Assembly: GCA_039621445.1 (NCBI GenBank)
Contig: CP154954.1
Coordinates: 23,324,954 to 23,388,953, forward strand
Direction of reading: 5' to 3'
DNA from: Euglena gracilis
Lineage: Eukaryota
Length of the DNA: 64,000 nucleotides
Shown here: positions 1-64,000 of the stretch, piece after piece
Numbering within the stretch: the stretch's first letter is position 1
Layout of the letters: every line of letters begins with the position of its first letter
Position numbers and translations under genes: made by a program
Notes under the pieces: generated by a model
Told to the model about the DNA's origin: nothing
The model's input: the letters and a program-made list of their open reading frames with translations, nothing else
Database searches by the model: none

Positions 1-580
1 GTGATGGCCATCATTGGTCATGATGGCCATCATGGGTCATGATGGCCATCATTGGTCCTGATGGCCATCATTGGTCCTGATGGCCATCATTGGTCATGAT
101 GGCCATCATTGGTCATGATGGCCATCATTGGGCATGATGGCCATCATTGGTCATGATGGCCATCATTGGTCATGATGGCCATCATTGGTCATGATGGCCA
201 TCATTGGATTGGTCATGATGGCCATCATTGGTCATGATGGCCATCATTGGTCATGATGGGCCTCAGGGGTCATGATGGCCATCATTGGTCATGATGGCCA
301 TCATTGGTCATGATGGCCATCATTGGTCATGATGGCCATCATTGGTCATGATGGCCATCATTGGTCATGATGGCCATCATTGGTCATGATGGCCATCATT
401 GGTCATGATGGCCATCATTGGTCATGATGGCCATCATTGGTCATGATGGCCATCATTGGTCATGATGGCCATCATTGGTCATGATGGCCATCATTGGTCC
501 TGATGGCCATCATTGGTCATGATGGCCATCATTGCCCATGATGGTCATCATGGGTCATCATGCACATTATGACCCATGAT
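1..580. repeat. 19-bp tandem satellite (TGATGGCCATCATTGGTCA)n; degenerates after ~530 and runs off the window start
   Basis: Period read directly; successive units generate the 14-bp palindrome ATGATGGCCATCAT. Confidence 0.95.
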
Positions 581-636
581 TGGCATCACCGGTCATGATG
601 CGCATCATGGCCATCACAGGCCATGATGGCCATTAT

Positions 637-1660
637 GGTCGAAAAACGCCCATTTTCGGCTCGAAAACCCCTTTTCCGGGTCCAGGAGGCCAAAAAACAT
701 CGTTTCGGGCAAAAAAAATTTTTTCGATTTTTTTCGACTTTTTTGACCCGGTTTTGGCCCGAAGTCAATGGGTTGGCGGCCCAGAACGGGGCGCTGGCGG
801 GTCGAAAAACGCTCATTTTCGGCTCAAAAACAGTTTTTTCCGGGTCCGGGAGGCCAAAAAACATCGTTTTGGGCAAAAAAAAAAATTTTCGATTTTTTTT
901 GACTTTTTTGACCCGGTTTTGGCCCGAAGTCAATGGGTTGGCGGCCCAGAACGGGGTGCTGGCGGGTCGAAAAACGCTCATTTTCGGCTCAAAAACAGTT
1001 TTTCCAGGTCCGGGAGGCCAAAAAACATCGTTTTGGGCAAAAAAATTTTTTTCGATTTTTTCGATTTTTTTGGCCGAAAATGGCTAAGTCGAACAGTGGA
1101 AAACGTGTACAAAATGGCCAAAATTGGCCGAAAAAACGGCCGTATCTCGGGCTAGGCGGTGAGCTGCGATGAAACCAAAATCACAGTAGATAGAGCGTTC
1201 CAAGGGCTTCAATTTAGGTCTCTGGACATTTCCTTTGATTTTGCATCATTTTCGAGAAATTTTGAAAACATTGATTTTTTGACCCCCCACCCCCCGAAAA
1301 CGGCTAAGTCGAACAGAGGGAAAAGTGTACAAAACGGCCAGCTGCGCCGAAAACGGCCGTATCTCGGGCTAGACGGGGCGTTGCGGGGAAATCAAAATAC
1401 CAGTAGATGGGGCGTTCCAAGGGCTTCAAATTAGGTCTCCGGACATTTCCTTTGATTTTGCTTCATTTTGGAGATATTTTGAAAATTGACATTTTTTGGC
1501 CGTCCAAAGGGGGGGGGGGGGGGGGAGGGGGGGGGTGGGCGAATCCTACCCAGTTTGGACCCCTTCGCGCGTGAATAACTCGGGCCTGGCGGGGAGTTGG
1601 GGGTCAAACCCAGGTGATTCGGAAACTAGGAATCCAGTCGCTCGTGACTGAAAAAAAAAT
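637..1660. repeat. Dispersed A/T-tract-rich repeat with ~165-bp tandem subunits (starts ~637, ~800, ~965) and a second internal duplication (~1080-1290 vs ~1300-1500)
   Basis: GGTCGAAAAACGC.CATTTTCGGCTC.AAAAC recurs three times; a diverged copy lies at ~6553-7000. Confidence 0.8.
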
Positions 1661-1807
1661 TTTCGGGAACGGGGCCGGGATCATGGTGATAATCCGCCGG
1701 TTCCCGAGGTGGCCCCGAGGGGGGGGGGAGGGGGGGGGGGTGGGGGGGGGGTTTTCCCCCAGTGGTAAGCTTCGCTCTTACCCATAAAGGGATAAGAGCT
1801 CAGCGAC

Positions 1808-1990
1808 CCCCCCCTACCCCCCCCCCCCCCCCCCCCCCACCCCCCCCTTGCCCCCCCCGACCCCCCACCACCCCCCCCTTGCCCCCCTGCCCCCCCCCCT
1901 TGCCCCCCCCCCTACCCCCTACCCTACCCCCCCTACCACCCTACCCTACCCCCCCCTACCCCCCCCCTACCCCCCTAACCCTACCCTCAC
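1808..1990. repeat. Poly-C / (CCCTAC)-like low-complexity tract
   Basis: C runs interrupted by TA/TT; the Pro-rich ORFs over it are by-products. Confidence 0.8.
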
Positions 1991-2514
1991 CCGGGTTCGT
2001 GCCATATATGAAGAACTCGCCAAATTTTGGGGCCTTTTAAAGGATTTTGTCCTTTTTTTCAGCCACCAATTTTGTTGGAACCAATTTGATCTACCCCTCC
2101 CTCGGCCCAACCTCAGAAAGCGCCTTGATGCCCCCGTGGCACGATGCAGGACAGGAATAATATCGCCGTTGAGGGTTGAGGGTGCTTCACATCCCCCCCG
2201 CGCTTCCTGCAAATGCTTTCTGTGACTTTCTGTTCCCGAAAGGCACCAGGGAGGTCTTTCTCAGACCCTTGCACGTTGGGCCTTCTGCAGCTGGTCGCTC
2301 AGCAGTGCCGTCGCCCCATCTTTGGGGTTTAACCGGGATGCCGGACCCTTTCTGAGGCGAGTCCCCCTTTTTTTGGGTTCAATACCCAACCCCCAACGAC
2401 CATTGGGTTGATTGTTGGGGTTTGGGTATTGAACCCAAATTTGTGATTTGATTGGGGGGGAAGGGGGTTGTTGCCGAGTCGGGTTCGGTCGACACCCATG
2501 GTGTGGGTGCCCAG

Positions 2515-2646
2515 GATCGTGCTGACCCAGCTGGTGGAAACGGACCTCAGCCCCATGAAGGCGGACTACATGTGGTTCCGGCACTTCTGCCTCGAGAACT
2601 CCATGACCGACTCCGAGGGTTTCCTGAAGAAGCTGAGCACCACCCG
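2515..2646 (+). CDS. Internal exon of an unidentified host gene (IVLTQLVETDLSPMKADYMWFRHFCLENSMTDSEGFLKKLSTTR)
   Basis: Strong GC3 bias; candidate CAG acceptor ending at 2514 (less certain); GT donor at 2647 splices in frame to the exon at 3610. Confidence 0.65.
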
Positions 2647-3609
2647 GTGGCTTTCCCCTTGAGCGGCAATCATCCCAAAAGTCATCTCGATGCTGTCCCG
2701 TTCTCTTCCCAGTGTTTGTGTCAGATCCTTGGGATGGATCGCGCGACCAGAAGTTCCAGTCGGCTTCCTGATACTCCCCAGCAAGCACCTATGCCGACCG
2801 CAGCCGACCGCAGCCGACCGCGGCTTTGGTGACTGTCATAGGTAGGGTGCCGCAGCCGACCGCAGATTTTTTCCCCCAAGTCCAAGGGGCTTGTGAAGTT
2901 GATGCTTTTCTGGGCAAGCATTGCCACACAATGATTGGATTTTCTCCTTTGAGAGGCTTGATGCTTCAGTCTTTCATGGCATTGCAGATGCGGATTGTCA
3001 TTAAGGAGTTTATTGCTAGTTCTTTGTTCTGTGTTCTCTTTGACAAGCGATGGCGCGAAATCATCCAAACTGATGACTGTCTCAACATGTCTAATGGCAC
3101 CCTTGACGCCCTTTTGTTTGTGAAAATGAATCGGCGTCTCTACAACGTTAGCGCCTGACCGGTGGTCGGACGCCGGAGAAGATTGTGTTGTCCCTCATGG
3201 TATTGCATTTTGGGAGTAACCACCTGTTCTTTTCTTTTGTCATCGGTGGTTTCGTCATCCAAGAGTGGGCAAATAAGTGCTGACCGCAGCCAACCCGCTG
3301 CCGACCACAGCCGACCGCGGAAAAAAACTTGGCCCTGACCATAGGTGCCTGCTCCCCAGGAGAAGGAAAATGGGAAACATGAGATTGGCCAAAGTGCTCA
3401 CCGGCTGAAACATCATGCCTTTTGTTGTGGTGGTCATCAATTTTTTGTAATGATGCGAACTCGAAGAGTCGAGGTCCATTTTGCGTTAGCACGAACGCTC
3501 TTGGCGGCGTCGTTCTGCTTCGTCACTGTGTCGCAATCCCGCCACGAGACGGCCGCTCCACCCAGCCCCACGCCCCCGGGCTGCGTGTGTGACGTCCTTA
3601 CCTCCGCAG

Positions 3610-3814
3610 GCCGTCCTTCGCGGAGCGCCTGATGGTGACCCGGCTCGACGCCTTCACGCAGTGGTCGAAGGGCTATGCGGAGGGCCACATGCGGCAGCGG
3701 CTGCTGGACAGCGACCTGCGCGTGCGGAAGCACCAGCTGGCCGCCGCCATCCAGCTGGAGGCGCGGGGCCGGACCCCCGTGGGGAGGGCCGCGGAGGAGA
3801 GGGGCGAGCCCTGA
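3610..3814 (+). CDS. Last coding exon of the same host gene (PSFAERLMVTRLDAFTQWSKGYAEGHMRQRLLDSDLRVRKHQLAAAIQLEARG...EP*)
   Basis: CCTCCGCAG acceptor ends at 3609; CG|G restores the frame; very high GC3; TGA at 3812-3814. Confidence 0.7.
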
Positions 3815-6552
3815 CGGCGGCTGCGGAGCGCGCAACATCGTGAGTGACAGCAGTCACACCCCCAGCATTTCCGGAGGCACTTGGGTTTTGGGCACGGCTG
3901 GGCAGTTGCTGTTTCATTGGGCCATCATTTGCGTTGTCAGGTAGTTGCCAACTTCTGGAGACCACCTCCCAAAGAATCTGCAGTTCGAACCAATTACATG
4001 GAAATGACAAGTTCAAGTGTTGGTTTTTTGTGGGGTGGTCCCGGGTATCATTTTTCGCCCGAAGTCCTGGCCCGAGGGACGGTGTTATTTGGGGGGTTGA
4101 ACTCCTGAAATATTTTGATGTCCAAAAAGAAGGGCCAAAATTGAGCTATGTGGCGTGAGGAATGGTTGAACACCTCTTGTGCATTTTCCCAAAAGGAAGT
4201 TTTGTCAAAAGTTGCGGGAATGATGGGGAGGGGAAGACTTGCACTGGCCTTTGCACTTTTGACAGCAACACGTTCGGAGTTCTTGGAGAGCCTTGCTCTT
4301 GTGGTGCCGCGAAGAGCTTGCGAAGTCGGACCCTCAGGGGGGGCATCATTTGAGGGGAGGGTTTAAATGGGCAGGAGGGGGAATTTATTTTTACAGTCGG
4401 TGACAGTTTTCCCTGTTTACACAAATGAATTTTGTGATTTTTCGTCAGCAATGCTTGGAAAGTCTTGGCTTGAGTGGGTAGATTCTGTTCAAGGCAAATC
4501 TTTCTTTGTAATTGAAATCTTCAAAGCGGTTTGTGGAGTGTGGAGGTGGCAAATTTAAGCCTGGAGGCTGGATAAGATTCTTCGCTTTTTTAACAGCCCA
4601 GAAAAGATGATAAATTTGGTTGGCTTTGAGCGACTTCCCAAAAAAAATGCAGGAGTACGTGAAACCCTGCAAACGGTGAGGCGGCCAAACCCCCTCCCCT
4701 GCGGCAATTCATGTTTCTGGGGCAAACCCTTTTTGGATCAACAAAACGCTCTGGCCCGTTTGATGCCTTAGGCCGATACCCCGTCAGCGTTGCGACCAGC
4801 GCCGCCCTCTCCTTCCAGGGTGGTGCCCCGCCGGGTGGACCGGTCCATAAGGGACGGGAAGCTTTTTTCCCTTTAAGCACTGCTGCCCTTAGGCCCAACG
4901 GACGGCCAGCGGCCGATCTGGGGATCGAACGGGGGCGAAAAATTCAAAAAAAAGTCAAAAAAACCGCATTTTTCTACGTTTGGGAGGATGGGTGGATGGT
5001 GTGAGAATGCCAGAAATTACTTTCTTTTCCCGAGTTTGGCGCATTCTTGCCAAAATATGGCCATTTTTTTGGACCAGTTTGCCTGTGGATTTTTCATTAA
5101 ATACTGCCCTGTGTATCCCCAATGAACCAAAAAAATTTCCCTGGCGCTTCGCTTGCTTTTCAGCACCTGTTTTTGTCACTTTGGAGGAAAAAAATCATCT
5201 GAACCCGAAATTTTGACGCTTTTTGAAGCCCCTGAAAATTTTATGGCGTTTTGCGCCATACACTTTTTTTTAACTCAGGGTGGAGGGTGGGGTAGACCCC
5301 CTCCTGGGGGGGGGAGGGAAGTCCAGGACCACCCGCCTTCCCCCCTCTCACGTAATACCTTGCTCAGGGGGCATCAAAAATCACCATTTACGGACCCTTT
5401 GCGACCCAATGAGAACAATGGCTCGGGGGGGGGGGGCTTGAAGAATTTGACCTGGCAATGTTGCCGGCATGGTCTCTGCACTTGGGCATTCTGCGGTCTG
5501 AGTTTTCATTGACTTTGGCGTTTGCAGTCCAATGGCACAGGTCCAAAACCCGTGCAGCGTCATGTTTCAATTGGCCGTTGCCTGACGGTTTAGCCATCAG
5601 GCAATCCGCCACAGCAAGCATCACTGACCTCCTCTCCTCGCCACCTCCCTATTGTATTTGCTGATTTGTGCTCCAGGAGGGCGACTGTCCCCTCTTGTCC
5701 GAGCTGTCCAAAAATAGAGTCTCGCTTGCCAATGTGGGTTGCTTGATGTTTTGCCTGTCGAGAGTGAAAGGCAGCTTACCTTCTGAATAGGAGACGTCTG
5801 GTCAACTCAGAAACAGCCATTTTTCATTGAAATTTTCATCTGCTTTTGGAGGGCCCTCAAATCCCCTCCAAAAAAGGACGCTGGGAGCATCATATTTGAG
5901 GGGGGAGAGTTTGCCCCTCCGTTGGCAGGGAGGAGGAGATAATTTTTATTTGAATTTTATTGAGAGGTTGGTGACCTGAGGAGGGGTTCGGTGGGTGGGT
6001 CCTACTGAGTGGGTACCCCCTTTGGGGGTACCCACTCAGTAGGGGTTCGGTGGGTGGGTCCTACTGAGTGGGTACCCCCAAAGGGGGGGGGAACCCCCTG
6101 TTGTTCAGTGCATTGTGCCAGAAGAAGGTTTGGTTGCCAAAATGACCCCCAAAAGTGGGTCCCTGCCAACCAGGGTACCAAGTGAGAGTTGGTTTTGAAC
6201 AGGGGAAGGGCCCTCCCACCCCCCCCCCAGGCTGAGGGAGGGGGGGCCGGGGACCCCCTGGAACCAACATTTTTTTTTCCCTGGCGCTTTGCGCTAGAAG
6301 AATTATTTTTTATCATCTGTTTTGTCAATTTGGTAAAAAGAAATTCAGCCTGAAAGCGCAATTTGGGCGCTTTTGAAGCCCCTCGAAAATTCCCACTGGA
6401 TTTTATCCCAGGGGGGGTCAACCAGGTTTTTTGTAGTGCTGAGCTCTTCACGTGCATACTGCAGCAGCTGTTTTGGGCGTGTGGCAGCCAGGGCCTAGCG
6501 GGCCCAGCCTGGCGGCAGGCGGCCCGGCACGGCTTGGTCGGCCCGGCGGTCC

Positions 6553-7000
6553 AGCTCATTTTCGGCTCCAAAACAGTTTTTCCGGGTCCGGAGGTCAAAA
6601 AAACATGGTTTCGGGCAAAAGGATTTTGGTTTTTTTCCGACCTTTTCGACCGAAATATGGCGGAAATCGACTAAGTCGAAACACGCGAAAACTTTTTTAA
6701 AATGGCCCAAACGTTTCAAAAGATTGGCTAAAAAAAAATGGGCTAGGCGGGGAGTTGCAGGAAATAAAAATACTTCTAGATAGGGTATTTCAGGTCTCCT
6801 GACATTTCCTTTAATTCCCCGCCATTTTTTGAGAAGTTTAAGGAAACTGATTTTTTTTACCCCCCCCCAAAAGCGGTCAAAACGGCCAAGTCGCGCTCTC
6901 CATGGTTTGGACCCCATCGTGGGTGAATAACTCGCCCCTGGCGGGGAGTTGGGGGTCAAAAAAAGGTGATTCAGAAACTAGAACTCCAGTCACTCGCGAC
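6553..7000 (+). repeat. Diverged second copy of the 637-1660 repeat family
   Basis: Shares GCTCATTTTCGGCTC.AAAACAGTTTTTCC and GTGAATAACTCG..CCTGGCGGGGAGTTGGGGGTCAAA blocks. Confidence 0.8.
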
Positions 7001-7899
7001 TGGTGACCTTTGGGCGTTTGGAAACAAATAATTCTCGTTGATGGGGGGTCCCGGGCTGAAAAAAAGGCTGCTTGGTGGCCAGACCCCCCCACAGGGGGGT
7101 CGGGCCAAATTTTCTGAAGCAACGCCCTAGTTGCGTACCAGGTAAAAAACTCACTGAACAATTGCCTGCCTTCAAGGCTGAGGCGTGCAATACCACCCGG
7201 AGGGCGAAAATTTATTAAACGGGCCTCTCAGAAACGTTGACAAAGAGGTATAAACAATCCAAACGACACCGCCGGCGAGGAAGGCATGGCCTCACAGGGT
7301 CTTTGTGCTTCGCCCTCGGTGTCCCTTCCGCCCTGGTCGTTTTTCCTCGAGGGAGTATGAAAGCTCCAAAGAAAAACCACTTGCGCCAAGCGAGAAAAAA
7401 AATTGTGCCCAACGAAGGGAAGGCAGCAAATTAATAAATCGCAAATGCATGCGCACATTCAGCACGATCTGCCATTTGAATTTAGCAGCCTGCGGTCGCC
7501 AAAAAAAAATTGTTCTGAAAAGCAGCTAGGGCTAAAAAATGCGACAAGCGCGTTGCATGAGGCCCCTTGGGGGGTCCTGCTTTTAGGCTAGAAATTTGGG
7601 CTGCGCTGCTGGCTGCCCCCCCCCCGCCCCATTGGGGTCCTGAGTGGGAGCTGTTGAAAATGGCATTATGTTAATGAAAAATGTCACTTTGCCGGTGAAA
7701 AATGTCATTATGGCCCGGGGTCGAACCGGGTAGAAAAAATCGACTCCCGACTCATTTCCTCCCATTTTTTGACCATTTGTGCCCATCTTTGGCCATTTTA
7801 GTGCCCCCGAATGCGAAAACGTAGAAAAAAGCCTTTTTTTGGTTCGTATTTTCTCGGACCCTTCGGCCTTGGCTGTTTTTTGAGGGGGGCGCCGGCCTT

Positions 7900-9690
7900 C
7901 AAATTCAATGTACTCAAATCTTTATTTTTATGGCTCTTGAGCCTTTCCAAATCAACCTTGAAATTGATTTTTTATAAAATTCAGTTTCTTCAAAGCACAA
8001 ACAATTGATATTTTTTAGTGTTCACCAGTAAATTGGGTAGGCAAAGAACCCTGTGTGTGAGATAGGGTTTGAAATTGGGGGGTTCGATTTGGGGCTGTGC
8101 TTAACTAGGAATTTGCTCTGATCCTACCGACCGGAAAATTTCGGCCGACTGGTCCAGGAAATTTCGCCAGTTAAGGCCGGAAAGGCCAAAATACGGGTTC
8201 AGGCTTCAAAGGCCTACCCACAGAACCTTTTCCGAACTTTTAATTCGACTGAAATCCAAAAATGGGAATTTCTATGATTTTTCAAGCCCCAAGGCCAATT
8301 TAGGTCAGATTGTTGGTTAAGGACCCCTTAAAACCGTTACCGTCCGAGCTCGCTTGGTTAGAACGTCCCGCTTAGTGGCGCCTCGCCGATGATGCTGCTC
8401 CGAACTTGGCGCGGTGGCTGCTTGCCCTTGGGGGGTGGCGTCCCCCCCTCCCCCCTGGCCCCCACTCTCTGACCGAGGGCTTTTGAGCACAAACTTTCGT
8501 TTACTGGTAAGGGGGTCGGGCTCACAAGGTGTTTGTGCTTCGCCCTCGGCGCCCCTTCCTCCCCTGGTGTTTTTCTTCGAAGGAGTACGAGACACCTCGG
8601 GCTCCGCACTTTGCCCTTGCGAGGCCAGATTTTACACTGAAATCAGGGGGGCCAGGGCATTTTCTAAGGCACCTTCGCAGCAAGTCTTTGATAGTGGGCT
8701 GTGAATACCCCCACCCCCCTTCCACTGGCCAATTTCACAAACTTCTTGGGAACAAACGCCCAATTTTTTGAGTAAACCAGTGGGCCCCCCACACCTGGGT
8801 GGAACCACTTGCTTGGCCAAAAAGTATTTTGTGATGGATGCAAGGTTTCTGCACTTATGGCCCTGAAGGAGGGATTTAATGAATTTAGGAGGGGGCCCCG
8901 TGGTCTGACGAATTAACGTTTATTAGCATCCAAATAGCACATCATTAAATGTAATGGGCATATTTAGGGACACTGGGGAATGGACAAAACCCTTTTCCAC
9001 TTACGGAATTTTTGCCTTTTACGCTTAATCTTGATGTAGGGCGCCCTACCCAACACACTGGTGGTTCGTTTGACTGGTTGTAAGTCTGAGGATCGGTGTA
9101 AACAGAGGATTAGTGAGCAAAAAATCAAATACATGTGCAAATACATGTACAAATATCAGCCAGAGTAGGCGGCTTTGCCAGCAGGAGGATTGGGAGTGGC
9201 TCCCAAAATACCCCATGCTTCTCCAGGTTTTAGTTCCAAAGCCTCTTGTAGGTGGTTAACAGTTGTAAAGGGGACCTAGCCCAAAGATTGGCCAAAATTT
9301 GCCTGAGTGGGGCCTAAAAACACTGAAATTCCATTTTTTGGTTTTCAGTCGAATTTAACCTAGGAAAAAGGTTATTATGGTTCGGCTTGAAGGCCTGAAC
9401 TCAATTTCTGACCTTGCAGGGACGATTCTTTGAAATTTTCAAGACTGGCCGACCAATTTTCCACAAAAAGATTTGCCATTTTCCCTAATTAACCTAAGAA
9501 AGTCCCCACTCAAACCCACCAATTTCAAACTCAATCACACAACACAGGGTTCTTATCCCACCCAATGCACTGGTGAACACTACAAAAAATATCAATTGTT
9601 TGTGCATGCAAGAACCACAATTTGATAATAAAAAATTCAATTTTAACGTTCATTGGAAAAGGCCAAGTGAAAAAAGAAAAAGTTTGAAAA
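7900..9690. mobile_element. Foldback/non-autonomous DNA-transposon-like element with ~400-bp imperfect inverted arms (~7900-8310 and ~9290-9690); ends approximate
   Basis: GCACAAACAATTGATATTTTTTAGTGTTCACCAGT (~7995) is the near reverse complement of ~9569-9606; AATTCGACTGAAA (~8242) pairs with TTTCAGTCGAATT (~9343). No transposase ORF. Confidence 0.65.
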
Positions 9691-10698
9691 TATTTTGACT
9701 CGAATCCCGGCGGCTGCCTCAGCAAAAAGTCGAGGTCGAAGGATCCCCAAAAATTCGGACCAAGGTCGGGGCTTCATGGAGTTCCTACCCCGATCCTCCG
9801 GCCAGAGCGAGGCCCGCCAGGCAGCTGATGCAGAAGAAAGACAAAGAAGAAAGACAAGAAAGAAGATTGAAGCTGAAGTAACAACAACGTCTTGGTTAAA
9901 GCCACGCAGTATTGAAGCTGTGCGCGGTATTGAAGCTGCGGACACATACAACACATGACAATGGTGTGCAGCAGACAACCCCCAACCACAGCCCTAAGGC
10001 TACTAAAGAGCCCGAAAAATTGTATGCATTCAGAAGTGTCAGGTGGGAGAATTTCACTGCCACAACGCATTCCATCTGCTTATTTTTCAAAAAAACATCT
10101 TTCTTGCCGAGTTTTCTTGTCGCATCAGCACAGATTTTCAGAAAAGTGAATACCCAGCATATTTTCATGGGTTACCGCAGGATTTTCACACCCGAGAAGA
10201 TTTTTCATAAGCAAAATGGCTAATTTTCGCACGAATTCAATTGAGGACCCAGAATTTTCTGGAATTTTCTCAAGACTCCCCACAGTTTCTGCCAACAGCA
10301 TGCATTTTCAGTAATATTTATTGTGGGGGGCAGAGTCCCATTTACAAAGTTGCACATATTTTCCCCCACAAGAAAATCCAGGCGTTGTATCACCCAGGAT
10401 CTTTCAGTTTTCAAGTGAAAAAAGTGAACTTTCCCTTTCTCCGTCACAGAAATTTCCTGTGACTTTGGCAGATTTTCAGGAAAAAAATTCGGAGATGGGT
10501 TATATCCTCCGGACGGGACAATGTGACAATTCCATTGTGCAACGGGATTTTGCTGTAGTTTTCACATTTCTTTCAGCCAATCTTGTCGAAGAATGGTGGA
10601 ATCCTCCGTACGGGAAAATTTTCTCTTTTGCCCCTCCCCAAGCTGGGAGCGGGCACGGTTCAGCCTTTTTGGCTGGTGGAGGAGAAACAGGAATTGAG

Positions 10699-11123
10699 TG
10701 TACGTCCAAAGCATTCCCTTTTTCCCTTTTTGGGACTTTCTGAAAAGCCTTTCGCTTTCGCCTTGGTGCGCAGCCTACTTATGGTTGGGAAAAGTCTTTG
10801 GAGTAACAAAAAGTGGTTTTCCCCTTTTGTTCCCAATTCCCCAAAACATAAAGCACAAGACAAAGACTTCAGAAGTTTCTTCTGGAGTCAAGTTCGATTG
10901 TTCTGAGTTTTTTTCCCTCTGACAAAACCAATGGTCAAACTTGGAAGTGATGACAGTGAAGAATACCACCTGTGGGGGAAGGAGGGAAAAGTGCTGACGT
11001 GTCCAGGGGCAGATCCCAGAAGAGTTTGCCACGATCTTACCAACTGTGGTTTCCACAGTGGTGCGACCGTCAGAGAACCCACTCTGCAGATATCCTACAG
11101 AGCCGGGACGTGCCTGGTACACA
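10699..11123 (-). mobile_element. 3' LTR of gypsy family-1 copy D
   Basis: TGTACGTCC...TGCCTGGTACACA termini, homologous to 28958-29366; adjacent polypurine tract on the minus strand (GGGAGGGGGA, 11124-11133). Confidence 0.85.
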
Positions 11124-13597
11124 TCCCCCTCCCAGAGCTACGCCTGATTTCCTTCGTGGACCAGGAATTCCCAGGTCCAGTCAGGATATCTGACGCTTCC
11201 CCGGTGGGGTTCACTGCTACTCCATTCGGTGTCTCTCCTTTCCGCTAAGTGGCATCCTGCCAAATCCCAAAAACGCGCAAAAGGTTAGCCGCGTTTCGCG
11301 GTGACCTATTAGTCGTTTTGGCTTAGGTGGAGTGTGAAAAAGCCCACTGTGGGAAACGGGGCTGGCAGGTTTCCTGACAAAGTGTCCCATCCACCCACTT
11401 TGGGTGTGCCAAAGGAACGCGGGGTTGGTCAAGCGTTTTCGCTGAAAACCTGAGGGGAGAGTTGTGGAAGTTGGGGGGCAGGCTCCTATCCTGGTCATAC
11501 CCGGATAGGGCTCCTAGGCGGTCATATCTGCACTAGAAAACAAAAGCCTACTTACAAAACCGACTGCCGGCGACAGCTTTGCAGGGGTGGGGGGGAAAGT
11601 AGGGGTGAGAGGGGGGCTGGCTTATGCCAGAACGTAATTTTTCCTGTCTGGCAGCCTTAAGCGGCCTTATTGGCCGAAAAGTGACAAGTTGGCCTATTAT
11701 TACGGCGTGTGCGCTGTGTGCTGTGGGTCTCTTAGCGGCTTTCCAGGTTTCCCGGCTGCCAAGGTCTTCACAGCAGTAGCTCCTTCACGACGCAATAAGA
11801 GGCGCTTACCTCTTGCAGACGGTTTCCGTCCGCATGGCCATTGGTAGAGGTTGTGGCGGGGGGGGGGGGGGGGCTCTTGGATGCATCCATCCAGAGCGCA
11901 GAGTGTGTGACACAGACCCAGGTTCATCCCAGGACTGTTTAGCGATTTCCGCTACCAGTGTATAGTGTATGAGTCTCCTGCAGTGTCCAGGCTCCATGAA
12001 GGCGCTTACCTTACATGCTTTCCAACCGCCAATAATCATGGCGGGAGTCCAGGGGATCTTCCACCAGGACCATCTGGAATTGTGGTGGTGGTGGCCTGTC
12101 CACAAGGCAGGTTTCTGGCAATTCGTAGTCAAAGTCAGGTGCCATCCAGTCCCGAACCCATCCTTCGGGGACTGTGTGCTTGGTTGCACTCGCTCTTTCC
12201 GCGAGGAACCATTGCAGCTTCGCTCAGAATTTCCTGGGTAGAGTGGCTGGCCAGATGAAGTGATTCATCCGTGGTGATTAGCTGACACCTGCGGGCCATT
12301 CCCTGTGCGGAAGTCAATTGGCATGTGATACGCACGTTACGAGCGGACTGTATGGGTTCGTAATACGGCCCCAAGCCAGTCGTTCCAGGTTATCCCGTGG
12401 TTTTTGGGTGGCCATTGTGGCAGGCACCAGCGACCGTTTCGGTCCTGGTTTGTGAACAGGCGGAAAAATATCTTTTCCCTGTCCGCTGTCTCCCAGAGGT
12501 AAGGTAATCTTACCCCTGCTTCCTTAGCGGCGAGACGTATAGCCCCACTGTCGATCTGTCACCCACGGGCCATTCCCGTGTGGCGGTAGTCGTCAAGCTT
12601 GAGGTTGGGGTACTTGAAAAAGTCCTTGTACTTTTTGTGCAAGGTGGAGTACTCATCCAGTGGCTTCTGGGCACTTGGCACGATTGTGCGAACTGCGCCT
12701 TCCGCAGTTTGCCAGAAGGTACCTCGAAGGAAGTTGACGCAGAGTCGTGGTACATTTGTGCCATCTCGCTTGGTGTAGCTAAAACTGTGCTTGTGGGTCC
12801 AACTGTCCACGCACTTGGCGCATACCAAGGCGGCACAGTTGGTGATGTATACATCCTTGTGGAACGATTTCCGCTCCACAGGGTTGCACACACGGCCGAG
12901 GGGTAATCACAACTCAGGTGCACTGTTATACATCTTGTGGCATACGGTGTAAAGCCACACAAAACGGTTTTCTGTCGTTTTGTCGATGAGGAATTCCTCA
13001 CCGAAGTATTGGGCAAAAACACGGGGGGATCTGGAATTGTAGTAATTCCAGGTCACGTTCTGATCAAAGGACCACTTTCGGCCCTGACAGAACAGTGGCT
13101 CAATCCACCGGTTGAAACAATGGTTTGTCCTCAGTTTGTGGTCGATCATCATGTACCTGTTTTTCAGGTAATGAATCTCAGGATCATCCTGACTGACCGC
13201 GTTCCAGTCGATAATGACTTCGTCTTCCGAAGGTGTCTCAGCTGTTGAGGCGCGGGATTTTCCCTGCCCCTTTGGCGAAGGTTTCGGCTGTGAGGTTTTC
13301 CCATAGCCGGATGATGTGACGTGCGTGAATCCTTGTCCCGAGGTTGATCCCCGAGAAGAGGATGCAGCACTCTGGCCGCCAGCAACACCACCGCCTTTCG
13401 GTGGGGGCTGATCACCAGATTTCGGTGTGGGCTTGCAAGGGGCGGCGCCCGCCTTTGTTTTTGCCGGGGATTTCGGACTTCCGGTTTCCGGAGTATCTGA
13501 GGGCCGCCGTTCGGCGTCGCGCTTGATCGCCCAGGTGCGTGGTGACGCTTGGGACGGGGGTCCTCTCCCCGACGCCGAGCGTCGTTGACCTTCAGCA
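11124..13597 (-). pseudogene. 3' accessory region of copy D (frameshifted C-terminal part of the accessory ORF)
   Basis: ~11625-13597 is a diverged homolog of ~13606-15595 (ORF 12907-13710 vs 14902-16095). Confidence 0.8.
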
Positions 13598-13699
13598 GAG
13601 CTTAGGCCAGAACATAATTTTTGCTGTCTGGCAGCCATAAGCGGCCTTAGGGCCGAAAAGTGACAAGTTGGCCTATTATTACGGCGTGCGCGCTGTGTG

Positions 13700-16600
13700 C
13701 TGTGCGTCACTTAGCGGCTTGCCAGGTTTCCCGGCTGCCAATGTCTTCACAGCAGTAGCTCCTTCACGACGCAATCAGAGGCGATTACCTCTTGCAGACG
13801 GTTTCCGTCCGCATGGCCTTGGGAAGGGGGGTGGCTTGGGGCGGGGGGGGGGGGGCTCTTGGATGCTTCCATCCAGAGCGTGGTACACAGACCCAGGTTC
13901 ATCCCAGGGCTGTTTAGCGATTTCCGCTACCAGTGTATATATATATATATATATATACAGTATATGGATGTCCAGACTCCATGAAGGCACTTTCCTTGTA
14001 TGAGCCTGGTTATGCCGTTTCGGCATTACATCCGTCCCAGACGCCAATAATCATGGCGGGAGGCCAAGGGATCTTCCACAAGGACCATCTGGAACTGTAG
14101 TGGTGGTGGCCTATCTACGAGCCAGGTTTCTGGCGATTCGCATTCGAAGTCAGGTACCACCCTGTCCCGAACTCATCCTTCGGGGACTGTGTGTTTGGTT
14201 GCAGAACCTTTGCAGCTTCTCCCATAATTTCCTGGGCAGAGTGGCTGGCCAGATGAAGTGATTCATCCGTGGGTACTTGGCTGACACCTGCGGGGCATTC
14301 CCCGGGTGGAAGTCAATTGGCATGTGATACGCACATTCGGCGCGGACTGTATGGGGTCGTAATACGGCCCCACAGCCAGTCTTTGCAGGTCATCCCGTGG
14401 TCTTCGGGTGGCCATTGTGGCAGGCACCAGCGACCGTTTCGGTCCTGGGTTGTGAACAGGAGGAAAAAATCTTTTCCCTATCCGCTGTCTCCCAGAGCTA
14501 AGGTAATCTTACCCCTGCCTCCTCCGCAGCGAGGCGTATAGCACCACTGTCGATCAGCCACACACGGGCCATTCCTGTGTGGCGGTAGTCGTCAAGCTTG
14601 AGGTTGGAGTACTTGAAAAAATCCTTGTAATTTTTGTGCAAGGTGGATTTTTCCTCCAGTGGCTTCTGGTCACTTGGCACGATTGTGCGAACTGCGCCTT
14701 CCGCAGTTTGCCAGAAGGTACCTCGAAGGCAATTGACGCAGAGTATCTGTACATTCATACCGTCTCACTCGGTGTAGCTAAAATAGTGTTTGTGGGTCCA
14801 ACTGTCCACGCACTTGGCGCATACCAAGGCGGCACAGTTGGGGATGTATACATCCTATGGAACGATTTCCGATCCACAGGGTTGCACACATGCACGAGGG
14901 GTCATCCCAGGTCAGGTGCACTGTTATACATCTTGTGGCATACAGTGCAAAGCCACACAAAACGGTTTTCCGTTGTTTTGTCGATGAGGAGTTCCTCACC
15001 GAAGTATTGGGCCAAAACACGGGGGGATCTGGAATTGTAATAATTCCAGGTCACGTTCTGATCAAAGGACCATTTTCGGCCCTGACAGAACAGTGGCTCA
15101 ATCCACCGGTTGAGGCATTGCTGTGTTCTCAGTTTGTGGTCGATGATCATGTCCCTGTTTTTCAGGTCATGAATCTCAGGATCATCCTGATTGACCGCGT
15201 TCCATTGGATGATAACTTCGTCTTCCGAAGGTGTCTCGGCTGTTGAGGCGCGGGATTTTCCCTGCCCCTTTGACGTAGGTTTCGGCTGTGAGGTTTTCCC
15301 ATAGCCGGATGATGCGACGTGCGTGAATCCTTGTCCCGAGGTTGATCCTCGAGAAGAGGATGCAGCACTCTGGCCGCCAGCACCACCACCGCCTTTCGGT
15401 GGGGGCTGATCACCAGATTTCTGTGCGGGCTTACAAGGTGCGGTGCCGGGCTTTGATTTTGCCGTGGCCTTCGGACTTCCGGTTTCCGGAGCATCCGAGG
15501 GCCGCCGATCGGCGTCGCGCTTGCTTGCCCAGGTGTGTGGTGACGCTTGGGACGGGGGTCTTCTCCCTGACGCCGAGCGTCGTTGGCCTTCAGCAGGGGT
15601 TTCCCGAGCCGAGGGTCGTCCTACGCGTTCCTTCGCGGCTTCCGTGGGTTTCCCAGGGGTAGCCGTGGGGGATGGTGTAGGTGTAGGCTTGGCCTGCGCA
15701 CTTCGCGCTGGTTGCGTCTGTGGTTGGGGCATGGACGTCTGCTCAGCCTGTTTTTCAGGCGCCGGTGTCCGTGTACCCGGGTGATTTGGTGCAGTGGCTG
15801 TGTATGTGCGCTGTGGTGCGGGTTCATCCAGTGCCTCGGCTGGCGCTACCGATGTTGATACAGGTTCATCCCGTACTGGCACGGTTGTTGTTGTCTCCAC
15901 TGCGATTGCTGTCTGTTCGCCGTCCGTCTGTGTCGCTTCCGACACCGGTGGTGGCGCCGCCGCTGGGGGAGGTTCATCCTCCACCATGGCTGTTGTGTCA
16001 TGTGTGTCTTCCGTCGGCTGGGCAGCTTCCGCCGCAGCCGTGTAAGAACTGGCCGCAGTGCCACGTGGAGTGACAACTGAGATCAGTGATCGCAAACCAC
16101 CGAGTACCGTCCGCCCAGCGAGGTGCGCCGTTCAGGTTCTTCACCTGAAGTGGGCTCCTCCGCTGGCTCCGCTGTCGACGGTATTTCCCCGGAAACAGGG
16201 AGCTTGAGGCGTAATACCTCAGGCGTGTGGGGTACCGTCTCTGGCGGGTTTTCCCGCGGAGGTGTCGGCACACCTGTCGTACTCAGTGAGTTGGGTGAGG
16301 TTTGGACAGGTGTCATTTCACCTGCCGGTGATCCTGGGCGCTGGGCCGTTTCTGCCACAGTGTCCAGCATCACGACAGATGGGCTACGGGTTTCCCGTTC
16401 CGGGGGTTCCGCTGGCTGAGGTTCATCTTCGGCCATGGGGACCTCATCTTCCTCCTCCTCCGCTTCCGGACGGGAGTCCTCTGTGTGGAGTTGTGCTGCA
16501 GTACGCGGGTCTTTTCCGCTTCTGTAGCACCCTTGTGCATCTGACAGGCGGTAAAAGCTTATACTTTCACTCCTATCAGAGTTGGGGTATGGGGGCGGCC

Positions 16601-19411
16601 ACGACGCTCTCACCCAGCTTCCGGGTGGAGGTTGCGGCTCGTCCTCGTTGATCAGGCAGAGGTCTTCCCACTGCGATCGAAGGTTCCATCCCATACTCTG
16701 CTCTCCTGTGTCTTCCAAGAAAGCGGGCAATGGGACCGCATACCGAGTGTGGCTTACCTCGCGTGCTGCGAAGAAAGGTTCGAACTCCTTCCAGTCGAGG
16801 GTATCCCCGAACTGGGTGTCCAGGTGATCCCGCAGGCCGATTTCTGCCTGCTCCCATTCCGGCCGCAGGTTCATCCTGCGTCGGTCTGGGTCATGAGGTC
16901 TGGCGTCCACCTCGGTGTATCCCCGAGGTAACCACTTCCTGTGGATATCCACATCAGTGGTTATCTGTTCCAGGAAATAAATGTAGACTTCCAGGACGTA
17001 GGTAATCCACGCCCTGTGCCAGTACTGTTGTAGCAGAAATATTTTCTGCCGGTGCTGTTTCAGCACCTTTCGATCTTGTGTCCCGATCTGGGGATTCCGG
17101 CACTGATGCAGGATGAATCTCCTGGTCGGCTGACTGCCGGCACTTTCGGCAGTCGGAGGCGGTTTTCCGCGTTCTCCGAAACACCAGAAGTCAGCAATAT
17201 GAAATTCCTTGTAAAGCTGGCATTCCAGTTTGTACCGCTGGGGGTACGCGAGGTCGACGTCCAGCACCTTGAACAGCGTGCCATACATGCTGTCCAAGTA
17301 TACTTGGAGGTTGCGCGTGCACATTACCGCAGCCTGCGCCTGGAGTTTCTCCAGCAGGGGGTAATATTTCCACTGGATTCCCAGTGCTCCGACGGAATAC
17401 ATGTGGTTGAAGATTTCCTTCAACTGTGCTACGAACGTTTCGTCGTCAGGAAATGCTCCCAAACAGTCGGCATACGTATGACCGTTTCGTCGGTAAAGAT
17501 GCCGAAGTCAGCTCCCAGAAACCGGACATCCGGTCCAGGACAATTTCATCCGAATGAGGATATCCCTCAAACACATAAAGTTCGGAACTGTAAAAAAAAC
17601 GTTTGCAGTGATCGTACATACGATTCTGCACCACTTCGAGCACCGCATCCGGTGGTCGGTGGATCACGTTGCTTGCGTGTGTAAACTGCCGGAGATCTTC
17701 GTCGATTTTCGGCCAGATCTCCTGCAGGTAGGTGAATACTACAGTAACGTCATCGTCCTTCTTTTTCGAAGGTTCGGCGGCTTTTCCGCCCTTGCCTGCT
17801 GGGGGTCCGGCAGATTTTCCGCCTTTGCCTGGAGTTGGCCAAGCGGCTTTTCCGCCTTTGCCAGGTGGGGCTTTCCCACCTTTCTCCTGGCCTTTTCCTT
17901 TCCCCTTACCCTTGCCTTTACCCTTCCCCTTACCTTTTGTGTTCGACAGCCATTCGAACGTTGCCCAGTAACCCCAGTATTCTGGGTCTTCTGGTGTAAA
18001 CACAGGGTAATTCACGGATTCCGTGCTTGGCGTTCGAGCAAATTCTTGCTCAGCGTCACCACGATTCGAGTAAACCGGTGCGACTGGGGACGGTCGGGTT
18101 TCCCGACGTGCTCGTTCTGCCGTCACGTCTGGCGCTGGCGGAGCTTCCTCCTCAGCGTCGACGTGCATCGCCGCGGGCGGATTTTCCGACCTCGCCGAGC
18201 GGCGCTGTGGCTGCGGCGTCAGATTTTCCGGGCCGCGGTCACGCTTGCCGGCGGCAGAGCTGGTGGGTCGTGCTGATGGCGCTTCCGCCACAGCAACGTC
18301 CTGCTGTCGCGCTGGTTGACTTGATCGTGATGGAGCTGGGACTCCTGTGAGAGCCGACACAGCAGCGTCATACTGCTGGCGCTCTTCCCGTGTCATTTCC
18401 GCCCGGGCAGGGTATCCCTGGCCAGCGGAAACAAGGGGACGACGTGCTATTTGTCGTTGGATTGTCAAAGCATATTCATACTGTTGACGCTCCTCCTCAG
18501 TCTCGAACGGCCGGCCAGTCCACGGGTTAACGGGTTCATCCCGTGCCGGGGGAACTGGTGCCGCACGAGGCGCTGCCGCGGCTTCCCGCGGACGAGCGCT
18601 TCGGGCAGAGTCAGACGTCAGAGGAGGGTTTCCCTCCACAGGACGTCGCGGGATAGGGTCAGGTATGGTTGGGTGGGGTTGAGGTGGATGCACGTACTGA
18701 TCCCGTGGCATTGGCGCCTCCTGGTGGTAATCCCCAGAGAGGGTGTACTGAGACACAGGCTCCTGCACAGGATGATCCCGCCGGGGCATGCGCTCAGGGG
18801 ATCGAAAAATACTTTCTTTCACACGTGGGTGTCCACTCCGGACAGGTGCTTCCATTGTCTCTTCCTCGGGTAATCCGGGGGAGTGAGCACAAAAATGTGC
18901 AGTGTAAGTGCCAACTGGTGGTACCTGCCGTGCGACCTGTGGCGGGACTTCCACAGGTCACACATGGTAATGTCCGCCGCGAATCCTGAGCGTCCGGGTC
19001 GGTGTAATACACCAGACCTGTCATCGTCACCTGGGTGCACATACACCACCGGGCCGGAGGGGTATTCGCGATGGTCAAAATTTTACGCCAGTGGTCATCC
19101 CACAATGCCTGGGTGAGTTGGTCTGGTGCCGGGTTTGCGCTCATACGCATAACCCGGCTCATCGTCTCCGCCGTGCGGTGGATCATCACACCCGCATACG
19201 GTGGGAGGCGACGAGAGCCTGATGGCTGAGATGGCCGCGCTTCCGCGGACATCTGGGTCATCCTGCTACTGCTGCTGGCTTCAGGGTTTCCCTGAGCTGC
19301 AGTCCGTGCAGGTGGCTGTGTACCGTATCGGTACGCATACTGGTCAGGTTTAGGGTGAGTGGTGGGGTGGTAAGGCGGTCCTCCGCCTGGCTGCCTTCCA
19401 CCGGGCAACAT
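13700..19411 (-). pseudogene. Long sense-strand accessory ORF downstream of pol, split into pieces 18794-19411, 17446-18954, 16083-17462, 14902-16095 and 14498-14758; function unknown
   Basis: Consecutive abutting ORFs in shifting frames; Pro/Ala-rich linkers, a GKGKGK tract, an aromatic-rich globular core and a Cys-rich C-terminus; homologous pieces in copy D. The 3' end is approximate. Confidence 0.65.
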
Positions 19412-19584
19412 GATACCGCCCGGTGTCGGTACGGTGGGATGGTTGTGTGGTCGGTTGTGTTGGTAATGGTAACCGCTTGAGTATGATTTGCTAAAAAGTC
19501 TGCGGAAGGAAAGAATGATAACAATCAATGATAAAAGGAAGAGAAAACAACATGGGTTTCCCATGCGTTCTCAAAAACGTGTCA

Positions 19585-21015
19585 TGGAAACATCAATGTT
19601 ATGCTTCTTGTTCCACAGCTTCCAATATTGCTAGATATACCCAACAAAACTGGTTGCTGGCTCCCAAGTGTCCTCCTCGGGCCCATACCCTTTCCAGCGG
19701 ACCTTCCAAAGGTGCATACCTTTGTCGATTTTGTGATCGATGATTTTATCGACTACAAAGTCGTCCGTCTCAGGTAATCTGGAACGGGGTTTGAAGTGCG
19801 AACACGGGATGGGTTTCCCATCCGGTGGCTACAGGTATGGTTTGAAGTCGTCCATATGAACGTCCTCAACACCATTCGGTAATGCAACCTTGTAACGCCC
19901 GCTGGTACCTAGTCTTTCCAGGATTTCACAGGGGCCGAGACAGAGGGGGTCCAGCTTGGAACACTGCATGCGAGTGCGGCTATTCCGCACCCACACGCGG
20001 TCACCGGGACTAAACACAGGTGACTTGAAATTCTGCAAAAAAGATTTCCGTTTGGTTGCATGAATATCAGTCACGCGCTTCTTGACTGCAGAACGTAGAT
20101 TTTCTACTTCCGCAAACCAGGTCTCGCAACTGACACTCGTTCGGGCGGGTCTCTCCGAAGGGACATCCCCTATTGCCGGAGGGTCCCGTACGAAAATTAA
20201 TTTATAGGGGGAGTAAGGCAAAACCAACCCTGGTAGGGTATTGATATAAAACAAAGACCATGGTAGAACTGATATCCAGTTGCTGCGCGAGTCAGCCAGT
20301 GAAAGGCGAAGCATATTCACGACGGATTTCACGGCTGCCTCGGCTCTACCATTGCCTTTGGGTCAGTATACAATGGAAAAATGTTGCTCGATTCCGAGTA
20401 AACCGCGCAAAGTGGTGAAAAAACTTGAAGAAATCAAATGGTCTTGATCACTCACGATTTCATTCCGTAAACCCATTAAGCAAATAGATTTCTCCAAAAA
20501 TATAGTTGCCAAACTTTGGGCAGTCAACCCTAACTTATAACATGGAATGGCTACAATGTACCCACTCAGCCTGCAGACGACAACAAAAAAAGTAATCGTA
20601 AATTTTGTCGTCCGTTCCTTTGCACGGTTCTAATTCCAGAAAATCCATGCAGAGGGATGTAAAAATGTCAGGGGGTACGGGACAAAAGTCCATCGTACCA
20701 GGGGGGGTACCTCTGCGCGGTTTTACCGCTTGACAAATTTGACACCGTTGCGCTATTCGCAAACAGCGTGAGTAAAGCTCTTTCTCGCTCAGGGTTGTGC
20801 AATACCTGCGGCCCACCAATGAAAGAAGTTTGGGGGCCCCAGGGTGACCGTGGTTGTGATAGCACAAAATCACATCATCAACCAGGTCCTGGGGGATACA
20901 ATATTTGTAACCCGATTCATTGCGAAAAACCAACCGTAAAGGTGAAAGAGTGTAATTGTCCAGCACTTCGCCATTACGAAGTCTGGTGACAATGGTGTCA
21001 TATACCGGGTCACGA
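19585..21015 (-). pseudogene. Integrase (HHCC Zn finger, DDE core) with C-terminal chromodomain, copy A
   Basis: HNHGHPG...CQICQAVK; own translation of ~19780-19585 gives DDFVVDKIIDHKIDKGMHLWKVRWKGYGPEEDTWEPATSF. Confidence 0.9.
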
Positions 21016-22700
21016 CTATAATCCCATTCGCGAAAGAACAGTTGGGAAGGGGACTCCGTGCGTGTAATACGCCGGGGTCCGGACGTGCTTCCACGTCGGC
21101 GCCTTCCGCGCACTGGAGCGACCAGGAATAGTTGTGAAACCGGGAAAAGAATCCAAAAGATTGTCCGCAGCGTCGTTTCGACGTGCGTATTCGTCAGCTT
21201 CCTGACTTCCATGAAAAGTCGCGTCTCCCTCGTCCGGGTTCCCAGGGTAATACCAAGGGGCCCGACTCAGCGGATCCGCTACTGTTTGTGTGTGACCAGG
21301 GGTATAAATAACCACAAGGTTGAATTGACTCAAGCACTCATGCCATCTGCATCGCCTTCCGACCGATGACATGGCCTTGTTCAAATCCTCGGTGTACCAG
21401 TGTTGCATACTCTCATGGTCGGTCTTGACGAGGATCTGGACGAGGCTGCTGGCTACCCAGCTCCGATATTTCTGGAGTATAAGCACGATTGCGTAGGTTT
21501 CCTTCTCGCGTATACTCCACTTGACTTGTCCTTTTCCGTCGTCGCCCTGTAACTTTCTGCTGAAGAAAGCCACAGGTCGGAGCTTATTCGCCGCGTTATG
21601 CTGGCTAAGAACTCCGCCAACAGCGTAATCGCTGCTGTCAGGACATATGGTTTGTACCGGTCCGCGATTTCGAGGACAACATTCTCCAAAAGCAAAACCT
21701 TGATTTTCTCAAGGGCCTCGCGCATTTGGTCATCCCAAATGACTTTGGTGTTGTCAACAGCCCGGTTTTTGAGCTGTTTGGTGAGGGGCACCGCGATTTT
21801 CGCGAATTCCTTCATATAAATCGCGTAATATTGGGCTAATCCCAAAATCCTTTGAGGTGTGTAATAGTTTTGATTACCTCAGGGGTCCATTTCTTAATGG
21901 CTTCGAGTTTACTCGGAGCGGATTTCCGCTGTCCATTGCTGAGGATGCGACCGCAAAATTTTATAAGTATCCGAAACAAATGCATTTTCGCGCCTTTCAC
22001 GTAAAGCACATGTTTTTGAAAAGTGTCTAATACCGCGTAAACATGGTGGACGTGTGTGACGAGGATATCCTCGCTCGATTATGTGGTTGGTGGTGGTGTC
22101 CCCACCAGCACATCATCAATGTGCACAATGGCAAACGGTACATCGCGTAAAACCCATTGTATCATGCGTTGAGACATGGCAGGACCATTCTTAACACCCA
22201 TGGGGAGTACCGTCCATTGGTACACACCCTTGGATGTCACGAATGCCGTGTATGGTTGTGAGTCAGGGTGCAAGTGCATTTGGTGAAAACCGTCCTCCAG
22301 ATCGAAAATTGACCACAACCGGTTTTCCGATTGTGTGGTGATCAAGTTCTCGATCAGGGGGAGCGGGAAGGGATCATCCCTTTTTTGGGAGTTCAGGTAC
22401 CGGTAATCCAGCACCAGTCTCCACTTCTTCTGACCTGAGGGATCTGGGGGTTTAGGAACAACGAATGCCTGGGATGTCCACTCGCTTTTCGAGGGTACGA
22501 TCGACTTGCGCTGAATAAGCTTCTCAATCATTTCATTGAGAGCTTGTTCGCGTTCTCCCGAACAACGAGCAAATTTCCGGTGCATTGGTTTAGCTCCTTC
22601 CTTAAGGTCGATCTTGCAAACACCGAAAGGACCGCGTATCGCGGGGTCGATGTCGCACGCGTATACTGCATTTTCCAGCACACCGTGAAATTCGCGGTTG
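21016..22700 (-). pseudogene. Reverse transcriptase and RNase H, copy A (frameshifted)
   Basis: AFVVPK..KWRLVLDYRYLN, DLEDGFHQ, LPMGVKNGPA, VHIDDVLV; RNase H AFFSRKL..EKETYAIV..VKTDHES..ADPLSR. Confidence 0.93.
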
Positions 22701-22822
22701 ATCCGCGAACAGAATTCGGCTGACTTAGGACGCTGACCTGCACCCTCGATGACTGCGGAAACCACCAGGGTATCCCTGGGGCTACCGAGCTTCCTCGGCA
22801 CCGCGAATTCGGACATTCCGAA

Positions 22823-23222
22823 TGCATCGCAGAAACATACGCGGAAAATGATTTTTTGCAAGGGTGGTAATATTTTACCACAAAAATCCTCAAAAATCGG
22901 TACATTAGTGGGTAAATCCCACCAATGAAAACACACATACCATAGTTGGGTGAACCATTCCGCTTCCGGAATGATGGGTATGAGAATAACTGCACGGGCT
23001 TCATCCCGCAGAATTTTCTCAACCGCACATTCGATAAGTTTTGGGGGAGGGTGCATCCATATCACCGTATCACCCCAAAATTTATCAAATGCGTTGGAGT
23101 GTTGTGACCAATGACGTGGCAAACGGACATGTGCATTGGATGAAAAGGCATCGATTTACAATGCCAAATAAAAAGAATCAGCCAATGTCGCGATTTTGGA
23201 AAACCATCGTTCCAAAATGCGA
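22823..23222 (-). pseudogene. Dam-like (N6-adenine/N4-cytosine class) DNA methyltransferase domain inside pol of copy A
   Basis: IDAFSSNAHVRLPRHWSQHSNAFDKFWGDTVIWMHPPPKLIECAVEKILRDEARAVILIPIIPEAEWF fits the DIRS-MT/phage Dam pattern; in frame with RT; in-frame TAA at 23156-23158. Confidence 0.7.
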
Positions 23223-23689
23223 CATTGACCAAAATTGAAAGCATTCCATACGCGTTTCGCGTATTCATGCACCCGATTGGCGGGTAGGAGTGACGAAACA
23301 CAATGAAGGGATCCACAAACATGCGGACTGTCTTCCACAACCGCAAAGGTTAAACCCAAGGGAGTTTGGACAGGCTGGGGTTTCCCCATTCCGCGTCAAA
23401 TTCATACCAAGTGTACTCGGGATGGTGATTAGGCATAACGCTTTTCGCGTTTCGGAACAACGAGGTTAATCCGCGTGGTTGGAGTACTCGGTGTATCTCC
23501 GCGCATTGCGGGCTACAACCAAGTGTATCATGGCGTGTGGATTCCGTATTCGGAAATGCGATTAGTGTCGGATTTTCAACTAAACATCCACAATCGAAAT
23601 CCGATTGGGTGGAAATTCTCCTGCAGTGCACACATTGGAAGGAAGTGTGATGGTGTGACGGGTGTGCGTGTAAGTGGGTGTCGGTGGCA

Positions 23690-24448
23690 TTAGCCGGTGA
23701 GTCTTGTACAGGTGTGCCTGGATTCGGCACAACTGGTGGGAAACGGAGTGGTGGTGTAGCTGGCGACTACTCGACACCGTACATACTGCAGGCCTTTGGG
23801 CTTTCGTCTTGTAACCCAGTGTAACGGCGGGGGTACCGCTACTCGCTTGCCCTGCCTCATGTGCAACGCATGTTGGTGTGTCATTGGGCAGGGGGAGGCT
23901 TTCTCCGTACCCCGGGTGTGGAAAACGGTTGTTGGTGTGGTGGATAACGGTGTTGCCATTGTGGGTAACGGTGTTGGAGAAGTGGTGGTCATCATGGCGG
24001 ATGCCAACGGTGATGGTGGTTTGGGTGTCAATGAAGTGGTGGGTGCTGTGCGCAAACCGTGGGAGTGGCAATACACAACCAATCGGTACTGGCGTAAAAA
24101 TGGGTATCCCAAAATTACGTCAGACCCGTGAATTCCGGACTCGTAATCCCAAATATTGGTGAAATGTTGTAATTGTGGGGGTTGTGAGTAATGCTTCGGA
24201 ATGATGGGCAAGAGTATCTGGAGCACACATCCCAAATCACCACCACACATGGGGGTGTTATCCGCGGTTGTAATTTTGATCGGTTTCTTGGCGCTTACCA
24301 AGAGCAGGGTCGGTATCAACCCCAGCCGAAAGAGCAGTGCAATGCGACAAACAGTGTCAATTAAAATTTTGAATGCGGATTTCCGCTTGGACAAGTAATT
24401 CCATTGGTGGTACGCAAAGTGAAGGGTCTGGCGGAAATACGTTTGCAT
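23690..24448 (-). pseudogene. Aspartic protease region of copy A (degenerate)
   Basis: KILIDTV (DTG variant), ITTADNTPM, DVILGYPFLRQY. Confidence 0.75.
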
Positions 24449-24641
24449 GCCAGCTTTCCCATGAACCCTTTCCTACTTTGCTCAGCATTCCGAGCGTAAA
24501 TGTGGAGTGGGGGGTAGGGGACCCGAAATAATTCCAGGTACTGACCGTGAAGGCGGATGGGCAGGGGGGGTAAGGTTGATCAGGTCTTACCTCCATCTGT
24601 TCATCAGCCCAGAGGTCCGTGCCCTCGGACCTCGGGCCCCC

Positions 24642-27600
24642 CTACTCCAAGTCCGAACCGGCCGCATAGCCGGCAACGGACTTTTTGGTGGAATAGACGG
24701 AGTTCAATGAGCGCACCGCCATTCGGGCCTCATTAAATTCCCCGTCCGAGGTCTCATCCCCCTCCCTGCCCGAAGCCGGGGTGTCCTCCTCCAAACAAGA
24801 TACCTTGAAACTGACCTTTTGCCGTTTGGAGGAGTTACCACGGTCCTCCCGGCGCTTACCGCAATTTCCGTAGCCGGGCCGGGGGGAACGAGATCTGGGA
24901 CATTTGGATGAGTGGTGGTCTTTGGAACCGCAAAGTGAACAACGGGATTTGTGGCGGGATTCCGCATAACGGGGTGGAACGGTATTCCGTTCTTCTGTCG
25001 AACCGTCGTGGCGAACGGGTTTCCCGTCGACCATGACCGGTGTACCGGGGTTTCCCCGGTGACTCCCGCGAAGTGGATGATCCACTTCGCGAACGAGATC
25101 GTGAAGAGTCGCGATTGAAATCCCGTTTTCGGGTAGGAGGTCCAGGTGACCGACCGCGAGAAGGACGAGTTTCCCGACCATCACGCGATGGGGACTTGGG
25201 CCTACTACCGCTAAAGCGGTTCTCCGAAGAACGTGAAACTCCGGATTGTTGTGAAAACGTCGAGGAACCCGATCCCCGTGAGGAGGGCGAGCCCCTTGGG
25301 CTTCCAATATGCTTTCGCGCATCGGGATTCGGGCATTCCCGAGACATGTGACCAGATTTGTTGCACATAAAGCACAGTTTATCCGCGCCTTGATCCCAAG
25401 AACGCTGATTCCGCGTTTTCGGTCCCGTGGTGGGTGATCTTGGTGACATGGGTGATTTTTGCAACGCATTAACGGCACCCGCAGGGATTCCCGCGGTGGG
25501 ATGCGTTTGGAAAGCGGACTGTATTTGTCCCAAAACTTGTGTGAGCTTGAGTTGCTTTGACACATAATTCCAACGTTCGGCAAGAGTCATCTCATGCCCC
25601 GCCAACTCCTCGCGATGGATATCCTTCACGAGGGATGGTGTGAAATGCAACAAAACCGCATCGAATTGTTCGCGCATTTGCTTCTCACTAAGTTCATCAA
25701 CTTTGGAACCAAGTGCAAACCATTTGGCATACCAAAGGTCGATGGATTTCCATTTGTGATCCGTTGGTACGCATTGTCGCCATTTCTTCGCCAGGGTAAT
25801 CCTGGTGACCAAGCTTGAGTTGGTTGAAGCGTGTTGCTCAACCAGGTCATCGAATGATACGCCATTACGTATCACCAAGTTGCGTGCGCGCTCTCGCTCC
25901 TCTCTCGGTAGGCAATCGATGAATTCCATCTTGACTACCTCGGGATTCGGGTCTTGGGTGGGTCCCTTTAGTGCCCAGTAGTACCTCCAGTCCCCAAAAA
26001 ATTGTCTCCATGTGGTTGGATCCCCGTTCCATTGGGGTTTCACCTTGTTCGCGATTGCGATGGTGCCCTTGAAGTCTCTCTGAGTAACCCGCTGACCCTG
26101 GAATTCCAGGGGTTTGGGTCAGGGTAATTCTTAACACCAAACGCGTTTCGCGGATTTTCCGCTCCATGTGAACCCCGTGCACGATTTCCCGCACCGAGTG
26201 TAGGGGTGGCAGGATTTTACTGCGGGAATTGCGAAAAATGCGGTGAAATTTGCCCGGTGGGGCGGGTTTCCCGCCGAAAACCCGACGGGTGGTCTGGTAA
26301 TCCAGAAACCGTTGGTGATTGGTATGGTCGCGAATGCAACACATGACCAACACCAGGTGTGGGCTGTTGGCTCATTCCTCGTACAAGGTTGGAATTTTGA
26401 ATTTCTTGGTGGAGACCCGAATTTTCGAGCGGGGGGTCAATTTCCCCATCGGAAATGTGTTGTGGAAAGTGGGGTTGCGGTGTGGGCAGATGAAAAGGTG
26501 GTACAATTCGCGTTTTCGCAGGTGGTTGTATCAAATTCGCGGTGGATGTAGGGATTCCTACTCCAGAAATGGTAATTTGAGAACGTGATTCCGGGACATT
26601 TGGAATAGCAACCGCAGCGCTTACCGCGGTGGGTGGTGGCACAACCGGTACCGGAGTGGACATTTTATCCAAACTCGCGGACAAGACATGCACCGTTTCT
26701 TCCAAATGTTCCACCAACTGGAGTTGGCCGCAAATACGGTCAACCTCAGTCTCCAAATGCCTAACGCGTTTGCGGTAACGGGAAAAATCGTCCAAGTGTG
26801 GTAACTTTTCAGAAACCAAGTGTAAATCTTGGACAAGTTGTCCTTGGGACTCCTCCACATTCCGGAGTTGACCCGCAAGCGCTTTTACTGCATTTGAGAC
26901 AATTTGCAATTGGTGGAGTGAATTGGTGGGGGTTTCCGCGGTGGTGTCCGAACTTTCCGCGGTTGGCTTTTCCAACAACGCAGAAATTCGTCCATCCAAC
27001 CGTGAAACCTCGTCTTGCATGGAACGGGCATTCCGATTCACAGATTCCTCAAGTTGAATCAAACTCGTGCAAAATGCTTGCAAGGTTTCCTTGTTGTCAC
27101 CAAGCATTTTGTATAAAATGAGCGAAATTCGGGTGACTCCGATATCCGAGCGCGCGAGATATTGGGAAGTGCGCGAATTTCCGCTACTGTGGTGGACAAC
27201 AAGGTGCAACGGGTTTGTAATTCCCCAATAGCGGCTTGAATACCACTAATGTCGGGAATTCGCTTGGAAAGTGCGGAAATATGCTCCTGCAAACCGACAA
27301 CGGTGGCATTAATACCGCAATGTCCGTTTGCGATTGTTGCTGCGCGAAATCCAACCGTCGTGCGCAATGGGCGATTTTCGCGTGCAGGGTGGTTAATCCA
27401 TCCTGATTTGCGGCACAATGGCAGGATTTCTGCTCCAAGTGTAGGATGTGTTCCTCCAAAACCTGGATTTGCGAACGGGGAACAAAATTTTCTTGCACGT
27501 TCGCCTGAAATTGCTTCAAATGCTCGATTTCCGAGCCAAGATGTAAAATCCGTTGTTGGGCTTCTTTGAAAGAAGTAGTGAGTGTGGCAAAATGCTGAAC

Positions 27601-28701
27601 CGCAACAAAGTTACCGATTTCCGGCATTTTGGGGGTGGCATTTTGCGCTTGTAACTGGTGCTGCAATTGCAGTAGCATGGTTGAACATGATTGCACTTTG
27701 GCAAAAAGATGGCTCATACCATCTTGCACATGCAGAAACTTGGAATCATTCCGCGTTTCCGCTTCATGATTTGTTGGAAGTTTTGTGGAAGTTGGATTCG
27801 CAAAATACAGTCAACACTTTCCCGAAAATGCTGAAGGTCTTTCCCCGCATTTTCAAAATTGTGTTGGCAATATTTGCCAATTTCCTGCAAATAATTCCAG
27901 CAATATTCCAGTTTGGTGTTGACAACCCTTTGATTGTCCTCATCAAACTGCAAAACCTTGTTGAGCATGGTTGCGCATTCCGCAACACATTGGTGGACAT
28001 GCAAAATTTGCTTGCTCAGCGGGTGAACCGCTGGGAGTAGACCGAGAATTCGGTAAACATCACCGGGGGTGAGGTTATCCCGCAAATCTTCCTCATAGTC
28101 CTCCACAATGGAAACGGCACCAGAGATTTCCGGCACCGCCAGACGCATATCTGGGTTCCATGGCAAAACAGGGAAAACCGTAGTTTCCGCGGGTAATCCA
28201 GGCAATGCGTGAAATGGTGTGGGGGGTGGAAATTGAGGGCGGGGGTTGGAAAAAACACGGTTTTTCCACCGAGTTGCACTCCAAAAGGCCCACCGGTGCT
28301 TCCACCGGGGATCTTTTGGGTGTGAACAGAGCAAAGGGCAAATACCCCTCACTTTGTTCACGGGTAACATGAGTAACCAAGTGTGAAGGTGCAAGGGGTT
28401 CATCCCCTCGCCGCATCAATGATGGGTGAACCGGGATGGAGGAAGGAATTTTGCCACCAACATCCCGCACAATCAATGACAATGATGATGAAGAGGGTTC
28501 ATTACCCCCATGTAACAATAAAGGCGTTTCGCCTTTTGACAATGACAAATGAGTCAAATTGCCTTCTTCTTGCTCGAGGGGTCGGGAATTGGAACCTGTT
28601 TCACTTGAACCGTTCCAATCCCCGCAATCTTCATCAAAATTGCTCAATGAACTCATCAACAAATCATAATCAAATTTTGGGTTGGGGCTTGTGCTCTGCA
28701 T
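24642..28701 (-). pseudogene. gag: Gag of copy A (frameshifted): coiled-coil N-terminus, capsid-like region, two CCHC knuckles
   Basis: Pieces align with the intact ORF at 31190-35200; CFMCNKSGHMSREC and CSLCGSKDHHSSKC. Confidence 0.85.
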
Positions 28702-28945
28702 CTTTTGAGATGGGTAAAAAAACAAAAACCCAAAAATTCATACAAATAAGCAGAGAAACAGGGACCAGAAAGGTTGTATCGGCGATTACCGAACAGAGCC
28801 TTCTGAGACCTGTATCCTTTCTTAAAGGTTCGCTAGGGGCCAGGAACAGTACTTTCACCGTGTTTCACGGCTCAGCACGATCCTCACCAACAGTCAACCA
28901 CAGAGTTTCTCTGTGTGGAATGTCTGTGTAGGATCGTTGCCTAAA

Positions 28946-28955
28946 TCTGCTACCA
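28946..28955 (-). promoter_or_regulatory. Primer-binding site (TGGTAGCAGA, initiator-Met tRNA type), copy A
   Basis: Lies 2 nt from the LTR end; complementary to the conserved 3' end of eukaryotic tRNA-iMet. Confidence 0.85.
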
Positions 28956-28957
28956 AG

Positions 28958-29366
28958 TGTACGTCCAAAGACTTCCCTTTGACCCCTTTTGTCCCAGAAA
29001 AGCCTGTTTCGCTTTCTCCTGGTGCGCACCTACTTAGGTGACTAAAAATCCTTGGAGTAACAAAGCCCTTTTTCCCAATTCCCCTATGCTAAGGCAGAGC
29101 ACAAGACAAGTCGCTGTGTAAGAATTTTCCTTCACAGTCGTGTTCAGTCCTTTCAGAGGTTTATCCTCTTACTTCAAAACAATCAAAATGTGAAGAATAG
29201 AATACCACCTGTGAGGAAAAGAGATCACGCAGGCACGTGTGATACGTGTCGCTAAATCCCATAGGATCTGCCACGATCGTCAGGCTGTGTTCATCACAGC
29301 CGTCAGATTGTGACGGATCCAGACTCCGTAGGTTTCCTACAGAGCTGGGATCGTGCCTGGTACACA
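28958..29366 (-). mobile_element. 5' LTR of copy A
   Basis: TG...CA termini; PBS adjacent; homologous to 10699-11123 and, inverted, to 30632-30935. Confidence 0.88.
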
Positions 29367-30631
29367 TTCTCGAGCTGATGGTCCCTGTACTGGCACGGTT
29401 GGTTTTGTCTCCACGGCCATGGCGGTCTGTTCGCCTTCTGTCCGTGTCGCTTCCGACACCGGCGGTGGCGCTGCCGTTGGGGGAGGTTCATCCTCCACCA
29501 TGGCTGCAGTATCAGGTGTTTCTTCCACCGGCTGGGCAGTTTCCGCCGCAGCTGTGGAAGAACTGACCGCAGTGCCACGTGGAGCGACAACAGCGATCAA
29601 TGACCACAAACCACCAAGTACGCGTCCGCCCAGCGAGGTGCGCCGTTCAGGTCCTTCACCTGAAGTGGGCTCCTCCGCTGGCTCCTCTGTCGACGGGGTT
29701 TCCCGGAAACAGGGAGGTTGAGTCGTACTACCTCGGGCGTGTGTGGTACATTTCCGGAGGGTTTTCCCGCGGAGGGGGCGGTACGCCTGCCGTACCCAGT
29801 GAGGTCGGTGACAGTGGCACGGGTGTCAGTTCACCTGTCGGCGGTCCTGGGCGCTGGGGAGTTTCTGCCACAGTGTCCAGCATCACCACCGATGGGCTAC
29901 GGGTTTCCCGTGCCGGACGTTCTGCTGGCTGAGGTTCATCGTCGGCCATTGGGACCGTTTCCTCCTCCTCCTCCGCTTCCGGAGGGGATTCCTCTGTGTG
30001 TAGTTGTGCTGCAGTACGCGGGTCTTTTCCGCTCCTGTAGCACCCTTGTGCGTCTGACAGACGGTAAAAGCTTATACTTTCACTCCTGTCAGACTTGGGG
30101 TATGGGGGCGGCCACGACGCTCTCACCCAGCTTCCGGGTAGAGATTGCGGCTCGTCGTCGTCGATTAGGCAGAGGTCTTCCCACCATTGTCGACAATTCT
30201 CGTGCATGCCGTATTCTGCTGTGTCTTCCAGGAAAGCGGGCAGCGGCAACGCATAACGAGGTTGTTTCCCCTTGAGTGCCGCGAAAAACATCCGGAAACC
30301 TTCCCAGATCAGGATCTTCACGAACCGGGTGTCCAGGTGCTCCTGGAGGCCGATTTCGGCCTCTTCCTAGTCCGGTTGCAGGTTCATCCTGCGTTGGTCT
30401 GGATCATTGGGTCTGGCGTCTACCTCGGTGTATCCCCGAGGTAACCACTTTCTGTGGATATCCACATCAGCGGTCATGTATTCCTGGAAATAGATATACA
30501 CCTCCAGGACGTAGGTAATCCACGCCCTGTGCCAGTATTGTTGCAGCAGAAATATTTTCTGCCGGTGCTGTTTCCGCACCCTGCGGTCTTGTGTTCCGAT
30601 ATTGGGATTCCTGCACTGATGCAGGAGGAAT
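29367..30631 (-). pseudogene. Fragment of the accessory ORF from another family-1 copy (probably the continuation of D)
   Basis: Homolog of ~15860-17115 (e.g. SWVRASWPPPYP.SDRSESISFYRLSDAQGCYRSGKDPR). Confidence 0.85.
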
Positions 30632-30935
30632 TGTGTACCAGGCGTATGCTTCTGTCCACTTCCGTTGAGGAAGTTAGGATGGAAGCAGATCCTATTAGGA
30701 TCTCCTAATGGGTGCCCCTTCTCTCTCCACAGGTGGTATTCTTTATATTATTTATTTTCCCCTTTCTTCCTCGGACTTATTATAGTCCGTTATCCTTTCC
30801 CATCCTCTCTCTGTGCTTTGCTTCTCGGGAAGTTGGGAAAAGGGTTTTTCGTTACTCTGATTTTCTCTTCCCTAAGTAGGTCCGCACCAAGGCGAAAGCG
30901 AGGCTTTTTGGGGAAAAGGGAAGATCAGACGTACA
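30632..30935 (+). mobile_element. 5' LTR of family-1 copy B
   Basis: TGTGTACCAGGC...GACGTACA followed by CT-TGGTAGCAGA (PBS 30938-30947). Confidence 0.85.
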
Positions 30936-31222
30936 CTTGGTAGCAGATTAGGTCACGATCCTACACATACAGCCCATACAGAAAGAAACGCTACCAAGTA
31001 TTACACTTGGTAGCAGATTGGTTACAATCCTACGCTGACTGGCAGCGGAGAGCCCCTGCACCGTTATTACACGGTCGCAGCGTCAGCTCCCGGCTTCTAG
31101 TCAACGTCTAAGCAGACGAGCAGGCTCCGGAAGGCTCTGTACGGTATTACCCGTTACATCCCCTCTGGTGCCAGCACAACTGCTTAGTTTTGTGGGTTTT
31201 TGCTGTTTTTGCCATCAGAAAG

Positions 31223-34200
31223 ATGCAAAGCACAGGCCCCAACCATCAATTCAACTATGCCTTATTACAGGCATCATTGCAAGACATTGACCAAGAAACT
31301 GGGGATTGGAAGCTTTTATGTGAAAGTGCTTCCAGTTCCCACGCCGATGAGGCACAATTGGTTCAATTGTCACAATTGCAACACTTGTCGTCATTGACAG
31401 TGGTCGGCGATGAGCCCTCCACATCATCGGCTTCAGAGGCTAATGCGGCCTCTTCCGCACTCACCTTGCCACAACGGGGGTATTCGCCTCTGTCTGCGGC
31501 AATGGTGCAGCTGCGCACACCGGAGAGACCCGTGGTGATTCCGCCACCGGGCTTCTCTGGTGATGGTGGGCTAGAAACGCCGTGTTTCTTTCAACCCCCA
31601 CCCGCTCTTCCACCGGCAAGCCCTTACAGAGCTTTGCCACCACCACCCGATATCGGGTGCTATCCCGCACTACCTTGGCAACCGGAGACTCGCCTAGTGG
31701 TGCCGGAATTCTCCGGTACATCCCAACCCATGGATGACTATGGGAAGGGCACTAGTGAACTCCTCACTGCTGAGGATGTGCAGGATATTGTTGTTCGGCT
31801 TCCAGGGGATCACCCCCTTGTGAGGCAGTTCAACCATGTGCAACAATGCGTTGCAGAGTGTGCAACCGCATTGAACAAAGTGCTTCAGTTTGATGAGGAC
31901 AACCAGAAACATGTCTTCACCAAGCTGGAACACTGCTGGAATTACTTGCAGGAAGTTGGCAAATATTGCCAAAGGAATTTCGAAAGTGCGGGTATTGACC
32001 TTGCAACCTTTCGGGAAACCTTTGACAGAATGTGCCAACAACTCCCGCTAAACTTCCGGCAAATTAGTGAATGCATGCATGAAGCGGAAACGCGGAATGA
32101 CTCCAAGTTTCTGCACTTGCATGACTCACTACAACACCTATCGGGACAAATGGAGTCCTGTTCATCCGCGTTGTTGCATTTGCAACAACAGTTGCATGCA
32201 CGAGATTCCTCGTCTGCAACAACCCACAATGGTGGATTTGTGTCTATGGACCATTTCACCACTTTGTCCGCAACTTTCCATGAATCGCAACACCGCATTA
32301 TGCAGTTGTGCGATGAAACGGAAAAGTTTCGGCAATTGCAGTCACAAGCCAACGAGAATTTTGCTCCCCACACGTATGTGCGGCAGTTGGAGGAGCGACT
32401 TTCCCGTTTGGAGCAGAAAACCTGCTATTGTGACGCGAATCAGGTTGGATTATCAAATCTGAGCGCGAAAGTGGCGGAAATGACACAACGGCAGGATTCC
32501 CTGCAGTTGCAATTGCAATCCGACATTGGCGGGATTAACTCGGCCATTGCGGGTTTGCAACAGAGCTTTTCCGCACTTTCCCACCGAGTTCCGGACATTA
32601 GCGGTATTCAGACTGCTTTTGGGGAACTCCAGACCCGGTATGCATCGGTGTCTACCAAAGTAATGGAAATGCAGTCTATACCTGCAAGTTCCAGTTCTCG
32701 GATTACCGAGAACTGTAATTTCAAGGCATTTTATGACAAAATGCTCACTGGTAATCAGGAAACCTTGCAGGAATTCTGCAACAGCCTATTACGGCTTGAG
32801 GAATCGGTGAATCGGAATGCCCGATCCACCCAAGGTGAGATTACCAGGTTGGATGAGCGGATTTCCGCGTTGTCGGATAAGCCACAACCCGGAAATTTGC
32901 TCGTGGGTACCACAACCGCGTTGTCGGATGACCCTGCACCGGTTGCACCCACTAACACACCAACCAAGGTGACACCACCTTTGCAGATCCTCTCAAGTGC
33001 TGTGAAAGCATTAATGGGACAACTCCAATTATTGGATGAGTCTCACGGGAAACTAGTCCGAGATGTCACCGAAATTTCCGAAAGGATTCCGCATCTGGAT
33101 GACTTTTCCCGTTACCGCAAGCGTATTCGCGCTTTGGAGGATGAAGTTGACTGTATTTGCGGCCAACTCCAACTCGTTGAGCATTTGGAGCAAAGTGTGC
33201 ATGACTTGTCTGTCGGTTTGGATAATGTGTCCAACCAACAGCGGGTTTCACACCGTGATTCGGCAGTATGCATTGCCGAAAATGCGCCAAATGCTCCAGA
33301 TTCGCGTTTCCACAACCCGAATCTGGGTGCACATGCACCACCACCACCCGTGTCCCGATTGTCACAATCCGCGATTCCGCGAATTGTACCACCATTGGCC
33401 TTGTCCACAACCCAAACCCAGTTTTCGGATGAATTTCCCATTACGGGAACCGAATTTTCGGAAAACACGGCGATTCCGCCAAGTCTCCACCAAGAAATCC
33501 ATCATTCCAGGCTTGTGCGTGGAATGAGCCAAACCCGTACACCGGGAGTGGGTCACATGTTGCATGCGCGACATACCCCCACACCGGAGTGTCCCCCTAT
33601 TACGGGTGACCAACAGGGTTTGCGACCGGATTTCCGGTACCAGGATTCACCTTCACCAGAAATTTCGCGATTCCAACAAGAATCCGGAAAGGATACGCTT
33701 GGTGCTCGAGAGTACCCGGGCCCGAATCCACGGAATACCACCGAGGGTCATTGGGTTCCTCAGGAAGACTTCAAGGGCACCATCGCAATCGCGAACAAGG
33801 TGAAACCCCAGTGGGATGGTGATCCAACCACGTGGAGACAGTTTTTCCGGGACTGGGAGTATTACTGGGCATTGAAAGGGCCAACCCAGCACACAAACCC
33901 GGAGGTGATCAAGATGGAGTTCATCGATTGCCTCCCAAGGGATGAGAAGGAGCGCGCACGACAACTCGTGATTCGCTACCGCAGTTCCTTCGACGACCTG
34001 GTGGAGCAATACGCTTCCACCAGTTCAAGTTTGGTCGCCAGGATTACCTTGGAGACCAAGTGGCGACAATGCGCCCCACCCGACCGCAAGTGGAAGTCCA
34101 TTGACCTTTGGTATGCCAAATGGTTGGGACTTGCCTCTGAAGTGGATGAGCTGAGTGAAAAGCAAATGCGTGAACAGTTTGACGCTGTTCTCATGCATTT

Positions 34201-35200
34201 CACGCCTAGCCTCATCAAGGATATCCATCGTGAGGAGCTAGCGGATCATCCAATGACTCTTGACCAACGCTGGAATTACGTTTCCAAGCAGTTGAAGCTA
34301 TCACAGCTTCTTGGTCAAATTCAATCCGCGTATAACGCACACCCAACCGCTGGATTACCGGCTGGTTCGGTGAACGCAGTGCAAAAATCACTGGTTTCAC
34401 CCACTCCACCAACCACGGGATCGAAAACGCGATATCCGCGTTCTTCGCATCAATCCACGGACAAATTGTGCTTTTTGTGCAATAACCCGGGACATATGTC
34501 TCGTGATTGTCCGAATCCTGATGCGCGAAGGCGTATCTTGAGTCCGCGAGGATCGACCTCATCACGAGGTTCGGGTTCCTCTGGATTTTCACGCCAGTCG
34601 GGCAATTCACGGTCATCGGGTCCCCGTTCCGGCGGTATTAGCCCCCGGTTCCCGTTCCGCGATGAGCGGAAACACGGTACCCCTCGGGGTAGGTCACCCG
34701 GTGCCCCTGCCAAGAAGCGTGATTCATATCGCGAGGCATCGCGATTCATTTGGCGAAGCGGATCATCCTCTTCGTCAACTTCATCGGGAGAACCCCGATA
34801 CACGAGTCCTGGTCAACGGAATGCCCGTTCACCACGGCGGTTTGACGGTAAATCGGGAAACCGATCACCCCGCCATTCTGAATCTCGTCACAAATCTCGT
34901 TGTTCACTGTGCGGATTGAGTGATCACCACTCATCCCTATGCCCAGGGTCTCGTTCCCCCCGGCCAAGCCACCGCCATCGCGGTATGAATCGCGGTGACA
35001 ACGGTCACTCCTCCAACCGCCATAAAGTCGGTTTCAGGTTACCTTGTTTGGAGGAGGAAACCCCGGCTTCTGGCAGGGAGGGGGATGAGACTTTGGACGA
35101 GGATTTCAACGGGCCCCGCATGGCGGTGCGCACGTTGACCTCCGCGTATACCTCCAAAAGGCCCGCTGCCGGCTATTTGGCCGGTTCGGACCTGGAGTGA
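31223..35200 (+). CDS. gag: Intact large Gag (~1325 aa) of copy B
   Basis: Uninterrupted ORF after the PBS; KPQWDGDPTTWRQFFRDWEYYW capsid-like motif; CFLCNNPGHMSRDC and CSLCGLSDHHSSLC; Ser/Arg-rich tail. Confidence 0.88.
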   Translation: MQSTGPNHQFNYALLQASLQDIDQETGDWKLLCESASSSHADEAQLVQLSQLQHLSSLTVVGDEPSTSSASEANAASSALTLPQRGYSPLSAAMVQLRTPERPVVIPPPGFSGDGGLETPCFFQPPPALPPASPYRALPPPPDIGCYPALPWQPETRLVVPEFSGTSQPMDDYGKGTSELLTAEDVQDIVVRLPGDHPLVRQFNHVQQCVAECATALNKVLQFDEDNQKHVFTKLEHCWNYLQEVGKYCQRNFESAGIDLATFRETFDRMCQQLPLNFRQISECMHEAETRNDSKFLHLHDSLQHLSGQMESCSSALLHLQQQLHARDSSSATTHNGGFVSMDHFTTLSATFHESQHRIMQLCDETEKFRQLQSQANENFAPHTYVRQLEERLSRLEQKTCYCDANQVGLSNLSAKVAEMTQRQDSLQLQLQSDIGGINSAIAGLQQSFSALSHRVPDISGIQTAFGELQTRYASVSTKVMEMQSIPASSSSRITENCNFKAFYDKMLTGNQETLQEFCNSLLRLEESVNRNARSTQGEITRLDERISALSDKPQPGNLLVGTTTALSDDPAPVAPTNTPTKVTPPLQILSSAVKALMGQLQLLDESHGKLVRDVTEISERIPHLDDFSRYRKRIRALEDEVDCICGQLQLVEHLEQSVHDLSVGLDNVSNQQRVSHRDSAVCIAENAPNAPDSRFHNPNLGAHAPPPPVSRLSQSAIPRIVPPLALSTTQTQFSDEFPITGTEFSENTAIPPSLHQEIHHSRLVRGMSQTRTPGVGHMLHARHTPTPECPPITGDQQGLRPDFRYQDSPSPEISRFQQESGKDTLGAREYPGPNPRNTTEGHWVPQEDFKGTIAIANKVKPQWDGDPTTWRQFFRDWEYYWALKGPTQHTNPEVIKMEFIDCLPRDEKERARQLVIRYRSSFDDLVEQYASTSSSLVARITLETKWRQCAPPDRKWKSIDLWYAKWLGLASEVDELSEKQMREQFDAVLMHFTPSLIKDIHREELADHPMTLDQRWNYVSKQLKLSQLLGQIQSAYNAHPTAGLPAGSVNAVQKSLVSPTPPTTGSKTRYPRSSHQSTDKLCFLCNNPGHMSRDCPNPDARRRILSPRGSTSSRGSGSSGFSRQSGNSRSSGPRSGGISPRFPFRDERKHGTPRGRSPGAPAKKRDSYREASRFIWRSGSSSSSTSSGEPRYTSPGQRNARSPRRFDGKSGNRSPRHSESRHKSRCSLCGLSDHHSSLCPGSRSPRPSHRHRGMNRGDNGHSSNRHKVGFRLPCLEEETPASGREGDETLDEDFNGPRMAVRTLTSAYTSKRPAAGYLAGSDLE

Positions 35201-36449
35201 GGGAGCCCGAAGTCCGAAGGGTCAGACTCTGGGCTGATGAGCAGGTGGAGGTAGGACGTCATGAACCCTCCCCCCTCTTGTCCATCAGTCTTTTGGGTTA
35301 GTACCCGGAAAATTTTCGGCCTCCACCCACACTCCCCAATTTCCGCTGGGAAAGTTGAGCAAAGACAGAAAGGGTCAAGGAGAACTTGGCAAGAAATCGA
35401 ATTTTGAGCCCGACCTTGCACTGTCCCCAACCCCACGAAACGAGCTCTCCAAGCGGAAACACTTTTCCAAAATTTACACAATTTTTTTAACCCAACGTGT
35501 AAAAATTCATTTTTCACGCCCAATATTTTATTTATACACCCCCCCTTGTGTGTAGGTGATTGGGACGCATTTTGGACAGTGTCCTACCCATCAGTCCCAA
35601 CACCATACACAACCCGCACCTGGCTAAAATTTTCGGGGTACTGGGTTCGGTTTCACAACATTCTTGGTGTTGACGTAAGTTTGGGATAGCCCTGTTACGT
35701 CAGTACCAGCTGGCAGTGGATACCCACTCCTGCTGTTTGCACACAACTCCATTCTCTTCATTGGCCCCCTAAACCCCCCATCACCTGTGGCGTCAACCGC
35801 GACGACCACCAATTTTTCCACACCGTTTTCCAAAACTTTACCCCGTTTTCAACTACACCTACCAACGTTTTCTACACCGGGTGTACCGAGAAAGTTACCC
35901 CCCTGCCCAACGGCACACCAACTTTCGTTCCCCAGGAGGCAGGGCAAGCGAGTAGCGGTACACCTCCCACGTTTCACTGGGTTCCAAGACGAAAGCCCAA
36001 GGGCCAGAAGTACGTACGGTGTCGAGTAGTCGCCCAGCTGCACAAACACCCCGTTTTCCACCAGATGTGTCGATTTCAGACACATCTGTACACCCCCCAG
36101 CAGCCACAAATGCGCATCCCCATTTTTACACACACACACCCCACCAGACCGACATGCGCACCCAGGACAACTACTCTGACACTCCCAACCAATGTGTGCA
36201 CTCAAGGAGAATTTCCGCTTTGCCATGTTTCATTTCTGCATGTTCAGTTCAAAAAACGACACACTAACCCTGATTTTGCGCACAAACAACACTTGGTTAC
36301 GGTTTGCAATGCGCAACCGTACATCAAGTACTCCAACAACGAGGTGTTGCCTTGTTGTTTGGGAAGCGCAAAATCTGTTTCACACACCTTCCACACCTCC
36401 ATCTGGAACGATATGGAATGGGTATGTACCCATTCAGGCCAAAACACTT
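35201..36449 (+). pseudogene. Degraded 5' part of pol of copy B, truncated by the satellite before the MTase domain
   Basis: Inverted homology to ~24640-23380 (e.g. AGGGCAAGCGAGTAGCGGTAC). Confidence 0.75.
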
Positions 36450-39400
36450 GAAAATTTTTTTTTCAGATCCGCCAATGTCGCGATCTGAAACGCGGAAATC
36501 GCGATCGGAATCATGATTACCATGATTTCCGTCGCATTTCCCGCGAAAATTTTTCAGATTCGCGAATGTCGCGATCTGAATCGCGGAAATCGCGATCGGA
36601 ATCATGATTACCATGATTTCCGTCGCATTTCCCGCGAAAATTTTTCAGATCCGCGAATGTCGCGATCTGAATCGCGGAAATCGCGATCGGAATCATGATT
36701 ACCATGATTTCCGTCGCATTTCCCGCGAAAATTTTTCAGATCCGCGAATGTCGCGATCTGAATCGCGGAAATCGCGATCGGAATCATGATTACCATGATT
36801 TCCGTCGCATTTCCCGCGAAAATTTTTCAGATTCGCGAATGTCGCGATCTGAATCGCGGAAATCGCGATCGGAATCATGATTACCATGATTTCCGTCGCA
36901 TTTCCCGCGAAAATTTTTCAGATTCGCGAATGTCGCGATCTGAATCGCGGAAATCGCGATCGGAATCATGATTACCATGATTTCCGTCGCATTTCCCACG
37001 AAAATTTTTCAGATTCGCGAATGTCGCGATCTGAATCGCGGAAATCGCGATCGGAATCATGATTACCATGATTCCCGTCGCATTTCCTGCGAAAATTTTT
37101 CAGATTCGCGAATGCCGCGATCTGAATCGCCGAAATCGCGATCGGAATCATGATTACCATGATTTCCGTCGCATTTCTCGCGAAAATTTTTCAGATTCGC
37201 GAATGTCGCGATCTGAATCGCGGAAATCGCGATCGGAATCATGATTACCATGATTTCCGTCGCATTTCCCGCGAAAATTTTTCAGATCCGCGAATGTCGC
37301 GATCTGAATCGCGGAAATCGCGATCGGAATCATGATTACCATGATTTCCGTCGCATTTCCCGCGAAAATTTTTCAGATTCGCGAATGTCGCGATCTGAAT
37401 CGCGGAAATCGCGATCGGAATCATGATTACCATGATTTCCGTCGCATTTCCCGCGAAAATTTTTCAGATTCGCGAATGTCGCGATCTGAATCGCGGAAAT
37501 CGCGATCGGAATCATGATTACCATGATTTCCGTCGCATTTCCCACGAAAATTTTTCAGATTCGCGAATGTCGCGATCTGAATCGCGGAAATCGCGATCGG
37601 AATCATGATTACCATGATTTCCGTCGCATTTCCCGCGAAAATTTTTCAGATTCGCGAATGTCGCGATCTGAATCGCGGAAATCGCGATCGGAATCATGAT
37701 TACCATGATTTCCGTCGCATTTCTCGCGAAAATTTTTCAGATTCGCGAATGTCGCGATCTGAATCGCGGAAATCGCGATCGGAATCATGATTACCATGAT
37801 TTCCGTCGCATTTCCCGCGAAAATTTTTCAGATCCGCGAATGTCGCGATCTGAATCGCGGAAATCGCGATCGGAATCATGATTACCATGATTTCCGTCGC
37901 ATTTCCCGCGAAAATTTTTCAGATTCGCGAATGTCGCGATCTGAATCGCGGAAATCGCGATCGGAATCATGATTACCATGATTTCCGTCGCATTTCCCGC
38001 GAAAATTTTTCAGATTCGCGAATGTCGCGATCTGAATCGCGGAAATCGCGATCGGAATCATGATTACCATGATTTCCGTCGCATTTCCCGCGAAAATTTT
38101 TCAGATCCGCGAATGTCGCGATCTGAATCGCGGAAATCGCGATCGGAATCATGATTACCATGATTTCCGTCGCATTTCCCGCGAAAATTTTTCAGATCCG
38201 CGAATGTCGCGATCTGAATCGCGGAAATCGCGATCGGAATCATGATTACCATGATTTCCGTCGCATTTCCCGCGAAAATTTTTCAGATCCGCGAATGTCG
38301 CGATCTGAATCGCGGAAATCGCGATCGGAATCATGATTACCATGATTTCCGTCGCATTTCCCGCGAAAATTTTTCAGATCCGCGAATGTCGCGATCTGAA
38401 TCGCGGAAATCGCGATCGGAATCATGATTACCATGATTTCCGTCGCATTTCCCGCGAAAATTTTTCAGATTCGCGAATGTCGCGATCTGAATCGCGGAAA
38501 TCGCGATCGGAATCATGATTACCATGATTTCCGTCGCATTTCCCGCGAAAATTTTTCAGATGTCTCGATCTGAATCGCGGAAATCGCGATCGGAATCATG
38601 ATTACCATGATTTCCGTCGCATTTCCCGCGAAAATTTTTCAGATTCGCGAATGTCGCGATCTGAATCGCGGAAATCGCGATCGGAATCATGATTACCATG
38701 ATTTCCGTCGCATTTCCCGCGAAAATTTTTCAGATTCGCGAATGTCGCGATCTGAATCGCGGAAATCGCGATCGGAATCATGATTACCATGATTTCCGTC
38801 GCATTTCCCGCGAAAATTTTTCAGATTTCGGAATGTCGCGATCTGAATCGCGGAAATCGCGATCGGAATCATGATTACCATGATTTCCGTCGCATTTCCC
38901 GCGAAAATTTTTCAGATTCGCGAATGTCGCGATCTGAATCGCGGAAATCGCGATCGGAATCATGATTACCATGATTTCCGTCGCATTTCCCGCGAAAATT
39001 TTTCAGATTCGCGAATGTCGCGATCTGAATCGCGGAAATCGCGATCGGAATCATGATTACCATGATTTCCGTCGCATTTCCCGCGAAAATTTTTCAGATC
39101 CGCGAATGTCGCGATCTGAATCGCGGAAATCGCGATCGGAATCATGATTACCATGATTTCCGTCGCATTTCCGCGAAAATTTTTCAGATTCGCGAATGCC
39201 GCGATCTGAATCGCGAAATCGCGATCGGAATCATGATTACCATGATTTCCGTTGCATTTCCCGCGAAAATTTTTCAGATTCGCGAATGCCGCGATCTGAA
39301 TCGCCGAAATCGCGATCGGAATCATGATTACCATGATTTCCGTCGCATTTCCCGCGAAAATTTTTCAGATTCGCGAATGTCGCGATCTGAATCGCGGAAA

Positions 39401-40469
39401 TCGCGATCGGAATCATGATTACCATGATTTCCGTCGCATTTCCCGCGAAAATTTTTCAGATTCGCGAATGTCGCGATCTGAATCGCGGAAATCGCGATCG
39501 GAATCATGATTACCATGATTTCCGTCGCATTTCCCGCGAAAATTTTTCAGATCCGCGAATGTCGCGATCTGAATCGCGGAAATCGCGATCGGAATCATGA
39601 TTACCATGATTTCCGTCGCATTTCCCGCGAAAATTTTTCAGATCCGCGAATGTCGCGATCTGAATCGCGGAAATCGCGATCGGAATCATGATTACCATGA
39701 TTTCCGTCGCATTTCCCGCGAAAATTTTTCAGATTCGCGAATGTCGCGATCTGAATCGCGGAAATCGCGATCGGAATCATGATTACCATGATTTCCGTCG
39801 CATTTCCCGCGAAATTTTTCAGATTCGCGAATGTCGCGATCTGAATCGCGGAAATCGCGATCGGAATCATGATTACCATGATTTCCGTCGCATTTCCCGC
39901 GAAAATTTTTCAGATCCGCGAATGTCGCGATCTGAATCGCGGAAATCGCGATCGGAATCATGATTACCATGATTTCCGTCGCATTTCCCGCGAAAATTTT
40001 TCAGATCCGCGAATGTCGCGATCTGAATCGCGGAAATCGCGATCGGAATCATGATTACCATGATTTCCGTCGCATTTCCCGCGAAAATTTTTCAGATTCG
40101 CGAATGTCGCGATCTGAATCGCGGAAATCGCGATCGGAATCATGATTACCATGATTTCCGTCGCATTTCCCGCGAAAATTTTTCAGATCCGCGAATGTCG
40201 CGATCTGAATCGCGGAAATCGCGATCGGAATCATGATTACCATGATTTCCGTCGCATTTCCCGCGAAAATTTTTCAGATCCGCGAATGTCGCGATCTGAA
40301 TCGCGGAAATCGCGATCGGAATCATGATTACCATGATTTCCGTCGCATTTCCCGCGAAAATTTTTCAGATCCGCGAATGTCGCGATCTGAATCGCGGAAA
40401 TCGCGATCGGAATCATGATTACCATGATTTCCGTCGCATTTCCCGCGAAAATTTTTCAGATTCGCGAAT
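36450..40469. repeat. 91-bp satellite array, ~44 highly homogeneous copies
   Basis: Unit TCATGATTACCATGATTTCCGTCGCATTTCCCGCGAAAATTTTTCAGAT(T/C)CGCGAATGTCGCGATCTGAATCGCGGAAATCGCGATCGGAA; ORF-track starts recur every 91 bp. Confidence 0.98.
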
Positions 40470-40987
40470 TGTCCGCGGAACCCGTCTTCGGGGTCCCCGG
40501 CGTAGGATCGATTTTCAATATTTCCGTGGCCGTCAGCCACTCCTGGGTGCGTCGGCAGGTTTTCCCCCGATCCCCCCCGGGGACTGTCCCCCCCCCGCAA
40601 CCCGGAGGGCTCCAGTTCCCGTGGTCTCGGCACACGCCCCACCCTGCCCGGCCCCCTCGAGGGGAACCGGACACACCGAATGCAGGGGGTGGGTGGGCTC
40701 AGGTCCACCCCCCGGAGTGTTTTGGGCTGTTGCTAAGAACGGGGTAAAACCTGGAATTTCCCTGACCTCGGCCCGTGGACTCCCTACTTGCTTTTCCCCT
40801 CCCTGATTCCCCGCTGTGTGCATGCTTGTGCGCGGCAAACCACACCAAACGTTCTTCTTGAACAGCACAGCACACAAATGTCAATTGATGATTTGGGATG
40901 TACAAGTGTGAATTGTTTGCGTAGGTTGAAGATGGGCAGATGGGAAAATGAAAGAATACGGACGAGGAAGACCCTGCAGAGGGGACA
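40470..40987 (-). mobile_element. Probable 3' LTR of C (inner boundary tentative)
   Basis: TGTCC...GGACA inverted termini; near-identical to 55431-55947. Homology continues beyond this point, so the LTR may be much longer. Confidence 0.55.
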
Positions 40988-43900
40988 ACGTGTTTTTTAA
41001 ATTCTGTATTCTGCCCCCCCCCCCCGAACTTCGGCTCCGAATGAGCCTGAATCAGGGGGGCAAATAATCCATTCTGACCCCCCCTCCCGATTTCGGCTCT
41101 AAACAGCCAAAAATCAGGTTGGGGATTGGAACCATTCTGTTTTCTGAGAGGGGCTCCCCCCCCCAGTTCTGGGCTTTTGTCACCGAACTGGCTGGGGTGT
41201 TTATGTTTTGGGCTGAAATATTCTGGGTAAATATTTCTCTCTCAGCCCCCCCCCCCCGTTGAGGGCTGACCCAGCCCGAAATGGTCGAGAGGAGGATTAC
41301 TTTTCATGCCAACCGACTGTGGAAAATCCTTAAAATTTCTTCTCGAAATTCTGGCTCTTCTCCCTGTCTGAAAACAGGAGAAAAAACCCCGGGGAGAAAC
41401 TCTGAATTTAATTAATTTTTGATGTGAAGAATCTGAAAATTCTGCACAAACAAACCATAAAAAAGCCTGAAAAAAACTGGGAAAAGAAACTGAGAAAACA
41501 AACTGTCACACTGCCACATCCACAGTCATTCTCATCCTGATTGATTAAATTCCTGCCCCCCCCCCCCAGGGTTTTCGGTTCCGAACAACCGTAAACCTGG
41601 TGGAGGTAAAAATGCACCAGCCACAGCCCAAATCTGTGGTTCTGGGTATTATTGCTGCCCCCCCCCCAGCCTGCCATTATCTGACCCTGGTTCGGGGAGG
41701 AAGAGAGACAAAAAGAGCTGCCCCCCCCCCAGCCCAGAAATTGGCTTCCTTTCGGCCTGATTTCTGCTGGGAGAGATAAAAATGCTGCCCCCCCCCCCCC
41801 AGTCCAGAAATTGGCATTCTTTCAGCCATATTTCGGCTGGGAGAGGTAAAAATGCTGCCCCCCCCCCAGTCCAGAAATTGGCATTCTTTCAGCCATATTT
41901 CGGCTGGGAGAGGTAAAAATGCTGCCCCCCTCCCAGCCCAGGGCCTTTGGTTCTGCAAAACCAAAAACCTGGTGGAGGTCCATAATAAACTGCCCAGGCT
42001 GTAACCACTTAAAATTATTCCGGTGCTACTGAACGCCTGAACCTGGAGGTCAGCAACCCGGGTCACAGAGTGGATGAAACAACCCAAACGACTCCAAATC
42101 TGCTGGGTGAACCGTAAAAAGAATCCATTAAAACATCCTCACCTGGCCCATCTGAACATGCCAGATGACTGTAAATGACATCGGCCATTGGCTCCATGAC
42201 GACCCGGGTCAGTCATCTGGAAACTCAACTGGCTGGGCCGAAAAAAAGCTGTATTTTCTGCTGCTCAGCCTGCCCCCCCCCCCCTCGACCTGTCATCGGC
42301 CAGCTCAGGTCAGGGGGGAAAATTTGTCCAGCCGGATCCCCGACCTGCCTTTGGCTCGGCCATCGGTCAGCCCAGGTTAGGAGAAAAAGTATTAAAAAGT
42401 CTGCCCAGCCTGACCCCCCCCCGACCTGTCATCGGCTCAGGTCAGGGGGAAAAGAACATGGGAAATTCTGCCCAAGCCCCCCCCCCCCTCCCCCGCCGAC
42501 CTGCCTTTGGCCCTCGGCCAGCCCAGGTCAGGGGGAAAGGAGTTTTATAAAAGTCTGCCCAATCAGACCCCCCCCCGACCTGCCATCAGCCAGCTCAGGT
42601 CAGGGGGAAAAGAGTATAAAAAAGTCCCAGCCTGACCCCCCCCGACCTGCCTTCGGCCTGGCCAACCCAGGTCGGGGGGAAAAGATTTTTAACATGAAAG
42701 GTCTGACCGGCTGCCCCCCCCCCCAGCCCAGAATTCGGCCTACTTCCAGCCGCATTTCTGCTGGGGAGGGATTGACATTCCTCCCCCCCCCCGACCTGAC
42801 CACCAGCCCAGGTTTCAGGAGGAGGGGGGAAAAAATAACCATTATTCCTGTCCCCCCAAAAAGCCAGATTATCGGTCCACAGCCGTAAATCTGTGGTGGG
42901 GGAATTTAATGTTGTTCCCCCCCCCCCCGAATTCGGCCAGCCAGCCAAACTTCAGGGTTGGGAAAATATAATTGGTCTGTCACCCCTGGATTCGGCACGA
43001 AACAGCCTGAATTCAGGGTTTTATACATCCCCCCCCCCCAGGTGTTGGCCGACAGCCTGAACCTGGTGGGGAAAGAAACCAAAAGTCTCCGACATAAAAT
43101 ACTCCTTCACTGCCTCCCGGCAGCCTCCCCCCCCCCCCCCCCCCACCCCCCCCCAGCCTCCCCAAAATCCAGCCTTGATAAAAAACCCCCACCCCCCCGA
43201 GCCCCCCACAGCCAATTTTTTACCCCCCCCCCCCCCCCCCCCTCACCTGTCATGAGCCCCCCCCCCCCCGCATACCCCCCAGCCCCCCCCCCCCGTCCCG
43301 AACACATCCAGCCAGGGGGGAAATACCCCCTGCCCCCCCCCCCCCCGACCCCGTGCTGCCCCAGGCTGGCTCCCCCCTCCCTGCCCGAGGCTGAGCTGAA
43401 CTCTTCCTGAAAAACCCAATCTGGGATGGATTGTTGCCATTACCACCCCAGAAAGGTTTTGGATCGCTGGCAAAATTCAGCCCTCCTGGCTGTCCACCCT
43501 TCCACGGGCTGGTCCCCTGCCAGTATAATTGACACCTGGAAAAATCCCTCAAGCAAATTTTTCCAAATTCATGTATTCCCAAAAGCACATTTGGTGAGGG
43601 CAAATACCCTTCACCCCCCCTCATCACTTCTGAAATCATGCTCAGGATAGGCTCGAAACAGAAACCCCCCCCCCTCTGGCTCCACCCTCCCTTTCAGGGG
43701 AAAAATCCCAGGCAGACCCCCCCCCCGTTCTGGTCCCAACACTCCTTGGGGGTCCAGGGAGGAAAACCCCATCCCCCCCCCCCGTTCTGCGACCTCTTCC
43801 AGAATGGGGGGTCCTGGAATCCCCAAGGCTGGCTCCCCCCCTCCCTGCCCAGGCTGAACTCTTCAGGCCAGGGGAGAATAAAACATTCTGAAACCCAATC

Positions 43901-45639
43901 TGGAGTGGATTGTTGCCATTACCACGCCTCAGGGTTTTGGATCGGTCATCCCACTGGACTGCTCCTGAGATTCCTTGGTCCACCATTCGATCGGGCACAC
44001 TGCAAAATTCAGTATAATTCACCACCGTTTGGGTCCCAAAGATCTTGCAAATCTTGAAATTCTGTCCACTGGACTTCGGGTCCGGCAATTCCATGCCGAC
44101 ACCCCATTTGAAATTGACCTGCAAAAAACACAAAGCATTTTCCACCCCATCTCATGCAACCATTCTGTAAAATGCTCACATTTAGGGCGTGGAGGAGGCA
44201 GCCTAGCCCCCATGTGCTTGCAAGGGCGAGTTACTAAATAATCCACAGGTCTAAACCCTGTGGACGTACAAAAGCTCCCCTCAAAACCTCCCTTGTGCTT
44301 TCCAGGGTGAGTTTCTGAACAATCCACAGGTCCAACCCTGTGGACGTCCAAAACCTCCCCTCAAAACCTCCCTCAGGACTCCCAGCTACACTTAGGCCTT
44401 CAGGGGGTGTTTGTGAGGAAAGCTAGTCTAGAGGCCTTGAACCTCTAGACCCTGTGGCCCTCTGTCCAACCCACTGATCATCCACAGTCTCCTTTTGGCA
44501 AAATCCCAACCCTCATGGCTAGGGTCTATGGCTGAACCATATACCCTGAGTCCATTTCTGTTGTTTGTGTGTTGGACCCTTCCAATTGGGGGGGATTTGG
44601 TCCGCGCGTCCCAGGCTCCTTTCTTACCCAGTTGGGATCTCTTAATTTGGTGGGGGATGGCACCTGGAAAACTGCAATTCCACAGCCAGCCCCCCATATC
44701 ATTGGATGCGCCTTCCAAGCGCTATCCAATGATACCCATTTTAAGGCGTCACTCAGCCGTTTCCCAACTTTCACTTCCGGAGCCCACTAGGCCGGAGCGT
44801 GGCTGTCCAAACACCAACACCCCCTCCCTTGCGACCCTAGTCGGACACGCTCAAATCCCACCCTTACCCTTACCCACCCCCAATCCGATAGTTGGAGGAA
44901 AAAGGATTTGGCACCCAGCCATCATTATCCACACGATGGGGCCATTCTTTCCGCTCTCCATGGTTCATATGGCACCTCAAACACTCCTCACGTGTGATCC
45001 TCCGCCTCTTGGAATTTAAGTCACCACGTACGGGTGTGGAAATCCACTAGCCTGTGCAGTACATATTTGTGGGAGCGTAGTGACCCCTAGAGTTTAGGCC
45101 ATGAGGCTGGAACCCCGGATCCCCTCCCCCGCTGTCTATACCCCCCTGGGTTGGTTGGGGGTTTATGTATGCACCACGGTCTCTCCTCCCACTGAGACAT
45201 CTGCCATACAACGCTTCTTCTTTGTGGTCTGTGGCGCGCCAGAAAAGGTACTTTTCGGCATCCCCCTGAGGGGACAACGCTTCTTCTTGTGGTCTGTGGC
45301 GCCGCACTTCCCTGAATCAGTCTCCCCCCCCCCAGCCATGGCCAGAACTGTTCCTCGGCCCTGGGCCTCGGGGTCCATCCGCCTTTTGCTCCTCCTTCTG
45401 TTCTTCACTTGGTACATAAGGAGGTAAGGCTTACTTGGGTGTGCCCTCAATTCTGGTAATGGAGGACGATTTGACTGTGACAGGCCCTTGTCCTTGTCAC
45501 CGTTGGGAGACATACCAACCTGGAATGAAAAATAAACAACCCACACCCGGTTTCCTCGAGTCTGTCCTTTAATACTCCTCAGGGAAACCGTTTATCAGTG
45601 GTCTCTCCTCGTTCCAAACGAGGAGATACATATCCTCTC

Positions 45640-46344
45640 TCAAACTTCTCCACGTTTGTTCTCGTACACGCACCCCCCGAACTCCAACGAGTTCAATATG
45701 TGCTGGGTACATATAAGCAGCCAATATCCCCATCTCCAATGGTACTGCCACCTATCCCTTTCCTCCCTTGGCACCCAATCCGGGATAGTTGGAGGAAAAA
45801 GGATTGGCACCCAGCCATCAGGATCCACACGATGGGGCCATTCTTCCGCTCTCCATGGTTCATATTGCACCTCAAACACTCTCACGTGGATCCTCCGCCT
45901 CTTGGATTTCAGGCACCACGTACTGGTGTGTGAAATCCTCCCTCCCAGTAAGGCCCTGTTAAACATTCTTGTGGGAGCGTATTGACCCCTAGAGTTTGAG
46001 GCCATGAGGCTGGAACCCCGGACCCCTCCCCCGCGGTCGATACCCCCCCTGGGTTGGTCCCTGGTGTATGGGTCAGGTGTATGCCACCACGGACATCTAT
46101 CCTCCCCATACATTGGGGCTGCCTGGCAATTTTCTCCTAGAAAAGGTGCTTCGGCATCCCCCGGGGAAAGTGAGAGGTCATCTCCCCTTCCGGGGTCCGA
46201 CTCGCTCTCACTTCCCTGATCAGTCTCCCCTCCCCCCCCCATGGGCAGAACTGTTCCTCGGCCATGGGCTCGTGGTCCACCACGGTGGCGTTGTTTTCCG
46301 GGTTCGTCTGGGACAAGGGAAGGGACAACATGACAACACAACAA
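45640..46344 (-). pseudogene. Accessory ORF remnant downstream of pol in C; Trp-rich, function unknown
   Basis: YEPWRAEEWPHRVDPDGWVPILFPPTIPDWVPREERDRWQYHWRWGYW; partly duplicated at ~44880-45370. Confidence 0.45.
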
Positions 46345-46415
46345 GGGAACGAGGGTCTAGGAAAACGTTCGGGAGTCCACCACCTGGAGAAATCCCAACT
46401 TGCCCGCCCCACACC

Positions 46416-47830
46416 TCACTCTGTGGTTGGAGTGGGGGAGAGATGTTTGGTCCAATCCAAACCCAGCCGTTTCTCCTTGCAATACTTTACTAAGTCAGCA
46501 TTGTACCGGGAGAAAAAGTTACCTGTGGGCTCCCACGTCACTTTATCTGACCCTTTCCATTTCGTCTTAAATTCCCAGGTGCCCTGGGGTGTCCTGTGGT
46601 GGCTCAGTATTTCTTCTGTGATCCATTCCTCCGGCCCCGCGTCCGGATCCCAGACCGTTCGCTTGTGATAATACAAGGGAAGGGGGTTACCTCCGAAAGT
46701 GTCATCCACGTAAACTTTTAATGATCGTCGTGGAGCCTTCAGCCGGTGCCCCGGCTTTATCTCCACGACATATGAGCTCTCCCCCTCCCTTGCGACCACC
46801 ACTCCCGGTCCTAGCCACTTGGAATCAAGCTTGTCACCTGCATTGGGGGGTCGCAGGTACCACACCTTTGCCCCAACCTGCAGGTCACTCAAGACATTCC
46901 TCCCCACATTGACTTGGGAGGACTGTTGAATGTGCAAATTGTTGAGCTGCTTTGCCACCACTTGATCAATTTCCTTCATCCTCTTGAAGAATGCATTTGC
47001 CACCTCACACTCAAAAGGAGGCTCCCTGGGAATCCCTCCCAAAGGTCTTTCCCTACCAAACAGAATTTGGTAGGGAGACAGGCCCCCCTCCCTCGGGGTG
47101 TCATGCAGCCTATCAAGAACCTGTGGGAGAGCTTCCACCCATGTAAGCCGCTCATCGATCGGAATCTTGCGGATTCTCTCGATGAGTTGCTGGCCCGCTC
47201 TCTCAGCCCTTCCATTGGTGTTATGAAAATACGCCAGAGAGAAAGCGTGCCTTATTCCCAGAAAAGCACACATTGATTGCCACCAACTGCTGATAAACTG
47301 CGCCCCCTGGTCCGTCGTTACTACAATCGGGACTCCAAAAGGTCGCCATTGGTGAGCAACCATCATTTTTGCCACCCTGCCCCCTGTAAGGCCCTGTTTC
47401 TTACATGGGACAGCCACAACCCACCCACTGTGCCTGTCTACGCACAAGACAATGGCATTATGGAGGGACCCTTCATGCTGAACAGGTGGCATGTCAAAAA
47501 TGTCCAGGGCAACCGAAATCATCGCCTGGGGTGGGATGGGAGTGGGTTCCAAAGGGCCTTCCAAGAATCGGGGTATTTGGCAGGCCTGGCAGGTCTCACA
47601 CTCACCCATCACCACCTTGGCGAACTTTTTCACCGATGCCTCGTCCGCCCACTTGTACCGTACGGACATGGCATCCCACAGCCGTGGGAATCCGGCATGC
47701 CATGGAAATCCCTGACCACTGCGTTATGGAGGCTCCATGGAACACACAGGAGACCATCCACACACATGAAACCATTCTCCACCCTCACACCCTTGGGCCA
47801 TGACATCCCTGGTGTTTGTGTTCGAGCATA
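46416..47830 (-). CDS. Integrase plus chromodomain of C (frameshift within the Zn finger)
   Basis: CETCQAC; VALDIF / TTDQGAQF / GRAERA DDE triad; WITEEILSHHRTPQGTWEFKTKWKGSDKVTWEP chromodomain. Confidence 0.93.
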
Positions 47831-48329
47831 AATGGGACCAAAACCCCAACTCCCTTCCCGTTTCCACCTGTGTAGGTTTTGTGGGGGGGTGAGGGGGTGT
47901 GGGAGAGAGGAGCGTTGCTTCCCACAGCGTTCCCGTAACTGACGGTCCACTCTCCCACCTGGGTAGACCCCTCCATCCCGTATTCCAAACATTTCCTCTT
48001 TGGATCCCCTTGTGTTGAATTGGGTGGTAGGACCTTTGTTCCATCCTCCTCCCCCACGAGGCATCCCTCACATCCACATGTCCGTCCCTCTCCTTCCTCC
48101 TCGGTAGACCAATGAATCCCATTGTCCTGTCCTCGGATCCTTGTGTTGCAGCTCCTCCTCCTACCTCCGAGCATCCTGTCCTCCTTGTCCTGGGTCCCCG
48201 TCCTTACCACTCCGATGGACCTCGAATCCGCATGCTGTGTGTTGTCCTCGTAACCCCACTGTCCTCCTTCTCCTCACAATTTGGCCATGACATCTTCCTT
48301 TCCTGGGGTCCGGGCGTATCACGGCACTC

Positions 48330-49958
48330 GCAGGATATGCCCACCGATATCCGCTATTGTGTTGTCCTTTCCAGGCACGTAACCCACTGTCAAATCATAT
48401 TTTGACAGGTTGGTGCCATCGCGCCCTCCGGCCTAGTGGTCCGCTTGGGGAATCCAGGACCCCCTTCGCCCAGAATTTCAGGCTCCGGTGATCCGTCAAC
48501 ACCAAGATGGGTTGGAGGCCAATCCAAGACTCCCATTTTTGAAGGGCCGCTATTATGGCCTATGTTTCCTGCTCTTCCGGCACCCAATTTCGTTGGCTGT
48601 CCGTGAGCTTCCTGCTCATGAACGCCACAGGGGATGTCTTTTTCGCCAAGACATCCTCCACTGTCGGTGCCCGATCCTCGTCTATGAGTTGCTCCAACGT
48701 AGCCCCTATTGCATATTGGCTTGCGTCAGCTCTCAAGACGAAAGGCTTGTCGGGGTTCACCCTTTGCAAGATGAGCTCCCCACAAAGCCTTGATTTGATT
48801 TCCTGAAATGCCTCCTCGTCCTCCTTATCCCACGTGATTCGTTTCTTGGATCCCTTTTTCCCCTCGCTGCGTGGAATTTTCAACTTGTCTTGGAGTCGCG
48901 ACACAACCCGTGCATACTCCTTGACATACGAACTGTAGTAGTTCGTAAAACCCAAAAATGCTCTAAGGGCCGTGATCGTCTGTGGCCTTTGCCATTTCTC
49001 AATGGCCCTGAGCTTGCCAGGTTCTGGTCTACGGGTCCCGTTCTCCAGAACATGGCCGCAAAATGCAACCCCCTTGACAAAAAACTTACACTTTCGGACA
49101 TCACAGATCAATTTGGCATCCTTGAGGACTTCTAGCACCCGTCTCAGGTCCCTGTCGTGGGCTGCTAGGAGATCCTCCCCCTCCTCCACCCGAGTTCCAA
49201 CCAAGATATCATCGATGAAGGGGTCAGCTACATCCCTCACCGATGATAATACGTCCTCCATCATCTGTTGGAACTGTTGACTGGCGTTTGTCAGACCCAT
49301 TAGATTTACCCTATACTGGAAAAGCCCCCAGTGGAGTGTAACAAGCTGTGATGGGTCGACTATCTGGGTGTAAGGGTTGCTGGTGGAAGGCCTGCCGCAA
49401 ATCCATGATGGAAAAAATTTGCCTTCCACCCTGTTTCACCAACAAATCTTCAATCACAGGTAGTGGATATGAGATCCTCCGAGTCTGGGAATTCGGACCT
49501 CTCATATCTACCACCCCTCGCCAGTCACCATCCTTTTTCGGAACAACAAAGGTATTGGACACCCCCTCAGGAATTCTTTCTATGTACCCCCGGTCCTGCC
49601 ATTCCCTTGTCACTTTGCAATGGGCCTCGAACTTCTCCCCGTGCAAGCGAAAAGGTTTGGCTCGGGTGGGTACGGCACCTTCCTTGAGGGGTATTGAAGC
49701 ATTCCCATATGGGCCTCTGACAGGTGGGTCCTTGAGCGGTTCCTTGTCAAAGACCACCCCGTCATAATCCCTCTGAATTTTTTCTCGCAGGTCAAGAATT
49801 CTGGGATCCACATTTTCCTCCTCACGTGCCTCAACAATGTTGCGTATGGCCTTGGAATTGCCCAGGTGCTGCAACGCCTTGGCAATACGCCTCCTCTCAG
49901 CCCGGGTGAGCTTTTCACCGTCACAATTGTGACCCTCAGGTGGTACTTGAAACTTCAC
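48330..49958 (-). pseudogene. Reverse transcriptase and RNase H of C (frameshifted)
   Basis: FVVPKKDGDWRGVVDMRGPN, DLRQAFHQ, MGLTNASQQFQ, PFIDDILV, LRADASQYAIGATL, AFMSRKL. Confidence 0.93.
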
Positions 49959-50129
49959 TTACCACAGGATTTCTTCAAACTCAGTGTCAAAACCCTGTGA
50001 AATGGGAGCTTGCATTGGGATTCCGGACCTTTGTGGTTCCTCCTCACGGATCACCCTCACACGTCTCCTTTGGTCCTTTCCACACCGTTTCCTCTTTTGT
50101 TTCCTCTCTCCTGTCCAACCGTACAGGAG

Positions 50130-50520
50130 AGCAAAATACGGTTCATCAATGGCCAAGGCTTTATGGTGGGGGAAAACGCCAATGTGATTCTGGGACATCC
50201 ATGGAAAAGACAGAATTGCATCCACCTCCATGGATGCTTCATAAAATTCCGTCTCACACGAGACCAGATTCGGCAGAAATTCCCCGTTGAACTTCTGTCG
50301 AAAGGTCACCCCCAATGTGACCTTCTTGTTTCCCCCATCCATTACTTGATTGTTAGCTGTCACCAATCTGATTGGCTGATCAGCATATTCCAAAAATCTG
50401 GACTCAAGCAAACCTGCCTTAATCAGGTTCACCTGGGCCCCGGTATCGATGAGGGCATTCAAAACCATGCCTTCACCATTTGGTAATCGTACAAACAGTC
50501 TCATGAGCAATTGTAAATCC
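50130..50520 (-). CDS. Retropepsin-type protease of C
   Basis: LNALIDTGAQVNLI (catalytic Asp codon ~50447); DAILSFPWM. Confidence 0.88.
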
Positions 50521-50669
50521 TCGCCTGTTTGCACAATTTTATTCAGCTTGAACTTCGACACCCGGTTCAAGCACCGATGTGGAATAAATTCAGTGGGCAA
50601 TTTCACTGGGGGTGAGGTCCTTTCACCCAGCCCCGAATAATTTTGCCCCTTGCGTAATGGGGGTGCACT

Positions 50670-51264
50670 CATCAGGTAATCCACCAATGCACCAGGCATC
50701 CTCCCCTTTTGCTTGGGTGAAAAACTCATCTCATTTCCACCCAGCCTTTCTCGGTGTCTCCTGGTGCCCCAGGGGGTTACCACCAGGTTTTCACAGGTCT
50801 GTTTATCACAAAACATTAGGGAGGGCCGCAATTCGTGGACAACACCAAATTCTTGTTGGCTTCTGGTAGCCCCAACAAGAAAATTGGCAATAATCCACAT
50901 CGATAAAATTCAAATCCTGCATAAAATCCCTGGATCGCAGAAACCCAAACCTGGGGTTCTCAATCCACCAAAACCGTGGCTGAAAGTACTCTATAATTTC
51001 AAGAGTCCTTTGAACCAGGGCATCAGCCTTTTCAAAATCCCTTGGCCTCTGAACCTTGGCATTGGAGTAGTCTTCACAGGGAGGGCCAGCCGCTATTACG
51101 TCGAAATAATTGCTGGAAAATTCCCTGTAATCCCACTCCAAAATATCCCTGCAAAGTGTGGGGTTTCCGTGGGGTTGGATGTCCAGGGAAATGACTTCGT
51201 ACCCTTGGTCCCGGAATTTATTTCCCACGCTGTTGGTTCCAGAAAACAAATCCAGCATGCTCAA
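50670..51264 (-). CDS. C5-cytosine DNA methyltransferase domain at the N-terminus of pol in C (one frameshift near 50810)
   Basis: Motif I MLDLFSGTNS, II SLDI, III CRDI, IV DVIAAGPPC, VI WIENP, VIII YQKPTRIW; motif X-like GRMPGALVDYL in the next frame. Confidence 0.9.
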
Positions 51265-51621
51265 TTTTTTCTGGGAACCACCCGCCTGTGTGGTTCCTGG
51301 CACCTGTGGGGGGTCCTGATGGTGAGATGGGCCACCCACAAAACCTTTCCCCTTACCATGCTGACCGTTTAAATTGCGAGGAGAAAGCTGGGAAAATCTG
51401 GAGCGGTTGGGCTGGCTCCCCATGAACCCTGTCAATGGGGGCACTGCCACCGCACACCCACAATTGGAAGGCAGATACACTGGAGGAATTGACTCAACGG
51501 TTGGTGACGACGGGCAGAGGTGCAAGGCAGATTTCGGGTTGGGGTGGTTAGCACATTTCACTGTGGAGGGGTCCTGACAGCCAGAGGTCCTGCCCCCTCC
51601 CTCGCAAAACCGCAGGCCCCC

Positions 51622-54600
51622 CTACTCAGCATCCTGAGGCCGAGCAGGTGCGGGCTGGGCCGGGCCCTCGCCCTTCCCTTCACCCTGCACTGGCTGGTGA
51701 GGAGAGGCATTCGGCCCTTTCCCTTTGCCTTTCCCTTTCCCCCAATCTGAAAAGCCTTTGCCCTTGCCTCCCTTGCTCCCCTTCCCAGAGCAAAAGAGTG
51801 CATTGTATTCTGGGCATTCCCTTTTGAAGTGAGACGGGGCACCACAGTAGTAACAACCTGATTGGCGGTTTGCGGGTGGGTGTTGCCAATTTTGCTGGGG
51901 GGGGCACCGCAAGTGGAGCTTTAACTGGCTGCACCTGTGGTGGGCCTGGCTGGGCTGGCTGTTGAACCGGGTCAACTTTCTTCGCCGATTCACGCTTTGC
52001 TGCCACCTTGAGAATCTCCCCCTCCATTTCAGTCTCACCCTGGTCGATGGTGAGAACTTTGGGAGAAAAGCGTGTGGTTTTGGTATACTGGGGCTTGTGG
52101 TCGTTGAAATTCAGGACCTTATCCTGTCTTTCGCGGATCCACAATTTGTCATCCACAAGCCTGAAAATTTCATCAAGGGTGGTTTTCCACTCTATTCCTT
52201 CGATCTGCAGGGGTCTGGGGTAATTGGCAATCCGCCTCCCATTAAAATTGATCAACCTTTCCATGGGAGTCCTGGCGTCAAAAGAAACAAAAACAAAACA
52301 TGTACAAAAAAGGAAACTCCCACTCCCTGGTTTTCACTGCCTTGGGGGGAGTGCCACACCCCCAAACACTGATATTGTGTTGCTCAACCACCCTGATCTG
52401 ACAATCAGGGGGCAAACCTCCCTGCACGGACGGGGATTTTCTGTGTTAATATTATAGTTATAATATATATAATAAAATTTAATAAATTAATTATTTAGTG
52501 GACTATCAGACACATCTTAATATATAATACTAATAATAAATCTTAATAATTTCCCTCCTCCCTCCTTCTCTACCCCCCTCTCTTCAGCTCTTCCTCCTCT
52601 CTCCTTCTCTCTTTTTTTCCTCTCACCTCTTCGGCCTTCCACCTTGGGGGGAGTGCCAACCAAACTGATAATTGTGTTGCTCAACACCTGATCTGACAAA
52701 TCAGGTGGGGCAAACATCCTGACACGGGGATTTTTCTGTGTTTTAATGCAAGAATCCTCTGTAATCCATTTCGATATAAATTCAGGAACTCTGTTGAGGA
52801 GCAACCGAATTGCTTCCTCGGCAGATGTATCCTTCACGCTGAGCTGGGCTGACATAAACCTTACCCAAAAATGATTCCAATCTGCCCGGGTGGTCTTTCC
52901 AGGGGTCTTCAACGAAATGTTATACCAAGCCCTCCTAGCTTCAAAGTTATTTTCAGGTGCATATCTCGCCTTGATCCGCGCAAAAACCGGCGTGAATCCA
53001 GGCTTTGCACCTGAACGTTGCAGAAATTTAATTTCCTGTTTGAGACTGTCACACAAACAGGACTCGAAAATCTGCAGCTTCATTGCCTCCCCGTAGTCCC
53101 TCCCCAGGGAAATGGCCTGCCAATACATTTCCCAATCTGCCTCAAAATTCTGCCAATCAGGAGACCTATCGTCGAATCGGGGAGGTCTAATCGACTTGGC
53201 AATTTCTGACACCACCAGGTCACCCCCCAGGGGTAAAACCGGATGGTGCTGACCCCCTGTTCCACCCCCCGCAGAAACTGGTCGAATGGAATAAGTGGGA
53301 CCTTGATTCCCGCTTTGCAATGAAGGAAAAGATCCTGAAAACAATGGGGTTGGACCTTCTTCAAGTGGTTCCAAAACAAAACCAATCTCAGGGGTGGCTC
53401 GTGCGGGAACAGGCTGCACAAGGTCAGCCGGTTTCTGCATCGCTATCACTGGTTCCACATTCACAGTCACAGGCACTACCACCGGTGCTGGGACTGCGAC
53501 TGTGGAAGATGACGATTTCTCCTTTAGGTCTCTTTCAACCTGGAGGAGCTTATCGTTTATTCTTGCTGCTGAAAATTCTGAAGATAAAAACTGGTTGGCC
53601 ACTTGCCCCAATGCAGACTGAACTCCTTTCTCAACATTTTGAACTGCCCCCTGCAGATTTTGTGTTTGGGATGAGCATGATTGGAGTCCCAGCGAAAAAC
53701 CTCGCATAGCACCCTCCAAATCATGGATCCCCTTTTCTGCCGATTGCTGCCCCCCAGCAATACTTTGCATCAAACTATGCTGGACCTGTGACTGCACAAC
53801 TTCATTACGCAGGACCCTGCCATGAATTTGTTGTATCAACGCATCCTGTCTCTGGGTAAGCACCGTAAATTGCTGACCCAGTGTCAGGATTTGCTGATTC
53901 TGCTTTTCATGGAGCAATCTGATTTCCTTCATTTGCTCCTGTTGAAAGCTTTTCACCTCTTGTTGGATTTCTTGCAGTCCTCTCTCCAAATTCTCATTTT
54001 TCTGTCTCTCCTTTTGATAATTCCTTTCAAACTGTTGCACCAAATTATTTTCTGACCTGACACAGGTCATTTGGATTTGGAGTTCAGCCACGGCCCGCTG
54101 AACAAAATTGGAAATATGGTCCTGCTGCTGTGCAGAAAATTCCAGCATATGTTGATCGACCTTATTTCTGCATTGAAGCAAAATCTGCTCAGCCTTTTGG
54201 TCCAATGCATTTGTTAATTTGATGCCCTCCGAAACCAGGTGTTCCACTACTTGTGCCCTCGTCTCATCCAAAGACTTTTCAATATGGACAGCAAGTGGCT
54301 GTGCATCACGCAGAACCACTTGCTCCTCCATACTCGAAACTCTGGCATTCACCTGATTAAGCTGAGTTGATAGTCCCTGGGCCCACAACTCCCACCGTTC
54401 ATTTTCTTCCTCCCAAAATGGGTATGGGGGAGCCGGGCCCTCCTCCCCACAATCCATTTGGGGCTGGGCTGGCTGGGAATTATTGTTCAGAAAAATGTCC
54501 GTTTGCCCATCTTTCTGAGTATCACCCACCCCCAGATCTTGGTGGGGTCTTTTCACCTCCATCACTGACTCATCAGATGGGGGTGTGCCCCTCCCTCGAA

Positions 54601-55330
54601 TTAGGGGGTTGGTGGGGGAGCCCTCCATCGGGTCTTCCAACGGCTCCCCCCCTGGGTGTAAACCCTTCTGCCACTCTTGCACCCGTGCCTTAACCACCTC
54701 CCGGGGATATCTCTCACCCTCCTCTGTTAAAAATACATCCAAGGGAACTTGGGCTTGGATCAGGTCTTGCATATCCTTATCCGTTAGCTCATCCCCTTGG
54801 AAAACCCCCTGGACCTCCCCTATGGTTGCACCCGCTGAACAGGGACCATGTAGAGGATGGGGCAGAGGGACAGGGAGTAAAGAAAGATTTTCATTGGGCT
54901 GAAAGTGCATGTGGGAGTCCACAAAACCCAGCCCTCCAGTGGGTGCTGCTACCCCACTGAAGGTCTGATCCCCGTTAAAATTAACAATCGCTGTCCCAGG
55001 AAAACACATTGGTGAAAAATCAGGGTTTCCAGCAATCTGCAAAAATGCTGGTGTTGAATCTGAAGTGGTAACCGGGTTCCACTCAATTTGCTGAATATCG
55101 GTGGGCTGGTTTGTAAACTCAAGATTTCTGGGGCCACTGGGAGATACCAAATCAGAAAATTGAATATCCCCATCCCCAGAAAAATCTGGGCCAGAATTCC
55201 TGAAAAATCCTGGTGTCCTGCCGAAAGTAAATTCCTCAGCAGCCGGCTGGGAAATTAACATAAGTGCACCCAGGTTTTCAGTCGAAGAATGTGCCAAATC
55301 TGCAATGGCGTGAGAAGTATTTCCACCCAT
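51622..55330 (-). pseudogene. gag: Gag of C (long coiled coil, capsid-like region, CCHC knuckle); interrupted at ~52270-52640 and frameshifted
   Basis: PPRFDDRSPDWQNFEADWEMYW; CYYCGAPSHFKREC; ends QDAE-TAG. Start codon uncertain. Confidence 0.85.
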
Positions 55331-55419
55331 CTGAAACTGGGGGGAAATTTTCTGAGAATTCTGAAAAGTCGCTGCATTTTCAAACTGATCATGACTAACA
55401 ACATGATCAGTTGACAAAC

Positions 55420-55430
55420 CTCTGCGACCA
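55420..55430 (-). promoter_or_regulatory. PBS of C (TGGTCGCAGAG; 1 mismatch to the iMet-type TGGTAGCAGAG)
   Basis: Directly abuts the CA end of the repeat at 55431. Confidence 0.75.
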
Positions 55431-55947
55431 TGTCCGCGGAACCCGTCCTCGGGGTCCCCGGCGTAGGATCGATTTTCAATATTTCCGTGGCCGTCAGCCA
55501 CTCCTGGGTGCGTCGGCAGGTTTTCCCCCGATCCCCCCCGGGGACTGTCCCCCCCCGCAACCCGGAGGGCTCCAGTTCCCGTGGTCTCGGCACACGCCCC
55601 ACCCTGCCCGGCCCCCTCGAGGGGAACCGGACACACCGAATGCAGGGGGTGGGTGGGCTCAGGTCCACCCCCCGGAGTGTTTTGGGCTGTTGCTAAGAAC
55701 GGGGTAAAACCTGGAATTTCCCTGACCTCGGCCCGTGGACTCCCTACTTGCTTTTCCCCTCCCTGATTCCCCGCTGTGTGCATGCTTGTGCGCGGCAAAC
55801 CACACCAAACGTTCTTCTTGAACAGCACAGCACACAAATGTCAATTGATGATTTGGGATGTACAAGTGTGAATTGTTTGCGTAGGTTGAAGATGGGCAGA
55901 TGGGAAAATGAAAGAATACGGACGAGGAAGACCCTGCAGAGGGGACA
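55431..55947 (-). mobile_element. 5' LTR of C (outer boundary tentative)
   Basis: Near-identical to 40470-40987. Confidence 0.6.
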
Positions 55948-58900
55948 ACGTGTTTTTTAAATTCTGTATTCTGCCCCCCCCCCCCGAACTTCGGCTCCGA
56001 ATGAGCCTGAATCAGGGGCAAATAATCCATTCTGACCCCCCCTCCCGATTTCGGCTCTAAACAGCCAAAAATCAGGTTGGGGATTGGAACCATTCTATTT
56101 TCTGAGAGGGGCTCCCCCCCCCCCCAGTTCTGGGCTTTTGTCACCGAACTGGCTGGGGTGTTTATGTTTTGGGCTGAAATATTCTGGGTAAATATTTCTC
56201 TCCAGCCCCCCCCCCCCCGTTGAGGGATGACCCAGCCCGAAATGGTCGAGAGGAGGATTACTTTTATGCCAACCGACTGTGGAAAATCCTTAAGCCGGCG
56301 TTTGAGACGCCGGGCTCAGGACAGAACCGCGTCCCCCCCACGGGCTTTCGGACGCCGGTTCTGTCCTAAAGCCCGGCGTTAGGAACGCCGGCTTTGTCCA
56401 AAGCCCGGCGTCCGATTTTCATTCCAAAAAATGTCACCAAAAGTGCCCAAAAGTGGCCCTAAGGTGCTGGTATGAGTGTTTCAACCATCAAGGACAATGA
56501 ATTTTGCCATATGGGGACCAGTGGGGTGGATATCCAAATTTGGTGAAAATTGGCCCAGATTTGGAAATAGAGTACCGTGCAGAGTGGAAAGATCTGATGA
56601 GCATCGCTGGTCGTCTGTTTAAAGAGCTTTCGATCGAGGGGGAACTTGGTACCCTAACGTTGCACGCAGCCCGAGATACGCTCGCGATCGTCGGATCGGC
56701 CAGAATCTGAGTCGAAATTTGTCGCAATTTTCAGTGATTTTTGGTTTAAGATGCTTAATAAACCTTACAGAAACGTTTTTCCTCTTCGAATCAACGACCC
56801 GAGGGCCTTGGGGGGGGCACCAGAGTTGTGAAATTAGGATTCCCCACTGACAGAAAATATGACCTTAGACGTGGCTGAATTGGTGGGGACGATGTCAGAG
56901 TCGATGAGGGCTCATGGTGCTGACACGAAAAAAGACCCCCCCTGGCCGAAGAAGGGGAAAATTGGTCAGAGGGACAGAGGGAGGGAGAGTCTGGCCGGGG
57001 TGGGACGCCGGCCGCCTGCAGCCGTGGGCAGGTCACCCGTTCTGTCCAGATGACGCGTCCAAACCCCGCCTCCGTTACGGAAACCGGCGGGTTGGAAAAG
57101 GTGGACAAAACCGGCGTCTCCCCCCCCCGTCTCGACAGCCCAGCTTGTCGAAAGGCTTCTGAAAAGGAGAAAGAATTCTGAAAATAATTTGGTTGAGATG
57201 CTGATGAAAAATTCCAGGAGGGGGAAACCACATTGAACAGCCAAAACCCCGCGATCGCCGGAATTTGGGAATTAATTTCAGATCTTCTAATATCCATCCA
57301 ATGACGGTTTCTGTCTGGCCCCCCCCCCCCCCGTTCTGGGCTCTTGTCCAGCCGGTTCTGCTGAAAGCCCGGCGTTCCCCCCCCCCCCGGACCACCCGTT
57401 TGACGCCGGGCGGACAGACGGCCCGAGAGTGTAGGAAAAATTTTCTTCTCGAAATTCTGGCTCTTCTCCCTGTCTGAAAACAGGAGAAAAAACCCCGGGG
57501 AAACTCTGAATTTAATTAATTTTTGATGTGAAGAATCTGAAAATTCTGCACAAACAACCATAAAAAAGCCTGAAAAAACTGGGAAAAGAAACTGAGAAAA
57601 CAAACTGTCACTGCCACAGCCACAGTCATTCTCATCCTGATTGATTAAATTCCTGCCCCCCCCCCCAGGGTTTTCGGTTTCGAACAACCGTAAACCTGGT
57701 GGAGGTAAAAATGCACCAGCCACAGCCCAAATCTGTGGTTCTGGGTATTATTGCTGCCCCCCCCCCCCCAGCCCGCCCTTATCTGCCCCGGGTTGGGGGA
57801 GGAAGAGAGACAAAAAGAGCTGCCCCCCCCCCAGCCCAGAAATTGGCTTCCTTTCGGCCTGATTTCTGCTGGGAGAGATAAAAATGCTGCCCCCCCCCCC
57901 CCCAGTCCAGAAATTTGGCATTCTTTTCAGCCATATTTCGGCTGGGAGAGGTAAAAATGCTGCCCCCCCTCCCAGCCCAGGGGCCTTTGGTTCTGCAAAA
58001 AAAAAACCCTGGAGGTCCATAATAAACTGCCCGGAGGCTGTCACCACTTAAAAGTTCCGGTGCTACTGAACGGCCTGAACCCTGAACCCAGCAACCCGGG
58101 TCACAGAGTGGATGAAACAACCCAAACGACTCCAAATCTGCTGGGTGAACCGTAAAAAGAATCCATTAAAACATCCTCACCTGGCCCATCTGAACATGCC
58201 AGATGACTGTAAATGACATCGGCCATTGGCTCCATGACGACCCGGGTCAGTCATCTGGAAACTCAACTGGCTGGGCCGAAAAAAAGCTGTATTTTCTGCT
58301 GCTCAGCCTGACCCCCCCCCTCGACCTGTCATCGGCCAGCTCAGGTCAGGGGGGAAAATTTGTCCAGCCGGATCCCCGACCTGCCTTTGGCTCGGCCATC
58401 GGTCAGCCCAGGTTAGGAGAAAAAAGTATTAAAAAGTCTGCCCAGCCTGCCCCCCCCCCCCGACCTGTCATCGGCTCAGGTCAGGGGGAAAAGAACATGG
58501 GAAATTCTGCCCAAGCCCCCCCCCCTCCCCCGCCGACCTGCCTTTGGCCCTCGGCCTGCCCAGGTCAGGGGGAAAGGAGTTTTATAAAAGTCTGCGCAAT
58601 CAGACCCCCCCCGACCTGCCATCAGCCAGCTCAGGTCAGGGGGAAAAGAGTATAAAAAAGTCCCAGCCTGACCCCCCCCCCCGACCTGCCTTCGGCCTGG
58701 CCAACCCAGGTCGGGGGGAAAAGATTTTTAACATGAAAGGTCTGACCGGCTGCCCCCCCCCCAGCCCAGAATTCGGCCTACTTCCAGCCGCATTTCTGCT
58801 GGGGAGGGATTGACATTCCTCCCCCCCCCGACCTGACCACCAGCCCAGGTTTCAGGAGGAGGGGGGAAAAATAACCATTATTCCTGTCCCCCCAAAAAGC

Positions 58901-61555
58901 CAGATTATCGGTCCACAGCCGTAAATCTGTGGTGGGGGAATTTAATGTTGTTCCCCCCCCCCCGAATTCGGCCAGCCAGCCAAACTTCAGGGTTGGGAAA
59001 ATATAATTGGTCTGTCACCCCTGGATTCGGCACGAAACAGCCTGAATTCAGGGTTTTATACATCCCCCCCCCCAGGTGTTGGCCGACAGCCTGAACCTGG
59101 TGGGAAAAGAAACCAAAAGTCTCCGACATAAAAAATGGGCACTCCTTCTGGCACTGGGGTCTCGGTTCAGCCCAGCCAGGGCTGGGTCCACAACCGCAGA
59201 AAGCTGTGGAGCTCGCTGCAAAATTTGGACCAGCCACATACCCTGGCTGTCCGTTGCTTCCAACGGTCGCTGGTCCCATGACCATGTGAACCTTGGACAG
59301 CCTTGATAAAAATAACCCTCGGCAGCAAATAATTCTCCGAAATTCCTGAGTGTATTCCCAAAAGGCACAGCCAACTTTGGTTGAGGGAAAATAAAATATC
59401 CCTTGATCAGCCCCCCCCCCCCCCAGCACGGTTCTGCCAAATCATGCTCAGGATGAGGGATGGGGTTCGCAAACAAAAATAATCTGATTCCCCCCCCCCG
59501 TTCTGGCTCGCACACCTCCAGAAACGGGAGTTCAGGGGAAGAAATACCCCATGGCAGCCCCCCCCCCCGTTCTGGCCCGAACACATCCAGAAATGGGGGT
59601 CCAGGGGAGGAAATACCCCAGGGCTGCCCCCCCCCTGTTCTGCGACCTCTTCCAGAAATGGGGGGGTCCGGGAGGAATTGCCCCAAGGCTGGCTCCCCCC
59701 TCCCTGCCCGAGGCTGAACTCTTCAGGGCCAGGGGAGAATAAAAACATTCTGAAAACCCAATCTGGGAGTGGATTGTTGCCATTACCACGCCTCAGAAAA
59801 AGGTTTTGGATCGGTCATCCCACTGGCAAGCTCCTGAGATTCCTTGGTCCACCATTCGATACGGGCAGCACTGCAAATTCAGTATAATTCACCACCGTTT
59901 GGGTCCCAAAGATCTTGCAAATCTTTGAAATTCTGTCCACTGGACTTCGGGTCCGGCAATTCCATGCCGAGACTAGCCCCATTTGTAAATTGCACCTGCA
60001 AAAAACACAAAGCATTTTCCACCCCATCTCATGCAACCATTCTGCAAAATGGTCACATTTAGGGCGTGGAGGAGGCAGCCTAGCCCCCATTTGCTTATCA
60101 GGGCGAGTTTCTGAACAATCCACAGGTCTAAACCCTGTGGACGTCCAAAACCTCCCCTCCAAACCTCCCTTGTGCTTTCCAGGGTGAGTTTCTGAACAAT
60201 CCACAGGTCCAAGCCCTGTGGACGTCCAAAACCTCCCCTCAAAACCTCCCATCAGGACTCCCAGCTACACTGAAGGCCTTCAGGGGGTGTTTGTGAGGAA
60301 AAAGCTAGTCTAGAGGCCTTGAACCTCTAGACCCTTGTGGCCAACCTGTCCAACCCACTGTCAATCCACAGTCACCTTTGGGCAAATTCCCAACCCTCAT
60401 GACCAGGGTCTATGGCTGAACCATATACCCTAAGTCCAATTCTGTATGTTTGTGTGCTGGAAGCCCTTCCAATTGGGGGGGATTTGGTCCGCGCGTCCAT
60501 AGGCTCCTTTCTTACCCAGTTTGGATCTCCCTAATTTGTGGCGGATGGCATCTGGAAATCTGCAACTCCACTGCCAACCCCCTATATCATTGGATGCGTC
60601 TTCTAAGGCGCTATCCAATGATACCCATTTTAAGGCGTCACTCAGCCGTTTCCCAACTTTCATTTCCGGAGCCACTGCAAGGCCGGAGCGTGGCTGTCCA
60701 AACAGCCAACACCCCCTCCCTTGCGACCCTTAGTCGGACACGCTCAAATCCCACATTTGCATACCCCCCTCCCTACTTCACCTCGACCCAGGTGGAGAAG
60801 ATTGGGTGGACCTTGCCGAAAAAAATGATGGAACGTTGCCCCTCCTAGCAGTCTTGGGGTACACAATCCCACAAAGTGGGATATTTCTCCGGTTTTTGGG
60901 TCAGTAATACCCCCACTCCTCGCAGACCCACTGCCCCGGGCACCACGTCCACGTTGGTCCCCCCTTGCCCTTGCCGTACCCCTTGCCCATACCGCGTCCA
61001 AACCCCTTGCCCTTGCCCTTGCCCTTGCCGCTTCCATTCCAGCCACCCTTACCCTTGCCTCGTACAGGCGGCGTTGGGGGTTTATGTGGGTTGTCCCCCG
61101 TCCCGGTCTCCGGCTTCTGCTTCTTTGTTTGCGTCTGCGCGTCGCGCTTTCCCTCCTCCCTGAGGGGACAACGCTTCTTCTTGTGGTCTGTGGCGCCGCA
61201 CTTGTAGCACCCCCGGTCTTCCACCGGGGGACTGCTTGCTGCCGCCTCCGCCTTTTGCTCCTCCTTCTGTTCTTCACTTGGTACATAAGGAGGGAAGGCT
61301 GACTTGGGTGTGCCCTCAATTCTGGTAATGGAGGACGATTTGACGGTGACAGGCCCTTGTCCTTGTCACCGTTGGGAGACATACCAACCTGGAATGAAAA
61401 ATAAACAACCCACACCCGGTTTCCTCGAGTCTGTCCTTTAATACTCCTCAGGGAAACCGTTTATCAGTGGTCTCTCCTCGTTCCAAACGAGGAGATACAT
61501 ATCCTCTCTCAAACTTCTCCACGTTTGTTCTCGTACACGCACCCCCCGAACTCCA
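55948..61555 (-). repeat. Second copy of the 40988-~45686 region (3' part of a tandem element, or part of a very long LTR), truncated by satellite
   Basis: Colinear identity with the left copy; extra ~1.15 kb at ~56293-57435; CCHC/GKGK ORF at 60901-61224 (CYKCGATDHKKKRC). Confidence 0.85.
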
Positions 61556-62922
61556 AATTTTTCAGATTCGCGAATGTCGCGATCTGAATCGTGGAAATCG
61601 CGATCGGAATCATGATTACCATGATTTCCGTCGCATTTCCCGCGAAAATTTTTCAGATCCGCGAATGTCGCGATCTGAATCGCGGAAATCGCGATCGGAA
61701 TCATGATTACCATTATTTCCGTCGCATTTCCCGCAAAAATTTTTCAGATCCGCGAATGTCGCGATCTGAATCGCGGAAATCGCGATCGGAATCATGATTA
61801 CCATGATTTCCGTCGCATTTCCCGCGAAAATTTTTCAGATCCGCGAATGTCGCGATCTGAATCGCGGAAATCGCGATCGGAATCATGATTACCATGATTC
61901 CCGTCGCATTTCCCGCGAAAATTTTTCAGATCCGCGAATGTCGCGATCTGAGTCGCGGAAATCGCGATCGGAATCATGATTACCATGATTTCCGTCGCAT
62001 TTCCCGCGAAAATTTTTCAGATTCGCGAATGTCGCGATCTGAATCGCGGAAATCACGATCGGAATCATGATTACCATGATTTCCGCCCGCGAAAATTTTT
62101 CAGATTCGCGAATGTCGCGATCTGAATCGCGGAAATCGCGATCGGAATCATGATTACCATGATTTCCGTCGCATTTCTCGCGAAAATTTTTCAGATCCGC
62201 GAATGTCGCGATCTGAATCGCGGAAATCGCGATCGGAATCATGATTACCATGATTTCCGTCGCATTTTCATGCGAAAATTTTTCAGATCCGCGAATGTCG
62301 CGATCTGAATCGCGGAAATCGCGATCGGAATCATGATTACCATGATTTCCGTCGCATTTCCCGCGAAAATTTTTCAGATGCGCGAATGTCGCGATCTGAA
62401 TCGCGGAAATCGCGATCGGAATCATGATTACCATGATTTCCGTCGCATTTCCCGCGAAAATTTTTCAGATTCGCGAATGTCGCGATCTGAATCGCGGAAA
62501 TCGCGATCGGAATCATGATTACCATGATTTCCGTCGCATTTCCCGCGAAAATTTTTCAGATTCGCGAATGTCGCGATCTGAATCGCGGAAATCGCGATCG
62601 GAATCATGATTACCATGATTTCCGTCGCATTTCCCGCCAAAATTTTTCAGATTCGCGAATGTCGCGATCTGAATCGCGGAAATCGCGATCGGAATCATGA
62701 TTACCATGATTTCCGTCGCATTTCCCGCGAAAATTTTTCAGATTCGCGAATGTCGCGATCTGAATCGCGGAAATCGCGATCGGAATCATGATTACCATGA
62801 TTTCCGTCGCATTTCCCGCGAAAATTTTTCAGATCCGCGAATGTCGCGATCTGAATCGCGGAAATCGCGATCGGAATCATGATTACCATGATTTCCGTCG
62901 CATTTCCCACGAAAATTTTTCA
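61556..62922. repeat. 91-bp satellite array, ~15 copies, same family and orientation as 36450-40469
   Basis: Same unit sequence. Confidence 0.98.
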
Positions 62923-64000
62923 ACAGGCCCAGACCGTTACAGTTTGCGTGTGAGGTTGGATTGGCTGATCGTCTTTCCCCGTCTGTGGACCACCAGCGAT
63001 CTTGATGACTCAAATGACTCCCTGTCGGACTATTATTCTTGTGCTGCCACAAAAAATTTCCACATGGCAGAAACAGTTGGCACCATACACCTCCGCACTG
63101 CATGCCCACACGGGGGGAAGAAGCCGGAAGACGCATATCTGAAGACGGGGCGAGGTGATTCCCTGACAACAATGGGTGATGTGGAAACCAATCCAGGCCC
63201 GCTGACGGCATTTAATGGACCCTGTGGTGAAGTCATGGATCTATTGGACCAACTTGTTGCCATGAACATGACTGATTTCTTTCGGATCAAGGCTAAAATA
63301 CCACTGCGGCAAGGCCCCGATGGCTCCTCCCGTTCACTTCTTCCCAGAGCTACATACTGGCTGAAATGCACTTTGTGTGACATTGAAACCATCACTGCCT
63401 CGGCAGGTTGGTGCCTGCACCACAGGGAAACCTGCCCTGTTTTTTCAGCCACAGTATATCCATCTACTGAGACAGCAAAAGTACACTCCGTAACAAGCCG
63501 AGGATACCCCCAAGAACAAGCTCGGGAAAGGTTTTCAGAAGGACACCAGCCGAATGGAAGGGGGGAACGAATCACCACCCATGGTGACGTCCAAACACAA
63601 CCAGGGCCCATCTACTTCCGTCTGGCCACCATGGAAAGACCGACAATCCCTATCCCCAGGGGATTTCAAGAAAATTTCATTCGGCACAGACTGCTGGCGA
63701 GCCTTCAAGAGGTGGATGCAGAACTTCAAACTTTCCGAGACACCTTCCCTTCCGATGTCCTTGTTGAGGACGCTACCGTCTATGAGCTCACCGAATGTTG
63801 GGAAGTTTTGAGAGGAGTTCTGTTTGTGCTCATAGGGCTATGGCCACATCGACCACCACGTCACGACTCCCCATCGAGTGTGCATGCCATTATGTGGTTG
63901 CTGACCTGTTTATGGTCCGAAGTATGCAACATCGGCGAGGCCTTTCACTTCTACCTGCCCCCTATTCACCTAATGGCACTACCCAACGTTCTCCGGCCGA
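62923..64000 (+). CDS. Stop-free frame running off the window with two 2A-like motifs; probable polyprotein of a non-LTR retrotransposon or endogenous virus, 5'-truncated by satellite
   Basis: Own translation: GRGDSLTTMGDVETNPGP (63148-63201) and GRGERITTHGDVQTQPGP (63556-63609), with CTLC...HRETC between them. Confidence 0.65.

Follow-up and report, generated by a model that had tools for sequence, protein, structure and literature searches.

The stretch of Euglena gracilis DNA analysed here (the window, 64,000 nucleotides) carries on its minus strand a retrotransposon in the order gag (CCHC), protease (PR), cysteine motif, Dam-like domain (DAM), reverse transcriptase (RT), RNase H, integrase and chromodomain. 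The gag zinc knuckle lies at 25327-25377 (zf-CCHC, 22.9 bits; cut-off 20.8) and is followed by the aspartic protease region at 23879-24370 (ILIDT..., ...VILGYPFL), which had no Pfam match at E ≤ 0.01 in the window copy and is 39-51% identical to the N-terminal PR regions of five relatives (P0152, P0002, P0004, P0006 and P0008). Between PR and the Dam-like domain there is a C-x2-C-x11-C-x-C motif at 23560-23640 (48-59% identity to P0152 and P0008 by tblastn) that is conserved in the alignment of relatives. The Dam-like domain itself occupies about 22790-23278, or some 160 codons with one stop within. RT follows at 21845-22456 (RVT_1, E 1.1e-18), with HIDD in place of YxDD and a stop inside at 22079-22081, and then RNase H at 21322-21648 (RT_RNaseH, E 1.5e-19). 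The integrase, at 19850-20897, comprises an H2C2 zinc domain (E 4.7e-7), the catalytic core region and SH3_Tf2-1 (E 4.2e-7), and pol ends in a chromodomain at 19625-19759 (PF00385, 41.6 bits; cut-off 25.1).

The best guide for the window's pol was P0152, a protein of 1677 aa without interruptions that is encoded on an 11.6-kb contig. Its order is PR, Dam-like domain (residues 430-570), RVT_1, RNase H, Integrase_H2C2, rve (1316-1415), SH3_Tf2-1 and Chromo. Identity between the window and P0152 was 39% in PR, 42% in DAM, 59% over the DAM-RT segment (23242-21845), 71-76% in RNase H, and 53-66% from the integrase through the chromodomain. Furthermore, tblastn with the longer relatives recovered a single collinear pol from 24527 to 19589. 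Based upon this collinearity with P0152 and the window's own CCHC, RNase H, H2C2, SH3_Tf2-1 and chromodomain matches, the element is a chromovirus (Ty3/gypsy) whose Dam-like domain falls between PR and RT. Flanking direct repeats were limited to one pair (15869-17118 and 29382-30631, 86% identical), which carries an ORF and has neither TG..CA ends nor a target-site duplication, and no LTRs were identified with confidence. By tblastn, the Dam-like domain occurred once in the window, and the only other RT was found at 49320-49865 (35% identical). Rfam gave no match in the window.

The minus-strand translation around the domain reads ...ADSFYLAL, a stop, then IDAFSSNAHVRLPRHWSQHSNAFDKFWGDTVIWMHPPPKLIECAVEKILRDEARAVILIPIIPEAEWFTQLWY..., and runs on through the RT motifs to HIDD. 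It contains every element of the pattern given in the preliminary description, IDAFSS...NAF..FW...VIWMHPPP...AVILIP..EWF, in the same frame as RT, and from IDAFSS through the HIDD of RT there is a single stop-free frame of 358 codons (ORF 22079-23155). IDAFSS (23138-23155) is the counterpart of VDAFAS in the alignment consensus, a motif I-like sequence on the beta-1 strand of the model described below (strand at residues 42-43). Its D and F are nearly invariant across the aligned relatives, and we infer that it is the equivalent of SAM-binding motif I. The stop, read directly as TAA at 23156-23158, is an ordinary residue in relatives and falls inside the domain, since the 40 codons upstream of it, to about 23278, can still be aligned with relatives. 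Relative to the preliminary description (23222-22823), one correction applies: the 23156 stop does not mark the start of the domain.

Pfam analysis of the ORF at 22079-23155 returned RVT_1 at residues 234-353 and Dam (PF05869) at residues 2-70, the latter at E 0.001 and 19.2 bits over profile positions 32-105 of 169. With the upstream part added and the stop written as X, the Dam match reached 24.3 bits (E 2.9e-5) over profile positions 23-105 of 169, still below the gathering cut-off of 28.1 bits. The homology to Dam holds by way of the relatives, as 53 of 66 relatives in alignment A2 matched Dam at E ≤ 1e-3 (best 2.6e-12) and at least seven exceeded the gathering score, namely P0013 (31.6 bits), P0025 (37.9), P0026 (39.7), P0037 (29.5), P0046 (31.7), P0087 (49.2) and P0134 (41.3). 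The family consensus reads VDAFAS..N.RLP.YW....DAF...W....LW.NPPF.....V.KI..D.A.GI..VP.W....WF. A phmmer search with the 135 residues after the TAA against 1.84 billion cluster representatives yielded 263 proteins at E ≤ 1e-3, 65 at E ≤ 1e-10 and three at E ≤ 1e-30, the best being approximately 50% identical; a chance resemblance is excluded by this number of homologues. Word-indexed protein searches for the domain, at lengths of 196-627 aa and 74-237 aa, returned no matches, a profile of close fragments recovered P0132, P0028 and P0092 alone in a protein search, and a profile search of PDB sequences returned RT chains and no methyltransferase.

In the ESM Atlas the nearest clusters were eukaryotic, with Chlorophyta and Preaxostyla among the few that had a record, and Dam was found on 14% of the members of one near cluster; these observations are leads only. 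A metagenome scan reduced 125 pattern matches to two loci, and neither was retained as a family copy: the RT of L001 is 63% identical, but its Dam-like domain is placed elsewhere, and the match of L002 is restricted to RT.

An AlphaFold2 model of the domain, generated from alignment A2, had a mean pLDDT of 93.6 and a pTM of 0.87. Comparison with predicted viral structures (BFVD) gave 17 matches at E ≤ 1e-3, of which the top ones were phage DNA N-6-adenine-methyltransferases (E 1.4e-8 to 5e-6, TMq 0.59-0.70, several with an rmsd of 2.6-2.9 Å). The phage PF05869 proteins are thus the best fold matches as well as the sole Pfam family matched, while they differ from the window domain in sequence (14-21% identity) and in that the latter is embedded in a polyprotein, lacks the N-terminus of the profile and reads HPPP. 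Among solved structures, Foldseek ranked PCIF1/CAPAM (6irx, 6irw) first (E 4.6e-4, TMq 0.57-0.60), with other SAM methyltransferases next. The likeness to PCIF1 concerns its catalytic core, at 12-14% identity; PCIF1 differs in that it acts on RNA and, at 700 aa, also has WW and helical domains, and its motif is NPPF. An aligner independent of Foldseek gave PCIF1 (Z 10.4, rmsd 2.6 Å over 127 residues), PH1948 (Z 10.0), METTL5 and KsgA (both Z 8.8), T4 Dam (Z 8.4), M.TaqI and E. coli Dam (both Z 8.2) and M.BseCI (Z 8.0). Since the aligner itself warns that any model commonly reaches a Z of 7-8, the PDB result by itself is modest, and it is the Pfam and viral-library matches that carry the assignment. 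With SAM methyltransferases as all of the top matches, the predicted fold is that of a class I SAM-methyltransferase (Rossmann-like), and the domain is a Dam-type (PF05869) methyltransferase-fold domain.

The best solved structures in this comparison, PCIF1, PH1948 and METTL5, are RNA m6A(m) enzymes that score above the DNA Dams, and PCIF1-like giant-virus proteins occur among the BFVD matches. Both observations would suit a domain that acts as an RNA adenosine methyltransferase of the PCIF1 or METTL5 kind on the element's own transcript and not on DNA, as would the negative DNA assay in the available text of a recent preprint (bioRxiv 10.64898/2026.05.21.726589). Such a role is nevertheless very unlikely. 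The phage DNA N6-adenine methyltransferases in BFVD reach E 1e-8 against about 1e-3 for the PCIF1-like proteins, the Pfam assignment is Dam, and the Z gap of 2 is small. Furthermore, there is apparently no PF05869 structure in the PDB, which may explain the first rank of PCIF1 there, and the difficulty posed by motif IV (below) applies equally to an RNA enzyme.

The position of the domain is shared by relatives. DAM precedes RT not only in P0152 but also in P0008, P0023, P0026, P0037, P0046, P0091, P0126 and P0134, indicating that this position is the architecture of the family and not a nested fragment. In four other sequencing runs, contigs extend across the two edges of the domain: record 15 of run X15 (22450-23324) and record 22 of run X16 (22701-23326) do so without gaps, and record 32 of run X17 (22953-23657) bridges with a single gap. 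These results bear on whether the Dam-like segment could be foreign to the gypsy family, as a nested DIRS fragment, a chimera of the assembly or a motif that is similar by chance. The region is rich in nested, truncated repeats and DIRS elements bear the same domain, which would be in keeping with a foreign segment. However, the segment and RT share one frame, the PR-DAM-RT order is found again in nine or more independent relatives of other origin, the bridging contigs derive from other runs, and no tyrosine recombinase (Phage_integrase) was matched in any ORF scanned. Together with the 263 homologues, these findings make a foreign segment extremely improbable, and nested insertion or chance resemblance is practically excluded. 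The proposal of the preliminary description, that an integrase-type gypsy element has a Dam-like/DIRS-type methyltransferase between its protease and RT, is thus supported by sequence and fold, by the same order in independent relatives and by contigs that bridge the DAM-RT junction. Its two expectations, a predicted Rossmann methyltransferase fold and conservation of the segment among copies, were also borne out, the former by the confident model with SAM methyltransferases as top matches and the latter by relatives and contigs that retain the segment. Other arrangements were seen as well: P0087 has the order RT, RNase H, DAM, INT, and the copia-like P0100 has rve, DAM, RVT_2.

The window copy is dead. 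Along the path guided by P0152, in-frame stops have their first bases at 23158, 22081, 20365, 19831 and 19633, and the frame shifts at all eight junctions among the nine aligned segments. Given the private TAA within the domain, the four further pol stops and at least eight frame changes, nothing is expected to be made from this locus. To place the copy within its family, contigs of four public runs (X1, X15, X16 and X17) were aligned to 21900-23800 at ≥ 80% identity. Run X1 alone yielded 15,989 aligned contig pieces over these 1.9 kb (3479 at ≥ 99% identity, 5544 at 95-99%, 5004 at 90-95% and 1962 below 90%), indicating a large and diverse family, although contig depth does not give copy number and contigs, even from RNA-labelled runs, are no sign of transcription. 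At 23158, 524,993.6 of the 533,844.5 summed depth in X1 (83 contigs) carried a letter unlike that of the window, and the window's letter was absent from all X15, X16 and X17 contigs. At 22081 the corresponding values were 245,029.3 of 295,850.2 in X1 and all of X15, X16 and X17. With nearly all contigs carrying another letter, both stops are private lesions of the window copy. Besides the stop, the 40 best-supported contig differences included six within the domain, five near-fixed (22941, 22992, 23127, 23170 and 23223) and one partial (23025). Four of the near-fixed differences were translated (22941, 22992, 23127 and 23170), and those at 22941, 22992 and 23127 shift the residue toward the consensus of the relatives. 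A shift of three out of four toward consensus is as expected for a decayed copy of a selected family.

Motif IV of the domain, at 23042-23053, is H-P-P-P, as opposed to the N-P-P-F of most relatives. Amino-methyltransferases use the first motif IV residue to contact the target amino group, and their aromatic residue provides stacking for the flipped base; METTL14, whose motif is EPPL, exemplifies a non-catalytic relative of these enzymes. Both the Asn that contacts the target amine and the stacking aromatic residue are replaced in the HPPP lineage of the window, and the domain departs from the catalytic motif (D/N)PP(Y/F/W). An alignment of the window and 152 fetched proteins on the domain profile (154 rows) had N at the first position in 96 rows, H in 27 (window counted), C in 11, other residues in eight and a gap in 12. 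Since 96 of the 142 rows with a residue at this position read N where the window reads H, the domain was not classified as a canonical active N6-adenine methyltransferase.

A FastTree phylogeny covered the 131 rows in which 80 or more residues were aligned, leaving out 23 shorter or duplicate rows, including P0028 and P0092; it was midpoint-rooted and read without support values. In this tree the window lies beside P0001 in the clade P0001-P0011, in which I, V or L follows NPP in the motif, the exceptions being HPPF in P0005 and P0042, HPMF in P0011 and P0152, and YPPI in P0007. Further separate clades include a diversified one with HPP(D/N) and another with CPPF. The closest library relative, the fragment P0028 (69% identity across 75 residues), has MHPPP at the motif and an ordinary residue where the window has its TAA, and the close fragment P0092 has MHPPQ; both are fragments of probably decayed copies. 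Among the 40 best contig differences, none fell at 23042-23053, and there were 380 less-supported ones besides, such that a minority of family copies may have another motif IV. On the strength of P0028, P0092 and, indirectly, these 40 differences, together with HPMF in the intact P0152 and the aliphatic residue in place of the aromatic one in the sister clade, HPPP is probably a lineage trait and not decay of the window copy. The preliminary description had read the motif correctly as HPPP; the decay that it had considered for the motif is less likely, as HPPP appears to be a feature of the lineage.

A second gypsy family lies on the same strand at about 46.4-52.6 kb, separate from the Dam-bearing one. 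Its gag CCHC and PR flank a C5-DNA methylase match (PF00145, 25.3 bits; cut-off 22) at about 51159-50953, in agreement with the earlier view that an adjacent gypsy family carries a chemically different methyltransferase at another position. This family is of the kind of the DNMT-bearing retrotransposons described in the available text of PMC5890265 (KnitGypsy-Dnmt3, SymbioDIRS-Dnmt3 and SymbioLINE-DNMT). The Dam-bearing element resembles these in having a DNA-methyltransferase module captured in a retrotransposon polyprotein, whereas theirs is a C5-cytosine enzyme with unrelated catalytic chemistry and another position.

Dam-bearing LTR elements are already known. Fernandez-Moreno et al. (bioRxiv 10.64898/2026.05.21.726589), in the parts of the preprint available, report 10,030 eukaryotic DAM proteins, 53.9% of them associated with retrotransposons, with chromodomain-bearing LTR elements making up 30.9% and other LTR elements 21.3% of the DAM-TEs. 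The preprint claims the first DAM domains in non-DIRS LTR elements, describes five DAM-LTR lineages derived by transfer from DIRS, and names 'EpiLTRs' that unite DAM, DNMT and a chromodomain. According to it, Asn-Pro-Pro occurs in almost all DAMs, dam-deficient E. coli expressing TE DAMs showed no 6mA and, in three species, DAM-LTR copies carried more 6mA than did other LTR elements. The preliminary description had taken the combination of Dam-like domain and integrase-type gypsy element as one not known, which does not stand, as DAM-LTRs, chromodomain-bearing ones included, are described there. What the window adds is a member with a non-canonical motif IV. Its lineage, HPPP, the PR-DAM-RT position and the cysteine motif are not mentioned in the available main text of the preprint, in which the words 'protease' and 'inactive' are also absent. 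A full-text literature search found no other paper on adenine methyltransferases in gypsy elements, and the available text of PMC5890265 mentions Dam-like methyltransferases in DIRS only.

The likeness to the DAM-LTRs of the preprint, as far as its available text describes them, extends to a DIRS-derived Dam-like domain in a Ty3/gypsy pol with DDE integrase and chromodomain, to the Dam-like domain and RVT_1 lying within one ORF (22079-23155 here), to the presence of DNMT-bearing retrotransposons in the same host genome, and to partial coverage of the prokaryotic Dam profile (23-105 of 169 here). The differences are HPPP against Asn-Pro-Pro and, relative to EpiLTRs, the occurrence here of DAM and DNMT in two separate families and not in one element. 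The methyltransferase (MT) domain of DIRS1-like elements belongs to the same domain family, with the pattern DxFAS...DAF..W...NPPF...K...LVP.W..W in the available text of PMC3266345, PMC5890265 and PMC9940879. DIRS elements, however, rely on a tyrosine recombinase, and their MT follows RT and RNase H, whereas the window element has a DDE integrase and a chromodomain, with the domain before RT, and hence falls outside DIRS.

Altogether, the locus is best read as a dead copy of a DAM-LTR chromovirus whose HPPP belongs to the lineage and whose domain would be non-catalytic or chemically altered in intact copies, a reading that we consider moderately probable. Intact copies would be expected to translate the domain within Gag-Pol, next to RT, with the fold retained. 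Within Gag-Pol, the HPPP domain would most likely not be a canonical adenine-N6 methyltransferase, and may more probably serve the replication complex as a non-catalytic or chemically altered module that binds nucleic acid or SAM. Because both key motif IV residues are lost and the assays of the preprint, in its available text, were negative, this role is favoured, at somewhat less than an even chance, over adenine methylation of the cDNA, which is rather unlikely, and over RNA methylation, which is far less likely again. As a counterpoint, the His that takes the place of Asn might still form a hydrogen bond with the target amine. The kept fold, DAFSS and NAF..W, together with the very large family, argue that the domain is useful and possibly active.

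In the model proposed for DAM-LTRs by the preprint, in its available text, methylation is active. Applied here, intact copies would encode an adenine-N6 methyltransferase that works despite HPPP and methylates the cDNA or an RNA:DNA intermediate, such that insertions would carry 6mA and adopt permissive chromatin. The conservation of the fold and of the motif I-like and NAF..W motifs, the size of the family, and the retention of the domain in the intact P0152, with H at the same motif IV position, are consistent with activity. So is the recurrence of H in 27 of 142 rows, including the diversified HPP(D/N) clade, which resembles a maintained variant and not decay. On the other hand, in the lineage neither the polar catalytic residue nor the stacking aromatic one is retained, and we know of no active amino-methyltransferase with an HPPP motif. 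Evidence from the available text of the preprint falls on both sides, with 6mA enrichment on DAM-LTRs in favour, and N-P-P in almost all DAMs and no 6mA in E. coli against. We regard active adenine methylation by this lineage as unlikely, though it deserves more weight than an RNA-directed activity, and retain the non-catalytic or altered module as the preferred role.

Dam-type capture by LTR retrotransposons is a recently described route for mobile elements into the host epigenome. The present locus contributes a chromovirus lineage in which the order is PR, cysteine motif, DAM, RT and motif IV departs from the supposedly near-universal Asn-Pro-Pro. If HPPP holds for young copies, it would bear on the question left open in the preprint, as far as its available text goes, of whether such domains methylate anything. 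Furthermore, if a very large chromovirus family spread while reading HPPP, beside clades with HPP(D/N), CPPF and NPP followed by an aliphatic residue, then some retrotransposon DAMs may have maintained non-canonical active sites, with a benefit independent of ordinary adenine-N6 methylation, either as pseudo-enzymes or through a new chemistry or substrate. This suggestion is tentative and has clearly less than an even chance of being correct. If true, non-canonical DAM sites could explain the missing 6mA activity of TE DAMs in heterologous assays.

Between the protease and the Dam-like methyltransferase-fold domain (DAM) of the studied chromovirus copy lies a conserved C-x2-C-x11-C-x-C motif (23560-23640, minus strand). 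The motif is common to P0152, the intact 1677-aa relative, and to P0002, P0004, P0006, and P0008, further proteins recovered as relatives of the Dam-like domain, and is partly present in P0025. The motif may represent a zinc-binding module accompanying the DAM insertion.

A related element (30827-36458, plus strand) is arranged head-to-head with the studied one, and its 5' half shares 67-77% identity with it. This element includes an intact gag-like ORF of 1362 codons with a CCHC motif (31112-35197) and is ended by satellite sequence from 36459, before the expected site of its Dam-like domain. On the other side, 3' of the studied pol, region 15869-19570 contains three long minus-strand ORFs (16086-17507, 17449-18957, and 18797-19570), and a Pfam scan of each yielded no Pfam match. 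One ORF downstream of the studied pol extends into a 1.25-kb direct repeat, the second copy of which (29382-30631) is located upstream of the studied element's gag. Region 15869-19570 and this repeat copy may represent LTRs or another element.

The second gypsy family of the window is represented by an element at about 46400-52600 (minus strand) that contains a match to the C5-cytosine DNA methylase family (PF00145; 50953-51159, minus strand; 25.3 bits versus a cut-off of 22), and DLFSG ... PPC ... ENP motifs are present in this segment. The order in this element is gag CCHC (about 51808-51858), C5 methylase, and protease (about 50337-50465), followed by RT, RNase H, and the rve integrase. It is bracketed by long direct repeats (40470-45687 and 55431-61556; 85-98.6% identity), which abut two 91-bp satellite arrays of 44 copies (36459-40469) and 15 copies (61555-62922), both with 96-98% matches. 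Other repeats include a 2-kb unit in tandem duplication (11620-15596; 87.7% identity) and a 19-bp unit repeated 32 times in tandem (2-608).

The Dam-like domain was also found at other positions. In the metagenome contig L001 (292-1707, plus strand), whose RT shares 63% identity with the window RT, the domain lies inside the RT ORF immediately past YIDD and reads ELFAS ... NPPF ... LVTPRW; provided the contig is not chimeric, this arrangement would constitute a third position for the module. The order in P0087 is RT, RNase H, DAM, and integrase, and that in the copia-type P0100 is rve, DAM, and RVT_2.

Motif IV reads HPP(D/N) in one clade of the Dam-like tree (P0043, P0053, P0059, P0067, P0079, P0083, P0085, and P0118) and CPPF in another (P0017, P0029, P0030, P0032, P0034, P0035, P0063-P0065, and P0139). 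Both clades are diversified, and both non-canonical variants appear to be maintained. These transposable-element clades depart from Asn-Pro-Pro, given as near-universal among DAMs in a preprint on DAM-LTR retrotransposons (bioRxiv 10.64898/2026.05.21.726589).

Follow-up and report, generated by a model that had tools for sequence, protein, structure and literature searches.

The locus and its surroundings

The window (the whole 64-kb stretch of DNA that was analysed) is a pile of repeats. A degenerate Ty3/gypsy LTR retrotransposon lies in it on the minus strand, at positions 40470-61555, as delimited by open reading frame (ORF) mapping, Pfam, tblastn and blastn. Its ends are given by two direct repeats of 5217 and 6125 bp with TG...CA termini, and the element is therefore ~21.1 kb long. 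These repeats, aligned to one another with blastn, are the 3' LTR (40470-45686, minus strand) and the 5' LTR (55431-61555, minus strand); they are in direct orientation and 91-99% identical over five blastn segments. The 5' LTR contains 67-73-bp internal repeats flanked by poly-C. Abutting it at 55419-55430 (minus strand) is TGGTCGCAGAGG, which, judging by its position and its TGG start, is probably the primer-binding site.

Both flanks of the element consist of one 91-bp satellite, present in 44 copies to the left (36459-40469) and 15 to the right (61556-62922; no strand assigned to either array). No target-site duplication of 4-6 bp is seen at the element flanks. Instead, the 19-20 nt of satellite sequence with which the left flank ends are repeated at the start of the right flank, a reading that the tandem repeats blur. 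An Rfam search gave no match anywhere in the 64-kb window. A second gypsy element in the window bears a DNA adenine methyltransferase (DAM) domain.

The internal layout was built from a stop-to-stop ORF map, Pfam scans and tblastn with intact relatives. Its first component is an open frame of 1107 codons from stop to stop (52517-55840, minus strand), gag-like in its C-terminal part, of which the first ~410 nt fall within the LTR. A Pfam scan of this frame returned no family. (The other elements of the window have comparably giant ORFs ahead of their zinc knuckles.) The zinc-knuckle ORF of gag follows at 51622-52110 (minus strand; PF00098, E 1e-4, 22.7 bits against a cut-off of 20.8). Its stop codon, TAG at 51622-51624, is in the same frame as the ORF that follows, 50806-51621, and it is the latter that carries most of a cytosine-5 methyltransferase (C5-MTase) domain. 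Beyond the methyltransferase comes the core of an aspartic protease, LIDTGAQVNLI (~50337-50465, minus strand), which tblastn aligns to the protease of P0122, one of the intact relatives described below; the protease families PF13975 and PF13650 match around DTGAQ at E 0.003-0.004, under their cut-off. Reverse transcriptase (RT) and RNase H occupy 48296-49958 (minus strand; RVT_1, RT_RNaseH_2 and RT_RNaseH) at 70% identity to P0122, and the integrase ORF, open for 435 codons, occupies 46416-47723 (minus strand), with its rve core at ~47238-47456 (PF00665, 41.7 bits) and 64-66% identity to the integrases of P0122, P0123 and P0124. Pfam and tblastn thus confirm the protease-RT-RNase H-integrase order of a Ty3/gypsy pol, and the full order is gag (zinc knuckle), TAG, methyltransferase, protease, RT, RNase H, integrase and a chromodomain-like tail.

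Ty3/gypsy elements that bear a chromodomain are the chromoviruses. The original prediction had this pol ending in an integrase plus a chromodomain. The integrase is there, as just described; the tail (46524-46616, minus strand) is chromodomain-like in this copy, with a PF00385 match at E 0.056 and 13.8 bits that lies below the cut-off of 25.1. It aligns to the chromodomain tail of relatives at 50.6% identity, and there the family passes: on the homologous tails of P0170, P0202 and P0201 with 35.3, 35.4 and 37.5 bits, and at 35-49 bits when the homologous tails of further relatives, P0357 included, are taken in. The EukProt protein EG_transcript_113, with the order Dam-protease-RT-RNase H-integrase-Chromo, is 49% identical to the integrase of the window element; its name is one used in the Euglena gracilis transcriptome. 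This match, the DAM-bearing gypsy element elsewhere in the window and the presence of the stretch in many sequencing runs make a euglenid source, probably Euglena gracilis or a close relative, somewhat more likely than not.

The methyltransferase domain

The C5-MTase domain as a whole takes up 50664-51276 (minus strand), ~205 amino acids that lie behind the zinc knuckle of gag and ahead of the protease. The ORF at 50806-51621 matches PF00145 (DNA_methylase) at E 4.8e-7 and 30.0 bits against a curated cut-off of 22, a match that spans motifs IV-VI only. Thus the placing of such a domain ahead of the protease in pol, which had been proposed from the letters of the window, holds. C5-methyltransferases are recognized by a series of motifs, among them I (binding of AdoMet), IV (with the catalytic Pro-Cys), VI (Glu-Asn-x), VIII (Arg) and X. 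The N-terminal three quarters of the domain (50809-51276, minus strand), 68% identical to residues 159-314 of P0122, contain motif I as DLFSG (51238-51246), motif IV as GPPC (51076-51084), motif VI as ENP (50953-50961) and motif VIII as QKPTRIW (50845-50865), all read from the translation of the minus strand. The C-terminal quarter (50664-50813, minus strand), located by tblastn, holds a Cys-x4-Cys...His cluster and a motif-X-like RMPGALV (50682-50702, minus strand, by translation). On its own this quarter has no Pfam match; tblastn aligns it in P0122, P0202 and P0170 immediately past motif VIII. The motifs therefore stand in canonical order, across one frameshift. That all of them lay in frame after the gag stop, as first proposed, is right for motifs I to VIII, which are in frame with the TAG at 51622-51624, and wrong for RMPGALV, which is read in another frame.

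The fold was examined on the relative P0130, 62% identical to the window domain, and not on the broken window copy. An AlphaFold model of P0130, for which the input was an alignment of 102 sequences, has pLDDT values above 90 over residues ~61-270. The top PDB matches of this model in Foldseek are DNMT1, M.HaeIII and DNMT3A/B (E 3e-9 to 1e-7, probability 1.0), all of them C5 DNA methyltransferases, as was expected of the domain. A sequence search of the PDB reaches DNMT1 in motifs IV-VI only (E 3e-4 with the single sequence, 2e-6 with a profile) and does not serve to assign a DNMT family. Taking sequence and predicted fold together, the identification as a C5-methyltransferase is solid.

Only ~50 residues separate motif VIII from motif X and the last helix, a minimal target-recognition region, and the initial description of a ~200-residue domain with almost no such region was accurate. 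In the P0130 model the region between the motifs is predicted to be a small hairpin that bears two nearly invariant cysteines and one histidine, which may bind zinc.

Damage in the window copy

The window copy is dead, with a frameshifted methyltransferase and, in pol, further frame changes and three stops. Comparison of tblastn frames puts a frame change at ~50806-50813 that splits the methyltransferase between motif VIII and its C-terminal quarter. Pol as a whole runs through frames 0/2/1/2, with at least three frame changes, one of them near 49324 in the RT/RNase H region, and with in-frame stops at 49959-61 (ahead of RT), 48560-62 and 48395-97. Motif I of the window copy reads G-T-N, as opposed to G-x-G in 58 of 64 relatives.

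The stretch is represented in 20 coded sequencing runs from 17 studies. Contigs from four coded runs were aligned over 46400-52200, and all four cover the methyltransferase domain. Two extra letters directly behind 50806 are present in contigs that make up 123.8 of 385 depth units in run X1, 58.8 of 128.2 in X4 and all 7.85 in X15; contigs that lack them account for 261 of the 385 units of X1 and 69 of the 128 of X4. Since there are contigs with and without the extra letters, lesioned and unlesioned forms coexist. In X1 and X4 the shorter, lesioned form may outnumber the longer, and, as most of the depth in these two runs comes without the extra letters, many copies may share the methyltransferase lesion. 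The letter at 49324 is missing from every covering contig of X1 and X15. (That X15 is RNA is a guess only.) A leaf-litter metatranscriptome (X17) has contigs that match parts of the element, 50581-51002 included, at 90-99%; such libraries can contain DNA. The possibility that the frameshift at 50806 is programmed was also weighed, and is rejected on the ground that it would cut through a folded domain which all intact relatives have in one piece.

An inherited module of a large clade

Relatives of the domain are numerous. At E <= 1e-3 an exhaustive phmmer search finds 3399 proteins, and at the stricter E <= 1e-30 it still finds 190. Restricted to longer proteins, a word-indexed search gave 123 matches, of which 120 are listed and counted here; RVT_1, RNase H or rve families are present in at least 38 of these 120, with Chromo as well in 9 and Dam in 21. 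Pfam scans of full proteins find DNA_methylase, RVT_1, RNase H and rve together in single ORFs of 1763-1911 amino acids. Chromo is above cut-off in P0170, P0201 and P0202 and below it in P0124 (19.6 bits), and none is listed for P0122 and P0123. The closest relatives among the matches listed are P0122-P0124, whose methyltransferases are 63-68% identical to that of the window and which have the same domain order as the window element, with no Dam. One relative, an incomplete protein, is recorded under the name Genlisea aurea and is possibly a contaminant.

For an analysis of constraint, 64 element-linked domains were chosen that have motifs I and VIII and also a signature of protease, RT or Dam. 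The occurrence of motifs I and VIII in 64 of 64 is thus true by construction. The other positions are kept nearly as completely: Pro-Cys and Glu-Asn-Pro in all 64 domains, the Cys...Cys...His cluster in 63 and the motif-X-like segment in 60. Twelve full-length Pols, compared in all 66 pairs, have median identities of 48.7% in the methyltransferase, 65.5% in RT and 43.9% in the integrase, and the identities of methyltransferase and RT are correlated (r = 0.71). From the retention of motifs and this co-divergence it follows that the methyltransferase was passed on together with the element, under a constraint about equal to that on the integrase. In the proteins compared it is a conserved part, inherited as such, of the elements of a large clade. 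The domain stands in frame in many intact Pol proteins, and the suggestion that it is more than a one-off insertion is borne out. More distant relatives only were found in the JGI metagenome set, in which 7 of 80 loci are element-linked, at no more than 50% identity and mostly short. The hundreds of environmental relatives suggest that elements of this kind are far more widely spread than the two species from which they have been reported (see below).

Viral kinship

Many of the matches to the domain are stand-alone proteins of 200-230 amino acids with the same motif set. In IMG/VR such relatives are encoded in 245 of 264 candidate stretches, and giant-virus MAG names are attached to 4 of the 80 loci that were kept; the loci are 34-46% identical to the stand-alone consensus. 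Ten large proteins encoded beside IMG/VR methyltransferases (eight loci) were tested, with families found for seven and none for three. The families are the NCLDV major capsid protein, protein-primed PolB, Prim-Pol (twice), D5_N, ribonucleotide reductase, and DUF5906 with PriCT_2. The best match to a viral predicted structure is a putative cytosine methyltransferase of Tetraselmis virus 1, 218 amino acids long (E 6.9e-17, 31% identity, TM 0.80 on the target). The cultured tailed phages contribute 86 homologue records, all below 60% identity and at 28-35% among the matches listed. As these searches place them, the closest non-element kin of the methyltransferase are ~200-residue enzymes of giant viruses and polinton-like viruses. 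The domain had been taken for a small viral or phage-type enzyme, not one of the Dnmt1/3/5 kind. That holds in so far as its nearest kin are viral proteins of ~200-230 residues, mostly from eukaryotic double-stranded DNA viruses; the homologues of tailed phages are more distant. (A protein atlas has the kinship leaning the same viral way, as a lead only, and hints at Bacteria for one cluster.)

Two trees were made. In a FastTree of 218 rows, 65 of them element-linked and 55 from IMG/VR, a single branch divides the element-linked from the IMG/VR rows with a local support of 49. Because this split is weak, reliance is placed on an IQ-TREE analysis of a subset of 76 rows, which consists of 37 element-linked domains, the window domain, P0121, 33 of the 55 IMG/VR rows and four tailed-phage enzymes as root, with a bootstrap that had incompletely settled (correlation 0.963). 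In this tree all 39 rows of the element side group in a single clade (UFBoot 99, SH-aLRT 93), with the IMG/VR rows on the other side (90/60), and the window domain lies inside a seven-row DAM-less clade (95/95). The signature S-D-W-G-Y-Q-K-P-T-R is present in 122 of 129 element-side rows. When DAM-less and DAM-bearing labels were placed on a quick tree, each cost six changes within the element clade.

The nearness of the domain to small methyltransferases from DNA viruses of eukaryotes points to transfer from virus to retrotransposon. A more ambitious version, in which the capture of one methyltransferase from a giant or polinton-like virus founded a large and widespread clade of chromoviruses that methylate their cDNA at CpG and let it pass for resident DNA in hypermethylated genomes, with DAM later gained and lost repeatedly, is put forward tentatively and may well be wrong. 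If it were right, the published DAM-bearing elements would be a subset of a broader and older DNMT-bearing lineage.

CpG depletion and the function of the enzyme

The reading that we favour, and consider probable, is that the window holds a degenerate chromovirus whose Pol starts with a small C5-methyltransferase of viral kinship, and that intact copies of the element would methylate their own cDNA. Such copies would make the enzyme as part of Gag-Pol; being within Gag-Pol, it would be located with the reverse-transcribed DNA and would methylate it before or at integration, most likely at CpG. The chromodomain would direct integration into marked chromatin. In a host with default CpG methylation, a new copy would then at once resemble resident DNA.

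Base composition bears on this indirectly. The observed/expected ratio of CpG is 0.49 in the element, 0.47 in its internal part and 0.39 in the methyltransferase region, and TpG/CpA is raised to 1.16-1.24. The ratio is 1.01 and 0.91 in two other gypsy-like elements of the window, and 0.82 in the window overall; the comparison is of one element with two neighbours, and part of the effect may be due to composition or age. GpC is also somewhat low, at 0.72-0.74 versus 0.82-0.91 in the neighbours. Six of the seven element-linked metagenome loci have CpG ratios of 0.71 or less (without matched controls). The loss of CpG is a hint, and an indirect one, of self-methylation of cDNA. Among the mechanisms that can be thought of, self-methylation in cis comes out ahead, at something just short of an even chance; it is held there because the sample is tiny and GpC is low as well. 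Element-specific CpG depletion offers a simple genome-wide test.

The enzyme might instead act in trans, either protecting against nucleases in the manner of the ancestral viral methyltransferases, or methylating the DNA of host or competitors and so adding to genome-wide CpG methylation. The nearest relatives are, after all, stand-alone viral enzymes, and de Mendoza et al. (2018; PMC5890265), raise the matter of non-specific action on the host methylome by the many DNMTs of retrotransposons. An enzyme embedded in Pol would be scarce, however, and adjacent to the cDNA of its own element, and the depletion of CpG is confined to the methyltransferase-bearing element among the three in the window. 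We regard action in trans as unlikely, though it is the most serious of the competing explanations.

Methylation of RNA (the genomic RNA or the tRNA primer), as by Dnmt2-type enzymes, is distinctly improbable. It would suit the minimal target-recognition region, with its ~50 residues between motifs VIII and X, and "RNA or cDNA methylation" is left open for SymbioLINE-Dnmt in PMC5890265. Yet the annotations of the closest named relatives describe DNA methyltransferases, encoded by DNA viruses and phages, and the best fold matches are to DNA-bound DNMT1, M.HaeIII and DNMT3, with no Dnmt2 chain among the matches listed. The CpG depletion likewise fits methylation of DNA.

The state of the window copy, frameshifted and with GTN as its motif I, might be read to mean that the methyltransferase is a pseudo-enzyme kept for binding, or a relic decaying throughout the lineage. 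Against this, inheritance under constraint argues for a live domain: Pro-Cys and Glu-Asn-Pro are universal in the 64 element-linked domains at a median identity of ~49%, and the domain resides in the uninterrupted ORFs of 1763-1911 residues. The chance that it is dead across the lineage is accordingly put very low. Lower still, and in effect excluded by the inheritance of a constrained domain, is an origin of the methyltransferase by one-off nested insertion or assembly chimera, for which a repeat stack such as the window would be a likely setting and of which a recent preprint (bioRxiv 10.64898/2026.05.21.726589) warns in describing E. gracilis elements, but against which stand the in-frame methyltransferase-protease-RT order of independent metagenome proteins, the correlation of methyltransferase and RT identities, and the contigs of four runs that cover the domain.

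Comparison with known systems

The preferred reading, of a chromovirus that would methylate its own cDNA, has several points of contact with what has been described. As regards chromoviruses in general, the window element shares with them the TG...CA ends of its LTRs, the protease-RT-RNase H-integrase order and the chromodomain(-like) C-terminus of its integrase; it differs in the additional methyltransferase with which its Pol begins, in its LTRs of 5-6 kb and in an ORF of more than 1000 codons in the gag region. With the methyltransferases of giant viruses and polinton-like viruses it has in common the size of the enzyme, the motif set, the Cys...Cys...His cluster and the RIPxxL end. The viral enzymes, in contrast, are products of free genes in DNA virus genomes, and the element-linked domains are a clade of their own.

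Retrotransposons with C5-methyltransferases have been on record since the description of SymbioLINE-Dnmt, SymbioDIRS-Dnmt3 and KnitGypsy-Dnmt3 by de Mendoza et al. (2018; PMC5890265), a paper in which retrotransposon DNMTs are reported to methylate CG de novo. KnitGypsy-Dnmt3, from Klebsormidium nitens, resembles the window element in being of the gypsy type, in the location of its DNMT inside the Pol ORF, in its conserved catalytic residues and in showing evidence of constraint; its enzyme, as presented there, is a Dnmt3 of eukaryotic origin, as opposed to the ~205-residue viral-type enzyme of the window. The two Symbiodinium elements share with the window element the fact of a retrotransposon-borne C5-methyltransferase, and SymbioLINE-Dnmt shares also a reduced CpG content, but, on the account given in PMC5890265, they carry it in LINE ORF1 or in a DIRS element with a tyrosine recombinase, have no chromodomain and drew their DNMTs from other origins.

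Much the closest counterparts are the EpiLTRs of Fernandez-Moreno et al. (bioRxiv 10.64898/2026.05.21.726589, May 2026), described as LTR elements with chromodomain, DAM and DNMT in Euglena gracilis and Cymbomonas tetramitiformis. According to the authors, their DNMTs make up a single group whose sister is DNMT4, and this group is separate from the 2018 cases and from Gypsy-DNMT3. The original prediction, which had suggested an independent capture, agrees with that statement as regards the Dnmt3 cases of Symbiodinium and Klebsormidium and SymbioLINE, and its implied claim of novelty falls to the same preprint. The architecture of a C5 DNMT and a chromodomain in an LTR-element Pol is already there, so that what is new at this locus is limited, and the DNMT of the window clusters with the DAM+DNMT+Chromo Pols P0170, P0199, P0201 and P0202. 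The window element is compared here with the EpiLTRs by way of the preprint's description, and the clade that it shares is one with DAM+DNMT+Chromo Pols from metagenomes.

The differences are three. First, the window element and P0122-P0124 are without a DAM domain: there is no PF05869 match in the window element, and tblastn with three Dam segments matches only the other element, at 22952-23194. Its placement in the tree makes the window element a DAM-less relative of the EpiLTRs, within the DNMT clade of DAM-bearing Pols. Second, the DNMT of the Cymbomonas EpiLTR is reported at the 3' end of pol, whereas in the window element it is the first domain of Pol. Third, there is the viral sister group. 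Our tree covers element-linked, IMG/VR and tailed-phage enzymes, and the viral kinship that it suggests is a testable alternative to the published placement beside DNMT4. In the literature searched (the preprint's supplements lay outside the search), neither a published DAM-less DNMT chromovirus nor a viral sister group for such DNMTs was found. New relative to the EpiLTRs, as the preprint describes them and as far as sequence comparison goes, are therefore the absence of DAM, the position of the methyltransferase at the head of Pol and the apparent viral sister group. The EpiLTR kind is thereby extended by a lineage that has the cytosine methyltransferase and the chromodomain and does without the adenine methyltransferase. 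Retrotransposons that carry such enzymes are of interest beyond their taxonomy, for they imply that mobile elements can write the epigenetic marks of their hosts and not only evade them.

Flanks and internal repeats

The degenerate, C5-methyltransferase-bearing gypsy element (the main element) is enclosed by a 91-bp satellite, with 44 copies on its left flank (36459-40469) and 15 on its right (61556-62922), the copies in both flanks showing 96-98% matches. The satellite is strongly CpG-rich (observed/expected 2.63), whereas the element that it encloses is CpG-poor (0.49). In place of the usual 4-6-bp target-site duplication, a direct duplication of 19-20 nt, AATTTTTCAGATTCGCGAAT, lies on either side of the element (40450-40469 and 61556-61575), which may stem from the tandem repeats of its target. 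Inside both LTRs, units of 67-80 bp and ~155 bp form short arrays (41717-42692 and 57823-59701), and many of these units are edged by runs of 9-10 C. Tandem repeats also mark the window's left end, where a 19-bp repeat (2-608; 31.7 copies, 91% matches) is followed by 165-bp and 217-bp repeats as far as 1485.

Open reading frames of the gag region

The methyltransferase/Pol ORF is in frame with the zinc-knuckle ORF, from which only a TAG (51622-51624), followed by a G-rich stretch, separates it. This TAG could serve stop-codon read-through for Gag-Pol or could merely be one more lesion. The main element's giant ORF (52517-55840), the only such ORF tested, matched no Pfam family. In other elements of the window, very long open frames with a gag-like end part and a zinc knuckle occur as well, at 31112-35200 (+; 1362 codons) and 24642-28737 (-), and a giant gag-region ORF therefore seems to be typical of such elements.

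Methyltransferase modules in related elements

The order of domains differs across metagenome relatives (proteins P0170, P0202 and P0251): PR-DAM-MTase-RT..., MTase-DAM-PR-RT... and DAM-MTase-PR.... The DAM (adenine methyltransferase) and MTase (C5 cytosine methyltransferase) modules have thus undergone shuffling within Pol.

A second gypsy-like element (19600-25600, -) is distant kin of the main element, with 26-36% identity in protease, reverse transcriptase and integrase, and its CpG observed/expected ratio is 1.01. Immediately ahead of its reverse transcriptase lies a Dam-like adenine methyltransferase stretch (22952-23194, -), which scores below cut-off against PF05869 (E 0.001) and matches the Dam part of P0251 with an E of 2.7e-8 (tblastn). 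The second element carries no C5-methyltransferase and agrees with the published 'DAM-LTR' kind.

Follow-up and report, generated by a model that had tools for sequence, protein, structure and literature searches.

A stop-free frame with two 2A-like peptides runs off the right end of the window (the whole stretch of 64,000 nucleotides that was analysed). The locus raises the question of what kind of gene or element the frame belongs to, and whether it encodes a modular polyprotein processed at several ribosomal skipping sites, as a reading of the sequence alone had proposed.

Open frame and its boundaries

Frame +1 over 62923-64000 is translated into 359 residues with 0 stops, which bears out the open frame claimed in the sequence-only reading. 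Measured from the preceding stop, the open stretch begins at 62764 and reaches the window end (412 codons). The frame itself stands, with one correction: its first 53 codons (62764-62922) are of satellite origin. A tandem array of a 91-bp satellite occupies 61555-62922 (unstranded, 15.1 units, 96% matches, Tandem Repeats Finder). The summed word depth in DNA run X1 is about 1.47 million for the satellite as against 1e4-6e4 for the element, and the satellite at the 5' edge is absent from other copies of the element at the same place. The ATG at 62788 and the first 53 codons lie inside the satellite and, therefore, outside the coding sequence of the element. The rest of the 64-kb window is filled with remnants of transposable elements, and an integrase lies nearby, for which the Atlas taxa are mixed. 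An Rfam scan gave 0 matches, as did a dinoflagellate spliced-leader motif at up to 3 mismatches.

On the plus strand, 62923-64000 represents a copy, lacking its 5' part, of a high-copy interspersed repeat, and its frame +1 stays open up to the window end. Homology to the paralogue P0002 starts at 62928, five bases past the satellite end (tblastn); residues 151-170 of P0002 are matched by 62928-62987 (plus strand) in a frame that differs from that of the main ORF. The 2-base frame break lies near 62985, and two extra bases after 62985 are present in two X1 contigs and one X5 contig. Loose ends at 62923 occur in X1 (four contigs), X5 (one contig, 202 letters) and RNA run X24 (three reads), where other copies extend upstream with non-satellite sequence; the letters past 62923, read by eye, encode upstream residues of P0002. 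The window copy has no native start codon. Given the satellite junction at 62923, the frame break near 62985 and the missing native start, no protein is expected from this copy. Truncation at the 5' end is a typical outcome of target-primed reverse transcription.

2A-like peptides

The first 2A-like peptide, GRGDSLTTMGDVETNPG-P (63148-63201, plus strand, residues 76-93), reads GRGDSLTTMGDVETNPGP and has NPGP at 63190. It has the canonical class A core D(V/I)ExNPG-P, as DVETNPGP at 63178-63201; its earlier assignment to the 2A consensus D(V/I)ExNPGP and to the T2A type holds in translation. For Alphapermutotetravirus, RGSLLTCGDVEENPGP is tabulated (Rao et al. table). The upstream tract differs: L-T is found in the window where relatives have L-L, and S-L-T-T-M where relatives and T2A have L-L-(S/T)-C. 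No variant with a share of at least 10% among the copies falls inside the first peptide. Both leucines of the upstream cluster are intolerant in mutational scans, which cover P2A and F2A and not T2A-type peptides. Since L-T replaces L-L and the leucines are intolerant in these scans, the canonical first site may skip poorly.

The second 2A-like peptide, GRGERITTHGDVQTQPG-P (63556-63609, plus strand, residues 212-229), reads GRGERITTHGDVQTQPGP and has QPGP at 63598. The GDV starts of the two peptides are 136 codons apart, in agreement with the position and spacing claimed beforehand for a degenerate second copy, and 12 of 18 residues are common to the two 18-mers. The class A core is not retained: the motif is DVQTQPGP, with Q at the positions of both E and N. 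The same degenerate core is present in P0002, and neither E nor N is restored in any of the listed variants of matching copies. In the P2A/F2A mutational scan, no substitution is tolerated at E14 or N16, except E14H in P2A. The second motif is probably inactive. With Q at two intolerant positions, at most one site would be able to skip here.

Spacer module and downstream part of the frame

A conserved module (63217-63450, plus strand) lies between the two peptides. Its putative zinc ligands are C149 (63367), C152 (63376), H167 (63421) and C171 (63433), spaced C-x2-C-x14-H-x3-C. The CxxC...H...C pattern noted from the letters is present; within the spacer, it is what relatives conserve best, with invariant ligand columns. 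A profile of the module was built from eight distant relatives, leaving aside the window, P0002 and the 2A motifs; it matches only this site (i-E 1.6e-12; next ORF E 0.63, 1043 ORFs). As judged by this profile, the module is homologous independently of the 2A motifs. One relative, P0008, matches query residues 102-175 only (library-wide E 5.6e-5). No significant internal similarity was found between the leader (residues 1-92) and the module.

The AlphaFold2 model of the module has a mean pLDDT of 64.5 and a confident core, model residues 71-100, at 88-92. It predicts an alpha-beta-beta-beta-alpha fold, with a beta-hairpin and a helix around the ligands. Structure searches with the module gave no Foldseek match at E<=0.001 (best E 1.2) and no VIA-align match at Z>=5 (best Z 3.6). 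Low-scoring rows for dsRBD and U1-type zinc fingers appear in these searches and are not relied on. Atlas feature matches are zf-BED-like at 0.85-0.86, under the 0.9 lead level.

Past the second motif, the ORF continues for 131 residues (63610-64000, plus strand), has no known domain and is cut at the window end. For the whole 359-residue product (P0001), no Pfam family at E<=1 and nothing meaningful in a PDB sequence search were found. No enzymatic domain, be it a reverse transcriptase, an endonuclease or another, is present in 62923-64000, which ends 391 bases past the second motif; as the window closes at 64000, any APE, reverse transcriptase or viral domain of the element would be out of view. 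P0002, the only close relative, shifts frame after residue 274 and then ends. Among shared variants after 63744, 8 of 12 are synonymous in frame +1 (p 0.0065; subset picked post hoc), which argues that frame +1 is the coding frame.

Relatives of the cassette

P0002 is about 90-91% identical to the window product (91% over 256 residues). A HMMER search of 1.84 billion representatives gave 10 matches at E<=1e-3, namely P0002 and nine distant metagenomic proteins; a search from P0004 added four further relatives, 14 in total. Word-indexed protein searches with P0001 returned no longer proteins and, near its length, P0002 only. Identity over the full 2A-module-2A unit is 24-33% to relatives, and 38% for P0004 by HMMER. 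At least two strict D[VI]ExNPGP motifs occur in 9 of the 14 relatives and at least two loose motifs in 11, these 11 having 2-4 motifs of the TGRGDxLLSCGDVExNPGP type. P0007 has 3 strict and 4 loose motifs, as compared with the at most three 2A instances reported for eukaryotic genes by Rao 2025.

A chance open frame with a chance motif is, on these data, practically out of the question. Its single point of support is that the first 53 codons are a satellite artefact. The motif D[VI]ExNPGP is expected 2.9e-4 times per window (six-frame composition) and is observed once; it occurs 0 times in 40 first-order Markov simulations, in which the longest stop-free run is 339 codons. Together with the 91% identical paralogue, the HMMER relatives and the module profile (E 1.6e-12), this refutes the chance reading.

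Three of the 14 relatives run on into a C2H2 finger and a non-LTR-type reverse transcriptase region. P0004 combines two 2A sites with the module and a C2H2-like segment, and its RVT_1 match (E 1.2e-4), at 22.3 bits, falls short of the Pfam cut-off of 29.6 bits; its region preceding the reverse transcriptase is common to P0012 and P0014. P0013 has RVT_1 at E 2.7e-12 (Pfam), and its best matches of solved structure are R2 proteins (E 0.01) and LINE-1 ORF2p (E 0.03). The C-terminus of P0013 shows a putative Cys/His and PD-(D/E)xK-like pattern; a PDB sequence search with the C-terminal part found no restriction-like endonuclease. Exo_endo_phos was not found in the relatives (Pfam).

Other cargo also occurs beside the cassette: P0009 carries an SLBP RNA-binding domain, and P0015 has about 180 residues in which no family was detected. 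The link to reverse transcriptase comes from these distant relatives, and such a cassette could move between element types. Taken further, unrelated elements would share it as a mobile module, and the window copy would belong to another class of transposable element (DNA transposon, LTR, DIRS-type or non-autonomous) without a non-LTR reverse transcriptase. This is unlikely. A high copy number suits any class, the cargo is varied, and past the second motif no relative other than P0002 was found among the 1.84 billion representatives; however, the sole enzymatic domain that accompanies the cassette belongs to a reverse transcriptase of the non-LTR type, an abrupt 5' end like the present one is chiefly a mark of non-LTR insertion, and transposase, integrase or tyrosine recombinase is found in 0 of the 14 relatives.

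A search of metagenome contigs with P0001 gave 37 pattern matches, none of which was confirmed. The degenerate DNA pattern GRG-x6-GD[VI]ExNPGP has one match in metagenome contigs, a decayed multi-2A copy (L002). A weak 45-residue match of P0004 in viral contigs (L001) was dropped, having no 2A-like motif in six frames.

It is very improbable that the frame is an endogenous RNA-virus polyprotein (tetravirus-like or picorna-like) in which T2A-type sites processed viral proteins and which was amplified later in the genome. The peptide is nearest to the T2A type listed by Rao et al. for Permutotetraviridae and Carmotetraviridae (RGSLLTCGDVE[E/S]NPGP), and several 2A sites per polyprotein are best known from RNA viruses (PMC11512398). 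The genomic pieces, however, number in the thousands and are diverged; RdRp, protease and capsid families are present in no relative (Pfam), where reverse transcriptase is present; and the degenerate pattern has 0 matches in the IMG/VR viral contigs, a collection poor in RNA viruses.

Copies in DNA and RNA runs

Conserved copies, whose lack had been named beforehand as an argument against the polyprotein reading, are numerous: 3207 contig pieces of DNA run X1 match 62840-64000 at 85-100% likeness, the matched stretch taking in 83 bases of satellite. By likeness, 933 pieces are at >=99%, 1379 at 95-99%, 728 at 90-95% and 167 below 90%. About half of the sampled words are present in the related organisms B, C and D. 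Many copies, with the window copy cut at 62923 and others extending upstream, are a trait of non-LTR elements, observed here on contigs that carry no genomic positions. In RNA run X24, sampled at about 5% (12.9 million records), eight reads match, with 0 on 62996-64000; the three reads that cross 62923 come from other copies.

Among the listed shared variants, 16 of 37 are synonymous, where their mix of transitions and transversions predicts 28% (one-sided p 0.037), a modest synonymous excess. At the seven sites where the window differs from all or nearly all other copies, 7 of 7 differences are non-synonymous.

The synonymous excess would also suit a large, non-mobile host gene family that uses 2A for dual products, as reported for sea-urchin NOD-like receptor genes, and 2A-like peptides are described in some cellular genes (bioRxiv 10.64898/2026.06.17.732966). 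Such a family is improbable in view of the number and divergence spectrum of the pieces, the truncated copy adjoining a satellite amid remnants of transposable elements, the frame-shifted paralogue and the near-absence of the repeat from the sampled RNA reads.

Interpretation

Taken together, 62923-64000 is probably a dead copy, truncated at its 5' end, of an interspersed repeat of very high abundance. The repeat is most likely a retrotransposon of the non-LTR type, whose long ORF starts with a StopGo cassette. On sequence grounds, the products of the element are taken to have skipping activity, zinc binding and nucleic-acid binding, and the element's own downstream ORF is taken to encode a reverse transcriptase. 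The modular polyprotein with several 2A sites proposed earlier is seen in relatives, three of which lead into C2H2 and reverse transcriptase; at the window locus it is not sustained (truncation at 62923, frame break near 62985, no native start, Q/Q in the second motif).

In an intact ancestor, translation would begin with a leader at least about 230 residues long. The Gly-Pro bond would then fail to form at the T2A-type peptide (...GDVETNPG-P), the leader would be freed, and translation would resume at the proline. Next would come the C2HC zinc-finger module, about 120 residues in length, which further 2A sites, where intact, would free from the protein downstream of it. One ORF would in this way yield the enzymatic protein and, separately, small proteins that presumably bind nucleic acid, an outcome equal to that which ORF1p and ORF2p achieve via two ORFs. 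The second site has decayed in the present lineage (GDVQTQPGP), so the module would remain fused to the downstream part.

A more far-reaching possibility, advanced only tentatively, is an undescribed lineage of eukaryotic retroelements in which serial T2A-class cassettes make up the N-terminal portion of a single ORF. Each cassette would free a small C2HC protein, and some would free captured host domains (SLBP); unlike the retrotransposons known to carry 2A, the lineage would be without APE, and its peptides would share ancestry with the T2A of tetraviruses. Such a lineage would be a cellular reservoir, or recipient, of the most widely used type of 2A.

2A peptides are standard tools, and their occurrence in retrotransposons is established. 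In eukaryotes, most of the cases on record have a single site, placed at the N-terminus of ORF1p or ORF2p. If several T2A-type sites do surround a repeated zinc-finger module, mobile elements would use StopGo generally to make multiple proteins per ORF, and captured RNA-binding domains would sometimes also be bracketed by T2A-type sites. The family would then offer structure-function studies a fresh set of natural T2A-like variants at graded stages of decay and would bear on a shared origin of viral and cellular T2A-type peptides. The locus itself is a modest result, a broken copy beside a satellite.

Comparison with known systems

ORF1p of LINEs is encoded by a separate ORF and has zinc knuckles of the short CX2CX4HX4C type. 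The present element resembles this arrangement in having a putative small Cys/His zinc-binding protein besides a predicted non-LTR reverse transcriptase protein. Unlike the knuckles, the module has the spacing CX2CX14HX3C, set in a fold of some 80 residues, without a Pfam family or a significant structural match.

Non-LTR ORFs with 2A-like peptides at the N-terminus are already documented, some of the peptides being active (PMC3708506); such peptides are also described in bioRxiv 10.64898/2026.06.17.732966 and in section 31 of bioRxiv 10.64898/2026.09.24.754024. The known carriers (Heras 2006; Odon 2013, PMC3708506) are of the APE type: L1Tc and Ingi of trypanosomes, and CR1, L2, Rex1 and Crack of sea urchin, amphioxus, molluscs and cnidarians. 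As in these elements, a class A peptide is found close to the N-terminal end of the long ORF of a high-copy repeat, many copies have mutated, probably inactive motifs, and the proposed role is an N-terminal product apart from the enzymatic protein (PMC3708506). The APE-type elements have a single 2A, which in ORF2p immediately precedes the APE or PHD domain and in one case is in ORF1p, whereas in relatives of the present element a repeated C2HC module is enclosed by 2-4 sites. The peptide here is of the GRG...LL(S/T)CGDVE type, and the region from cassette to reverse transcriptase in relatives contains a C2H2-like segment and no Exo_endo_phos match (Pfam). Any enzymatic part of the window's element would lie past the window end.

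In the literature text, the strings SCGDVEANPGP, SCGDVESNPGP, LLSCGDVE and GRGDSLLSCGDVE were not found; the supplements of two bioRxiv preprints may list such peptides. No literature match was obtained for ribosomal skipping in a retrotransposon with a restriction-like endonuclease, and no description of a 2A-zinc-finger cassette was found in the related papers examined. In supplement file 3 of PMC12338488, GRGDSL, LTTMGDVE and LSHGDVE occur 0 times, and LSCGDVE twice, both in metagenomic or unclassified entries.

The T2A of tetraviruses (Thosea asigna virus, Alphapermutotetravirus; Providence virus, Alphacarmotetravirus) shares the pattern (G)RG-x-LL-(T/S)-C-GDVE-x-NPGP. The family consensus TGRGDxLLSCGDVExNPGP agrees with viral RGSLLTCGDVE[E/S]NPGP (Rao et al. 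table) at most positions. Unlike the viral peptides, which lie in a capsid/replicase polyprotein, those described here belong to a eukaryotic genomic repeat with reverse transcriptase in relatives, and the two window peptides have diverged, with LTTM and ITTH for LLSC. Serial StopGo sites that would split one ORF into several products are a putative likeness to multi-2A RNA viruses (picornaviruses of the Paavivirinae, iflaviruses and totiviruses; PMC11512398). The viral sites part capsid and replication proteins, whereas here repeats of one small zinc-finger module are bracketed.

Open frame and 2A-like peptides

Frame +1 of 62923–64000 (+) encodes 359 residues with zero stops, as the sequence-only reading had claimed, and is open stop-to-stop from 62764 to the window end. 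The ORF start listed upstream of 62923 ('ATG' at 62788) is rejected as an artefact of a 91-bp satellite array; codons there belong to the satellite, not to the element. The T2A-like peptide of that reading, its degenerate copy 136 codons on and the CxxC...H...C string between them were all found as placed. First 2A-like peptide, GRGDSLTTMGDVETNPGP, at 63148–63201 (+), residues 76–93 of the product. Second, GRGERITTHGDVQTQPGP, at 63556–63609 (+), residues 212–229. The two are identical at 12 of 18 residues. The putative zinc ligands between them are C149-x2-C152-x14-H167-x3-C171. The first motif (NPGP at 63190) has a canonical core, with L-T at the site where relatives and T2A have L-L. In the second (QPGP at 63598), Q replaces both E and N of the core. 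One D[VI]ExNPGP motif is present in the window against 2.9e-4 expected from six-frame composition, and the motif is absent from all 40 Markov simulations.

Family and module

Ten proteins were retrieved by HMMER at E<=1e-3 from 1.84 billion representatives, namely the close paralogue P0002 and nine distant relatives, all singletons from metagenome or run assemblies. A search with the distant relative P0004 added P0012–P0015, giving 14 relatives in total. Of the 14, 9 hold at least two strict D[VI]ExNPGP motifs and 11 at least two loose ones, with a maximum of four loose motifs in P0007. The consensus of the relatives' motifs is TGRGDxLLSCGDVExNPGP. The same module, C-x(1-2)-C...H-x(3-4)-C, lies within the spacers of 11/14 relatives. 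The alignment columns of window-product residues P132, C152, H167 and C171 do not vary, and that of C149 hardly varies. A module-only profile was built from 8 distant relatives; 2A motifs, window and P0002 were left out. Its sole match among 1043 six-frame ORFs is this ORF (residues 99–176, i-E 1.6e-12; next ORF E 0.63). By this profile, the module is homologous without any contribution from the 2A motifs. From this alignment, which is shallow, AlphaFold2 predicts a core with high confidence (pLDDT 88–92 over model residues 71–100). Predicted order is helix, three strands, helix, with the four ligands on hairpin and helix. No solved structure matches the module significantly (best Foldseek E 1.2, best VIA-align Z 3.6). 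Metagenome contig L002 carries at 1–2070 a decayed multi-2A element: its three 2A-like motifs, one of them broken, are spread over two frames, and a Cys/His-rich segment follows in another frame.

Cargo and reverse transcriptase in relatives

P0004 has two 2A sites with the module, then a C2H2-like segment, then a reverse transcriptase (RVT_1 E 1.2e-4, under the Pfam cut-off; best solved match 8c8j_A, 'RNA-directed DNA polymerase', among LINE-1 ORF2p rows, E 0.09). Its pre-RT region is also found in P0012 (47% identical) and P0014, behind one and three 2A sites, respectively. P0013, an N-terminally cut relative, matches RVT_1 at E 2.7e-12; among solved structures it scores best with R2 proteins (E 0.01) and LINE-1 ORF2p (E 0.03). 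Exo_endo_phos was not found by Pfam in any relative. A pattern in P0013 may resemble a restriction-like endonuclease; a PDB sequence search gave no support for one in this protein. The relatives' reverse transcriptases have no match anywhere in the window, so that the putative reverse transcriptase link of the window's element is drawn from relatives, at 24–33% identity across the complete 2A-module-2A unit (for P0004, HMMER gives 38%).

Other spacers differ in content. Between two of its 2A-type motifs, P0009 has an RNA-binding domain of the SLBP histone-hairpin kind (residues 412–478; Pfam E 1.3e-16), which suggests a host RNA-binding domain captured as StopGo-released cargo. In P0015, ~180 residues between 2A motifs (residues ~40–225) have neither a CCHC pattern nor a Pfam family at E<=0.1; this is cargo of another sort, unexplained.

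State of the window copy

P0002 (444 aa, 3075-bp contig) is the one close relative from the word-indexed search, 91% identical over 256 residues. Its first motif is NPGL, and its second is as degenerate as in the window product. Its frame shifts after residue 274 of that product. By tblastn, 62928–62987 encodes a match to P0002 residues 151–170 in a different frame, and P0002 residues 1–150 have no window counterpart. Public runs were aligned to 62840–64000. DNA run X1 has 3207 contig pieces there (933 at 99% identity or more, 1379 at 95–99%, 728 at 90–95%, 167 below 90%), with a summed word depth over the ORF of 1e4–6e4. Upstream of 62923, other copies have non-satellite sequence (4 X1 contigs, one 202-letter end of the further run X5, 3 reads of RNA run X24). 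The loose ends upstream of 62923, read by eye from the letters, encode P0002's upstream residues. Two additional bases follow 62985 in some other copies (2 X1 contigs, 1 X5 contig). The P0002 match, the loose ends and the extra bases show that the window copy has lost its 5' part at the satellite border, is frame-broken near 62985 and lacks a native start codon. About half of the sampled words are contained in runs of three further organism codes; the repeat is therefore common to related species.

Coding constraint was read from the 37 variant places listed at 62990–64000, four further places being unlisted and three rows upstream of 62990 left out. Synonymous in frame +1 are 16/37, against 28% expected for the transition/transversion mix (one-sided p 0.037). 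Past 63744, where P0002 is out of frame, 8 of 12 listed variants are synonymous (p 0.0065; subset picked post hoc), and thus frame +1 is the coding one as far as 64000. Among listed variants, none in the first motif has a share of 10% or more, and none restores E or N in the second. At 7 places (nearly) all other copies disagree with the window, 7/7 non-synonymous, which counts against constraint on this copy. A modular multi-2A polyprotein, as earlier proposed, suits the family in kind. It claims too much for this locus, where the copy is truncated and non-functional, has one canonical site and one that has decayed, and shows no enzymatic part up to the window end.

Surroundings

The 91-bp tandem satellite (61555–62922, 15.1 units, 96% matches) adjoins the 5' side of the element copy and has many CpG motifs resembling TCGCGA. 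In X1 its word depth sums to ~1.47 million, some 25–100x the depth of the repeat beside it, so it is probably a major satellite of the genome. It yields spurious ORFs of 60–190 aa on both strands. The window is eukaryotic and crowded with mobile-element remnants: RVT_1 at 22079–23155 (−), an integrase core at 46416–47723 (−; Pfam rve, E 1.4e-10; chromodomain-bearing Ty3/gypsy integrases in Atlas, score 0.96), and zf-CCHC ORFs at 24856–26118 (−) and 31112–35200 (+). The latter has 1362 stop-free codons, with a zinc knuckle that passes the Pfam cut-off and a match to NPV_P10 that falls short of it. In the stop-free frame at 52517–55840 (−), 1107 codons, Pfam detects nothing at E<=0.001. These two long frames are probably additional mobile elements. 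Just upstream of the satellite, an ORF at 60901–61224 (−) resembles a Gag-like remnant: it has the knuckle-like CxxC...H...C string CYKCGATDHKKKRCP, and its tail is rich in Gly and Lys. At 57823–57973, 59490–59701 and 60092–60250 lie short tandem repeats whose periods are 69–81 bp; two start with ~10-C runs. No Rfam family reached threshold.

Proposed mechanism

In StopGo, as outlined in PMC3708506 and bioRxiv 10.64898/2026.09.24.754024, nascent D(V/I)ExNPG keeps the bond to the incoming prolyl-tRNA from forming; the chain made so far is freed and translation restarts at proline. In intact ancestors, the first site would free a leader of about 230 residues, and the ribosome would next make the zinc-finger module. 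Skipping, and the binding of zinc and of nucleic acids, are putative. According to a deep mutational scan of P2A and F2A, D12, E14 and N16 tolerate no substitution except E14H in P2A, and NPGP and the leucine cluster are intolerant (bioRxiv 10.64898/2026.09.24.754024). The second site is probably dead in this lineage, because Q stands at both E and N, intolerant positions in that scan. Efficiency of the first site may be reduced, because L-T replaces L-L of the intolerant leucine cluster.

Comparison with known systems

It is established that APE-type non-LTR elements can bear a single 2A-like peptide N-terminally in ORF2p (in rare cases ORF1p), and some of these peptides are active (PMC3708506; bioRxiv 10.64898/2026.06.17.732966). 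Reverse-transcribing elements, mainly non-LTR-like, are reported for 330/1547 class A contigs (bioRxiv 10.64898/2026.09.24.754024). Eukaryotic genes with up to three 2A instances are described by Rao et al. (PMC12338488), whose table gives the tetravirus peptide as RGSLLTCGDVE[E/S]NPGP, two entries only for LSCGDVE, both metagenomic or unclassified, and none for GRGDSL, LTTMGDVE or LSHGDVE. None of the family's peptide strings was found in a full-text literature search; supplements of both bioRxiv preprints may list such peptides. Unlike APE-type non-LTR elements, the relatives pair the cassette with C2H2 and a reverse transcriptase, with no detectable APE domain. Compared with those elements and their single 2A, a T2A-type peptide here lies within a genomic repeat, and in this family serial 2A sites are arranged around a repeated C2HC module.
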